Source: Chromatiales bacterium
GTDB taxonomy: Bacteria > Pseudomonadota > Gammaproteobacteria > JAGRCI01
Assembly (NCBI GenBank): GCA_020445565.1
Contig: JAGRGI010000157.1
Location: 1 to 24,017 of the forward strand
Length of the DNA stretch: 24,017 bases
Direction of reading: 5' to 3'
The notes beneath the pieces were generated by a model. The model had not been told where the DNA came from. It was given only the letters and a program-made list of their open reading frames with translations, and did no database searches. Within the stretch, counting starts at the first letter, position 1; each line of letters begins with the position of its first letter. The position numbers and the translations under genes are program-made. This document shows, piece by piece, positions 1 through 24,017 of this stretch.

Positions 1-121
1 TTTTCTGTGGCACTTTCCGTAGGCTCGCGCCCCCCAGGCGTTACCTGGCACCCTGCCCTGTGGAGCCCGGACTTTCCTCCCCATCGCCCGAAGGCGATAC
101 AGCGACTGCCTGGCCGACTTC
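1..121 (-). ncRNA. rnpB: RNase P RNA (M1 RNA, bacterial type A), 5' portion only; the gene continues beyond the window start
   Basis: The reverse complement of 1-121 reads GAAGTCGGCCAGGCAGTCGC...GGGAGGAAAGTCCGGGCTCCACAGGGCAGGGTGCCAGGTAACGCCTGGGGGG...GAAAGTGCCACAGAAAA. This matches the universally conserved P1-P4 region of bacterial RNase P RNA almost base for base (E. coli: GAAGCUGACCAGACAGUCGCC...GGAGGAAAGUCCGGGCUCCAUAGGGCAGGGUGCCAGGUAACGCCUGGGGGGGAAACC). The six-frame ORFs 7..384, 41..388 and 162..371 are therefore spurious. Confidence 0.85.
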
Positions 122-130
122 CCGGCACGG

Positions 131-160
131 AACATACAGCAAGAGCGGGTAGCACGCCAA
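131..160 (-). promoter_or_regulatory. putative sigma70 promoter of rnpB
   Basis: On the minus strand: -35 TTGGCG (rc of 155-160), an 18-nt spacer, then -10 TATGTT (rc of 131-136). The predicted start ~7 nt downstream coincides with the GAAG 5' end of the RNase P RNA at ~121. Confidence 0.4.
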
Positions 161-409
161 GTCAGCCAATACGATTTTCTTGCAGGCGCGCGAAACGCCA
201 ATGCTTCGCCAGTATTCGCCGCATCCGAGTCGGCACTTTCGTCGTACTTCCTGCCGTGAGCAGGTTGAAGTTGCCAAAACGAAAGGTGAATCTCCTGCCA
301 TACTCCTGGAACCTATCCCACAACAGAGGCCCTGATGTGACCTCTGCGCCCGGACAGGGTCCTGGTTCCATTGAGGAATTCTAGACAACCTTTGTCACTG
401 GAGTTGAAG

Positions 410-934
410 ATGATCAAGAGCAACCTAGTCCTTGCCACTACCCTGCTAGTCGCTGCCGCTACCGTCCATGCGGGAGGCAATCCGGAATTCGTTCCGTACC
501 CGCCAAACTATCAAAAAAGCATGGTTCACTATGCCACCCTGAATCGCGGTAACGGGAAGCAGGTGGCAAAGATGTATGCCGACCATGCAACGGTGGATGC
601 CTACCGCAACGGCAAGCCGGCCCCGACGGGTGCCTGGGTCATTATGGAAGTCTACAAAGCCAAATTTGACGCCAACAAACAGCCGGTCGTCGGTGTAGAC
701 GGCATTTTTGAGATCGCCGGGCCCGCAGCAACTGCGGTTATGCACCGCCTGGACTCCTGGCCTGCGGGGTTCCCGGCCAGCGACCGGGCTGGTGGCTGGG
801 GATTCGCGATGTACACGCCCGACGGCAAGCCGAAGGAGAACAAGCTGGAGTGCGCCAAGTGCCACGTTCCGTTGGATAAACAGGACTTCCTTGTGACCCA
901 CGATCGGCTGATGAAATACGCCTCTCAGCACTAG
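410..934 (+). CDS. secreted c-type cytochrome, cytochrome P460 / cytochrome c'-beta-like family (single C-terminal CxxCH)
   Basis: ATG at 410 preceded by TGGAG 6 nt upstream. N-terminal signal peptide MIKSNLVLATTLLVAAATVHA. Size ~175 aa with a single heme motif CAKCH ~25 residues from the C-terminus, the architecture typical of P460/c'-beta cytochromes. Family assignment is by pattern, not by search. Confidence 0.5.
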   Translation: MIKSNLVLATTLLVAAATVHAGGNPEFVPYPPNYQKSMVHYATLNRGNGKQVAKMYADHATVDAYRNGKPAPTGAWVIMEVYKAKFDANKQPVVGVDGIFEIAGPAATAVMHRLDSWPAGFPASDRAGGWGFAMYTPDGKPKENKLECAKCHVPLDKQDFLVTHDRLMKYASQH

Positions 935-1185
935 GAGGCTATGCCCCGGCGAGCGGTGCGCTGCCACGCAGCAAACCTGTGGGAGCGCACCGTTCGTCCA
1001 ACCCATTCGATTCCCTGCCCGATTCCCTCGGCGCACCACCCGCTTCGCCAGCAGTTAAACGGCCATTGAACACCGCGAGTGATGTTGTGGTTTGATGAGA
1101 GCCTGTCCATCCTCCGCATCTGCGCTGCCCGAAGCATGCGGTAATACCCGCCGGTCCGAACCGCATCCCAAGCCATCAGTTACCG

Positions 1186-3687
1186 TCAGCCGATGGCCAT
1201 CCCGGACTCCCCCTGGCTCAGCGACCGTTCCATCTCTTGCGGATCAAACTCCTCCAGGACGCGGGCAATGCCCTCTGCCGGCAGAGGCCGGCCCAGCAGA
1301 TAACCCTGCCCATAGCGACAACCGCAACGGCGCAGAAAGTACAGTTGCTCGGCAGTTTCGATACCCTCGGCGACGGCTTCGATGCGCAACGCCTGTCCAA
1401 GAACGATGGCCGCCTTGACGATTGCGGCATCGTCCGGGTCCTTGCCGCAGGCAAAAACGAAGGAACGGTCGATCTTGAGCTTGTCCACCGGCAGTTGCTT
1501 GAGCCGGTTGAGGGAGGAATAGCCGGTGCCAAAATCATCGATGGCGATACTCACCCCCAATGCCCGCAGCCCCTCCATCACGGTCACGGCACGCGCCGAC
1601 TCCTTCATGATGCAACTTTCAGTCATCTCCAACTCCAGGGAACTTCCAGGCAGGGCGGTGTCGATCAACACCTGCCGTACCGCCTCGAGGTAGCCGGGAG
1701 CCTGCAATTGCAGGGTGGAGACGTTGACGCTGACATGATCCAGCTCCAGGTTCAGATCGCGCCATTGCCGCAATTGTCGACAGGACGTCTCCAGGACCCA
1801 ATGGCCAAGGGCGCCAATCAATCCGGCACCTTCGGCCACGGGGATGAAATCTTCCGGCGAAACCTCGCCCAATTCCTCGCTGTACCAGCGAGCCAGGGCT
1901 TCCACGCCTACCGGCCGACCGGACTCCAGCTCGGTCTGCAACTGGTACTCGACCCGCAACTCGTCGTCTTCGAGGGCGCGGCGCAGTTCGTTCTCCATGG
2001 ACAAGCGACGGCGCGAACGTTCGGTCAGTTCGCTGGTATAGAACCGAAAACCGTTGCGCCCCCCCTCCTTGGCCAGATACATGGCCGCGTCGGCGTTGCG
2101 CAGCAAGGTACTACGATCCCCGCCGTCGTCGGGAAAACGACTGATGCCGATACTGGTGCTGATGTGCAGCTCGTGTCCCTGGGTGAAATAAGGCAGCGCA
2201 ATGGATGTGAGGAGTTTGCGCGCAACCTCCGTGATCGCCGCCTCATTGGCAGGATCGTGGAGCAGCACGACGAATTCATCGCCACCGAAACGGGCAACAG
2301 TGTCTTCTTCACGCAATAACTGCCGCAAGCGCTCGGCAACCTTGCACAGCAAGGCGTCGCCAACCGGATGGCCCAGGCTGTCGTTGATGAACTTGAACCC
2401 GTCCAGATCGAAGAACAATACGGCGAGGGCTTTGCGCTGCCGGCGGGCATGGCGAATCGCCTGTTCGAGCCGATCCATCAGCAGCGATCGATTCGGTAAC
2501 CCGGTAAGCACATCGTGATGGGCCAGTCGCCGGATTCGGTCTTCGTCGCGCTTTTTTTCGGTGATGTCGGTGGAAATCACGCCGGTACCACGCAGGGTTC
2601 CGGTCTCATCCAACACCGGAAACTTTACCGATAGATAGGTCCGATTCGCGCCACGTATGGGTAGCCGTTCTTCAAATTCCCTGGAACGTCTTTCCCGGCG
2701 TACCAGCCGGTCGATATTGCGCTTGCTCTCGGCCACCTCGTTTGGAAACAGATCGAAATCGGTTTTTCCCAGAATCATCCGGGCGGGTCTTCCAAGCAGA
2801 GACTCGAAGTAGCGGTTCACCAGCAGGTAACGTCCCTCGCTATCCTTCAGGCAAATGATGGTGCGGGCATTGTCGATGATCGACTGCAAGCGGGCGCGCA
2901 GCTGGCTGCTACTCTCCAACTGGGCCAAAAACGCGATCATCAGAAACACCAACGCCGCGGCATAGGCCGAAAGACGGATCAGATGCCACCACCACCAGTG
3001 GGCGTCCCAGGGGTGGGAGAACTCGAACAGCAGTCCAGCGGCGCCGAACAAGGCACACAAAGCCACGAACAGGAGGTGATCGATGCCCTTGTCCTGCCGA
3101 TGTCGATTGGCCAGGGCCACGGAGGCCAGTACGAACAACAAGCCTCCGGCCACGTTCAAGACGCGGGCGCTACGGGTAAACTGTCCCTGCTCGTCGAGCA
3201 TGGCGGGTGCCGCTTCGGGCATGGACAACCAGAAGACCCCGGAAACGAAGGCCACCAGCCCGGTCAACACGACCGGCAAGGCACGGCGCATCCAGGCAAG
3301 GCGCCACTCCGGCACCCAGACCAAACAAAAAAGTGCGCCACCGGCCAGCGTTGCCAATGTATGCAACCAGACGACATTGTTGCCCGGAAACGAGGCTGCA
3401 TGCACACCATCGAGAGTGCCCATCGCCACCAACGCAATCGGCATGGCAGGATGTAGCGGCGTACCCCGGTTTTCCTCGCGGATCAACAGGATCCAAAAGG
3501 CCACTCCGACAGCGATCAGGGCCCCCATGGACTCCATGGTGCTGTGCAAGGGAATGTGCATCCAAATCCGATCCTTCGGCAAACCAGCCGCAACCAGTAC
3601 GGTTACCGCCACCGCCAGCAAGGGCAGCCCCCAGACTCGCAGCCGATACTGGCCGCGATTCAGAACTCGCTCGGATTTCTCCGCCAC
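1186..3687 (-). CDS. membrane-anchored PAS-GGDEF-EAL c-di-GMP signalling protein (diguanylate cyclase/phosphodiesterase)
   Basis: 833-aa ORF with GTG start at 3687 and a GGAG 7 nt upstream. ~270-aa multi-helix hydrophobic N-terminus, a PAS-like segment, an intact GGDEF motif (RFGGDEFVVLL) and an EAL motif (EALARW), with DDFGTGYSS and KIDRSFV signatures of EAL domains. Confidence 0.9.
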   Translation of the reverse strand: MAEKSERVLNRGQYRLRVWGLPLLAVAVTVLVAAGLPKDRIWMHIPLHSTMESMGALIAVGVAFWILLIREENRGTPLHPAMPIALVAMGTLDGVHAASFPGNNVVWLHTLATLAGGALFCLVWVPEWRLAWMRRALPVVLTGLVAFVSGVFWLSMPEAAPAMLDEQGQFTRSARVLNVAGGLLFVLASVALANRHRQDKGIDHLLFVALCALFGAAGLLFEFSHPWDAHWWWWHLIRLSAYAAALVFLMIAFLAQLESSSQLRARLQSIIDNARTIICLKDSEGRYLLVNRYFESLLGRPARMILGKTDFDLFPNEVAESKRNIDRLVRRERRSREFEERLPIRGANRTYLSVKFPVLDETGTLRGTGVISTDITEKKRDEDRIRRLAHHDVLTGLPNRSLLMDRLEQAIRHARRQRKALAVLFFDLDGFKFINDSLGHPVGDALLCKVAERLRQLLREEDTVARFGGDEFVVLLHDPANEAAITEVARKLLTSIALPYFTQGHELHISTSIGISRFPDDGGDRSTLLRNADAAMYLAKEGGRNGFRFYTSELTERSRRRLSMENELRRALEDDELRVEYQLQTELESGRPVGVEALARWYSEELGEVSPEDFIPVAEGAGLIGALGHWVLETSCRQLRQWRDLNLELDHVSVNVSTLQLQAPGYLEAVRQVLIDTALPGSSLELEMTESCIMKESARAVTVMEGLRALGVSIAIDDFGTGYSSLNRLKQLPVDKLKIDRSFVFACGKDPDDAAIVKAAIVLGQALRIEAVAEGIETAEQLYFLRRCGCRYGQGYLLGRPLPAEGIARVLEEFDPQEMERSLSQGESGMAIG

Positions 3688-3815
3688 CTACTCACTCCAA
3701 TGGGAATCCTTCCCGTTGCTATTTTTCCGCCTGCGCTCGACAAGCGCTTGGGCTGCTTGGCAACTCAAACCTCTGCCCTAAATCTAGTCAAAAAGAAACC
3801 GGGCCGTACAAAGGA

Positions 3816-4418
3816 TCAGCCCATTTCGCCCATACGCGACAGGGTGCGCGACAGGGCACGCAATGTTTCCAGGGCCACTTGGCGCTCACGCGGTCCCAGC
3901 GCCGAGTAAAGCATCATCAATTCGCGGATATCTTCGGGGAAGGACTGGCAGAGCGGATCATTCTCCACCTGCTGTTCGTCCATCCAACCCTCGGCCCGGT
4001 CCAAGACCCGCTCCAGCGCGCGGGCGAGGGCATCGTCGATCGGCAAAAAAGGGTTGTCCAGGAATGCCTCCAGGTCCGCCTTGCTGAGCCCCAGCGATTT
4101 GGCCAACCGCGCGAGCGCGCCACGCTTGGAGAGGCGCTCCTCGATCAGATGGCTCAGGTTCTGGTGGCGTATCGCCTGCCGGTCGCGTTCACTGGGACGG
4201 ATGGGGCCATCGCCAAACATCAGCCAACAAGGCGAAGTTCCTGTCGCCTGAGCAATGAGACGAAGGTCATCTGCCGCCGGCGCGGAAATGCCGGCCTCGT
4301 AATTGCCCAGCCGCGATGGCTTCCATTCCGGGATGCGCGCCAGCAGTTGCGCCTGTGTCTCCAGACCGGCCATTTTGCGGGCCAGCTTGATACGCGCGGC
4401 AATGGTGTTGGCTTTCAC
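3816..4418 (-). CDS. XRE-family helix-turn-helix transcriptional regulator with a ~130-aa C-terminal domain of unknown function
   Basis: 200-aa ORF with GTG start at 4418. N-terminus ARIKLARKMAGLETQAQLLARIPEWKPSRLGNYEAG is a classic Cro/C1-type HTH. Divergent from a strong plus-strand promoter, with AT-rich near-palindromes (TTGAATAAATTATCAA) between them. Confidence 0.7.
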   Translation of the reverse strand: MKANTIAARIKLARKMAGLETQAQLLARIPEWKPSRLGNYEAGISAPAADDLRLIAQATGTSPCWLMFGDGPIRPSERDRQAIRHQNLSHLIEERLSKRGALARLAKSLGLSKADLEAFLDNPFLPIDDALARALERVLDRAEGWMDEQQVENDPLCQSFPEDIRELMMLYSALGPRERQVALETLRALSRTLSRMGEMG

Positions 4419-4476
4419 GGATTCAGGTGCCCGATTGAGATTCTTGAATAAATTATCAAGGTAGTTGAAAAAACGA

Positions 4477-4504
4477 TTGACATCATTCCTGGCGGGCCTA
4501 TACT
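4477..4504 (+). promoter_or_regulatory. near-consensus sigma70 promoter (TTGACA - 16 nt - TATACT)
   Basis: Read directly: TTGACA at 4477-4482 and TATACT at 4499-4504. It is divergent from the XRE regulator gene and no CDS is immediately downstream. Confidence 0.5.
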
Positions 4505-4510
4505 TCGCCC

Positions 4511-4756
4511 CACCTTTGATTCAGGAGTACATCACGTGCACACCCTAATCGCAAAACTATCGCTCGGCCGCATGGCACCCCGGAATGAATTCCGCGGACC
4601 TTGTTTCGGCGCCGATTTTTGCGTTGCCGGTTTCGGCGGCCAAGGCGGCACGAGAATACTGACACCCTGACGTCTTTCTGTAATTCCGGGAAGGCGCCGC
4701 GCAGCTCGCCTTCCGGACAAAACCCCGGTCGGCCGCCGCTGATCGGGGTTTTTTTG
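4511..4756 (+). ncRNA. candidate ~245-nt small RNA / structured leader transcript (promoter-to-terminator unit)
   Basis: Bounded by the consensus promoter above and an intrinsic terminator at 4721-4756. No convincing ORF. Contains perfect hairpins: CGGAATgAATTCCG at ~4571-4590 and GGAAGGCG...CGCCTTCC at 4688-4713. Not assignable to 6S, tmRNA, SRP or RNase P by eye. Confidence 0.3.
4721..4756 (+). terminator. rho-independent terminator
   Basis: GC-rich hairpin CCCCGGTCGGCCGCCGCTGATCGGGG followed by TTTTTTT. Confidence 0.6.
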
Positions 4757-4902
4757 TGGCTTCGCGTCGGTCCGATTCCCACGCAAGCCGACGAGTTGGA
4801 TTCAGTTGTCCGTCACCGCGATAGCGGGTTCGAAATACCCGCCTGGCACGCACCACGCTGTGGTAGGGCGTGTACCGGACGGACACCGGGATCTGACGCC
4901 AA

Positions 4903-4975
4903 CGCGCTGTAGCTCAGTCGGGTAGAGCAACTGGTTCATCACCAGTGGACGAGGGTTCGAGTCCCTCCACCGCAC
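4903..4975 (+). pseudogene. tRNA-like element with CAT anticodon, probable degenerate tRNA (pseudo-tRNA or att remnant)
   Basis: Cloverleaf readable: D arm GCTC/GAGC, perfect anticodon stem ACTGG/CCAGT with loop TTCATCA, perfect T arm GAGGG-TTCGAGT-CCCTC. Defects: the acceptor stem has two mismatches (C1-A72, C5-C68), position 37 is a pyrimidine, and no CCA is encoded. A second isolated T-arm-like fragment (CGGGGTTCGACTCCCCACC) lies at ~5001-5022. Confidence 0.45.
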
Positions 4976-5288
4976 CTCTGGAAAAGGTCTGCAAAACCTC
5001 GGGGTTCGACTCCCCACCTAAACGGCTGGCGACCGTCAAAGCGCCTGGACATGCCCCGGCCGGGGACACCTCACGAGGGAAGAGCCGGCAGCATCGATTC
5101 CGCTTCGTACCGGAACCGCCCCAAACCCGAGCCGACTGGCGAGGGTGATCGTTGTGACAATAGCAGGATGCACGCCGACGACAGGATGTCGGCTCACACG
5201 ACTCCCGAACCGGGTCCGCCGGGCTTGTGCCCTACGGTCCGCGGATCGGTGCGGGGCATGTACACCCCAACAAGAAAGGAGAAGACAG

Positions 5289-6416
5289 ATGTTCGCCTAC
5301 AAGAAGTTTGTAATTGCCGAACACGAGCGTGGACTGCTGTTCAAGGACAGGCGTCTGAGCGCTGTGTTGCTGCCCGGCATCTATCGCCGTTTTGACCCCT
5401 GGGACCGGATCGCGGTGCTGGTGCACGATCTCAGCGAGCCCGAATTCGAACACCCGTTGGCGGAATTGTTTTTGAACACCGCGGCCGAAACCGTCGCCGA
5501 ACACCTGCATCTGATCAGCGTCGGCGAGCAGGAAGTGGTGCTTGTGTACAAGAGCGATACCTTGTCCGAGGTGCTGCCGCCGCAATCTCGCCGGGTGTAC
5601 TGGAAGGGGCCGGTACGGGTCAGTCAGGTGACGGTGGATATCCGCGAGGACTACGAACTCGATCGCAAACTGGCGGCTACGCTGATGCAGTCCCCCACGG
5701 TATCCAGAAACTCGGTCTACCGGGCCGAGGTGCCGGACCGGCATGTGGGCCTGTTGATCGTGGACGGTGAGCTGGTTCGTTCCCTGGCACCGGGTCCACA
5801 TGCCTTTTGGACCTTCAACCGCACCATTCGCGTGGAGATTTTGGATACCCGTGTGCAGGTCATGGAGATCGGCGGGCAGGAGATCCTCAGCCGTGACAAG
5901 GTCAGCCTGCGGGTGAACCTGGCGGCGCAGTATCGGGTCAGCGATCCGGTGAGGGCGCGGGCGGAGTTGAACAACCCGCTGGAGTGGCTCTACCGCGAAT
6001 TGCAGTTCGCCCTGCGGCAAGCGGTGGGGGCGCGCACCCTGGACAACCTGTTGGGCAACAAGGACGGGTTGGACCGGGCCATTTTCGAGGCGGTCGCAGA
6101 ACGCGCCGCCGAGAACGGCTTCGTGGTCAGCAGCGTGGGTCTGAAGGACGTGATCCTGCCCGGTGACATGAAGGAGATCCTCAACCAGGTGGTGCAGGCG
6201 GAGAAGGTCGCCCAGGCCAACGTGATCAAGCGTCGTGAGGAGACCGCGGCGACCCGCTCGCTGTTGAACACCGCCCGGCTCATGGACGAGAACCCGACCC
6301 TGCTGCGACTCAAGGAATTGGAGATGCTGGAGAAGGTGACGGAGAAGGTGGATCGCCTGACCGTGTTCGGTGGGCTGGACGGCGTGCTCAAGGACACGGT
6401 GCGCATCAACGTGTAG
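5289..6416 (+). CDS. SPFH/band-7 (stomatin/slipin-like) domain protein with a ~150-aa N-terminal extension of unknown function
   Basis: ATG at 5289 with AGGAG 7 nt upstream (the longer ORF from 5145 lacks an RBS). The C-terminal two-thirds carry SPFH hallmarks (LRQAVGARTLDNLL..., QVVQAEKVAQANVIKRREETAATRSLLNTARLM...NPTLLRLKELEMLEKV). No obvious TM helix. Confidence 0.8.
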   Translation: MFAYKKFVIAEHERGLLFKDRRLSAVLLPGIYRRFDPWDRIAVLVHDLSEPEFEHPLAELFLNTAAETVAEHLHLISVGEQEVVLVYKSDTLSEVLPPQSRRVYWKGPVRVSQVTVDIREDYELDRKLAATLMQSPTVSRNSVYRAEVPDRHVGLLIVDGELVRSLAPGPHAFWTFNRTIRVEILDTRVQVMEIGGQEILSRDKVSLRVNLAAQYRVSDPVRARAELNNPLEWLYRELQFALRQAVGARTLDNLLGNKDGLDRAIFEAVAERAAENGFVVSSVGLKDVILPGDMKEILNQVVQAEKVAQANVIKRREETAATRSLLNTARLMDENPTLLRLKELEMLEKVTEKVDRLTVFGGLDGVLKDTVRINV

Positions 6417-6470
6417 GAAAGTGCAAGGCGGTCCGGGCAATGGGGCCCGGACCGACAAGAGGTGAAAAAC

Positions 6471-7670
6471 ATGCCAATCAAACGGGTGATTACCCAGGGC
6501 AAGGTGCCGGTAAAGATCTACACCGACGAGGTGGAGCCGGAAGCCATAAAGCAACTGACCAACATCTCGCGGCTACCCATCGTGCATTCGCATGTGGCGG
6601 CGATGCCGGATGTGCATCTGGGGATCGGTGCCACGGTGGGATCGGTAATCCCTACCAAGTCGGCCATCATTCCGGCGGCCGTGGGTGTGGATATCGGTTG
6701 CGGTATGAACGCCGTGCGTCTGTCGCTCAGGGCCGAGGACCTGCCCGACAATCTGCGTCGAATCCGTTCGTCCATCGAAAAGGCGGTGCCGGTAGGATTT
6801 GATCTGCACAAGGAAGACCCGGTGAAGCGCTCCACCATCACGGCCCTGAACACCGGTCTGCGGCGCATCCAGCAAAAGCATCCGGCCCTGGAGCGGATGC
6901 AGGAGAAGAAAGCATACTCCACCTGGGTCCGACAGCTCGGCACACTGGGAGGCGGAAACCACTTCATCGAGATCTGCCTGGACGAGTCCGGCTCGGTCTG
7001 GGTGATGCTGCACTCCGGTTCCCGCGGTATCGGCAGCCAGATCGGCCGTTACTTCATCGGTCTGGCGAAAAAGGACATGGAAAGCCAGTTGGGCCAGTTG
7101 CCGGATCGCGACCTGGCCTACTTCACCGAGGGTGCGGAACACTTCGAGGACTACGTGGAGGCGGTGCACTGGGCGCAGGACTACGCCATGGAGAATCGGC
7201 GCCAGATGATGCGGCTGATCGTGGAGGCCTTGCGCGGCGTGCTGCCAAGCTTCGAGGCCACCGCCGAGGCGATCAACTGCCATCACAACTACGTGGCGCG
7301 GGAGACGCACTACGGTGAGAACGTGTTCGTCACCCGCAAGGGGGCGATTCGTGCCGGCGCGGGCGAGCTGGGCATCATACCGGGCAGCATGGGGGCCAAG
7401 TCCTTCATCGTGCGCGGTTTGGGTAACGAAGAGAGCTTCTGTTCCTGTTCCCACGGGGCAGGCCGACGCATGAGCCGGACCCAGGCAAAGAAGCGCTTCA
7501 ACGCCCACGACATGGAACGCCAGACCGAGGGCGTGGAGTGTCGTAAGGATAGCGGTGTGGTGGATGAGATCCCGGCCGCTTACAAAGACATCGACGTGGT
7601 GATGGAAAACCAGTCTGACCTGGTGGAAGTGGTGCATACCCTCAAGCAGATCGTCTGCGTGAAGGGATGA
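6471..7670 (+). CDS. rtcB: RNA-splicing ligase RtcB (3'-phosphate/5'-OH RNA ligase)
   Basis: ATG at 6471 with AAGAGGTG 6 nt upstream. RtcB signatures MPDVHLGIGATVGSV, GGNHFIEI, CHHNY and SHGAGR. ~400 aa. No rtcA or rtcR in the window. Confidence 0.9.
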   Translation: MPIKRVITQGKVPVKIYTDEVEPEAIKQLTNISRLPIVHSHVAAMPDVHLGIGATVGSVIPTKSAIIPAAVGVDIGCGMNAVRLSLRAEDLPDNLRRIRSSIEKAVPVGFDLHKEDPVKRSTITALNTGLRRIQQKHPALERMQEKKAYSTWVRQLGTLGGGNHFIEICLDESGSVWVMLHSGSRGIGSQIGRYFIGLAKKDMESQLGQLPDRDLAYFTEGAEHFEDYVEAVHWAQDYAMENRRQMMRLIVEALRGVLPSFEATAEAINCHHNYVARETHYGENVFVTRKGAIRAGAGELGIIPGSMGAKSFIVRGLGNEESFCSCSHGAGRRMSRTQAKKRFNAHDMERQTEGVECRKDSGVVDEIPAAYKDIDVVMENQSDLVEVVHTLKQIVCVKG

Positions 7671-7684
7671 TCCTCCAACAGTCT

Positions 7685-7707
7685 GGGCGGGGCTGCAAGC
7701 CCCGCCC
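7685..7707 (+). terminator. hairpin after rtcB (possible terminator, weak U-tract)
   Basis: GGGCGGGGC-TGCAA-GCCCCGCCC immediately after the rtcB stop. Confidence 0.4.
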
Positions 7708-7770
7708 TCTCCGTTACCGATCGAAAACGCAGGGCAAGGCACTATCAAAACAATGCTCAGGAACCAAGCC

Positions 7771-7941
7771 ATGAATAGCAAAAAAGTCAGCGGGATTCGC
7801 AACCCCGTCGCCAGATCGCCCTTGCTACGCAAAGGTGGAACCCACGAACGCAGCCGCTCCGGCGAACGCCAATCCGAGCAACGCCGACTGGAGCGGGAGC
7901 TGGCACGGTGGCATCCCGACAAGCGCGACCCGCAAACGTAA
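7771..7941 (+). CDS. small basic hypothetical protein (56 aa)
   Basis: ATG at 7771 with AGGAA 7 nt upstream (the 7753 start lacks an RBS). Highly basic, low complexity (MNSKKVSGIRNPVARSPLLRKGGTHERSRSGERQSEQRRLERELARWHPDKRDPQT). Coding status uncertain. Confidence 0.35.
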   Translation: MNSKKVSGIRNPVARSPLLRKGGTHERSRSGERQSEQRRLERELARWHPDKRDPQT

Positions 7942-7978
7942 ACGTCTATGCTTCTACGAAGGCATCCTGGAGGCTCCC

Positions 7979-8977
7979 ATGACTGCGCCGATCATCGTTC
8001 TAGCCCTCGTCATTCTCGCTGCATTGGCCTATCTGACCTCGTTAAAGGGGGGTTATGAAGTCCGCCGCAGCCTGGTCATGGACATACCGGCCGATCGGGC
8101 CTACGACGAGGTGCGCGACTATCGCAACTGGCCACACTGGAGCCCCTGGCTGATTCACGAACCGGACGCGAAACTGACCTTCAGCGACGAGCCTGACAAA
8201 GCGGCCGGATGGTATGAATGGAATGGAAAGTACGTCGGCGCCGGCAAAATCACCCATGAACAACTGGACGCAGCAAAACGCATCGTCGACCGGATCGAAT
8301 TCGTCCGGCCGTTCAAATCCGTCTCCACGGTAGGATTCGAGTTTCGCGAAACCGCTGGCGGCACCGAGGTCACCTGGACCATGGCCGGCACCATGCCCTT
8401 CTTCCTACGCTTTATGGTCCCGATGATGACGGGCATGATCGCCAGGGATTATGACCTCGGCCTGGCCCTGCTGCGCGGTCGACTTGATCCGAGCGCCGAG
8501 CGCCCCATCATCCGCTTCAACGGCTTTGCCGAACGCAACGCCGAGACCGTGCTTACCCGCTCGTTCAAAGGCAATCTGGAAGCAGTTAAGCAGGTCATGA
8601 ACAGCGGCTTTCCACAACTCGTCGAGCATGTCGCCCAAACTGGCGGACAACCCCTTGGCGCTCCGTTCACCGCCTATTACAAATCCAACCCGCGCACGTT
8701 GTATTTTGAGGGTGACATGGCCATACCCGTGGGTACGGACACACCCGACGGCGAATTCACGCGCAAGACCTTGGGCGACGGAAAATATTACCGGGTGCAC
8801 CTGCAAGGCAGCTATGAATTTCTCGGCCTTGCCTGGAACGCCGCCTTCAGCCATTTACGCATGTACAAGATCAAAGTAGATCGTTCCCGACCCACATTGG
8901 AGGTATATGAGAACGATCCGCGCAGCGTCGATAACAGCAACGAGATCAAGACCTCCCTGTACATCCCAATACGCTAG
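7979..8977 (+). CDS. membrane-anchored SRPBCC-family / GyrI-like (AraC-type effector-binding) two-domain protein
   Basis: ATG at 7979 with GGAGG 5 nt upstream and an N-terminal TM helix IIVLALVILAALAYL. N-terminal half is SRPBCC-like (RNWPHWSPW). C-terminal half has GyrI-like fold hallmarks (FTAYYKSNP...YYRVHLQGSYEFLGLAWNAAFSHL...LEVYENDPRSV). The upstream extension of ORF 7835 has no support. Confidence 0.7.
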   Translation: MTAPIIVLALVILAALAYLTSLKGGYEVRRSLVMDIPADRAYDEVRDYRNWPHWSPWLIHEPDAKLTFSDEPDKAAGWYEWNGKYVGAGKITHEQLDAAKRIVDRIEFVRPFKSVSTVGFEFRETAGGTEVTWTMAGTMPFFLRFMVPMMTGMIARDYDLGLALLRGRLDPSAERPIIRFNGFAERNAETVLTRSFKGNLEAVKQVMNSGFPQLVEHVAQTGGQPLGAPFTAYYKSNPRTLYFEGDMAIPVGTDTPDGEFTRKTLGDGKYYRVHLQGSYEFLGLAWNAAFSHLRMYKIKVDRSRPTLEVYENDPRSVDNSNEIKTSLYIPIR

Positions 8978-9069
8978 GTGAATCCACCCACGTCCTGGGA
9001 ATTCACCGCTTTCCAATGAATCGAGGAGCAGACACCCGCCGGAAGAAAATCGTGAAACACGGCTGGAGA

Positions 9070-9546
9070 CTATTCGATCGCCAACAGTTCAACGTCGAAT
9101 ATCAGCAACGAATTGGGCGCGATCACCTGCCCCATGCCCCGCCTCCCGTAGCCCAGTTCCGGCGGCAGGTACAAACGCCACTTGGAACCCACGGGCATGA
9201 GCTGCAACGCCTCCTGCCAGCCATCGATGACTTGATTGAGGGGAAAGCTGATGCTCTGTTTGCGCTCGTAGGAGCTGTCGAAAACACTGCCATCGAGCAG
9301 GCGGCCCTCGTAGTGAACACGTACCTGGGCATCCGCCGCAGGTCGTGGCCCGTCGCCTTCGCGCGAGATTTCATATTGCAGGCCACTTGCGGTGGTTTTC
9401 ACCCCTTGCTTTTGTCCATTCTCGTTCAGGAACGCCTGGGCCTTGGCGAGATTTTCCACCGCCCGCGCGCGGTCCTGTTCGTTTTCACAGCCCGTCAACA
9501 GGGAGATGACGGTAATCAGACAAGCCAGCAAATACAGTCTTTTCAT
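9070..9546 (-). CDS. FKBP-type peptidyl-prolyl cis-trans isomerase, lipoprotein
   Basis: Start at the ATG giving MKRLYLLACLITVISLLTGC (lipobox LTGC), with GGAG upstream. FKBP domain motifs (VRVHYEGRLLDGSVFDSS, GWQEAL, PPELGYG, LIFDVELLAI). The longer ORF to 9666 is an unsupported extension. Confidence 0.85.
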   Translation of the reverse strand: MKRLYLLACLITVISLLTGCENEQDRARAVENLAKAQAFLNENGQKQGVKTTASGLQYEISREGDGPRPAADAQVRVHYEGRLLDGSVFDSSYERKQSISFPLNQVIDGWQEALQLMPVGSKWRLYLPPELGYGRRGMGQVIAPNSLLIFDVELLAIE

Positions 9547-9547
9547 G

Positions 9548-10261
9548 TCAGCTCCTGCCAAACACCGGCACGGCGGCACCACTGACAGAGCGCGCGGCGT
9601 CGGAAACCAGGAACAGGATGACGTTGGCCAGATCCCCTGTGGGTACCCAGGAGGAATGGTCGGCATCGGGCATGTCGGTGCGGTTCTGCGGGGTATCGAT
9701 GGTTCCGGGTAAAATGCAGTTGACGCGGATGTTGTCGTGCTTGTGTTCAGCGGCCAGGGCCTCGGTCAAGGTGATCACCCCTGCCTTGGAAACGCAGTAA
9801 GGGGCCATCCTTGCCTTGCCTTCGCGGGCGGCGCGGGCGGAGACATTGACGATACGCCCACCGCCCTGTTGCAACATGCCGGGGATGATTGCCTTGCAGG
9901 TGAGGAATACGCTGCGGGTGTTGAGATCGAGCATGAAATCCCAGTCCTTTTCCGAGGTCTCGTGGACCTTCGGGCCCATGCGAAAGCCGCCAGCGATGTT
10001 GGCCAGTATGTCGACCCGACCAAAGTGCTCCGCAGCCTCCATGGCCATGGATTGGACCGATTGATCGTTGGTGAGATCGGCATCGAGCATGAGCACGCGC
10101 TCGTCCTCTGCCCAGTCGGGAAAGGCGTTCGCCAAACGCTCCGTGTCCCTATCCACCAATGCCAACCGCGCACTGGCGGTAAAAAAACCCTTGGCCACGG
10201 CCTGCCCCAGGTTACCGGCGGCCCCGGTGACCAGGGCAACCTTATCATTGAAATCGAACAT
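9548..10261 (-). CDS. SDR-family NAD(P)-dependent oxidoreductase
   Basis: N-terminal Rossmann motif VALVTGAAGNLG, catalytic YxxxK (YCVSKAG) and NVSA. 237 aa. Its stop abuts the FKBP start. Confidence 0.85.
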   Translation of the reverse strand: MFDFNDKVALVTGAAGNLGQAVAKGFFTASARLALVDRDTERLANAFPDWAEDERVLMLDADLTNDQSVQSMAMEAAEHFGRVDILANIAGGFRMGPKVHETSEKDWDFMLDLNTRSVFLTCKAIIPGMLQQGGGRIVNVSARAAREGKARMAPYCVSKAGVITLTEALAAEHKHDNIRVNCILPGTIDTPQNRTDMPDADHSSWVPTGDLANVILFLVSDAARSVSGAAVPVFGRS

Positions 10262-10280
10262 CGCAGTCTCCTGTAATGGC

Positions 10281-11633
10281 TCAGGCGGTGATCAGGCCGC
10301 GCAACGCTTCGGTGCGGGCGTGCATGGCGGCTTCGTCGCCGCGGGTTTCGACGTTTAGCCGCAGCAAGGGTTCGGTGTTGGACATACGCAGATTGAAGCG
10401 CCAGTCTGCGAATTCCATGCTGACCCCATCGGTTCGGTCGATCTGCCCGCCCTGCCCTTCGTAATGGGCGACGATGGAGGCCATACGCGCCGCCGGATCG
10501 CCCACCCGAAAGTTGATCTCGCCGCTACAAGGATAGGCGGCCATGCGTTCACGCACCATCTCCGCCAGACCCAGCCCGGTGCGCCCGATACGCTCCAGCA
10601 GCAACAGCCAGGGGATCATGCCGCTGTCGCAATAAGCGAACTCGCGGAAGTAGTGGTGAGCACTCATCTCGCCGCCGTAGACCGCGTCCTCGACACGCAT
10701 CCGCTCCTTGATAAAGGCGTGGCCGGTCTTGCTCTGAATCGGTACACCGCCCGCCTGATGCACCATGTCGATAGTGTTCCAGGTCAGGCGCGGGTCGTGA
10801 ATGATCTTGGCACCCGGGTGCTTCTCCAACAGCGCGGCGCCAAGCAATCCAACCAGATAGTAACCTTCGATGAATCGACCCTCGGCGTCGAAGAAGAAAC
10901 AACGGTCGAAATCTCCGTCCCAGGCAATCCCCACATCCGCGCCCTGCTCGCGGATCGCCTCGACGGTTGCGCCACGGCTGTCAGGCAGCAAGGGGTTGGG
11001 AATGCCATTGGGAAATCGCCCGTCCGGTTCGTGGTGGACCTTGATGAATTCGAAGGGAAGATGGGGCTCCAGCAAGTCGATCACCAGCCCCGCCCCACCG
11101 TTGCCGGCATTGACCACCACTCGCAGGGGCTTGAGGGAATCCACATCCACATAGCCGAGCAGATGCTTTACGTAAGCATTGGCGATGTCCACCTCGCGGT
11201 AACCGCCGCGATCGGCGGGTGGCGCGAATTCGCCCTCCGCTGCCAGACGCTCGATCTCCTTGAGGCCGGAATCACCACTGATAGGCCGCGCGCCCTCGCG
11301 AACCAGCTTCATGCCGTTATAGTCCATGGGGTTGTGACTGGCCGTCACCATCACCCCGCCGCCGGCCTGCAAGTGGAAGGTCGCGAAATAAACCATCTCC
11401 GTACCCCCCAGACCGATATCCAGCACCTCCACGCCACCATCGCGCAACCCGTTGGTCAGCGCCTGGCAAAGCGCCTGCGAAGTCAACCGCACATCGCGAC
11501 CTACCACCATGGTGTTGGGTTTCAGGTACTCGGCACAAGCCCTTCCGATGCGATAGGCCAGATCCTCATTGAGCTGATCCGGCACCCGCCCGCGCACATC
11601 GTAGGCCATGAAACAGTCGAGATGGCTGCCCAT
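10281..11633 (-). CDS. algC: phosphomannomutase/phosphoglucomutase (AlgC/ManB type)
   Basis: Active-site TASHNP (VMVTASHNP) and N-terminal FMAYDVRG...YRIGRA typical of PMM/PGM. Start chosen at ATG 11633 (MGSHLDCF...) because GGAGGGG lies 8 nt upstream. The longer ORF to 11843 is probably an extension. Confidence 0.85.
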
Positions 11634-11976
11634 CGAATTCACCCCTCCGGCATCTGCGACAAAACGGCAAGGATACCAGACGGGAGTGGGGCTGTCGGTC
11701 GTGTGTACGATACCCGCCATAGACCTGAAAGCAGACCAGGGGCCGGCAACTCCACCTCTTAATTTCGCACTGATTGCCCGTAGGAGAGGCATCATCGACG
11801 AGGCCCGGCCAACGGTGCTACCGCGTATCGATCTTGATCGCACAAGGGATCAATCTATCGGTTTATATTACATAGCGCCTTGCTTCCCGTGGCACTTGAC
11901 ACATTGCAGTGAGGTGGTCTACTGGACTTGTACGACCCAGTTAAGCAACGATTGGCTTAACTGAGGAAGAGAAGCA

Positions 11977-12273
11977 ATGACGACCCGAAAGAAGTACTCG
12001 AAAGAATTCAAGCTGGACGCTGTGAGCCTGGTCCTGGACCAGGGCTATACGCGCAGAGAGCCGGCCAAGAGCCTGGACGTCAATGAGCAGATGCTCGGTC
12101 GTTGGGTGAAAGAGCACCGGAACAGCGAGGATGGCCAGGCGTTCCGAGGCAATGGCAAGTTGACCCCGGAACAAGAGGAAATCAAAAGGCTGAAGGCGCA
12201 GAACAAGCGCCTTCAGATGGAGAGGGACATCCTAAAAAAAGCGACGGCATTCTTTGCAGCAGAAACGAAGTGA
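11977..12273 (+). CDS. IS3-family transposase OrfA (HTH/leucine-zipper part)
   Basis: MTTRKKYSKEFKLDAVSLV...LKAQNKRLQMERDILKKATAFFA, typical IS3 OrfA ending at the slippery A7G (12234-12241). Confidence 0.85.
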   Translation: MTTRKKYSKEFKLDAVSLVLDQGYTRREPAKSLDVNEQMLGRWVKEHRNSEDGQAFRGNGKLTPEQEEIKRLKAQNKRLQMERDILKKATAFFAAETK

Positions 12274-13147
12274 AATACGCGTTCATCACCCAACACAAGA
12301 ATGCCTACCCGATCAGCCTGCAGTGCCAGGTTTTGGGTGTCAGCCGAAACGGCTATTACCAGCACCGGAAGAACCACGAGGGCAAACCGGAAAACCCGAA
12401 TCACCAGGAGATGATCGAGTGGGTCCAGGATATCGCGAAGAGTTCGGGCGACACCTATGGGAGTCGCCGCATGAAGAAGGCGCTGAATGTGCTGGGCTAC
12501 CCAGTGAGTCGCGGAAAAGCCCGGAAACTGATGCGAGAAGCAAAGGTGCAGGTGCGCCACCGCAAGAAATACAAGGTGACGACGAACAGCAATCACAAGC
12601 AACCGGTTTTGAAAACCTGGTCAAGCGTGATTTCGACATCGACCGGCCGGACCAAGTGTATGCTGCCGATATCACCTACGTCTGGACCCAGGAGGGCTGG
12701 CTCTATCTGGCCGTGGTGATCGACCTGTGCACCCGCAAGGTGGTGGGCTGGAGTATGAGTTCCAGGATGAAGACGCAGCTGGTCTGTGATGCCTTACAGA
12801 TGGCGATCTGGCGTCGCCAGCCCAAGGCGGGACTGATCCACCATTCGGATCGCGGCTCACAGTACGCGAGCAAGGCATTCCGGCGGCTACTGAAGGCTCA
12901 CGGCATTGAGGGCAGTATGAGCCGCAAGGGCGACTGCTGGGACAATGCTGTCGTGGAGAGTTTCTTCGGCACGCTGAAGCAGGAGCGCGTGCAGTGGCGG
13001 AACTACCAGTCCCGCTACGAGGCCCAGCAGGACATCCTGGATTACATCTCGATGTTCTACAACAGTCGCCGCCTGCATTCACACCTGGGCTACATGAGTC
13101 CTAACGACTTTGAACGGCAACTGACAGAGACGAAAAAAGCGGCTTAA
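12234..13147 (+). pseudogene. IS3-family transposase OrfB (DDE integrase core) requiring the programmed -1 frameshift plus one additional frame break
   Basis: After a -1 slip at A7G, the frame-0 reading gives KKSDGILCSRNEVKYAFITQHKNAYPISLQCQVLGVSRNGYY...TTNSNHKQPV (IS3 OrfB N-terminus). The conserved continuation ENLVKRDF...ADITYV...DLCTRKVVGW...HHSDRGSQYAS...DNAVVESFF is in the +2 frame from ~12611. This implies a 1-nt deletion (or a homopolymer sequencing error) in the T-run GTTTTG at ~12606-12611. The ORF-track entries 12102..12719 and 12254..13147 are the two pieces. Confidence 0.6.
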
Positions 13148-13355
13148 CTGGGATGTTACAAAACCCTTGATCACGTCAAGGCGCCCTGTTCGAGGCGCTT
13201 CGGGAGCTTGGCCGCGACAACTCGACCATCTGCCAACTGGTCGACGTCGGCGTAGCTATTTGTGAAGAGGCAGCCGACAAAATCGGAACTGAACAGATCC
13301 ACCTGAGGAACGCCACCGGTTGAGACATCCGTCCGATCCGACAACCTGACCCACC

Positions 13356-13380
13356 AAGCCCGCCACCGAGCGGGCTTTTT
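13356..13380 (+). terminator. rho-independent terminator (member of a repeated hairpin family)
   Basis: AAGCCCGC-CACCGA-GCGGGCTTTTT. Terminates the ~47-codon plus-strand reading frame that begins at the IS3 right end (13180-13323). Confidence 0.55.
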
Positions 13381-13464
13381 CATGCCTGCCCGTCGTGACC
13401 CTAACTAGCCTCAACTGCCGACAACCCTCCTTTAACCCCTGATAACTGGAGAGAGTCCACCACC

Positions 13465-13662
13465 ATGAACACCGCCACCGCCGACGCGGGAGGCCGGACA
13501 CAGAATTTCAACCGCCAAGCCGCCCAACTGGTGCGGCGCCACGGCAAGGACTGGCTGGAGAAGCTACGCCGGCAGGCCGACCTGGGCGACGCCCATTCCA
13601 TCGGCGTGCTGATGGACATGGCCGAACGGCAGAAGGCCGGGAGTTCGGGACCGCCGGGGTGA
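13465..13662 (+). CDS. hypothetical small protein (65 aa)
   Basis: ATG at 13465 with GGAGAGAG upstream. Lies between two intrinsic terminators. No recognisable domain. Confidence 0.3.
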   Translation: MNTATADAGGRTQNFNRQAAQLVRRHGKDWLEKLRRQADLGDAHSIGVLMDMAERQKAGSSGPPG

Positions 13663-13687
13663 GGCCGGCACGTTGACTGGAACGGAG

Positions 13688-13713
13688 AGCCCGCCTGAGT
13701 GCGGGCTTTTTTT
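13688..13713 (+). terminator. rho-independent terminator (hairpin family member) followed by a GGTACCA box
   Basis: AGCCCGC-CTGAGT-GCGGGCTTTTTTT, then GTGGCCGCGGGTACCAG at 13714-13730. This resembles GCGGGCTTTTTCGTGGTCGGGTACCAG at 23428-23455. Confidence 0.6.
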
Positions 13714-13834
13714 GTGGCCGCGGGTACCAGCACCCCGGACTGGAGCCCCTATGTGCCGCAGCTTTGGCCGGGCACCTTGTTGGTCCCTTCAAAGTTGGGA
13801 AACCGATTAGGTTCACAATCGCAGGGCTAATATA

Positions 13835-13859
13835 TTGCTAATTTGACAAGAATTAGCAA
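13835..13859. promoter_or_regulatory. perfect 9-bp inverted repeat operator overlapping a -35-like TTGACA, upstream of fic
   Basis: TTGCTAATT-tgacaag-AATTAGCAA (13835-13859) within an AT-rich stretch (13790-13920). A second TTGACT is at 13891. Confidence 0.45.
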
Positions 13860-13881
13860 TTAACCCCAAACTGCTAGGGAA

Positions 13882-15288
13882 ATGCTAACTTTGACTAAAT
13901 TTTCAGTTGAAACACCGATGAAGATCCCCCAAACACCACCTTCCTGGCAGCTGCTTTTATTGGAAACAGAGAACCTCCAACCGATCCTGGAGCTAGATCC
14001 GTTGGTGGGGGGGTGCTATCTGCACTGGGACGAGTTACGGCACCGCACTCCCCCGGAAGGTTTGTCGCATGAGGCATGGTGGACGGGGGTACGATTCGCC
14101 AGAGAGGGTATGTTGCGATCGCTTCCATTCCAGGACAAGCATGGTAAACCCATCCGGTTTGGTGTGCCGGATCCCGTGCTACGCAGTCTGCACGCCATTG
14201 ATCAGCGGGCGGCGGGCAATGTAGAAATGGCATCGCCTATTGTCTCAGGTGACGACCGGAACCGCTATCTGGTGAGCTCTCTTATTGAGGAAGCAATAAC
14301 GTCCAGTCAGCTGGAAGGCGCTGCGACGACGCGCGAACAGGCCAAAGCGATGCTGCGTAGCGGTCGCCAACCTCGCGACCGGTCGGAGCGAATGATTCTG
14401 AACAACTATCACGCCATGGAGGCGATTAGGGACATCCGCGACCGGCAATTGACACCGCAACTGGTCTACGAATTGCATCGAATTGTTACTGAAGGGACAC
14501 TGGACGATCCCAGCGCAGCAGGGCGGTTGCGAAAACCAGACGAGCGGGTCAATGTCGTAACTTCGGACCACGCGACCATACTCCATCAACCACCAGACGC
14601 AACGTCGCTTCCACAGCGAATGGATGACCTTTGTCGCTTTGCCAACGCGGATGCTGCTGCCGAAGAGGCGTTCGTACATCCCGTCATTCGCGCCATCCTG
14701 CTGCATTACATGCTGGGCTACGATCACCCCTTCGTGGACGGTAACGGGCGAACTGCTCGCGCGTTGGTTTACTGGAGCCTAGCGCGCTCCCGCTATTGGC
14801 TGATGGAGTATGTTTCTATTTCGAGACTCCTGAAATTGGCACCTGCGAAGTACGCACGCGCATACCTGCATACCGAGACAGATGGCAATGACACAACCTA
14901 TTTCATCATTCATCAACTGGACGTCATTGAACACGCTATCAGCGCGCTGCATGAATACTTGGACCGGAAGATAGCAGAAGAACGAAATGCAGAAGCCCTG
15001 TTGCGGCATACGCCACATTTGTCAGACCAACTAAACCATCGTCAGGTAGCTCTGCTGACGCACGCATTGAGGCATGCCCAACATGGCTATACAGTGGAAA
15101 GCCACAAGCGTTCACACCGGGTCACCCACCAAACTGCGCGAACCGATCTGCAACAACTAATGGATCTGGGCTTACTGGACAAGGGGAAGCGCGGGCGTGC
15201 TTTTGTCTTCTATGCGCCGGATGACTTGAGAATGCGTATTGAGCAAGCAGCTAGTTCAACAGCAAGTCGGCATATTCATGCTCCCTAG
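13882..15288 (+). CDS. Fic-family protein (AMPylation-type Fic core with N-terminal inhibitory helix and C-terminal winged-HTH)
   Basis: Canonical Fic motif HPFVDGNGRTAR. Upstream SSQLEG fits the autoinhibitory (S/T)xxxE(G/N) motif. ~470 aa with a C-terminal DNA-binding-like tail. Alternative start ATG 13918 (MKIPQ...). Local GC is clearly lower than in the surrounding genes. Confidence 0.85.
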   Translation: MLTLTKFSVETPMKIPQTPPSWQLLLLETENLQPILELDPLVGGCYLHWDELRHRTPPEGLSHEAWWTGVRFAREGMLRSLPFQDKHGKPIRFGVPDPVLRSLHAIDQRAAGNVEMASPIVSGDDRNRYLVSSLIEEAITSSQLEGAATTREQAKAMLRSGRQPRDRSERMILNNYHAMEAIRDIRDRQLTPQLVYELHRIVTEGTLDDPSAAGRLRKPDERVNVVTSDHATILHQPPDATSLPQRMDDLCRFANADAAAEEAFVHPVIRAILLHYMLGYDHPFVDGNGRTARALVYWSLARSRYWLMEYVSISRLLKLAPAKYARAYLHTETDGNDTTYFIIHQLDVIEHAISALHEYLDRKIAEERNAEALLRHTPHLSDQLNHRQVALLTHALRHAQHGYTVESHKRSHRVTHQTARTDLQQLMDLGLLDKGKRGRAFVFYAPDDLRMRIEQAASSTASRHIHAP

Positions 15289-15392
15289 AGTATACGAATG
15301 CAGCGAATTAGTGATCGCCCGATTTGCGCATTCGTAAACGCCCCTCCTCAGCTGCAACACACACGCCGAGTGAGATTGAACCCGCCTCATAC

Positions 15393-15418
15393 AAGCCCGC
15401 CGCTGTGCGGACTTTTTC
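15393..15418 (+). terminator. rho-independent terminator, near-identical copy of the hairpin at 23414
   Basis: AAGCCCGC-CGCTGT-GCGGACTTTTTCGTG versus AAGCCCGC-CGCTGT-GCGGGCTTTTTCGTG at 23414-23441. Confidence 0.55.
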
Positions 15419-15533
15419 GTGCCGGCAGGGGGCCGGGCCGGATTCAGAAAATTTGCTTACACAGGCGCTTACATTGCGCCAGAACCGGCCGCATTCACGC
15501 CGGCCGAAATCCATGTAATTTATTGTTTTTATT

Positions 15534-15582
15534 TGGTAGGCCCGGCAGGACTTGAACCTGCGACCAAGGGATTATGAGTCCC
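15534..15582 (-). repeat. 49-nt direct repeat of the 3' part of tRNA-Ile2 (att core duplicate, distal junction of the island)
   Basis: TGGTAGGCCCGGCAGGACTtGAACCTGCGACCAAGGGATTATGAGTCCC matches 23602-23650 with one mismatch. It covers the CCA end through the anticodon stem, then the sequences diverge. Confidence 0.8.
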
Positions 15583-15630
15583 ACGCCCCCATAAACAAAA
15601 ACAGTGCTTTAGAATCCATTCTTCGTCTTG

Positions 15631-15649
15631 GGTACCAATTCAGGTACCA
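15631..15649 (+). promoter_or_regulatory. arm-type GGTACCA direct repeats next to the distal att junction (a third copy at 15753-15759 just upstream of the int start)
   Basis: GGGTACCAATTCAGGTACCATCG. The same heptamer is repeated five times at 23447-23531. Confidence 0.35.
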
Positions 15650-15763
15650 TCGCGCTATAGTTTCCACACGCGAAACGACGCTAACGCACGCGCCTTTTTA
15701 AAGGTGTCCCAAGGGGCTGCCACCCCAAGGGACATCGCCGACCACCCGCTGAGGTACCAGCCG

Positions 15764-16861
15764 ATGGCGACCATTACCAAGGTAACCCGCAAAACCGGGA
15801 CCGTCTACAAGGCCCGCGTTCGCCGCGAGGGCCAGCCCCAGGTATCCAAAACCTTCACCAACAAGTCGGACGCCCTGAAATGGGCGCGCGCGTTCGAAGT
15901 GGACTTGGAACGGGACCATGCCGGCCTGATCCCCGAGGGCCAGCGTCACACCCTGGCTGAAGCCGTCAAGAAGTACCGGGCGGAAGTCCTCCCCGAGCTG
16001 CGACCCGAGACCGCCAAGAAGTACTCCGCGCACCTGGACTACTGGGCCGCCGAACTGGGAGGCCCGGCCCTTTCGGAAATTGCGCCCCGCATGATCTCCA
16101 AGGCGCGGGACTCACTGACCCAGTCCGGGAAGTCTCCCGCCACGGTAAACCGATACCTGGCCACCCTGGCAAGCCTGCTGACGGCCGCCGTGAAGCGCTG
16201 GCACTGGCTCCCGGATTCTCCGATGCGGGGCGTTCGCAAGCTGACGGAAGCCAACGCGGGGACTCGGTTCCTGTCCGAGTCCGAGTTATCCCACCTGTTG
16301 GCCGCCTGCGGGGAGTCTTCCAACCCCGATCTATTGCCCGCCGTGCTGCTGTCGGTCACGACTGGAGCCCGCCGTGGGGAAATCATGGGACTCCGCTGGA
16401 AAGACCTCGATCTGAAGGCCGGTGTCGTTCGGCTGCGCGTGGACAACGAGACGTCGACCAAGGGCGGTATCCGTTCGCTACCCCTGGTCCCTCAAGTCCT
16501 GGAGATCCTGAAGGAACGCCACGAGGCTGCGAAGGAGGCCAAGGTTCGGCCGCTACGGGCAGAAGACGAACTGGTCTTCCCGTCCAAGGTTTCCCGGCAC
16601 CAACCGATTGATCTGCGGAAACCGTTCGAGTCTGCATTGCGCCGGGCGGGTATCGACCATTTTCGCTGGCATGACATGCGCCACAGCGCGGCGTCCTTCC
16701 TGGCCGCCCACGGAGCGAGCCTACTGGAGATCGGAGAGGTACTGGGGCACAAGAACGCGGCAACGACGAAACGCTATGCCCACCTGGTGCAGCAACGAAC
16801 CGATGATTTAGTGCGGGTGGTGGCCGCGAAGATTCTGGGCGAAAAAGGCGAAGACCGGTGA
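15764..16861 (+). CDS. int: tyrosine site-specific integrase (P4 / CP4-57 type)
   Basis: ATG at 15764. N-terminal SAM-like domain (KTGTVYKARVRREGQ...KTFTNKSDALKWARAFE). C-terminal catalytic R...HxxR...Y (GARRGEIMGLRWKDL; HDMRHSAASF; TKRYAH). The ORF-track start 15704 is an upstream extension. Confidence 0.9.
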   Translation: MATITKVTRKTGTVYKARVRREGQPQVSKTFTNKSDALKWARAFEVDLERDHAGLIPEGQRHTLAEAVKKYRAEVLPELRPETAKKYSAHLDYWAAELGGPALSEIAPRMISKARDSLTQSGKSPATVNRYLATLASLLTAAVKRWHWLPDSPMRGVRKLTEANAGTRFLSESELSHLLAACGESSNPDLLPAVLLSVTTGARRGEIMGLRWKDLDLKAGVVRLRVDNETSTKGGIRSLPLVPQVLEILKERHEAAKEAKVRPLRAEDELVFPSKVSRHQPIDLRKPFESALRRAGIDHFRWHDMRHSAASFLAAHGASLLEIGEVLGHKNAATTKRYAHLVQQRTDDLVRVVAAKILGEKGEDR

Positions 16862-17700
16862 CCAAAGACGAAGCAAGGGAACTTGCCGAGAAGTTTCTTC
16901 GGGAGATGTTGGCCTACAACGTGGAACACGAGATTTGGCCGGCCGAAAACGCTGTGATAAGGCGAATGCTTAATCGGCGTGAACCATATTGGCCAGAACT
17001 TCCAAAATACTACGCGGCCGTATATGGGCCGCTGCTTACAACCGAAGGAAATCGAGTCATGGAGGCAATGGTCTCCGCCGTCGTTGCCTTCTCGATCAGC
17101 AATACTACCCAGCTCAGAAACCAGTTGAAGATAGCCGCTGCGCTGTCGGAAGAGATCGCCCAACATGCAGCCGAAATTGCCCGGCTCATTAGGGAGCGGG
17201 TGGAAAATTGCCCTGACGTATCGCAGCCACCGGGATGTCACCCGTTAAACCTAATCGAGCTGGCTGCCGAATGCTCCGGCACTCGGTTCAGGTTCGAAAG
17301 CTGGGTAAGACCAGCACTACGGAAGGCCCGATCCTTCGATTCGAGGTACTGGCCGGACATACCTGAACTGTTGGAAGCGCTGGCGAAAATGGAGCTGGAT
17401 CACCGCCACGAATTGTTGTGCATGCCGTTGGCCGCCGCTGTATATGTGAACCGCGAGTCAGCGGCTGATGTTGTCCGCGTGGTGCTAGCCTGCTTGGACG
17501 AACTGATACTGGAAACCAGATACAGCGGTGGCGAGTTGTGCAGGGCGAACCCGGCCGCGCTCAAACTATCCAACGCGGCGATTGCTGCATTCCTGAATGG
17601 AACAATCTCGCCGGAACAGCCATTTACGGAAGAAAGCGTACGGAAGCGCCGCAAAGATTACGACACGAGGATTCGCGATTCCCTGTTCGGTATCGAATAG
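16858..17700 (+). CDS. hypothetical protein (280 aa), translationally coupled to int; candidate accessory cargo
   Basis: GTG start overlaps the int stop (GTGA). No recognisable motif. GC markedly lower (~50-55 percent by eye) than the host-like genes. Confidence 0.5.
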   Translation: MTKDEARELAEKFLREMLAYNVEHEIWPAENAVIRRMLNRREPYWPELPKYYAAVYGPLLTTEGNRVMEAMVSAVVAFSISNTTQLRNQLKIAAALSEEIAQHAAEIARLIRERVENCPDVSQPPGCHPLNLIELAAECSGTRFRFESWVRPALRKARSFDSRYWPDIPELLEALAKMELDHRHELLCMPLAAAVYVNRESAADVVRVVLACLDELILETRYSGGELCRANPAALKLSNAAIAAFLNGTISPEQPFTEESVRKRRKDYDTRIRDSLFGIE

Positions 17701-17706
17701 GCAGGC

Positions 17707-17759
17707 GGACACTCGCCGCCCCAAAATAAATTTTAGTGTCCGGGACGGGGCCGGACACT
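17707..17759 (+). promoter_or_regulatory. GGACACT / AGTGTCC / GGACACT repeat set flanking an AT-rich box upstream of the xis-primase-helicase operon
   Basis: GGACACT (17707-17713), inverted AGTGTCC (17735-17741), GGACACT (17753-17759), with AAAATAAATTTTA between. Looks like an operator/promoter. Confidence 0.3.
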
Positions 17760-17831
17760 CGCCCGCACCATGCGCCGTACCGACGCCAAAAGACGCGCGT
17801 CATTCATGTAACGACACTTTGAGGCGCAAAA

Positions 17832-18065
17832 ATGAATGCTTCCCCGCGCAAGTGGCGCTCCGTAGCCGCACTCGCCGAAGTCATTAACAACGGAGCTGAA
17901 CACAAAACCCTGACCGACCATGCAATTCGGCATCTGGTCCGCAAGGCGGATACGAACGGTCTTGATGAACACGTTCGCCGGCTTGGGCGGAAGGTCCTTA
18001 TCGATGAGAACGGATTTCGGAATTGGCTGGATCGGACCTTGGCCGGCAATAGTCGGCCCGCCTGA
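17832..18065 (+). CDS. AlpA/Xis-family excisionase-like small DNA-binding protein
   Basis: 77 aa. GAGG 7 nt upstream. MerR-like/excisionase HTH pattern (KTLTDHAIRHLVRKADTNGLDEHVRRLGRKVLIDENGFRNWL). Its stop overlaps the next start (TGATG). Confidence 0.65.
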   Translation: MNASPRKWRSVAALAEVINNGAEHKTLTDHAIRHLVRKADTNGLDEHVRRLGRKVLIDENGFRNWLDRTLAGNSRPA

Positions 18066-18739
18066 TGGATCCCGAAAATGATCACGCCCGCCCCGGTGAC
18101 CAGACCGGGAGCGGGAGCGGGCGCGGATATAGCGATACTGGATGTGCGACCGGCAATCGAGATCATACCGCGCGCAGCTCCGCCAAGCCAAGCCGTGGTG
18201 CCTTCCGGCACGATTGGCTTCGCGCTCCCGCAGACTATTACGAATCCGAAGGGCTACGGTTGGTCGGCGCGGGGCCTTGGCGCTCGGGGCTGTGCGTCTT
18301 CCACGACGAAACCACCGAATCCCTGCGCGTCAACATCGAACACGGCGGTTATCGCTGTATGGGCTGTGGTGAAACAGGGGGCGATATCCTGGCGTTTCAC
18401 ATGGCGCGCTACGGACTGACCTTCGTCGAAGCCGCGAAGGCTCTGGGGGCGTGGGACGAAGGAGCGGCCGCGCCGCCGCGCCAACCTCAGCCGTTCGGCA
18501 TGTCTCCCGCCGAGTTGGATGACGTGTTGTTCATCGAGCTGCATGTGCTCTTGCAGTGTGTCTCCCGTCGTCGATCTGATCGGCTCTCCCCGCGACTGGG
18601 GCCGATGCCGCCCGAGTGGCGCGCGGAACCGCCCGCTTCTGGCTATTGGCCGCGCGAATTGAAGGCCGCGACCCGCGTCGAGAAATTGTTGGGGGCAATC
18701 TACAGTGACGAACTCCGGGGGGTGTCGCCGTGTCGATGA
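18065..18739 (+). CDS. DNA primase CHC2-type zinc-finger domain protein (no recognisable TOPRIM catalytic domain)
   Basis: CVFHDETTESLRVNIEHGGYRCMGCGETGGDILAFHMARYGLTFVEAAKAL is the zf-CHC2 signature of DnaG/P4-alpha primases. Low-complexity Gly/Ser N-terminus. ATGA overlap with the helicase gene. Confidence 0.7.
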   Translation: MDPENDHARPGDQTGSGSGRGYSDTGCATGNRDHTARSSAKPSRGAFRHDWLRAPADYYESEGLRLVGAGPWRSGLCVFHDETTESLRVNIEHGGYRCMGCGETGGDILAFHMARYGLTFVEAAKALGAWDEGAAAPPRQPQPFGMSPAELDDVLFIELHVLLQCVSRRRSDRLSPRLGPMPPEWRAEPPASGYWPRELKAATRVEKLLGAIYSDELRGVSPCR

Positions 18740-19971
18740 GCCTGGACGAACAGCACCGCCGCTTGGATCGTGTGGCGGAAAAAACGGCGCGGCTGGATTC
18801 GGATGAAACACCCAGAGCCGAACGGGCAAACGCAGCTACTACCGGCCAAGTATCCACAGGTGCGCTGCTGGATGAGGATGACGGGCCGTCGCCCCCGGCT
18901 CTCGCAAGCGAATCATGGGCCACCCTCGCGGCGCGAGAGTTTGGGCCGGTCCGCTGGATCGTCGAGGACTACCTGCCGCCGGGTGTCACGCTACTCGTCG
19001 CGCCACCCAAGGCCGGGAAGTCCTGGATGGTGCTGTCCATCATCCTCTTGGTACTGGCGCGCCGGCCCGTGTGGGGACGGCGCACCTGCGGGGGCGAGGC
19101 CCTGTACTTGGCGCTGGAGGATTCGGCGCGGCGACTCCAGGCCCGGACACGGACACTCCAGCGTATCCACGGTCTGGTGGATGACGACATCCGAGGGTTC
19201 CGACACGCGCTCGATGCGCCCCGTATGGACCGGGGTCTGGATGCGGTGCTGGTGGACCACATGGACCGCTACCCGGATACCCGCCTGGTCGTCATCGATG
19301 TGCTGGCGCGGGTCCGCCGACCGCGCAACCCCAGCGAGGGCATGTACGACTGGGACTACATGACCACCGGCGCATTCCGGGAGCTGGCCGCGCAGTACCC
19401 CGCCCTGGCCATCATCCTGGTGCACCACGCGAACAAGTCGGGGGACGATGGACTGACCGCCGTCAGCGGCACCCACGGGCTGGCAGCCGGCGCCGATAAC
19501 GTGCTCACGATCATGCGGACAGCCAACGGCCCCGAACTGCACATCCACGGGCGGGACATCGCGGACAGCGAGCCGATCCCGCTGCCCCGGGATGAGGCTG
19601 GTATGTGGACGCTGGAGTCCCGCGATAGCGCCACGGCCGCGCAGATGAGCGACACGCGGGCGTTGATTCTCGATGCGATACGGGCCGGCGCCGAAACCCC
19701 GAAGGAGATCGCGGCAGAGGCGGACCTGGCACAGACGACCGTGGACGCACAACTGCGCCGCCTGCGCAAACAGGGTGAGGTCATTCAGCCGGCGCGGGGA
19801 AGCTACGCGCTACCGCCGGATACTGATCCATACGCCCCCCGTACCTACCCCCCCCATATGGATAGTATGGAGAGTATGGGAGGTGACCATATCGCCCCGC
19901 CCGTCCATACGGTCCATACCGTCCATACGGGGGGAGGGGTAGAGGATGGTATGGACGGGGAGGCTTTCTGA
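18736..19971 (+). CDS. RepA/DnaB-like P-loop ATPase (AAA_25-type replicative helicase module) with C-terminal winged-HTH and a repeat-encoded tail
   Basis: Walker A APPKAGKS, Walker B LVVIDVLARV, LVHHANKSG. C-terminal wHTH (ILDAIRAGAETPKEIAAEADLAQTTVDAQLRRLRKQGEV). The tail ...MDSMESMGGD...VHTVHTVHTGG is dictated by DNA iterons. Start taken at ATG 18736 (ATGA coupling). Confidence 0.75.
   Translation: MSLDEQHRRLDRVAEKTARLDSDETPRAERANAATTGQVSTGALLDEDDGPSPPALASESWATLAAREFGPVRWIVEDYLPPGVTLLVAPPKAGKSWMVLSIILLVLARRPVWGRRTCGGEALYLALEDSARRLQARTRTLQRIHGLVDDDIRGFRHALDAPRMDRGLDAVLVDHMDRYPDTRLVVIDVLARVRRPRNPSEGMYDWDYMTTGAFRELAAQYPALAIILVHHANKSGDDGLTAVSGTHGLAAGADNVLTIMRTANGPELHIHGRDIADSEPIPLPRDEAGMWTLESRDSATAAQMSDTRALILDAIRAGAETPKEIAAEADLAQTTVDAQLRRLRKQGEVIQPARGSYALPPDTDPYAPRTYPPHMDSMESMGGDHIAPPVHTVHTVHTGGGVEDGMDGEAF
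19828..19928 (+). repeat. inverted arrays of 9-bp-period iterons inside the helicase 3' end; candidate replication origin
   Basis: TCCATACG (19828), then ATATGGATA / GTATGGAGA / GTATGGGAG (19856-19880), a degenerate CCATATCG, then GTCCATACG / GTCCATACC / GTCCATACG (19903-19929). That is three direct repeats facing three inverted copies of the same 7-mer. Confidence 0.6.
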
Positions 19972-19973
19972 TC

Positions 19974-20303
19974 ATGGATCCCCTCGAAGAGCTGACCGCA
20001 GCCGGCCTGACGCTGACCGCCAAGGGTACGTGCCTGATCGCCACTCCCCGTGCCCGGATTACCGACCGCTGTCGCGAACTGATTCACCGGCACAAACCCG
20101 AGTTGCTGGCCCTCCTGTCTCCGGGCCCGTTACCCGTTCGCGAGGGGCGGTCAATCGGTCGCTGGCTCGCCCACATCGGCGAGAACGACCCACAGACCCG
20201 CGCCGACGTGCTGGCGCAGTGCGAACGGGATATCTCTGCGAGGACTTACTTCCTGGCGCGGGCTGCCGAGGTGCGGCCTGCGGGGGAATGTCGTGGCCGT
20301 TGA
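19974..20303 (+). CDS. hypothetical protein (109 aa)
   Basis: ATG 3 nt after the helicase stop. No motif recognised. Confidence 0.45.
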   Translation: MDPLEELTAAGLTLTAKGTCLIATPRARITDRCRELIHRHKPELLALLSPGPLPVREGRSIGRWLAHIGENDPQTRADVLAQCERDISARTYFLARAAEVRPAGECRGR

Positions 20304-20382
20304 GTTTTGTCGCGGCCTATCGAATTTGGGCGACCGGCTTTGGGTCCTTCCCCCGAAAAAGCCGGCACACGAGCGCGTAGAT

Positions 20383-20404
20383 CGCGGATTTTCCGCCTTT
20401 TTTT
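20383..20404 (+). terminator. probable rho-independent terminator
   Basis: GCGGA-TTT-TCCGC followed by CTTTTTTTGG. Confidence 0.4.
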
Positions 20405-20436
20405 GGCCCTATGTGGGGGTGTCCATGTCTGTTGGT

Positions 20437-20550
20437 GGGTTTTATGCCCTGTAACTGCTGGTTTTCACTTGGTTTTTTAACCCATAGATGGGCGCGCCGA
20501 AATAGCCATGGTTTGCGGCGGCTGGCCTATCCGAGATTGGAGGTTTTTTT
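20437..20550 (+). repeat. cluster of TGGTTTT direct repeats in the intergenic/promoter region
   Basis: TGGGTTTTA (20437), CTGGTTTTCAC (20458), TTGGTTTTTTA (20469), ATGGTTTGCGG (20508), GGAGGTTTTTTT (20539, which includes the RBS). Confidence 0.3.
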
Positions 20551-21039
20551 ATGTTCGAGTGCCTGAACAAGCCGGCCACGCAACGCGAGTTCGGCGACCT
20601 GATCGGCATCGCAAAACAGAACGTCTCCAAGGCATTCCTGGCGGGCGCCCTGCCGCCCGGCGGGACCCTGCGGGACTGGTTGCTGGCCTATTGCGACCGG
20701 TTACGGGGTGTCGCCGACGTGCGGGGCGGCGACGACCAGCGGGCGTTGACTCGCGCCCGGACGGAACTGGCTCTGACCGACGCCGAGGGAAAACGGCGCG
20801 CCCTGCTCCGCGAGGCCGACCGCCTGGCGGAGGTGGAATGGGTGCGGGAGGCCCTGGACGGCTGGGAGTCCGTCGGGCTGGCCTCCCTCGCAAAAGCTGA
20901 AGAGCGGATGGCTGCCGAACTGGCATCGCGAGGTGTCGAGGATGTCGGGTTCATCCGTGAGGCCCTGCGGGCGGTCACCGAAGAACTGGCAACACGCCCG
21001 GCGCCCCTCCAACGCACGCGAGAGGAGCCCGCGCCATGA
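20551..21039 (+). CDS. N-terminal HTH protein with charged coiled-coil C-terminus; possibly phage small-terminase-like (Nu1-type) or a regulator
   Basis: GGAGG 7 nt upstream. N-terminus NKPATQREFGDLIGIAKQNVSKAFLAGALPPGG is an HTH. Ala/Arg/Glu-rich helical remainder. The terminase assignment is by architecture only. Confidence 0.5.
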   Translation: MFECLNKPATQREFGDLIGIAKQNVSKAFLAGALPPGGTLRDWLLAYCDRLRGVADVRGGDDQRALTRARTELALTDAEGKRRALLREADRLAEVEWVREALDGWESVGLASLAKAEERMAAELASRGVEDVGFIREALRAVTEELATRPAPLQRTREEPAP

Positions 21040-21380
21040 AGCCCAAACGCAAGGGGCGGTCGCTGCCGGTCTATCCCGTCCGCCTGCATACCCTGGCGGA
21101 ACTGTTCTGCCTGGACCTGGACCGGCTGCCGGACGGGTCCGTGGGCGTCCGCTTTCGGCGGGGGGTTTCTGCTCAGACGCGCAACCGCGTGGTGAGGCAG
21201 TTATTCCCGCCGGCCGCTGGGGCACCCCCGACAAGCTGCCCGCTGCCCCATACCCCCAGGCTACGGACCATAGCGGGTAGGATCGCCCGAAAAAATCTGA
21301 CTCCATTGGAGCGCGCCCGCCAGATCATCGACGAGATGGCGGAATGTCCCGGCGCGTGTGATCGCCGAGACACCCTGTAA
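21036..21380 (+). CDS. hypothetical protein (114 aa), ATGA-coupled to the upstream gene
   Basis: Start overlaps the previous stop. Basic N-terminus. No motif recognised. Confidence 0.45.
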   Translation: MKPKRKGRSLPVYPVRLHTLAELFCLDLDRLPDGSVGVRFRRGVSAQTRNRVVRQLFPPAAGAPPTSCPLPHTPRLRTIAGRIARKNLTPLERARQIIDEMAECPGACDRRDTL

Positions 21381-21407
21381 CCCCAACACTACCGAGAGGT
21401 ACCGGAA

Positions 21408-21974
21408 ATGACGAAAGAACTCGACCAAGCCACCGCCGATGTGATGGCTATCGCCGTGAAACTGAAGGCCGCTCGTGATCGCCGCAGGGCAATGACCGAG
21501 CGGCGTGAAACGGCTGCCGCCAAGTTGGTTACTGCCGTTGCTGACAAGGACCAAGCCGTAGTCCGCTACGCCACTGGGGAAATTGACGAAACCGAACTGG
21601 AGGGCGCAACGAAGTCCGTCCGCCTGCTGGAGGCTGAAATTGAGGGCTTGGACGCGACCTTGACCGCGATTGAGGGCGTGATTGAAGGGTTGGAATCCGA
21701 TTGCAAAGAACCCGAGGAGCTGGCCCTGCGTAGTTTCTGGGCTGCATGGGAGGAGGAGGCCAAGAAGGCCGAAGCGCGGCTTCTGAACGCGATGATGGAA
21801 CCGGCTCTGCACGCATGGGCTGCGTACAAGACCCGGCACCACAGAAGCTACGGCGGAACCCTCTCGTTTGCCGAGTACATCGAAAACCTGTGTCGCAAGG
21901 CCAACATCCGCGAGCCCAAGTTGGGCAAGGTCCAATTGCCGACGGTGGCCCCGACGGCATCCAATGTGATCTAA
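21408..21974 (+). CDS. hypothetical acidic coiled-coil protein (188 aa)
   Basis: GAGAGG RBS 8 nt upstream of ATG. Glu/Ala-rich heptad-like sequence. No motif recognised. Confidence 0.5.
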   Translation: MTKELDQATADVMAIAVKLKAARDRRRAMTERRETAAAKLVTAVADKDQAVVRYATGEIDETELEGATKSVRLLEAEIEGLDATLTAIEGVIEGLESDCKEPEELALRSFWAAWEEEAKKAEARLLNAMMEPALHAWAAYKTRHHRSYGGTLSFAEYIENLCRKANIREPKLGKVQLPTVAPTASNVI

Positions 21975-21988
21975 CGGCGCTTGGCGCC

Positions 21989-22075
21989 AACGTTTAAGGC
22001 GAGCCGCGCGGGGGCTCCCGTCCCTCAACACCTCCGGGGGCGGGAGGCAGCCACCAGCCGTGCGGCTCGCCGCCT
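21989..22075 (+). repeat. structured hairpin repeat unit 1 (candidate ncRNA or protein-binding hairpin)
   Basis: AACGTTTAAGGCGAG CCGCGCGG ... loop CAACACCTCC ... CCACCAGCCGTGCGGCTCGCCGCCT. 14-bp outer stem GGCGAGCCGCGCGG / CCGTGCGGCTCGCC (one G-U pair) plus an inner stem. Confidence 0.5.
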
Positions 22076-22107
22076 ATCCCACGTGATGTGCAATTCTGCG
22101 CATCGCA

Positions 22108-22193
22108 AACGTTTAGGCGAGTTGCGCGGGGTCACTACCCGCAGTAACACCTCCCGGAGTGGTGACCGCCACCAGCCGCGCAACTCGCCGCCT
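22108..22193 (+). repeat. structured hairpin repeat unit 2 (diverged copy with compensatory stem changes)
   Basis: AACGTTTAGGCGAG TTGCGCGG ... inner stem GGTCAC/GTGACC ... loop TAACACCTCC ... CCACCAGCCGCGCAACTCGCCGCCT. The CC to TT change in the 5' arm is matched by GG to AA in the 3' arm. Confidence 0.5.
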
Positions 22194-22222
22194 CTTCCAT
22201 GCCGGTTTCCAGGGTTTACCCC

Positions 22223-22249
22223 TGCGATCGTTGCGATTCTTGCGATCAT
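22223..22249 (+). repeat. three tandem 9-bp iterons (TGCGATCGT / TGCGATTCT / TGCGATCAT) overlapping a -35 box
   Basis: Read directly from the sequence. Confidence 0.5.
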
Positions 22250-22268
22250 TGGGGACCTGGCGTACTCT
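22240..22268 (+). promoter_or_regulatory. putative sigma70 promoter (TTGCGA - 17 nt - TACTCT)
   Basis: -35 at 22240-22245 lies inside the third iteron. -10 at 22263-22268. Confidence 0.4.
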
Positions 22269-22274
22269 CAAGCT

Positions 22275-22349
22275 GTCCCCGACGCATCGGGGCCGGGATT
22301 ACCACCCCGGTTCAGACCAGAAGGCCGAAACCGCTTTGGCGGTTTTTTC
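22275..22349 (+). ncRNA. candidate ~75-nt sRNA or attenuator (promoter, two hairpins, intrinsic terminator)
   Basis: Hairpins CCCCGACGCATCGGGG and CCGGGATTACCACCCCGG, then the terminator AACCGC-TTTG-GCGGTTTTTT. Followed by a further structured leader (GGCCGTCTTCGGACGGGCC with a UUCG tetraloop, and a repeated GATTACCACC motif) before the next CDS. Confidence 0.3.
22327..22349 (+). terminator. rho-independent terminator
   Basis: AACCGC-TTTG-GCGGTT followed by TTTTTT. Confidence 0.55.
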
Positions 22350-22502
22350 GTGCTCGCCGTTTATTTGGCGGGACGTGTGGGGCCGTCTTCGGACGGGCCG
22401 GCATCCTTCTGGGCCGGTTGTGGTAACCCCGCACGGACCGCCACCCTTCCCGATTACCACCGGGCGTGGCGGTTACACTTCAACCAGAAGGAGACCGACA
22501 AC

Positions 22503-22961
22503 ATGACCCAGCAGTCATACCGTATCACCGGCCGCGAACCCCTGGCCTACAGACTGACCAAGGACCGCCACGGCAACCCGCTGGCCACGATTGAAAACTT
22601 CCCCGGTTTGCACGCGGACCTGACGCCAGACCAATTGCGGGACTTTGCGCTGGCACTGACCGCAATCAGCTACGAAAGCCAGCACCCGGAAACGCACCTG
22701 GGTTCCGTGCCGCTCACGCGGGATGTGCTGATCGAAGCCACCAACTATGCTGACATTGGGCAATCCGTTTTCTCGCTGCTGGGTGCGTTGTTTACCGCGA
22801 TCCGTGCGGACCTTCCAGACTACTCGCAGGGCAACAAGTTGGCAGCCATCGGGGAAGATAGGTGCGAAGCGTATTGCGCTGTTTTCGAAGGGCAATCGGA
22901 GACACTAACCGCCGCACTGAAAGCCGCGTCAAAGCCGCAACGGGAGGGCGAAGCGCGGTGA
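22503..22961 (+). CDS. hypothetical protein (152 aa)
   Basis: ATG at 22503 with AAGGAG 9 nt upstream. The upstream part of ORF 21981..22961 is the structured non-coding region. A perfect hairpin GATACCG-agatcc-CGGTATC overlaps the stop. Confidence 0.55.
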   Translation: MTQQSYRITGREPLAYRLTKDRHGNPLATIENFPGLHADLTPDQLRDFALALTAISYESQHPETHLGSVPLTRDVLIEATNYADIGQSVFSLLGALFTAIRADLPDYSQGNKLAAIGEDRCEAYCAVFEGQSETLTAALKAASKPQREGEAR

Positions 22962-23157
22962 TACCGAGATCCCGGTATCACACGCATCCCTCGCGCGGGG
23001 GGCGGGGCCAAAGCCTTGACGGGCTTGGCCCCAAAGCAGGAATTCCCGCTTTGGGGCCAAGGGCCAGTGGCCGGTACTCGCCTCAAACTTGGTGAGTGAA
23101 TTCACGGTTGACCACGAAAAGCCAAACACGGCATCAACAATCGGGAGATACCGAACT

Positions 23158-23358
23158 ATGGCCTTGGGCTGGATCTTCATAGCGCTTTACGTCGCCACCG
23201 CGATTTCCCTGTGGTGGCTCGCTCACCCGTTGGTGACGGTTGTAATGCTGGCCCTACTGGTTCGCTTCATCTACCGCGTGGTCACCGGCAAGGCGGACAT
23301 GCGCACGGGCGGGGGGACTTGGCTGAACGCCTGGACCTATCGGTCGCCCGAAAGGTAG
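23158..23358 (+). CDS. small two-TM membrane protein (66 aa)
   Basis: ATG at 23158 with GGGAGA 10 nt upstream. Two hydrophobic helices (LGWIFIALYVATAISLWWLA; LVTVVMLALLVRFIY). Preceded by inverted repeats GGCCCCAAAGC...GCTTTGGGGCC (23029-23060). Confidence 0.5.
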   Translation: MALGWIFIALYVATAISLWWLAHPLVTVVMLALLVRFIYRVVTGKADMRTGGGTWLNAWTYRSPER

Positions 23359-23377
23359 TTGCCGCCAGACGAAATTA

Positions 23378-23400
23378 AAAACCGGTAGATCTTCGGTTTT
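23378..23400. terminator. bidirectional intrinsic terminator hairpin (AAAACCG...CGGTTTT)
   Basis: AAAAACCG-GTAGATCTT-CGGTTTT. Confidence 0.55.
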
Positions 23401-23413
23401 GAATCCAACCAAC

Positions 23414-23438
23414 AAGCCCGCCGCTGTGCGGGCTTTTT
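23414..23438 (+). terminator. rho-independent terminator (hairpin family member shared with 15393, 13356 and 13688)
   Basis: AAGCCCGC-CGCTGT-GCGGGCTTTTT. Confidence 0.55.
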
Positions 23439-23446
23439 CGTGGTCG

Positions 23447-23538
23447 GGTACCAGTAGGTACCACTTCAGGAAACGCGACTACCAAGCCTGCGCCGGTAGC
23501 CGGGTACCAGCGGGTACCAATTTGGGTACCACTTGAGG
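23447..23538 (+). promoter_or_regulatory. five GGTACCA arm-type direct repeats between the island genes and the tRNA att site (putative integrase/Xis arm-binding sites)
   Basis: GGTACCA at 23447, 23457, 23503, 23513 and 23525. Two occur as GGTACCACTT(C/G)AGG. Confidence 0.4.
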
Positions 23539-23601
23539 GCGCGTTTCAGGCGAAATGCGGCTAATCCATGCGCCTTGATGCGAGGCAAGTTGTTGATTAT
23601 A

Positions 23602-23678
<77 letters not shown>

Positions 23679-23691
23679 ATGGAATAGGGAT

Positions 23692-23714
23692 GAAACCCCG
23701 GCTTTTCGCCGGGG
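23692..23714 (-). terminator. hairpin terminator downstream of rpoD (weak U-tract)
   Basis: Minus-strand CCCCGGC-GAAAA-GCCGGGG then TTTCA. Confidence 0.45.
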
Positions 23715-23723
23715 TCGAAGAGC

Positions 23724-24017
23724 TTACTCGGAGTCTAGGAAGCTGCGCAACCGTTCTGAGCGGCTGGGGTGCCGAAGTTTGCGCAGGGCTTTGGCCTCGA
23801 TCTGACGTATGCGCTCGCGGGTGACATCGAACTGCTTTCCAACCTCTTCCAGGGTATGGTCGGTGTTCATATCGATGCCGAAACGCATGCGTAGCACCTT
23901 GGCCTCGCGGTGGGTCAGGCCGGCCAGTACTGCCTGGGTGGCTTCACGCAGCCCGGAGGCAGTGGCCGAGTCGGACGGGGACAGCACATTGCTGTCCTCG
24001 ATGAAGTCGCCCAGGTG
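23724..24017 (-). CDS. rpoD: RNA polymerase sigma-70 (RpoD), C-terminal region 4 only; the gene continues beyond the window end
   Basis: Translation ...[97 protein letters not shown] is near-identical to the E. coli RpoD C-terminus. The reading frame is open to the last base of the window. Confidence 0.9.

Follow-up and report, generated by a model that had tools for sequence, protein, structure and literature searches.

Two facing iteron arrays at the 3' end of a RepA/DnaB-type helicase gene are a candidate replication origin of a tRNA-Met island

The stretch of DNA analysed here (the window; 24,017 bp) contains an 8.07-kb mobile island, which sits in tRNA-Met of a Chromatiales metagenome-assembled genome. 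The island is bordered by a 54-nt direct repeat. The left copy, attL (15529–15582), is a displaced copy of the 3' part of tRNA-Met and is 96% identical to the right copy, attR (23597–23650), which lies within the 3' part of the intact tRNA-Met (23602–23678, minus strand). A tyrosine integrase gene is located at 15704–16861 (Pfam Phage_integrase, E=1.8e-29, plus Int_N) and, like the zinc-ribbon gene, rep and the 109-aa ORF described next, is encoded on the plus strand. The gene at 18065–18739 encodes a CHC2 zinc-ribbon protein of 224 aa (Pfam Zn_ribbon_DnaG, E=9e-12, residues 73–127), and PHROG DNA-primase families match the same zinc-ribbon stretch. Pfam detected the primase-type zinc finger only, and neither TOPRIM nor another recognisable catalytic primase domain in this protein. 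Its gene overlaps the start of rep (18730–19971), and therefore the protein is presumed to be a priming or helicase partner of Rep. Thus, the order zinc-ribbon gene, rep, repeats is a pri-rep-ori order. The first gene downstream of the candidate origin, a 109-aa ORF (19974–20303), starts 2 nt past the rep stop codon and matches no Pfam or PHROG family. A weak match to terminase small subunits (phrog_57, E=1.3e-6) was obtained for ORF 20551–21039, which is situated ~600 bp downstream of the arrays. No initiator family was matched among the island ORFs scanned.

Pfam, profile, AF2 and Foldseek analyses describe Rep as a 413-aa RepA/DnaB-like (SF4, RecA-fold) ATPase with a C-terminal winged helix and a disordered tail. 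Pfam places AAA_25 at residues 57–239 (E=3.6e-26) and a winged helix-turn-helix (wHTH) of HTH_5/HTH_20/MarR type at residues 305–362, and found no primase or D5 domain and no nuclease or rolling-circle Rep family. A PDB search with the single Rep sequence gave no match; a family profile was needed and detected RSF1010 RepA (1G8Y, E=1.7e-14). The AF2 model has an overall pLDDT of 79.7, and its best Foldseek matches are RSF1010 RepA (1OLO, 1G8Y and 1NLF; TM ~0.7) and DnaB. The sequence and fold matches, namely RSF1010 RepA, DnaB, Twinkle and RecA/RadA, all belong to the RecA-fold SF4 class. By sequence profile and fold, Rep is predicted to be a RepA-type helicase and putatively a hexamer. The wHTH, encoded at 19642–19815 (plus strand), is modelled by AF2 as helices 308–318, 324–331 and 335–347 and wing strands 352–360, all with pLDDT above 90. 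The predicted recognition helix, residues 335–347 (QTTVDAQLRRLRK), is encoded at 19732–19770 (plus strand). No relatives of Rep above ~40% identity were found in the protein search, GTDB representatives, metagenome contigs or IMG/VR. The sole near-identical copy is a Logan contig that differs by five homopolymer indels, and it is therefore uninformative on variation.

A preliminary description of this DNA had reported short repeats inside the 3' end of the helicase gene. They do lie within the ORF at 18730–19971, and every copy it listed, the upstream and degenerate ones included, was found again at the coordinates given. The core is GTCCATAC / GTATGGAC. The left array (19856–19880, plus strand) consists of ATATGGA (19856–19862), GTATGGA (19865–19871) and GTATGGG (19874–19880) at a 9-bp period. 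The right array (19904–19928, minus strand) consists of three exact TCCATAC units (19904–19910, 19913–19919 and 19922–19928), which also have a 9-bp period and form one direct-repeat family. The two arrays are separated by a 23-bp spacer (19881–19903) that contains a degenerate copy, CCATATC (19887–19893). Farther out lies a pair of exact copies: an iteron in minus orientation at 19827–19833, which reads TCCATAC on the plus strand (as an octamer, TCCATACG, 19827–19834), and its mirror partner GTATGGA on the plus strand at 19949–19955 (octamer GTATGGAC, 19949–19956). C6 and C8 tracts (19835–19855; C8 at 19848–19855) form the outer border of the left array and are mirrored by a G6-A-G4 tract (19929–19939; G6 at 19929–19934) beyond the right one. 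The outer copy at 19949–19955 and the flanking C8 and G6 tracts had gone unnoticed in the preliminary description.

Altogether, 19827–19955 contains eight good iteron copies and one degenerate copy, with a core of three plus three facing units. The eight good sites, the outer copy at 19949–19955 included, have near-perfect two-fold symmetry around position ~19892, and a repeat search identified a 30-nt inverted repeat (19850–19879 versus 19905–19934, 83% complementary). Exact TCCATAC/GTATGGA heptamers occur seven times on both strands of the window, compared with 1.6 expected, and none of 100 shuffles reached seven. Six of the seven fall within 19827–19955 (Poisson P for at least six in 129 nt, ~6e-16). 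This clustering is far beyond chance. The seventh is a solitary copy at 19223, so that the window has one cluster only. We also considered whether the TCCATAC repeats are arm-type sites of the integrase. This was rejected because a different heptamer, GGTACCA, occupies both island ends, where eight of its ten copies in the window are found.

The inter-array spacer is not A+T-rich because its GC content is 0.70, compared with 0.46 in the arrays and 0.60 on average in the window; only the arrays themselves are relatively A+T-rich in the candidate origin. Folded as single-stranded DNA, this region forms a long hairpin (−35.1 kcal/mol, z = −2.9). Near the arrays we found no DnaA box within one mismatch, no enrichment of such boxes, no obvious DNA-unwinding element and no promoter-like site, and the arrays themselves contain neither a promoter-like site nor a terminator. 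A known RNA at the arrays was rejected, as Rfam returned sub-threshold miRNA-hairpin noise only.

The same arrangement was found across the protein family. We collected 176 homologous loci in two independent sets, a first set of 80 (79 GTDB loci and the window) and a second set of 96 metagenome and IMG/VR loci. Among them are loci from a free Caldicellulosiruptor plasmid, from IMG/VR contigs, from proteobacterial islands and from conjugative elements of actinomycetes. The family is defined here by an AAA_25 ATPase with a C-terminal wHTH, followed within ~50 nt by arrays, that is, 7–8-nt cores at an 8–9-bp period on both strands; the window locus belongs to it with a 3+3 layout. In the 176 loci, 9-bp-phased repeats after the wHTH coding region were 13- to 38-fold above control windows. 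Same-strand 9-bp spacing occurred 1.65 times per locus in the first set versus 0.13 per control window, and 2.38 versus 0.063 times in the second. Facing arrays of 3+2 or better were present in 27/80 loci of the first set (8/2029 control windows) and in 44/96 of the second (6/1796 control windows). About one-third of the homologous loci did not pass the strict array detector. The distance from the wHTH end to the first array has a median of 26 nt across the family and is 40 nt in the window. On the 5' side of the first array, 28 of 70 homologous loci have a tract of at least four C, compared with a background of 4%.

pATHE01, a free 8.3-kb plasmid of Caldicellulosiruptor bescii, has six copies of AGAGTGAAT at a 9-bp period and three inverted copies, which directly follow the wHTH match of its AAA ATPase gene. 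This ATPase is the sole replication-protein-like product annotated in the PLSDB gene table, which is incomplete. The literature on pBAS2 was rejected as experimental support, because it concerns the other C. bescii plasmid (RepL/XerD). The gene is also present in replicating elements of actinomycetes: one actinomycete conjugative element (AICE) has the gene order Tra, Prim-Pol, AAA_25-wHTH Rep, xis, int, and in AICE relatives the arrays are located just before xis. In Streptomyces alone, more than 2900 close relatives were detected. A suspected link to SCO4617/SCO4618 ("RepPP") of SLP1 is not established; when a Streptomyces relative was used as the query, all entries retrieved were unnamed "AAA family ATPase" proteins. 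Synteny of the window island with an Aestuariivirga island (L083) was rejected; it is positional only, and the neighbouring genes have no detectable similarity.

The repeats are translated as part of Rep. The Rep tail (residues 363–413; 19816–19968, plus strand) reads through them, and they encode its ...HMDSMESMGG...VHTVHTVHT... portion. The tail is predicted to be disordered, with a pLDDT of ~39 at residues 365–413 in the AF2 model. Two homologues (P0002 and P0003) end ~12 residues past the wHTH, and in array-bearing homologues the tail extends 3–591 nt past the wHTH end. Of 110 loci, 61 have the arrays inside the ORF, 30 have a stop codon that interrupts an array or separates two of them, and 19 have arrays that are wholly downstream of the stop. 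As the stop codon can thus precede the arrays, interrupt them or follow them, the constraint is on the DNA, not on the peptide. Furthermore, the reading frame of one and the same DNA core differs between lineages; a TGTCAC core is read as V-T in one relative (locus L056) and as L-S-L in another (L044). The earlier proposal that a constraint on the DNA shaped the odd protein tail is thus supported by the predicted disorder, the variable stop position and the differing frames.

The repeat sequence varies between lineages and tracks the recognition helix of the wHTH. GGGGACA is found with VK[RK]T helices, CCGGACA with [VI]RRT and AGTGACA with VRQT. The ATPase core of L056 is 85% identical to its GGGGACA relatives, yet L056 has a VRQTC helix and AGTGACA repeats, and the same pair is present in the more distant Pseudonocardia locus L044. 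Eleven pairs combine a core identity of at least 0.70 with different iterons, and in all 11 the helices differ too. When pairs were stratified by core identity (0.45–0.9), Spearman's rho between helix identity and iteron similarity ranged from 0.27 to 0.49, statistics that are only partly freed from shared ancestry.

Taken together, the repeats are probably iterons for the C-terminal wHTH of the protein encoded by their own gene and form the vegetative replication origin of the island. The preliminary description had already named them as candidate island oriV, read by a helicase/wHTH protein. That remains the best-supported reading and is much strengthened by the family layout and the helix covariation; the phage P4 analogy offered with it does not hold in the form given, as discussed below. 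We infer Rep binding and origin function from the sequence, and firing of the origin and self-loading of the helicase are likewise presumed. The island would excise from tRNA-Met, and Rep, a RepA/DnaB-type hexameric helicase with its own origin-recognition domain, would bind the two facing 9-bp-phased arrays through its wHTH domains, whose predicted target is the GTCCATACG repeats. The two-fold symmetric layout would place two Rep assemblies head to head. The duplex would open at or next to the comparatively A+T-rich arrays, the helicase would load itself without a separate initiator, and priming would come from the upstream zinc-ribbon protein and/or the host primase. The ORF would read through the sites, giving a disordered, repeat-flavoured tail. 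As the candidate origin comes directly after the segment that encodes the wHTH, this DNA-binding domain would be inherited and exchanged together with its sites, as one specificity cassette. Evidence against the origin reading includes the G+C-rich spacer, with no obvious unwinding element or DnaA box nearby, the upstream partner, a zinc ribbon that has no recognisable catalytic primase domain, and the roughly one-third of homologous loci that the strict array detector did not pass.

The presumed wHTH binding sites between rep and the downstream genes could also, or instead, be regulatory. The arrays would then be an operator or roadblock by which Rep autoregulates or gates transcription into the genes that follow, which are those from ORF 19974 on in this island and xis and int in actinomycete elements, with the origin located elsewhere or otherwise supplied, and such a role is compatible with origin function. 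The arrays are indeed positioned between the body of rep and the next gene of the same operon, as they are before xis in the AICE relatives; wHTH domains of this type are typical of repressors, and te Poele et al. raised the same possibility for RepAM of pMEA300 (PMC2440964). However, the arrays have no promoter-like site within or beside them, and the partner domain of the wHTH is a replicative-helicase fold, not an effector-binding domain. Moreover, the island has no second cluster of the same repeat to act as the real origin, and a small free plasmid, which must contain an origin, has the same arrays. We therefore regard the operator as an unlikely explanation of the arrays.

The hairpin formed by the single-stranded region is consistent with a rolling-circle double-strand origin, in which the inverted arrays extrude and present a nick site. 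This was proposed for pMEA300 RepAM, and the hairpin with 8-bp repeats at the repAM 3' end is a precedent (PMC2440964). Such an origin is very improbable here: the fold of Rep is that of a RepA/DnaB helicase, Pfam matches it to no nuclease or rolling-circle Rep family, no pC194-type CTTGATA site is present in 19800–19990 even with one mismatch allowed, and the primase-type partners (the zinc ribbon here, Prim-Pol in AICEs) favour primed theta or strand-displacement replication. The weak terminase small-subunit match of ORF 20551–21039, so close to the arrays, raises the idea that they are a pac/cos-like packaging signal for this protein and that the island is a phage satellite. We give this very little credence, since the position and sequence of the arrays still follow the Rep wHTH in elements that lack a terminase, among them AICEs and a plasmid, and the usual place of a pac site is within or beside terS rather than in rep. 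Finally, the arrays might have been selected for the encoded peptide, a functional repeat tail, or might be a product of chance or slippage that has no function. That all arrays are translated in 61/110 loci agrees with selection of the peptide, but the two arms encode unrelated peptides, the arrays lie wholly outside the ORF in 19/110 loci and are interrupted by the stop codon in 30/110, the same core is read in different frames, and the tail is predicted to be disordered. Chance is opposed by the 13- to 38-fold enrichment and by the in-window probability of ~6e-16. Either version is barely credible, and the origin reading is preferred over all of these.

More broadly, it is possible, and we suggest it tentatively, that AAA_25-wHTH proteins are a widespread, undescribed group of self-loading SF4 (RepA/DnaB-type) helicase-initiators. 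The origin of each would be a dyad of iteron arrays with 9-bp phasing and C/G tracts at the borders, in or just after the tail of its own gene, with helix and sites forming one exchangeable cassette. Such modules would drive replication of AICEs, small proteobacterial tRNA islands or satellites, many 10–12-kb IMG/VR elements and at least one Firmicute plasmid. The AAA_25-wHTH module may also account for the replication of SLP1-type AICEs, whose mechanism has long been unknown. If this is true, thousands of genes that are labelled only "AAA family ATPase" or "RadA" gain a function, and the repeats after the wHTH give a simple rule for finding the origin and the incompatibility/specificity determinant of many integrative elements. 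It would also add a second example, of independent evolutionary origin, of helicases that locate their own origin and load there, SF4 here versus SF3 in SaPI Rep and P4 alpha. Comparisons of origin-melting mechanisms would benefit from such an example, as would the construction of minimal replicons with orthogonal specificities.

Among known systems, phage P4 had been invoked in the preliminary description, which held that its origin lies inside the 3' part of the alpha gene. The P4 record instead places ori at 9086–9809, ~2 kb upstream of alpha, and crr (4291–4590) downstream of the alpha stop codon and a terminator; therefore, neither is inside the gene. The alpha primase/helicase reportedly recognises octamer iterons through a C-terminal winged helix. 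The window arrays resemble crr, with octamers 9 bp apart in both orientations directly beyond the 3' end of alpha. However, P4 has two separated clusters, ori and crr, that are both required in cis, whereas the window island has one, and the window core does not match the P4 type-1 octamer TGTTCACC. Alpha is a D5/SF3 helicase with a fused primase, in contrast to the SF4-type ATPase and separate zinc-ribbon protein found here. RSF1010 (IncQ) is similar in that its RepA is the best sequence and fold match of the window ATPase domain, the element itself encodes its replication proteins, and iterons are present at the origin. The RSF1010 iterons are direct repeats of 20 bp and are bound by RepC, a separate protein that also loads RepA. 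In the window, the wHTH is instead fused to the helicase, and the 9-bp units are in inverted arrays. In phage lambda, the ori iterons lie within the initiator gene O, in a stretch that encodes a flexible region, and this is also the placement seen here. Lambda O is not a helicase; its N-terminal domain binds four 19-bp sites, and it recruits DnaB through P. In contrast, the initiator candidate of the window is itself a predicted helicase.

The SaPI/PICI rep-ori module (PMC9371898) and RepAM of pMEA300 (PMC2440964) are closer functional parallels than P4. The 3' coding end of repAM contains multiple identical 8-bp repeats to which purified RepAM binds; these repeats can form a hairpin, and a pC194-like nick site was proposed in its loop (PMC2440964). 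The window likewise has hairpin-capable repeats in the 3' end of the gene itself, and xis lies directly downstream of both RepAM and the actinomycete relatives of window Rep. RepAM is a Pfam DUF3631 protein (PMC3218068). Unlike RepAM, window Rep and 39 aligned homologues have no DUF3631 among the matches listed: DUF3631 (PF12307) is absent from the Pfam hits of window Rep at E up to 1 and from the 25 most widely matched families across the homologues, while all 40 sequences match AAA_25. The pC194-like nick site is also absent at the window arrays.

SaPI Rep binds, through its C-terminal WHD, two opposed sets of iterons that directly follow rep; the rep 3' end has six to twelve of these short repeats, at least two per side and in opposite orientation (PMC9371898). 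SaPI Rep is an AAA+ SF3/MCM-like helicase (PMC9371898), whereas window Rep has the RecA fold of RepA/DnaB (SF4). SaPI iterons are 5–6 nt long and lie downstream of the ORF, and the centre of the SaPI ori is A+T-rich. The window units are 9 bp with a 7–8-nt core, the arrays are inside the ORF and overlap its tail, and the centre is G+C-rich with C/G tracts bordering the arrays. Nevertheless, the two systems share a helicase whose C-terminal winged helix allows it to serve as its own initiator (a predicted role here), short iterons at the rep 3' end with at least two per side in opposite orientation, an upstream primase-type gene and a small integrase-bearing island. By this analogy, the candidate origin is best read as one that would work like the SaPI rep-ori module.

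Short repeats are clustered at 19827-19955 in the window, at the 3' end of rep, the gene that holds them (18730-19971, + strand) and encodes the 413-aa protein Rep. Reading of 19700-20100 revealed three forward copies on the + strand, ATATGGA, GTATGGA and GTATGGG (starts 19856, 19865 and 19874), facing three inverted copies of TCCATAC on the - strand (starts 19904, 19913 and 19922). These copies, with their starts 9 bp apart, are all where the preliminary description had placed them, and its extra upstream copy (TCCATACG, start 19827) and degenerate copy (CCATATC, start 19887) are also present. That list lacked an eighth good copy (GTATGGAC, start 19949). When it is counted, the sites are near-perfectly two-fold symmetric about a centre at ~19892: from left to right, an outer inverted copy, C6/C8 tracts, three forward copies, a 23-bp spacer, three inverted copies, a G6/G4 tract and an outer forward copy. 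Inverted-repeat detection found arms of 30 nt that are 83% complementary. The exact heptamer occurs 7 times in the 24,017-bp window (1.6 expected; 0 of 100 shuffles reached 7), and six of the seven matches lie inside 129 nt (Poisson probability ~6e-16). The spacer is G+C-rich (GC 0.70), and relative A+T richness is limited to the arrays (GC 0.46).

Pfam places AAA_25 at residues 57-239 of Rep and a winged helix (wHTH) at 305-362. A profile of 40 homologues matched RSF1010 RepA, a hexameric helicase (E=1.7e-14), and then Twinkle, and Foldseek ranked RSF1010 RepA top (TM ~0.7), followed by DnaB helicases. The AF2 model (mean pLDDT 79.7) consists of a RecA-like core, a three-helix wHTH with a beta wing, whose recognition helix is residues 335-347 (QTTVDAQLRRLRK), and a tail (residues 365-413, pLDDT ~39) that is predicted to be disordered. 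These results therefore indicate that Rep is an SF4-type helicase-like ATPase with a fused DNA-binding domain. The arrays begin 40 nt past the end of the wHTH coding segment, inside this tail.

It had been proposed that the odd tail is imposed by a constraint on the DNA, and homologous loci bear this out. Alignment of homologues shows short tails of three-residue periodicity past the wHTH. Among 110 loci with arrays, 61 have every array inside the ORF, 30 have the stop codon within or between the arrays, and 19 have all arrays past the stop. The reading frame also differs; a TGTCAC core is read as V-T in locus L056 but as L-S-L in L044, and the two arms of a single locus encode unrelated peptides. 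Because the stop position and frame vary, the peptides of the arms are unrelated and the tail is predicted to be disordered, the sequences argue that the constraint is on the DNA and that the tail is a by-product. A peptide-level function of the repeats is ruled out on the same grounds.

We fetched 80 loci from GTDB genomes and then a further 133 from contigs of metagenomes and IMG/VR. For each locus, the most repeated 7-mer within 400 nt around the wHTH end was compared with control windows of the same size tiled across that locus. Same-strand 9-bp spacing occurred 1.65 times per locus vs 0.13 per control window in set 1 (80 loci, including the window), and 2.38 vs 0.063 in set 2 (96 metagenome or IMG/VR loci). 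At least three copies run on one strand in 48/80 loci of set 1 and in 63/96 of set 2 (controls, 14/1796), and a facing layout of three and two copies was found in 27/80 vs 8/2029 control windows and in 44/96 vs 6/1796, respectively. Examples are L036 (ATCACAA; forward starts 6899, 6908, 6916; inverted 6979, 6987, 6996), L043 (GTCAGAA; 2924, 2933, 2941; 2972, 2981, 2990) and L062 (CGATAAC; 1348, 1357, 1366; 1405, 1413, 1422). Across loci, the median distance from wHTH end to first array is 26 nt, the median spacer between facing arrays is 33 bp, and array GC averages 12 points lower than that of the own locus. In 28 of 70 loci (40%, vs 4% background), and in the window too, four or more consecutive C stand before the first array. 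Such C runs, G on the other arm, border the outer array side (e.g., L003, L007, L008, L016, L062, L078, L153 and L154); their counterparts in the window are 19848-19855 and 19929-19934. pATHE01 (NC_012036, locus L087), an 8.3-kb circular plasmid of Caldicellulosiruptor bescii, has a gene for a 718-aa AAA ATPase that shares 30% identity with Rep. Inside this gene, at 6377-6564, where the wHTH match ends, lies a perfect AGAGTGAAT array of about six copies with a 9-bp period, accompanied by three inverted GTTCACTC copies; this array may be the plasmid's candidate origin, previously unmapped. These loci and pATHE01 thus show that the array layout belongs to the protein family as a whole, in Actinomycetota, Pseudomonadota and Bacillota, rather than to the island alone. 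Many Rep relatives among IMG/VR loci L141-L220 are on predicted viral contigs of strikingly uniform size (~9.5-12 kb) and may thus represent a family of small elements of prophage-like or satellite type.

The repeat core varies by lineage and follows the recognition helix. GGGGACA is found with VK[RK]TCQRM, CCGGACA with [VI]RRTCSRM, AGTGACA with VRQTC[RS]RM, GATAAGA with NNVDQLL[FY]KM, GGT[AC]AGA with NNVD[RK]LLGKM, and CGATAAC with NN[IV][KR]QL[LI]FKM. The ATPase core of L056 is 85% identical to relatives bearing GGGGACA, and yet L056 has the VRQTC helix and AGTGACA, a combination shared with Pseudonocardia elements that are more distant from it (core identity 0.67). In each of the 11 pairs that combine dissimilar iterons with a core identity of at least 0.70, the helix differs as well; L092 and L102, one of these pairs, have core identity 0.91. 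When pairs were stratified by core identity (0.45-0.9), iteron similarity correlated with helix identity within the strata (rho 0.27-0.49), shared ancestry being only partly removed. These patterns indicate, indirectly, that the repeats are read by the wHTH of Rep itself. The sites adjoin the segment that codes for the helix, so both can be exchanged together. The literature search found no paper mentioning AAA_25 together with iterons, and the family-wide combination of 9-bp phasing, array dyad, C/G-tract borders, embedding in the gene tail and covariation with the recognition helix appears to be undescribed in the searched literature.

The island, on a contig from a Chromatiales MAG, is bounded by a 54-nt direct repeat (15529-15582 and 23597-23650, 96% identical), the 3' part of tRNA-Met, and covers ~8.07 kb beside the rpoD 3' end. 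The intact tRNA-Met (23602-23678, - strand) carries the right-hand copy; another tRNA-Met gene (4903-4976, + strand) lies 18.6 kb from it. The island's genes, which all share the + strand, are a tyrosine integrase (15704-16861) at the end remote from the intact tRNA-Met, 280-aa and 77-aa ORFs without family, a 224-aa protein (18065-18739), rep, a 109-aa ORF starting 2 nt past the rep stop codon, a 162-aa small-terminase-like ORF (20551-21039) and three further small ORFs. The 224-aa product has only a DnaG-type CHC2 zinc ribbon (residues 73-127), and Pfam recognised no TOPRIM, Prim-Pol or other catalytic primase domain in it; its position is filled by a Prim-Pol gene in actinomycete relatives and by an unrelated 197-aa protein in an Aestuariivirga island. 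The terminase-like ORF matches phrog_57 weakly (E=1.3e-6) but over nearly its full length; on this evidence the island may be a phage satellite of PICI-like type instead of a plain integrative element, although no capsid or additional packaging genes were recognised in it. The heptamer GGTACCA occurs 10 times in the window (1.5 expected), eight of them just inside the island ends (15631-15649, 15753-15759 and 23447-23531): two follow attL, one is in the 5' end of int, and another five, in tandem-like pairs, precede attR. It is probably an integrase arm-type site, so the TCCATAC sites would form a separate system. A terminator-like hairpin element (AGCCCGCC...GCGGGCTTTTT) occurs four times (13354-13384, 13688-13711, 15391-15421 and 23412-23442), and the copy immediately left of attL is 97% identical to that inside the right end. 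To the left of the island, the DNA contains a Fic gene (13882-15288) and a fragment of an IS3-type transposase (12254-13147); this stretch may be what remains of a second island inserted in tandem at the same tRNA. The same element is present in a second public assembly (L001, Logan contig SRR23924736, vs window 16127-21134), where the sole differences, five single-base deletions in homopolymer runs that frameshift rep, are probably sequencing errors.

Carriers of the Rep gene are replicating elements, including the free plasmid pATHE01, an actinomycete conjugative element with the order Tra, Prim-Pol, Rep, xis, int, and many IMG/VR contigs of 10-12 kb. Given these carriers, the SaPI-like order of primase-like gene, helicase-wHTH and repeats, and the precedent of RepAM, 19827-19955 is most likely the island's candidate origin, recognised by the Rep wHTH. 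The wHTH would bind the facing arrays, and the dyad would set two Rep assemblies head to head; we also infer melting, helicase self-loading and replication direction at this site. Three features are atypical of a textbook origin: the spacer is G+C-rich, there is no DnaA box near the arrays, and no catalytic primase domain is recognisable in the upstream partner.

The arrays might be a purely regulatory operator, a reading compatible with an origin role, but they contain no promoter, and an exact heptamer search of the whole window found no second TCCATAC cluster able to be the true origin. The hairpin origin for rolling-circle replication that has been suggested for RepAM finds some support here in a predicted single-stranded hairpin of -35.1 kcal/mol (z = -2.9); however, nuclease motifs were not found in Rep and the pC194 nick consensus is absent from the array region. 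That the arrays are a pac site for the terminase-like protein is very improbable, as this would leave the family-wide link between arrays and wHTH unexplained.

The preliminary description likened the candidate origin to that of phage P4. P4 alpha is indeed a helicase whose C-terminal wHTH binds octamers, and the crr octamers are 9 bp apart in both orientations. The likeness fails in position: in the P4 record ori lies 2 kb upstream of alpha and crr beyond its terminator, so neither is inside the gene, whereas the window repeats are inside rep. P4 replication also requires two iteron clusters, in contrast to the single cluster here. RSF1010 RepA shares the helicase fold with Rep, but RSF1010 employs a separate initiator, whereas in Rep the wHTH is fused to the helicase. 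The purified RepAM protein of pMEA300 binds 8-bp repeats of identical sequence that lie within the 3' end of the RepAM gene itself, and the authors regard these repeats as a putative origin (PMC2440964). The repeats of rep are likewise inside its 3' coding end; RepAM, however, is a DUF3631 protein, and none of 40 members of the window family shows DUF3631 among the listed Pfam hits. In SaPIs, the C-terminal winged helix of the self-loading Rep helicase binds two opposed sets of iterons directly past rep (PMC9371898). The window module lies outside the SaPI/PICI family, because its helicase is SF4 rather than SF3/MCM-like and its centre is not A+T-rich. In its working, with the pri-rep-ori order of SaPIs, it nevertheless seems most like the SaPI/PICI rep-ori module.

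Follow-up and report, generated by a model that had tools for sequence, protein, structure and literature searches.

The segment at 22.2-23.45 kb of the window, i.e. of the whole 24,017-nt stretch of Chromatiales DNA that was analysed, is best read as an antisense-RNA-gated switch operon of the kind represented by P4 seqA-CI-seqC, P1/P7 immI and Gifsy-1 isrK-orf45-anrP, and we give this reading a probability of roughly 0.6. The two orphan proteins of 152 and 66 aa encoded there more likely take part in life-cycle control than in a new immune system, because a C4/CI-type RNA, a known phage and satellite switch, is predicted to mask the RBS of the 152-aa gene. The first-pass annotation had grouped these two proteins with a 188-aa protein into one presumed defence or toxin module accompanied by a structured RNA. 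The three ORFs stand as they were placed (21408-21974, 22503-22961 and 23158-23358; 188, 152 and 66 aa), and the same three were called as genes by independent gene callers in metagenome copies. The grouping itself had to be revised: the 188-aa gene belongs to a TerS-like operon upstream, the structured RNA corresponds to a canonical C4 with an IsrK/seqA-like leader rather than to an unknown regulator, and no defence or toxin signature was returned by PADLOC.

Judged from its sequence, the island is delimited by att repeats and measures about 8 kb. Its distal boundary is attL (15529-15582, direct repeat D4, no strand assigned), in which 54 nt from the 3' part of a tRNA gene are duplicated; attL is 96% identical to the att core at 23597-23650; these are the only two matches in the window, and none were obtained in shuffled sequences. 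The att core lies at the integration site, a tRNA gene with the anticodon CAU (23602-23678, minus strand; Rfam tRNA 72.2 bits), which ARAGORN assigns to Met; the att site expected at a tRNA was thereby borne out. Arm-type attachment-site repeats GGTACCA are found at 23447-23535 (repeat families D5 and D8, no strand assigned), with a matching copy at 15630-15649. The integrase gene (15704-16861; Pfam 1.8e-29) follows attL, and the tRNA-derived repeats further enclose genes for a CHC2 zinc-ribbon protein, an AAA_25 helicase and a TerS-like protein (Pfam, PHROGs). As generic satellite traits of the PICI type, the integrase, att repeats, CHC2 zinc ribbon and helicase are clear, while TerS is a single PHROG match (phrog_57, terminase small subunit, E 1.3e-6, nearly full length). 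The earlier placement of the orphan genes holds: they lie in a satellite-like island bounded by an integrase, at its variable end close to the tRNA. The hallmarks of P4 (alpha primase-helicase, sid, delta, psu and epsilon) are absent from the island and none of its proteins resembles any P4 protein; a P4-type RNA immunity module (seqA-CI-seqC) is present, as indicated by Rfam models and box geometry. Among 185,579 species genomes, relatives of the helicase reached only 29-36% identity and were mostly actinobacterial. Synteny with the sole gammaproteobacterial one, from Halieaceae, is partial: the integrase, a 77-aa protein and the helicase are shared, and C4 as well as all three orphan proteins are missing from it.

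From the TerS-like gene to the terminators, all features described below lie on the plus strand. Scoring 70.5 bits with the Rfam model RF01695 (cut-off 45) over all 87 model positions, the structured RNA at 22361-22448 is a bona fide canonical C4 antisense RNA. According to the C4 consensus structure, its b' sequence forms a hairpin loop (22404-22412) and its a' sequence a single-stranded joint (22420-22426). Directly 5' of C4 lies an IsrK/seqA-like leader (22275-22349), which contains boxes a1 (22299-22305) and b1 (22317-22324) and finishes in an intrinsic terminator of its own (22324-22349); its Rfam scores are below threshold (40.0 bits vs 50 for isrK in the RF01394/RF03163 test, and 18.9 vs 46.7 for c4-a1b1). 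Downstream of C4, target boxes a2 (22454-22460) and b2 (22484-22492) are exactly complementary to it over 7 and 9 nt, respectively. Altogether, b' can pair exactly with b2 over 9 nt and with b1 over 8 nt, and a' with a1 and a2 over 7 nt each. Box b2 overlaps the Shine-Dalgarno (SD) sequence GGAG (22490-22493) that is located 9 nt 5' of the ATG of the 152-aa ORF at 22503, and the duplex between C4 and its target over 22483-22497 has an energy of -20.5 kcal/mol. The four-box pattern was encountered in 0 of 20000 dinucleotide shuffles. Placing the 152-/66-aa pair under RNA-level control, as the first-pass annotation did, is thus supported by a predicted C4 RNA and an SD-covering b2 box.

The stretch preceding the leader is rich in repeats. 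Two long hairpin repeats occupy 21985-22085 and 22104-22203, the second being situated 118 nt 3' of the first. In repeat 1, which has a 3' ...CCA, the outer stem comprises 14 bp (21998-22011 with 22058-22071); in repeat 2, compensatory changes from CC..GG to TT..AA preserve the stem. The loop AACACCTCC and the bulge CCACCAGCC are conserved between them. No cis targets for loop or bulge were found, and comparison with Rfam, STAXI included, yielded no family at E <= 1. The repeats may represent an RNA or a replication cis-element, and they are comparable with the crr region of P4, which consists of two 120-bp direct repeats. Further downstream, three tandem 9-bp repeats TGCGATnnT (22223-22269, repeat family D2) overlap a candidate promoter, TTGCGA-17 nt-TACTCT, at 22241-22269. 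We regard this promoter as putative, since it is weak, was read by eye and was not recovered by a consensus scan.

From these elements, the following model of the switch can be proposed. Transcription would start at the putative promoter and enter the leader with a1, b1 and the terminator. The read-through transcript would carry C4; on the precedent of P1 and P4, RNase P and other nucleases would excise from it a stable RNA of ~80 nt, as RNase P acts on CI and C4 RNAs (PMC5499578). Pairing would then take place between the b' loop of C4 and b2, which lies on the SD of the 152-aa ORF, and between the a' joint and a2. While the complementarity is exact, its consequences, i.e. translational repression of the 152-aa ORF and probably Rho-dependent polarity on the 66-aa gene, are predictions. 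As C4 would pair over the SD of the 152-aa gene, the operon would be off in the established island. The short leader RNA could titrate C4, because it bears the same boxes, as might be expected from Gifsy-1 and P4. The operon would accordingly be switched on whenever leader or transcript output exceeds that of C4, for example upon entry, induction or helper activity, and its products would be a soluble 152-aa protein and a 66-aa hairpin protein of the inner membrane.

The 188-aa gene is not part of the RNA-gated operon, because it closes an upstream operon of three genes encoding proteins of 162, 114 and 188 aa. The first of these genes (20551-21039) encodes the TerS-like protein, for which Pfam and PDB searches gave no match. 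The second is a basic 114-aa ORF (21036-21380; GC3 0.77, pI 11.2), taken from the ORF list and also predicted by gene callers in metagenome copies; an ATGA combines its start with the stop of the 162-aa gene, and the 188-aa gene begins 27 nt further on. Given the TerS-like member, this operon might serve packaging or hijack. The 188-aa protein, described earlier as an acidic coiled coil, is predicted to fold into a long hairpin of antiparallel helices and is only mildly acidic (pI 5.4). Its predicted structure matched thousands of coiled-coil hairpins, and Psu was not among the matches. The only PADLOC hit of this protein was a noise-level coiled-coil match to LmuB (E 0.027).

For the three orphan proteins, sequence searches were largely empty. 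Matches in Pfam, PHROGs, NCBIfam and PADLOC did not rise above noise, a k-mer-indexed search against 5.8e9 proteins gave self-matches only, tblastn with the 152-aa and the 188-aa protein as queries found nothing in 50,697 phage records, and sequence and profile searches of PDB returned only spurious low-complexity matches. The 152- and 66-aa proteins showed no similarity to Ant, Icd, AnrP, epsilon, eta, orf151 or other P4 proteins. Assignment of the orphans to satellite proteins that are already known, Psu and Sid among them, had been named as an outcome that would count against a new system. The protein searches produced no such assignment for any of the three, nor one to defence or toxin proteins, and it is the regulatory RNA that does belong to a known satellite system.

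The earlier statement that no motif can be recognised is valid for the databases named above and has to be corrected for the 152-aa protein (22503-22961), since its residues ~10-60 have ~19 matches among small proteins (E 2e-7 to 8e-4). This part forms a predicted beta-beta-beta-alpha domain (pLDDT 83-96 in blocks spanning aa 11-60), followed by a unique helical C-terminus. Fold searches with the protein gave no significant match. We also considered the domain as HicB/UPF0150- or YegP-like beta3-alpha, and no significant structural or profile match to these was found. It carries the motif TxDRHGxPLAxVxNFPGxxA[DE][ML]xPxQLR, common to small phage/MGE early proteins related to phrog_6604. While these relatives are mostly 50-107 aa long and consist of the domain alone, the 152-aa protein has ~90 extra unique residues; and while C4 is missing from the early or leading-type gene arrays in which their genes reside, the gene described here is preceded by it. 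Among ~16 other distinct contexts of the domain family, C4 occurred only in a locus of Methylobacter. A degenerate DNA pattern for the family was matched 7 times in JGI metagenomes, each time without C4, and 0 times in both genome representatives and IMG/VR.

The 152-aa gene is separated from the 66-aa gene (23158-23358) by a structured spacer (22955-23100; folding z-score -5.97) with 3-4 GC-rich hairpins or palindromes and no U-tract. The hydropathy of the basic 66-aa protein agrees with its description as a double-TM protein: residues 2-42 are hydrophobic and interrupted at His23-Pro24, which fits two helices, and the C-terminal tail is basic. The protein therefore probably has two transmembrane helices with the basic tail in the cytoplasm. 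Downstream, the two terminators described inside the att site were recovered by folding as hairpins at 23378-23400 and 23414-23435, the latter followed by a U-run (to 23439). The second hairpin is a repeated element with another copy at 15391-15421.

The strongest competing explanation, which we nevertheless consider unlikely, is that the 152- and 66-aa genes are an abortive-infection, toxin or anti-phage module residing in a cargo slot, with C4 acting as an antitoxin-like brake that is lifted by infection and the membrane protein killing the cell or arresting its growth. The location at the variable, tRNA-proximal island end agrees with this, as does the neighbouring decayed tandem copy of the island, which harbours a SoFic-like Fic gene in the corresponding place (PADLOC 4e-43; end similarity). 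The 66-aa protein, being small, with two TM segments and a charged, basic C-terminal tail, fits class II holins or small membrane toxins; no endolysin was found in the island by Pfam and PHROGs. Moreover, the module is missing from related backbones and is thus accessory, and known payloads gated by C4 or IsrK are often toxic, e.g. Icd, Kil and the cascade from AnrP to AntQ (PMC8201110, PMC4825925). However, no defence or toxin family was matched in PADLOC, Pfam and NCBIfam, and it is the RBS of the 152-aa gene, not the membrane-protein gene, that C4 targets. C4 and its target would share one transcript and C4-type RNAs would be stable, as judged from P1 and P4, which is unlike the logic of a labile antitoxin. 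Finally, the C4-type device is the life-cycle switch in every studied case; in P1, P4 and Gifsy-1, the genes that it controls are those of the life cycle and not of defence (PMC8201110, PMC4825925). For defence-island mining, this calls for caution: genes found at a satellite's cargo end need not serve defence, while the defence-like SoFic-like Fic gene is next door, in the decayed tandem island.

A bolder and less probable version would make the C4-gated pair a new effector system. In such a scenario, the phrog_6604-like domain would define a new class of small anti-regulators (anti-repressor or anti-defence) employed by phages, plasmids and satellites alike, the 66-aa protein would act as an executioner at the membrane, released by the RNA switch, as part of a satellite abortive-infection or helper-control device, and the two 95-nt hairpin paralogues with their anti-Shine-Dalgarno-like loops would be trans-acting RNAs and not origin elements. 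We mention it as a doubtful speculation.

It is also improbable that C4 itself is the key product, with a trans effect on a helper phage or a rival satellite that has matching a and b boxes (heteroimmunity, helper sensing or interference), and that the ORFs ride along as minor passengers, of which a membrane exclusion protein would be an example. In P1/P7 heteroimmunity, C4 does act in trans. C4 and CI are trans-acting immunity factors in P1, P7 and P4 (PMC5499578, PMC4825925), and neither a divergent master repressor nor another protein repressor was recognised in the island (Pfam, PHROGs). On the other hand, both box pairs are present in cis in P4-like geometry, which is enough for autoregulation, and the box sequences, including CCAGAAGG and TTACCAC, have no other copy within the 24-kb window.

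Hardly credible is the notion that some or all of the ORFs are non-functional and the region is composed of an RNA, replication cis-elements and chance ORFs: the proteins are orphans, the metagenome copies (n = 10, ~100% identical) have no sequence variation from which selection could be measured, and many long ORFs arise in GC-rich DNA, but GC3 is coding-like (0.71, 0.71 and 0.84 for the 188-, 152- and 66-aa ORFs vs 0.73-0.80 in host genes), each of the three ORFs has a correctly spaced SD 9-10 nt upstream, the 152-aa N-domain has significant homologues and a confident predicted structure, b2 sits precisely on the SD of its gene, and the 66-aa ORF has a coherent transmembrane pattern.

The switch operon, as the preferred reading, can be compared most directly with that of P4, where the same Rfam models scored 74.9 bits for C4, 60.8 for isrK and 44.1 for c4-a1b1, with the families in the same order as here. 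Box lengths are identical, with 7 nt for each a box and 8 and 9 nt for the b boxes. The distance from the C4 end to the start of a2 is 5 nt in P4 and 6 nt here, and that to the start of b2 is 36 nt in either case. In both, b2 abuts GGAGG or GGAG, the SD of the next ORF. Both elements are also small integrase-bearing islands at tRNA genes with their own primase and helicase. They differ in the gap between leader and C4, which is 12 nt here vs ~107 nt in P4, and in layout. The P4 immunity determinant reads PLE - seqA - CI RNA - seqC - eta/epsilon/orf151/alpha, whereas the switch described here is att-proximal, follows the replication and packaging genes and gates two orphan genes. Lying 3' of the replication genes and gating two small genes, it cannot be the replication immunity of the island in the P4 sense.

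As for P1/P7, the immI layout is a1 b1 - c4 - a2 b2 - icd - ant1/2. There, C4 and its target are parts of one transcript, pairing at two boxes makes the RBS of the next ORF inaccessible, and a small effector pair is controlled, all of which is predicted for the island too. The payload sequences are unrelated, the second gene encodes a membrane protein in our case, and P1 is a 94-kb plasmid prophage as compared with an integrated island of 8 kb. In P1, C4 and Icd control the antirepressor; Icd blocks cell division and Ant is an anti-regulator (PMC8201110). In Gifsy-1 of Salmonella (isrK - orf45 - anrP), both anrP and the induction of the prophage are under the control of IsrK, a structural homologue of P4 seqA (PMC4825925). 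IsrK is a leader sRNA with its own terminator, read-through of which gives the mRNA, and translation of the first ORF is gated; a processed C4-like RNA, STnc1160, lies downstream, and the output is toxic and controls prophage induction (PMC4825925). The island is predicted to share the leader with its own terminator, the downstream C4 and the gated first ORF, while its leader scores below the isrK gathering threshold and homologues of AnrP/AntQ are absent. By position, the gated pair would correspond to eta/epsilon/orf151 in P4, icd/ant in P1 and orf45/anrP in Gifsy-1. This positional analogy suggests an anti-regulator or helper-manipulating protein together with a Kil/Icd- or holin-like membrane effector.

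A further parallel is provided by Methylobacter sp. BlB1, in which isrK (61.3 bits) and C4 (67.9 bits) are followed by genes for proteins of 63, 89 and 167 aa, with an a-box on either side of C4 and a b-box just 5' of the SD. The 167-aa protein (WP_194970584.1) shares the N-domain with the 152-aa protein (DRHG-PLA-NFPG; pairwise E 6e-12). Homology of the C-terminus of the 152-aa protein to the phrog_16078-type domain of WP_194970584.1 was considered and rejected (hhalign probability 0.25%). The domain-bearing gene is third in the Methylobacter operon and first in the island, and the Methylobacter locus lacks a membrane protein. Thus, a small uncharacterised phage/MGE domain has now been found twice under C4 control, and a P4/P1-type switch with conserved box geometry has been found in a small island of an uncultured member of Chromatiales whose proteins are unrelated to those of P4. 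As the geometry of the switch is conserved while the proteins are not those of P4, it looks like a portable module that carries different payloads in different satellites and phages.

A canonical C4 antisense RNA (22361-22448, plus strand; full-length Rfam match, 70.5 bits, gathering score 45) is present ahead of the 152-aa ORF, with complementary boxes on the ribosome-binding site of this ORF and a geometry like that of P4. Directly upstream of C4 lies an isrK-like leader (22275-22349, plus strand; 40 bits vs 50, sub-threshold), closed by an intrinsic terminator at 22324-22349; a c4-a1b1 match was likewise sub-threshold at this position (18.9 bits vs 46.7). The C4 hairpin loop at 22404-22412 (b') is the exact complement of CCAGAAGGA at 22484-22492 (box b2) and is also exactly complementary to CCAGAAGG at 22317-22324 (b1). 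The single-stranded joint at 22420-22426 (a') complements TTACCAC at both 22299-22305 and 22454-22460 (a1 and a2). Box b2 overlaps the GGAG located 9 nt before the ATG of the 152-aa ORF, with a predicted duplex energy of -20.5 kcal/mol for C4 pairing. The four-box pattern did not arise once when the flanks were dinucleotide-shuffled 20,000 times, and the box sequences are absent from the rest of the 24-kb window. In its regulatory core the locus carries a C4/CI/IsrK antisense switch, a further member of an already known kind, combined with an orphan payload and a non-P4 island backbone.

As for the operation of the switch, transcription could start at a candidate promoter (TTGCGA-17-TACTCT, 22241-22269), for which a consensus promoter scan gave no call. 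The C4 RNA would be processed by RNase P, whose substrates include CI and C4 (PMC5499578), and would repress translation of the 152-aa ORF with polarity on the 66-aa gene, while the short leader would titrate C4. Three tandem 9-bp repeats TGCGATnnT (22223-22258; TGCGATCGT, TGCGATTCT, TGCGATCAT), in which GATC sites occur, overlap with the candidate -35 element; they may represent an operator or iterons. The 5' part of a class A bacterial RNase P RNA, the RNA of the enzyme expected to process C4, was detected at positions 1-121 (minus strand, 109.5 bits), truncated by the window start.

The window belongs to a metagenome-assembled genome whose annotation is Chromatiales bacterium. The island, about 8 kb long, is bounded by a 54-nt duplicate of the tRNA's 3' portion (15529-15582, 96% identity to 23597-23650) and by GGTACCA arm-type repeats just inside both ends. 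The integration target, one of two tRNA(CAU) genes in the window, is located at 23602-23678 (minus strand), adjoining the 3' end of an rpoD-like gene; the other (4903-4976, plus strand) has no neighbouring island. All island genes are carried by the plus strand, in the order integrase (Pfam, 1.8e-29), 280-aa ORF, 77-aa ORF, CHC2 zinc-ribbon protein, AAA_25 helicase with winged helix, 109-aa ORF, 162-aa TerS-like protein (phrog_57, 1.3e-6), 114-aa ORF and, finally, the 188-aa, 152-aa and 66-aa proteins. An 8,097-bp metagenome contig (L001, SRR17907852_263456) corresponds exactly to 15553-23650, both of its ends lying at att core copies. Several other metagenome contigs end at 23650 or 23651. 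Such ends would be expected of an assembly graph if alternative junctions (empty site or excised circle) coexisted. The sole gammaproteobacterial backbone relative found, in Halieaceae bacterium WMMBA4 (JAWMQO010000002.1, 1411-7864), comprises a tRNA, an integrase (41% identity), a homologue of the 77-aa protein and a helicase (29%), and contains neither C4 RNA nor any of the three orphan proteins.

The last three genes had been described by the first-pass annotation as one cargo module with a possible defence or toxin role. The ORFs (21408-21974, 22503-22961 and 23158-23358) were found as described, with the same calls from independent gene callers on metagenome copies, each preceded by a Shine-Dalgarno sequence and with GC3 values of 0.71, 0.71 and 0.84 (0.73-0.80 in host genes). 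The two terminator hairpins just inward of the att site proved real by folding. The proteins, described as lacking recognisable motifs, are indeed orphans by sequence: a search of 5.8 billion proteins returned self-hits only, and no above-noise match was obtained in Pfam, PHROGs, NCBIfam or PADLOC. Ten metagenome copies of the locus are ~100% identical. The observation was confirmed and its interpretation is partly supported: RNA-level control is supported, whereas no defence signature was found and the three proteins do not constitute a single module. An ATGA overlap joins the 162-aa and 114-aa genes, and 27 nt separate the 114-aa stop from the start of the 188-aa gene, which is thereby placed last in a TerS-like operon, apart from the switch operon. 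The 188-aa protein was modelled with confidence as an antiparallel helical hairpin over residues 2-97 and poorly in its C-terminal half, and it resembles none of P4 Sid, Delta and Psu; its gene position may hint at a role in packaging or capsid hijack.

When 1.84 billion representatives were searched exhaustively with HMMER, relatives of the 152-aa protein matched residues ~10-60 only. Apart from one of 167 aa, these are small proteins of 50-107 aa, about 18 in number. They share the motif TxDRHGxPLAxVxNFPGxxA[DE][ML]xPxQLR, and the family is related to phrog_6604, to which no function has been assigned. The family occurs in early/leading-type small-ORF arrays of phages, Mu-like elements and plasmid-like contigs. 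In metagenome contigs L014/L015, L016, L047 and L050 its gene stands at or near the array start, with resolvase and topoisomerase III, MuA/MuB-like or P4-type Toprim_3/VapE-like/DUF5906 primase genes in the vicinity; such positions are typical of mobile-element early or anti-defence genes. In Methylobacter sp. BlB1, an operon with isrK (61.3 bits) and C4 (67.9 bits) has a family member (pairwise E 6e-12 to the 152-aa protein) as its third gene; C4 was detected in none of the remaining family contexts examined. The AlphaFold model built from the family alignment has a confident three-stranded sheet plus helix followed by two less confident helices, and Foldseek gave no match below E 0.2. Speculatively, an anti-regulator role might be assigned to the 152-aa protein.

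The 66-aa protein, without homologues beyond itself among the 5.8 billion proteins, has hydrophobic residues 2-42, a His-Pro break and a basic tail. This pattern fits a membrane hairpin, as in small holins, Kil-type proteins and type I toxins, and one may speculate about a Kil/Icd- or holin-like effector freed on island activation. Its gene is probably co-transcribed with the 152-aa gene, judging from the 196-nt structured spacer between them, which is devoid of U-tracts. The GC-rich part at 22955-23100 (folding z-score -5.97) contains a perfect palindrome around an EcoRI site (GGCCCCAAAGC-AGGAATTCCC-GCTTTGGGGCC) and could be an RNA stabiliser, transcription attenuator or protein-binding site. 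Experimental work would be most worthwhile on the payload and on the family of the 152-aa N-terminal domain.

Two long paralogous hairpins of 95-100 nt (21985-22085 and 22104-22203) separate the 188-aa gene from the switch. Compensatory base changes (CC..GG to TT..AA) maintain their stems. The hairpins share a conserved loop, AACACCTCC, which is anti-Shine-Dalgarno-like (AACACCUCC), and a conserved bulge, CCACCAGCC, and both end in CCA at the 3' side. In two metagenome variants, a C>G change in the loop (22150) is linked to another in the bulge (22170). No Rfam family matched the hairpins and no cis target was found for loop or bulge. The pair may represent new RNAs or a replication element akin to P4 crr; since P4 has tandem ori repeats besides its two 120-bp crr direct repeats, a replication cis-element is a serious alternative. 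That the 152-aa/66-aa payload is a defence module is regarded as possible but unlikely: the island slot is variable and toxic payloads are frequent among known C4-type switches, but no defence signature supports it and the C4 target is the ribosome-binding site of a soluble protein.

Immediately left of attL, a 468-aa Fic-domain protein is encoded (13882-15288, plus strand), matching the SoFic defence model (PADLOC, 4.2e-43) and scoring far under the NCBIfam equivalog cut-off. The Fic-attL interval (15340-15528) resembles the island's right end, with which it has the terminator and several similar patches in common; this suggests a decayed tandem island with a defence-type gene in the tRNA-proximal slot. 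The terminator-like element AGCCCGCnnnnnnGCGGGCTTTTT occurs four times (13354-13384, 13688-13711, 15391-15421 and 23412-23442; 81-97% alike) and may be REP-like or mark conserved ends of related islands. Two overlapping plus-strand ORFs (12102-13147), flanked by the Fic gene and a phosphomannomutase-like host gene, look, from their translation, like orfA/orfB of an IS3-family transposase with frameshift.

Finally, the P4 genome was scanned with the same Rfam models. Its immunity region gave C4 (74.9 bits), isrK (60.8) and c4-a1b1 (44.1) in the same order as in the island, followed by epsilon, orf151, orf106 and alpha. Box lengths are identical (a, 7 and 7 nt; b, 8 and 9 nt), b2 starts 36 nt past the C4 3' end in both, a2 starts 5 nt past it in P4 and 6 nt in the island, and b2 neighbours GGAGG in P4 and GGAG in the island. 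By these matching lengths, offsets and b2 position, the island architecture is that of seqA-CI-seqC; IsrK is a structural homologue of P4 seqA (PMC4825925). No island protein resembles any P4 protein; the RNA device is common to both, whereas the backbone is not P4-like. Published work on related systems agrees with this reading of the switch: the Gifsy-1 locus governs an antirepressor-like protein and prophage induction (PMC4825925), and in P1 the antirepressor Ant is controlled by C4 RNA and Icd, the latter blocking cell division (PMC8201110).

Follow-up and report, generated by a model that had tools for sequence, protein, structure and literature searches.

The closest described system to the locus reported here is the C4 antisense RNA of phages P1, P7 and relatives (Rfam RF01695, clan CL00128), which combines an AU-rich leader, a closing stem P1 of at least 14 bp starting with GGCG and an NCC tail (PMC5320573; supplement of PMC2864571) with a P2 tetraloop hairpin (supplement of PMC2864571). 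C4 specificity can shift by a few bases in the two recognition elements a' and b', which is where the specificities of P1 and P7 differ (PMC5320573). STAXI elements (RF01728) likewise are tandem structured repeats in mobile DNA that sometimes lie near c4 RNAs and whose role as RNA or single-stranded DNA is debated, yet they are enterobacterial pseudoknots with UUCG loops and usually come in three repeats (PMC2864571). Furthermore, the group 1 C4-derived sRNAs of Acinetobacter baumannii resemble the units described below in that a single genome has several C4-type RNAs; processing of longer transcripts at a GG site releases these sRNAs, whose variable loops have been proposed to retarget the scaffold (PMC5320573). 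Unlike our units, these sRNAs retain all three helices of the C4 fold and are recognised by the Rfam model, and they are dispersed in the genome instead of standing in tandem in a satellite.

In satellite P4, the CI RNA is processed from a longer transcript and keeps the replication genes silent, with seqB pairing with seqA and seqC; it acts by transcription termination and its fold differs from that of the units. The analogy to P4 drawn in the initial annotation holds for function, in the sense of small-RNA silencing in a satellite, and does not extend beyond it. Here we describe two hairpin units from a window of 24,017 nt, a stretch of contig JAGRGI010000157.1 of a Chromatiales bacterium, and weigh the reading, to which we give an even chance, that they encode + strand antisense RNAs of the C4 kind.

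Two tandem hairpins in a tRNA-Met island

The units lie in a tRNA-Met-integrated, PICI-like satellite (Table 1) with the gene order int, orf280, primase, helicase with HTH, terS-like orf162, orf114, orf188, the two units, a C4 module, orf152 and orf66. The region downstream of orf188 had been described as protein-free in the initial annotation, which overlooked both the C4 gene and the IsrK-like/a1b1 element within it; the units do lie in a satellite-type island, and RNA-based immunity, one of the functions suggested there, is the best reading. A long ORF across units and C4 (21981-22961) was treated as spurious. All contigs carrying the island are near-identical, and one of them (L071) diverges or breaks off precisely where unit 2 ends, its units lying between orf188 and sequence that is read from the other strand.

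Table 1 Features of the island and of the two hairpin units, with the basis of each assignment.
Feature	Positions	Strand	Basis or remark
Island, 8.07 kb, in tRNA-Met	15583-23650	+	attL 15529-15582, attR 23597-23650
Candidate target 1 of the units, at helicase gene (GTG 18730)	18689-18732	+	predicted
Candidate target 2 of the units, upstream of terS-like operon	20415-20439	+	predicted
Small hairpin 1, GGCGC-UUG-GCGCC, directly 3' of orf188 stop codon (21972-21974)	21976-21988	+	read from sequence; folded in context
Unit 1 (C4-like RNA)	21989-22075	+	folding, two-unit alignment, covariance-model matches
Unit 1 leader AACGUUUAA	21989-21997	+	
Unit 1 outer stem P1, 14 bp	21998-22011/22058-22071	+	
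Unit 1 inner stem P2	22015-22025/22036-22046	+	
Unit 1 loop, b'-like, CAACACCUCC	22026-22035	+	
Unit 1 3' internal loop, a'-like, GCAGCCACCAG, 11 nt	22047-22057	+	
Unit 1 tail GCCU	22072-22075	+	
Small hairpin 2, GAUGUGCA-AUUC-UGCGCAUC, in inter-unit spacer	22085-22104	+	read from sequence; folded in context
Unit 2 (C4-like RNA)	22108-22193	+	folding, alignment, covariance-model matches, natural variant
Unit 2 leader AACGUUUA	22108-22115	+	
Unit 2 outer stem P1, 14 bp	22116-22129/22176-22189	+	
Unit 2 inner stem P2	22130-22141/22155-22167	+	
Unit 2 loop, b'-like, 3' part AACACCUCC	22142-22154	+	
Unit 2 3' internal loop, a'-like, GCCACCAG, 8 nt	22168-22175	+	
Unit 2 tail GCCU	22190-22193	+	
IsrK-like / c4-a1b1-like element	22262-22349	+	isrK 40 bits, c4-a1b1 18.9 bits, both below gathering score
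Canonical C4 antisense RNA gene	22361-22448	+	RF01695 70.5 bits (gathering 45), E 3.9e-12; model R2 78 bits
a2/b2 target region of C4, over RBS (CCAGAAGGAG, 22484-22493) and orf152 start codon	22453-22505	+	duplex energies
orf152, C4-controlled gene, orphan	22503-22961	+	no Pfam/PHROG match

The units are real tandem hairpins, each with an inner stem of 11-12 bp, a loop of 10-13 nt ending 3' in AACACCUCC and a 3'-side bulge with GCCACCAG. Folded as + strand RNA, unit 1 reaches -54.5 kcal/mol (z -4.05) and unit 2 -47.8 kcal/mol (z -5.76), with 0 of 200 shuffles as stable in either case, and each unit also folds on its own within a 501-nt precursor. The - strand RNA folds are weaker (z -1.86 for unit 1, -3.72 for unit 2), the + strand stems containing G-U pairs that become A-C mismatches on the - strand; DNA energy parameters gave the same strand asymmetry, again with a significant + strand fold. 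In the motif scan, AACGTTTA(A)GGCGAG occurred only at 21989 and 22108 (0 expected in shuffles), AACACCTCC only at 22027 and 22146, and exact matches to GCCACCAGCCG only at 22050 and 22168.

Between the units 57 of 87 alignment columns are invariant, an identity of about 66% in place of the roughly 60 percent estimated initially, and within these diverged paralogues leader, loop motif, bulge and tail are 100% identical. Of the cells in the two-unit alignment, 94% are paired, compared with 34-54% when the partners are slid. Five base pairs are changed on both sides, including the P1 change CC to UU with GG to AA, and two more are changed on one side to a wobble, a pattern for which the shuffle control is weak with two sequences (48 of 500 shuffles do as well). 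The fold z-scores and the compensatory pairs support selection on a folded nucleic acid and not on coding sequence, and the + strand is favoured as the functional strand. Both loops end in CACCUCC, identical to the anti-Shine-Dalgarno core of 16S rRNA as generally established, the window itself being without a 16S gene. On the shared architecture, the P1 substitutions, the folded element under selection, the anti-Shine-Dalgarno-like loops and the small palindrome before each unit, our results agree with the initial annotation.

The terminator scan found no U-tract after either unit and a single match, the hairpin at 22324-22349, so no terminator lies earlier downstream of orf188, and a sigma-70-like promoter was not found by the promoter scan. 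Since the stretch between orf188 and the units holds neither a terminator nor a clear promoter, the units are probably co-transcribed with terS-orf114-orf188 and would form the 3' end of that operon; small hairpin 1 may cap the upstream mRNA fragment at its 3' terminus. A sigma-70 promoter at 22240-22268 (TTGCGA-17-TACTCT) had been a guess by eye and fails the promoter scan, and a sigma-54 reading was rejected from the sequence.

Such a position also suits passive 3'-end structures of the terS-orf188 operon, either tandem terminators or insulators that lack a U-tract, or blocks to 3' exonucleases by which the upstream mRNA would be stabilised and the C4 module protected from read-through, with no role in trans: the hairpins begin 2 nt after the orf188 stop codon, no other terminator precedes 22324, the stems are very stable and GC-rich, and in contig L071 they separate orf188 from the opposite-strand DNA. 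However, neither hairpin is followed by a U-tract, and a stem alone would suffice for this role, leaving the 9-nt loop motif, the asymmetric 8-nt bulge, the AU-rich leader and the conserved tail unexplained, together with the paired loop and bulge SNPs described below; we therefore consider purely passive structures unlikely.

The significant + strand fold with DNA parameters equally bears on a site acting at the DNA level, either a pac site for the TerS-like protein or a replication cis-element for primase and helicase, in the form of duplex repeats or of extruded or single-stranded hairpins. All three proteins are encoded by the island, the units stand just downstream of the terS operon, the break in contig L071 falls exactly at the 3' end of unit 2, and the 119-bp period matches the repeat length of P4 crr, which consists of two direct repeats of about 120 bp. 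Yet repeats bound as duplex would leave 25 bp of intramolecular complementarity, kept by compensatory changes, without a reason, and a cruciform needs both strands folded, whereas the - strand of unit 1 is no better than shuffles (z -1.5 to -1.9) because of the G-T/A-C asymmetry. Short iterons were not found, and the AT-rich stretch 20380-20550 is a more conventional ori candidate, and we regard a DNA site as rather improbable. As a separate candidate, an integron attC was rejected: the stem base is GGCGAG/CUCGCC with AACGTT on the 5' side only, not RYYYAAC...GTTRRRY, and the island integrase uses a tRNA-Met att site as opposed to the attC of an integron integrase.

Searches for further copies gave, in the 24-kb contig, none beyond the two adjacent units, by motif scan as well as by a covariance model built from the units (R1, see below). 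In IMG/VR the loop-plus-bulge pattern had 64 matches, all chance and 0 of them hairpins, and the leader-plus-P1, leader-plus-loop-plus-bulge and P1-only patterns had 0 matches each. The bulge-plus-P1 pattern matched 22 times in 185,579 GTDB species-representative genomes, all by chance in GC-rich DNA, and the P1 pattern at least 120 times in JGI metagenomes, where about half of the matches belonged to a family of symmetric palindromes and the rest were chance, none being unit-like among the matches listed. A search for homologous islands via neighbour proteins found no relatives of orf188 and orf152 outside their own clusters, and none of the helicase relatives exceeds 42% identity. Overall, no homologue of the units outside one island lineage was found in IMG/VR, the GTDB representatives, the JGI matches listed and phage records, and the covariation therefore rests on two paralogues.

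The palindromes from soil metagenomes, a large family of 68-84 nt with the same outer-stem sequence, suggest a further origin, in which the units are REP-, REPIN- or MITE-like host palindromes, or members of this GGCGAG..GCGCGG-stem family, that landed by chance or by repeat-mediated rearrangement. In our reading, unit 2 has the GTCA and CCCGC segments of the soil family consensus, and the divergence of contig L071 at the end of unit 2 fits a repeat-induced assembly or recombination junction. This is very unlikely, considering that no other copies turned up in the 24-kb contig, in the representative genomes (bulge plus stem), in IMG/VR or among the JGI matches listed, and that loops and flanks vary in the symmetric soil elements, whereas the units are asymmetric and most conserved in loop, bulge and flanks, the opposite of REP. 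The possibility of a genome-wide REP-type family, raised by the initial annotation, is thereby addressed in part, with contig, species representatives and IMG/VR covered.

Relation to C4 antisense RNA

The canonical C4 gene is on the same strand as the units, 170 nt downstream. Between it and unit 2, in the same immunity module, lies the IsrK-like element with the C4 sites a1 (UUACCAC, about 22300) and b1 (CCAGAAGG, about 22318) and an intrinsic-terminator-like hairpin at its 3' end (22324-22349). C4 is predicted to form duplexes of -18.7 and -16.2 kcal/mol with this a1/b1 element and of -20.5 (b') and -16.8 kcal/mol (a') with the a2/b2 region. The sites of the IsrK-like element are purine-rich and of the target type for C4, in contrast to the pyrimidine-rich, antisense-type sites of the units. 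A blastn search against phage records gave nothing beyond a weak match of C4 to Escherichia phage P88.

No Rfam model matches the units, with C4, c4-2 and c4-a1b1 absent even at E<=10 in a 221-nt search (21980-22200), where permissive thresholds brought up noise alone, nor does the STAXI model match at E<=10, and we see no pseudoknot partner for loop or bulge in the flanks. To this extent the earlier statement that no described family matches is right, but covariance-model searches in both directions connect the units with the C4 kind. Model R1, constructed from the two units alone and searched against about 1 Mb of phage loci, scored 102.8 bits in its self-match to unit 1; after self-matches and weak reverse-strand self-matches, nearly all remaining matches were C4 genes, on the correct strand and in full-length register. 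Among the matches listed, 14 of the 15 that could be checked against C4 coordinates coincide with them, and 4 more came without comparable coordinates. In the other direction, model R2, built from 78 phage C4 RNAs, ranked unit 2 second in the window (17.3 bits, E 0.011) and unit 1 third (15.7 bits, E 0.028), with the next match at 10.9 bits and a maximum of 13.7 bits in 96 kb of GC-rich control DNA. The same model scores the soil-metagenome palindromes that share the stem sequence, symmetric and apparently unrelated, at 12-32 bits, so the C4 similarity of the units is no proof of homology. Tandem C4 genes were observed in a few phage contigs.

Compared part by part, units and C4 share the AU-rich leader, a P1 of at least 14 bp starting with GGCG, the NCC tail and a similar overall length (PMC5320573; supplement of PMC2864571). 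The units close with GGCGAG../..CUCGCC between a leader ..GUUUA(A) and a tail GCCU, the parts that both model directions align. The interior measures 46 nt in the units and 48 model positions in C4, neither with a 5' junction, and the a' junction is on the 3' side only, with 8-11 nt in the units and 7-9 nt in C4. Both expose a hairpin loop with an anti-Shine-Dalgarno-type sequence, in C4 the b' loop of about 12 nt, complementary to a ribosome-binding site, and in the units a b'-like loop of 10-13 nt, and both are small + strand RNAs, predicted in the case of the units, in a non-coding stretch of the immunity region of a mobile element. In contrast, the P2 tetraloop hairpin of C4 (supplement of PMC2864571) is absent from the units, which have one inner hairpin only, with a stem of 11-12 bp as against 5 bp in C4. 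Moreover, base -1 to the putative RNase P site is A in the units and U in all 78 phage C4 sequences, the tail reads GCCU and not ACCC/ACCA, the units lack flanking sites complementary to them where C4 has its a1b1/a2b2 targets, and their Rfam score stays below the gathering threshold (45 bits) that the neighbouring C4 clearly exceeds. The similarity is limited to P1 and flanks, and homology to C4 beyond P1 cannot be demonstrated from these sequences.

Candidate targets and a natural variant

An exact bipartite target is absent from the window, and 22194-22560 holds no loop or bulge complement. Within the island, the helicase RBS and a site preceding the terS operon would be the best candidates, and a target in a helper phage is equally possible. 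At the predicted target 1, an a-like site UUGGGGGC (18689-18696, one mismatch) lies 21 nt upstream of a b-like site GGGGGUGU (18718-18725), which covers the Shine-Dalgarno G-run of the helicase gene and is complementary to the loop over 8 bp, extended to 10 bp in the case of unit 2. Target 2 would combine GGGGGUGU (20415-20422) with a-like UUGGUGG (20432-20438) in an order reversed relative to the C4 targets, just 3' of a terminator-like hairpin read by eye (20385-20405) and in front of the terS-like operon at whose 3' end the units sit. These are the only two perfect 8-bp loop complements on the + strand of the whole 24-kb contig, both in the island; the a-like sites are imperfect. A composite a-then-b site arises in 1.0% of shuffles and two or more b sites in 2.7% (p 0.010 and 0.027, both post hoc). 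In this GC-rich DNA, adding up duplex energies separates sites poorly: C4 against orf152, used as positive control, comes first only by a small margin. The sites with one mismatch at 16815 and 16902 were dismissed as chance matches. The initial annotation had suggested a general titration of GGAGG sites, which we consider less likely than two-site recognition by loop and bulge in the manner of C4.

An independent haplotype, present in the two assemblies ERZ28655870 and ERZ27309391, carries C22150G in the loop and C22170G in the bulge of unit 2 as the only substitutions in 1.2-1.8 kb, and by our arithmetic both SNPs would fall into loop and bulge with p of about 3e-4 under uniform mutation. The pair echoes the P1/P7 pattern, in which specificity differs in a'/b' (PMC5320573). 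A difference in G-run length at 18717 is probably homopolymer noise, because the contig concerned (L350) has several such 1-nt deletions.

Proposed function and significance

Read as antisense RNAs of the C4 kind, the units look like divergent paralogues of canonical C4 in which the P2 tetraloop hairpin and P3 would have been replaced by one long hairpin. From the operon transcript, RNase P may cut just before the first G of the GGCGAG stem, where the AU-rich leader ends, aided by the 3' GCC tail, as in C4 and 4.5S RNA precursors. The released RNAs of about 75-80 nt would expose as single strands a b'-like anti-Shine-Dalgarno loop ..AACACCUCC and an a'-like 3' bulge of 8 nt, GCCACCAG, which could pair with a bipartite mRNA site, cover the RBS and block translation. 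The likely effect of the units is to silence genes of the island or of a helper phage through occlusion of their ribosome-binding sites, with loop and bulge setting a specificity that paired point mutations could re-tune, and units and C4 together would make up the RNA 'immunity' region of the satellite.

In its full form, which we put forward only tentatively, the proposal is a three-RNA immunity locus in which two RNAs represent an undescribed, minimal two-helix C4-derived class, cut from the 3' end of the packaging operon transcript, repressing helicase and packaging operon or their helper-phage equivalents by a bipartite code, and retargeted by paired point mutations. If true, tandem copies would hold several specificities at once. 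The practical reach is limited, as the units are known from one island lineage only. If confirmed, the C4 scaffold could work without one helix, and the C4 family may be under-counted, because curated models would miss relatives lacking that helix. The variant with one change per recognition element would then be a natural experiment on a shift of antisense specificity, and the locus would show a PICI-like satellite from an uncultured Chromatiales bacterium to have an immunity region based on RNA.

Two structured hairpin units

Direct reading of the sequence bore out as real the two hairpin repeats described in the initial annotation, and we consider it probable that they constitute a structured RNA of the plus strand. 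In a scan of the window, the leader with the stem start AACGTTTA(A)GGCGAG was confined to 21989 and 22108. Copies of the loop motif AACACCTCC were confined to 22027 and 22146, and exact copies of the bulge motif GCCACCAGCCG to 22050 and 22168, with a shuffle expectation of approximately zero for each of the three. The plus-strand RNA folds at -54.5 kcal/mol (z -4.05) for unit 1 and -47.8 kcal/mol (z -5.76) for unit 2, whereas the reverse-strand folds are clearly poorer (z -1.86 and -3.72, respectively) because several G-U pairs turn into A-C mismatches; the same asymmetry between plus and minus strand was obtained with DNA energy parameters. Both units are predicted to retain their independent folding within a 501-nt precursor.

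Overall the units are around 66% identical, with no difference between them in the leader, in the loop motif, or in the bulge and tail. On the two-unit alignment, 94% of the pairing cells are satisfied, compared with 34-54% for slid partners. In five pairs both partners have changed in a compensatory way, and in two further pairs the change of one partner leaves a wobble. Although two sequences are too few for a covariation significance test and 48 of 500 shuffles match the observed value, this pattern of conserved structure combined with conserved single strands is real. The position of the units would suit a purely passive terminator or stabiliser, which however leaves the absent U-tract as well as the conserved loop, bulge and leader unexplained. 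Likewise, a DNA site (pac or ori) would fit the 119-bp period and the adjoining terS and helicase genes, but it explains neither the intramolecular complementarity maintained by compensatory change nor the weak minus-strand fold.

Positions of the units, their parts, the neighbouring RNA elements, candidate targets and examples of the soil palindrome family
Feature	Position	Strand	Remark
Unit 1	21989-22075	+	hairpin repeat
Unit 2	22108-22193	+	hairpin repeat
AU-rich leader	both units	+	single-stranded
P1, outer stem	both units	+	14-bp
P2, inner stem	both units	+	11-12-bp
Loop	both units	+	10-13 nt, 3' end AACACCUCC
Unpaired stretch GCCACCAG	both units	+	3' side only
GCCU tail	both units	+	
IsrK-like / c4-a1b1-like element	22262-22349		precedes C4; Rfam score below threshold; terminator-like hairpin at end
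C4 antisense RNA	22361-22448	+	canonical
Candidate target 1, b-like	18718-18725	+	G-run is the Shine-Dalgarno of the helicase start 18730
Candidate target 1, a-like UUGGGGGC	21 nt upstream of b-like site	+	one mismatch
Candidate target 2, b-like	20415-20422	+	after terminator-like hairpin (by eye), upstream of terS operon
Candidate target 2, a-like UUGGUGG	9 nt downstream of b-like site	+	
Palindrome family examples	L243:764-833; L334:732-800; L306 (3-4 copies in 12.9 kb)		from JGI metagenome contigs L223-L340

A C4 module and the likeness of the units to C4

The 529-nt region that the initial annotation had set down as protein-free is not anonymous, as it holds a C4 gene and an IsrK-like/a1b1 element (Rfam). 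The loop and junction of the C4 RNA are complementary to a1/b1 within the IsrK-like element and also to a2/b2, which covers the ribosome-binding site of orf152. Positions 22262-22505 are a complete C4-type immunity module, not recognised as such in the initial annotation: the IsrK-like/a1b1 element with its terminator is followed by the C4 gene (Rfam match of 70.5 bits; gathering score, 45) and then by a2/b2, which spans the ribosome-binding site of orf152, an orphan. Between orf152 and the small ORF that follows it, the window has a loop-less palindrome of 19+19 nt (23024-23061) with 95% complementarity.

The units themselves are outside the Rfam C4 family as defined, and no Rfam model matches them even at E<=10. 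A covariance model built from the two units was searched against the window and 99 phage loci that had been selected by a C4 pattern (around 1 Mb in total). Top matches were the two units, with weak self-matches on their reverse strands, and nearly all other matches (15-23 bits) were C4 genes of the phage loci, in the right orientation and with full-length alignments; among the matches listed, 14 out of 15 checkable against C4 coordinates coincide, with four further uncheckable. Reciprocally, a model of 78 distinct phage C4 RNAs, searched against the window with filters off, scored the canonical C4 highest (78 bits). The two units came next, with 17.3 bits (E 0.011) for unit 2 and 15.7 bits (E 0.028) for unit 1, ahead of the next-best window match at 10.9 bits; the maximum in 96 kb of GC-rich bacterial control DNA was 13.7 bits.

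In the alignments, the units share with C4 the AU-rich leader, a P1 opening with GGCG and closing with CGCC, the size of the interior (46 nt vs 48 C4 model positions) and a CC-containing tail. C4 has no 5'-side junction and a 3'-side junction a' of 7-9 nt; its loop b' is exposed and masks a ribosome-binding site, and cleavage by RNase P falls immediately 5' of the P1 GG (PMC5320573; supplement of PMC2864571). This topology agrees with that of the units, save for the small P2 tetraloop hairpin of C4, which is absent in the units; their single inner hairpin is longer than in C4. Local C4 duplication also has a precedent, because two full C4 genes lie 0.66-0.87 kb apart on the same strand in some phage contigs of IMG/VR (L108:4670-4769 and 5329-5428; L144:7020-7119 and 7889-7988). 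Our best reading, held with about as much confidence as doubt, is that the units represent antisense RNAs of the C4 kind in a new, reduced form.

When metagenomes were scanned with the P1 pattern, symmetric and near-perfect palindromes of 68-84 nt (GGCGAGCGGCGCGGCGTMAGCCCGCCGG..loop..CCGGCGGGCTKACGCCGCGCCGCTCGCC) turned up in abundance, mostly in soil-type samples. This family has the form GGCGAGCGGCGCGGCGT(A/C)AGCCCGCCGG..variable loop..CCGGCGGGCT(G/T)ACGCCGCGCCGCTCGCC, with variable loops and flanks and no Rfam match. P1 likeness is no proof of C4 descent, because the C4 covariance model also gives some of these copies 12-32 bits; the C4 case depends on several features taken together, namely adjacency, strand, flanks, asymmetry and loop chemistry as well as the variant haplotype. 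The bulge, loop, leader and tail of the units were absent from all metagenome matches of the P1 pattern. A REP-like repeat would fit this palindrome family, and would also fit contig L071 (ENA ERZ28655881 scaffold_53539), which parallels the island no further than window 22192, one base short of the unit 2 end, and diverges exactly after ..CTCGCCGCC; against such a repeat, no more copies of the units were found in any collection searched, and their conservation pattern is the reverse of that of REP elements. Beyond this junction, L071:985-1428 holds unrelated DNA with, on the opposite strand, a truncated P-loop NTPase N-terminus (GEPGSGKSSF), and the junction may reflect chimeric assembly, recombination or a module boundary.

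The host island and its natural variation

The window is the entire contig of a Chromatiales MAG, and its 8.07-kb island is flanked by 54-nt direct repeats of the tRNA-Met 3' part (15529-15582 and 23597-23650, 96% identical). With an integrase, a CHC2 primase, an AAA_25 helicase with HTH domain and the terminase-small-subunit-like orf162 (20551-21039; phrog_57, E 1.3e-6), the island looks, by gene content, like a PICI-type phage satellite. Near-unchanged copies of it are present in over a dozen metagenome contigs.

A variant haplotype, present in two independent assemblies (L074, L078), carries exactly two substitutions over 1.2-1.8 kb, both C>G and both in unit 2, where C22150G alters the loop motif and C22170G the bulge. 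By our own arithmetic, two random changes would land in the loop and bulge of one unit with p ~3e-4, and such pairing is a prediction of a two-element recognition code. The specificities of phages P1 and P7 are separated by few-base a'/b' differences (PMC5320573), and the unit 2 variant likewise changes few bases in loop and bulge.

Several further observations concern the island and its surroundings. In L344:1-427 (ENA ERZ27309377 k141_7532), the island match starts at window 20198, inside orf109, with a different 168-aa gene upstream, a hint that related islands exchange modules. Single-base homopolymer deletions at window 18717, 19090, 20350 and 20840 shift the primase/helicase gene calls in L065 and L350; phase variation is disfavoured here, and sequencing or assembly noise is the probable cause. 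The Logan contig L065 spans 15553-23650 with identical 30-nt ends, which would suit a circular form and equally a unitig bounded by repeats. GGTACCA-containing repeats near the island ends (15630-15649, 23440-23466, 23496-23531) resemble the arm-type sites of an integrase. The DNA immediately left of attL and that immediately left of attR (15380-15528 vs 23400-23596) have in common a 33-nt segment with a terminator (ACAAGCCCGCCGCTGTGCGG.CTTTTTCGTG), suggesting that a second, related island integrated in tandem has left a remnant end next to attL; this putative stretch holds an IS3-type transposase (12254-13147) and a Fic protein (13882-15288). Elsewhere, the window carries a second tRNA-Met gene (4903-4976, plus strand) and the 5' part of a class A bacterial RNase P RNA cut by the contig end (1-121, minus strand).

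Candidate targets and putative mechanism

No exact complement of the unit loop or bulge occurs in the window, nor any complement in the flanking orf152 leader. With G-U pairs allowed, perfect 8-bp complements of ACACCUCC are found at only two plus-strand positions of the 24-kb contig, both within the island. Of 1000 dinucleotide shuffles of the island, 2.7% contain at least two b sites and 1.0% a composite in which an a site precedes a b site; both figures are post hoc. Candidate target 2 has its parts in the order opposite to C4 targets, and in a cruder duplex-energy ranking even the true C4 target barely stands out. The helicase ribosome-binding site is at most a reasonable hypothesis as a target of the units, and a helper-phage target is as likely as one in the island. 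Candidate target 2 falls in an AT-rich, T-skewed intergenic region (20380-20550) that comes after a terminator-like hairpin (20385-20405), includes three TGGTTTT-like repeats and could be a satellite ori or the terS operon promoter region.

The units are probably co-transcribed with the terS-orf114-orf188 operon, since neither a terminator nor a clear promoter lies between orf188 and the units. RNase P would release them at the leader/GG junction, with small hairpins (21976-21988 and 22085-22104) capping the upstream fragments, and the released units may then occlude ribosome-binding sites as C4-type antisense RNAs. Together, units and C4 would form the RNA immunity region of the satellite. 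Known from a single island lineage, the units are of interest for their novel form and their link to satellite biology.

Follow-up and report, generated by a model that had tools for sequence, protein, structure and literature searches.

The island and its last two genes

The window, the whole 24,017-nt stretch of Chromatiales DNA analysed here, contains two copies of a 54-nt att-like direct repeat (15529-15582 and 23597-23650) corresponding to the 3′ part of a tRNA-Met gene on the minus strand (23602-23678). Set 8,068 bp apart, the repeats bound an 8,068-bp (8.07-kb) element that holds, in order, an integrase, orf280, a 77-aa Xis-like ORF, a CHC2 zinc-finger protein, an AAA_25 protein with a C-terminal wHTH domain, orf109, a TerS-like protein, orf114, orf188, the RNA module examined in this study, ORF152, ORF66 and a terminator. 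Pfam and PHROG scans of the island recognised only the integrase, the CHC2 zinc finger, the AAA_25/wHTH protein and the TerS-like protein, the last as a phrog_57 match (E 1.3e-6). These scans found no repressor gene and none of the P4 hallmark families (psu, sid, delta, epsilon, alpha), and the island does not have the P4 gene set of alpha primase-helicase, epsilon, delta, psu, sid and cII. The original prediction had named an HTH protein at 20551 as a possible DNA-binding regulator, but this is the protein that resembles a small terminase subunit rather than a repressor. With att repeats in tRNA-Met, an integrase, a primase zinc finger, AAA_25 and a TerS-like protein, the gene set looks PICI-like, and judged by its sequence the carrier is a putative integrated, satellite-like element of a Chromatiales bacterium.

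Several metagenomes yielded assemblies of the same element, and its 303-nt regulatory region (22200-22502) was identical in nine of the ten metagenome contigs retrieved. One 8,097-bp contig (L002) was considered as an excised circle and rejected, as its ends are the att repeat at a branch of the assembly graph, and a 1052-aa match (P0002) was set aside as a low-complexity repeat protein. The nearest relative of the island integrase is 57% identical and comes from a Thiocapsa MAG; a C4 RNA was absent from all seven integrase-related loci scanned in other genomes.

ORF152 (152 aa, 22503..22961, plus strand) is the first ORF after the C4 RNA described below, and the small orphan ORF66 (66 aa, 23158..23358, plus strand) is probably co-transcribed with it. 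An intrinsic terminator recognised in the sequence at 23412..23442 on the same strand (repeat D2), which also makes up the terminator part of chance matches to Trp_leader, closes the operon. A 326-aa ORF (21981-22961) that runs in frame through the whole leader was rejected as the gene because homologues start at the ORF152 methionine, gene callers pick the 152-aa form, and the extension covers the RNA genes. In an index of 5.8 billion proteins ORF152 and ORF66 each matched only itself, which fits their earlier description as an orphan two-gene module, but the description is too strict for residues ~10-60 of ORF152, which have remote relatives among proteins of 50-107 aa in an exhaustive HMMER search. 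These relatives, none with an annotated function, are united by the consensus TxDRHGxPLA…NFPGLDA…LR. ORF152 gave no Pfam, PHROG or NCBIfam match, and neither protein matched the Icd-like, Ant or Derepression families; that the genes are unlike Icd, Ant and derepression proteins is a point against the immunity module that we propose. A structure model of ORF152 (pLDDT 74) has a three-stranded sheet and a helix (beta3-alpha) followed by two more helices, and fold searches with it returned weak matches only. ORF66 has two hydrophobic stretches, as judged by eye. Given its position, ORF152 is a candidate for the switch or effector gene gated by the leader.

Promoter, short RNA, C4 RNA and target sites in the leader

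Three tandem 9-bp direct repeats, TGCGATCGT / TGCGATTCT / TGCGATCAT, occupy 22223..22249 on the plus strand and overlap the -35 of a sigma-70-like promoter, as the original prediction had it. GATC is present in repeats 1 and 3. A triple 6-mer at a fixed period of 7-12 nt was rare in shuffled DNA (2.5% of Markov-shuffled 24-kb sequences), and we found no comparable tandem repeat at the promoter of the other C4 loci whose promoter regions were inspected. The repeats are a possible operator. Two more copies of the repeat core TTGCGAT in the island (20608, 22102, minus strand) showed no clear pattern and were not counted as further repeats. The promoter itself (22240..22268, plus strand) consists of TTGCGA at 22240-22245 and TACTCT at 22263-22268, 17 nt apart, and lies where it had been predicted. 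It agrees with the consensus at just 7 of 12 positions, which is a point against the module, and a generic promoter scan passed over it; both hexamers stand at the positions expected from the C4 family. Transcription is predicted to start near 22275.

A fold computed on 22275-22352 bears out the two hairpins and the intrinsic terminator that had been proposed for the transcript: hairpin 1 at 22277-22292, hairpin 2 at 22293-22310 and the terminator at 22327-22348, with its stem at 22327-22334/22339-22346 and a T-run at 22343-22348. A putative RNA of ~72-75 nt (22275..22348, plus strand) is thereby delimited. In a permissive Rfam scan (1.7-kb search) the isrK family (RF01394) matched 22275-22349, exactly the span of this terminator-bounded ~75-nt RNA, with 40 bits (E 9.5e-7; threshold 50), and the c4-a1b1 family (RF03163) matched 22262-22313 with 18.9 bits against a threshold of 46.7. 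Both scores are below threshold and thus speak against the module. However, the isrK threshold excludes genuine homologues, because the upstream region of phage P1 itself scores just 35 bits (51 bits on c4-a1b1). The anatomy is that of IsrK: a 5′ hairpin, a second hairpin with site a1 (see below) in its loop, a single-stranded site b1 that ends 2 nt before the terminator stem, and a Rho-independent terminator, all directly upstream of C4. On this fold and family match, the short terminated RNA is an IsrK/seqA-like a1b1 element. It had been suggested that it is either an sRNA or an attenuator; by analogy with its relatives it would act in both ways, as an sRNA and in the manner of an attenuator.

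The organising element of the leader, by family match and fold, is a C4 antisense RNA of 88 nt (22361..22448, plus strand). An Rfam scan of the window matched RF01695 over model positions 1-87 of 87 with 70.5 bits (threshold 45), where P1's own C4 scores 68.8 bits. The cmscan alignment and an independent minimum-energy fold (-52.4 kcal/mol, z -4.2 for C4 alone) both contain the closing stem, tetraloop hairpin, second hairpin and 3′ bulge of the family. A UUCG hairpin is indeed present at 22383-22396 on the plus strand, but it is not the separate leader hairpin it had been taken for; it is an arm of the C4 RNA. In the second hairpin (22397-22418, plus strand) the loop of 12 nt contains b′, CCUUCUGG (22405-22412), which is complementary to CCAGAAGG, and the 3′ bulge holds a′, GUGGUAA (22420-22426), the complement of TTACCAC. 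Two features count against the module here, as the b′ loop is partly self-paired in the minimum-energy fold and the a′ pairing extends over just 7 bp. The annotated ends of P1 C4 place the predicted mature RNA, by homology, at ~22367-22445, and the sequence has the same prerequisites for processing as P1, the stem GGCGGG/CCGCC followed by ACC. In searches for a C4 of the same specificity or a helper phage, the exact a′/b′ specificity string had no match in 185,579 reference genomes (GTDB), a relaxed a′/b′ string had none in IMG/VR, and a C4 backbone pattern had none in JGI metagenomes; two JGI matches to the relaxed string were not C4 RNAs.

Sites complementary to both C4 segments occur twice in the leader. 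We follow the P1 naming, with a for the 7-nt site in a hairpin loop and b for the 8-nt site at the ribosome-binding site. The sequence GATTACCACC is duplicated at 22297-22306 and 22452-22461; the two copies had been pointed out before as repeats ahead of the ribosome-binding site and are there, but they are not generic, since their core TTACCAC is the a site for the C4 bulge. On the plus strand, a1 lies at 22299..22305 and a2 at 22454..22460, and in the fold both copies are held in the loops of small hairpins, that of a2 spanning 22449-22464. A second duplication, ACCAGAAGG at 22316-22324 and 22483-22491, does not figure in the original prediction and contains the b sites: b1, CCAGAAGG (22317..22324, plus strand), is complementary to the C4 loop, and b2, CCAGAAGGA (22484..22492, plus strand), is a 9-nt match overlapping the Shine-Dalgarno GGAG of ORF152 (22489-22492, plus strand), which lies 11 nt before the ATG at 22503. 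A 7-nt and a 9-nt target are thus found downstream of C4 over the ribosome-binding site, with a second copy of the pair upstream. The 24-kb window has three copies of the composite TTACCAC-N(5-35)-CCAGAAGG, two of them on the plus strand (22299-22324 and 22454-22491) and one on the minus strand inside the C4 RNA itself, against none in 100 shuffles. Their complementarity identifies the copies of GATTACCACC and ACCAGAAGG as a1/b1 and a2/b2, the sites with which the C4 bulge and loop would pair.

Co-variation among C4 loci and comparison with known immunity regions

A C4-core pattern search of IMG/VR returned at least 120 stretches, with 64 distinct C4 sequences among the matches listed. The loop sequences of these 64 RNAs are very diverse. 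For the hairpin loop, a perfectly complementary stretch of at least 7 nt within its own locus was present upstream in 83% and downstream in 81% of the 64 loci, and for the bulge upstream in 95% and downstream in 97%; with loops swapped between loci such complements turned up in 6-11% only. Downstream sites lie at fixed offsets after C4, about +4 to +10 and +35 to +41 (+8 and +38 in the window), and GGA is the usual ending of the family's b2 sites. The first ORF starts 40-60 nt after C4, mostly 45-60 nt, compared to 55 nt in the window. A terminator with a perfect stem stands between b1 and C4 in 56/64 loci, and the layout of the short RNA recurs in 56/64 as well. Among the 61 loci with an identifiable a1, a -10-like hexamer [T/C]ANNNT ends 29-32 nt before a1 in 60 and is preceded 16-18 nt further upstream by TTG in 56; the window has both the TTG and the hexamer. 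An isrK-like match directly upstream of C4 was found in P1, phage P88 and the viral loci L013, L019, L026 and L065. The co-variation of loops and sites, together with the shared terminator and promoter positions, indicates that promoter, short RNA, terminator, C4 and target sites form one conserved cassette, of which the window, by these sequence features, carries a canonical copy. The genes behind the cassette vary: gene calling at the 64 loci gave 62 first ORFs, of which 32 are Icd-like, 16 Derepression-family, 5 Tad2-like and 9 other, and ORF152 is unrelated to any of them.

The closest layout is that of the immI region (c4–icd–ant) of P1/P7, for which the annotated P1 record NC_005856 (P1c4/P51b, a1, b1, the 77-nt c4 RNA, a2, b2 and icd) served as reference. 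Promoter, a1, b1, a terminator-like hairpin, C4, a2, b2 over the ribosome-binding site and the first ORF follow in the same order, P1 C4 likewise pairs in two parts (a′ and b′), and at most landmarks the spacing is within 1-2 nt. From the end of the -10 to a1 there are 32 nt in P1 and 31 nt in the window, from a2 to b2 29 and 30 nt, and from the end of b2 to the start codon 11 nt in both; a2 starts at +4 from the annotated mature C4 3′ end in P1, and in the window at +6 from the end of the Rfam model or +9 from the predicted mature end. The spacer between b1 and C4 is shorter in the window (36 nt vs 66), a C1-type operator is absent with the three 9-bp direct repeats in its place, the gated genes are neither Icd-like nor Ant, and instead of a 94-kb plasmid prophage, an island of 8 kb integrated in a Chromatiales MAG carries the module.

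The immunity region of P4 (seqA–CI RNA–seqC) resembles the window in its small integrative carrier of the helper-dependent type with integrase and primase/helicase genes, and in an RNA-based immunity whose antisense RNA is processed from its own leader (predicted here) and is flanked on either side by complementary sites. The P4 RNA acts by transcription termination on the replication operon that follows it, whereas in the window the replication genes lie upstream and just ORF152 and ORF66 lie downstream. The anti-immunity locus of the phage-plasmid N15, which we liken to the window by description only, has a small RNA processed from the leader that controls downstream anti-immunity genes; Ravin et al. 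(1999, cited in PMC4488713) reportedly found that the processed CA RNA of N15 controls its antirepressor. IsrK corresponds to seqA and C4 to CI RNA, the pair being referred to as 'the IsrK-C4 immunity system' in a paper that also notes similar systems in P1, P7 and N15 (Barquist et al., PMC3632133), and seqA of P4 has been described as a structural homologue of IsrK (PMC4825925). In the isrK–STnc1160–orf45–anrP region of Gifsy-1 in Salmonella, one promoter gives a short terminated sRNA and, by terminator read-through, a longer mRNA; short IsrK activates in trans, and STnc1160 is a processed C4-like RNA downstream (PMC4825925). The window shares this arrangement in its sequence, with the processing of the C4-like RNA predicted here; control of the first ORF at its ribosome-binding site, described for Gifsy-1, is likewise predicted. 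Unlike Gifsy-1, the window lacks a small coupling ORF with an antirepressor behind it, and its isrK match of 40 bits is below the threshold of 50. Taken by sequence, the region is a new example of the known IsrK–C4 type (P1 immI / P4 seqA–CI) and not an ad hoc leader; the novelty lies in the host island, the orphan cargo ORF152/ORF66, the triple 9-bp repeat at the -35 and a pair of structured repeats upstream.

A proposed switch and its alternatives

In our view the region very likely represents an immunity module of the IsrK–C4 antisense-RNA type, carried by the 8.07-kb integrated satellite-like element. Alongside the C4 family membership, complementarities, positions and family-wide co-variation observed here, we infer transcription, processing, translational block and decoy action from characterised relatives. 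The promoter at 22240-22268 would give a transcript from near 22275, and some transcripts would end at the terminator (22327-22348) as a ~75-nt RNA with a1 in a hairpin loop and b1 single-stranded. Read-through transcripts would contain the C4 RNA, which may then be excised from the leader; in P1, RNase P generates its 5′ end. The bulge a′ and loop b′ of the excised C4 would pair with two sites of the same mRNA species, a2 (22454-22460) and b2 (22484-22492), and translation of ORF152 would be blocked because b2 overlaps the Shine-Dalgarno sequence, with ORF66 probably silenced too via polarity. The upstream a1/b1 pair could bind C4 in cis while both are still on the precursor, or in trans when it is part of the short RNA, and this pairing would titrate C4 or modulate termination, creating a switch. 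The minimum-energy fold of the read-through leader (22275-22520; -118 kcal/mol, z -4.8) has a1/b1 paired in cis with a′/b′ and resembles the inactive 'structure A' of Gifsy-1 (PMC4825925).

That fold is also what lends weight to an IsrK-type positive control as in Gifsy-1, in which the cis-paired read-through mRNA would be silent, the short RNA would activate translation of ORF152 in trans, and repression by free C4 would play a secondary part. The Gifsy-1 mechanism gives a precedent (PMC4825925), and we consider its dominance here quite possible while leaning against it: the ribosome-binding site is only loosely sequestered in the 22275-22520 fold, the Gifsy-1 study left the role of the C4-like STnc1160 undecided, and a decoy role for the short RNA equally fits the translational block proposed above. 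C4 might instead work mainly by promoting transcription termination, as in P4 and N15, by pairing with a1/b1 beside the terminator and/or with a2/b2 exposing a Rho site, with occlusion of the ribosome-binding site secondary. Pairing of P4 CI RNA with seqA and seqC gives premature termination (summarised in PMC4825925), and the placement of b1 2 nt before the terminator stem is a juxtaposition kept in 56/64 loci. Still, no terminator-like hairpin with a T-run was found between C4 and ORF152, and the overlap of b2 with the Shine-Dalgarno sequence has its exact counterpart in P1, whose record carries the annotation 'repression of icd ant translation'. We regard termination as the main mode of action as rather doubtful, although the termination and translation-block mechanisms are mutually compatible.

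A protein bound to the three 9-bp repeats could be the main gate, leaving the short RNA as an independent sRNA or simple attenuator and the rest as a generic leader with no antisense logic. Statistically the repeats stand out, and they lie across the -35; the P1 record likewise has a repressor operator, Oc4, beside the c4 promoters. We consider this reading very unlikely, since the C4 match, the paired sites and the co-variation explain the leader features without extra assumptions; moreover, the other C4 promoter regions inspected have no comparable repeats, and the Pfam and PHROG scans of the island found no repressor gene. Finally, the cargo is orphan and the promoter is weak by consensus, as would suit an inactive relic riding along with the island. 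We consider this extremely improbable, as the parts are all intact and mutually complementary, from the promoter position through a1/b1, the terminator and the full-length C4 to a2/b2 and the spacing from Shine-Dalgarno to ATG, and the region is the same in nearly all of the metagenome contigs noted above.

If the IsrK–C4 reading holds, what looked like a bespoke control leader is a standard, portable phage switch, and the main value of this work is its correct annotation. The suggestion that such RNA-level control is typical of tightly gated cargo holds for switches of the phage or satellite kind but finds no support for toxin or defence-effector cargo. The logic of the switch is legible from the sequence, as two loop sequences would set the immunity specificity and the flanking copies the targets. 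The cassette is seen here outside the enterobacterial P1/P2/P4-type elements, in a GC-rich Chromatiales island, and its unrelated cargo and PICI-like carrier support the idea of IsrK–C4 as a modular gate that can be plugged in before different genes. ORF152 and ORF66 are candidates for new switch or effector proteins.

Just upstream of the module lie two 118-nt structured repeats (twin hairpins), which are unclassified. STAXI motifs are said to have been noted near c4 RNAs by Weinberg et al. in 2010, but we rejected this assignment for the twin hairpins as no Rfam family matches them, even at E up to 10. A search for relatives with the pattern AACACCTCC-N10-20-CCACCAGCC gave 46 matches in viral contigs, all without the hairpin, where ~20 would be expected by chance on a rough estimate.

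A more ambitious reading, which we think unlikely, is that the module is the sole immunity/derepression switch of an undescribed Chromatiales satellite family, with ORF152 representing a new class of C4-gated effector and the twin repeats possibly being a co-working RNA element. ORF152 could then be, for example, a helper-derepression or anti-defence protein. The N-terminal beta3-alpha domain of ORF152 (residues ~10-60) is common to many small unannotated proteins. In other C4 loci the same slot holds Icd-like, Derepression or Tad2-like genes.

ORF152 and the genes predicted to be under C4 control

The frame of ORF152, the gene predicted to be gated by the C4 antisense RNA, remains open upstream of its start, giving an ORF of 326 codons (21981–22961, + strand) that spans the two structured repeats described below, the C4-module promoter, the IsrK-like short RNA and C4 itself. 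We judged this longer ORF to be spurious, since the gene callers and the homologues begin at 22503, and a long open frame at this location was judged to be as expected in GC-rich sequence. The remote homologue P0020 (167 aa) also aligns loosely to the C-terminal half of ORF152 (residues ~95–140), hinting that ORF152 could be a two-domain protein with a second domain that recurs elsewhere too. The C-terminal domain of P0020 matches phrog_16078, a family with no function assigned.

In the C4 loci collected from viral contigs, the first ORF after C4 contains a Tad2-like (Thoeris anti-defense 2-like, PF11195) domain in five cases (L017, L046, L068, L093 and L120), and therefore anti-defence genes may be among those controlled by C4.

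Structured repeats and iterons upstream of the C4 module

Two tandem structured repeats of ~118 nt (21985–22085 and 22104–22204, + strand) lie between orf188, the gene upstream of the RNA module, and the C4-module promoter. Each copy forms a long hairpin in which the apical loop, AACACCUCC, is conserved and the internal loop reads GCCACCAGCC; folding is better on the + strand than on the − strand. When the copies were compared with each other, the 23 predicted pairs included 6 compensatory changes and 3 G-U/G-C switches, with none broken. No Rfam family matched the repeats and no relatives were found in the viral contigs. They may represent an undescribed RNA, or a site acting at the DNA level, such as an ori or pac.

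The three iterons that follow overlap the −35 of the C4-module promoter, and the first and third each contain a GATC (22226–22229 and 22244–22247) positioned over or just upstream of the −35; in a host that has Dam, methylation could affect the promoter. Elsewhere in the window just one further triple 9-bp tandem repeat occurs, GTCCATACG x3 at 19903–19931; it is coding and translates to HTVHTVHT close to the C-terminal end of the AAA_25/wHTH protein.

Island ends, a possible neighbouring remnant and host RNA genes

Clusters of GGTACCA-type repeats are found just inside both island ends (about 15617–15640 and 23448–23540) and probably serve as arm-type sites to which the integrase or Xis binds. 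The 31-nt operon terminator at 23412–23442 has a second copy just outside attL (15391–15421), and the two copies are 8,021 apart as opposed to 8,068 for the att repeats, suggesting a remnant of a second, related element that had inserted in tandem into the tRNA-Met used by the island. Also to the left of attL are an IS3-type transposase ORF (12254–13147) and a 468-aa protein (13882–15288) that carries the Fic motif HPFVDGNGRTAR; both may be cargo of this remnant element.

In P1, RNase P is the enzyme responsible for C4 maturation. The window opens with the host's RNase P RNA gene, of which the window end leaves only the 5′ part (1–121, − strand), and holds a second tRNA-Met (CAT) gene at 4903–4976 (+ strand).
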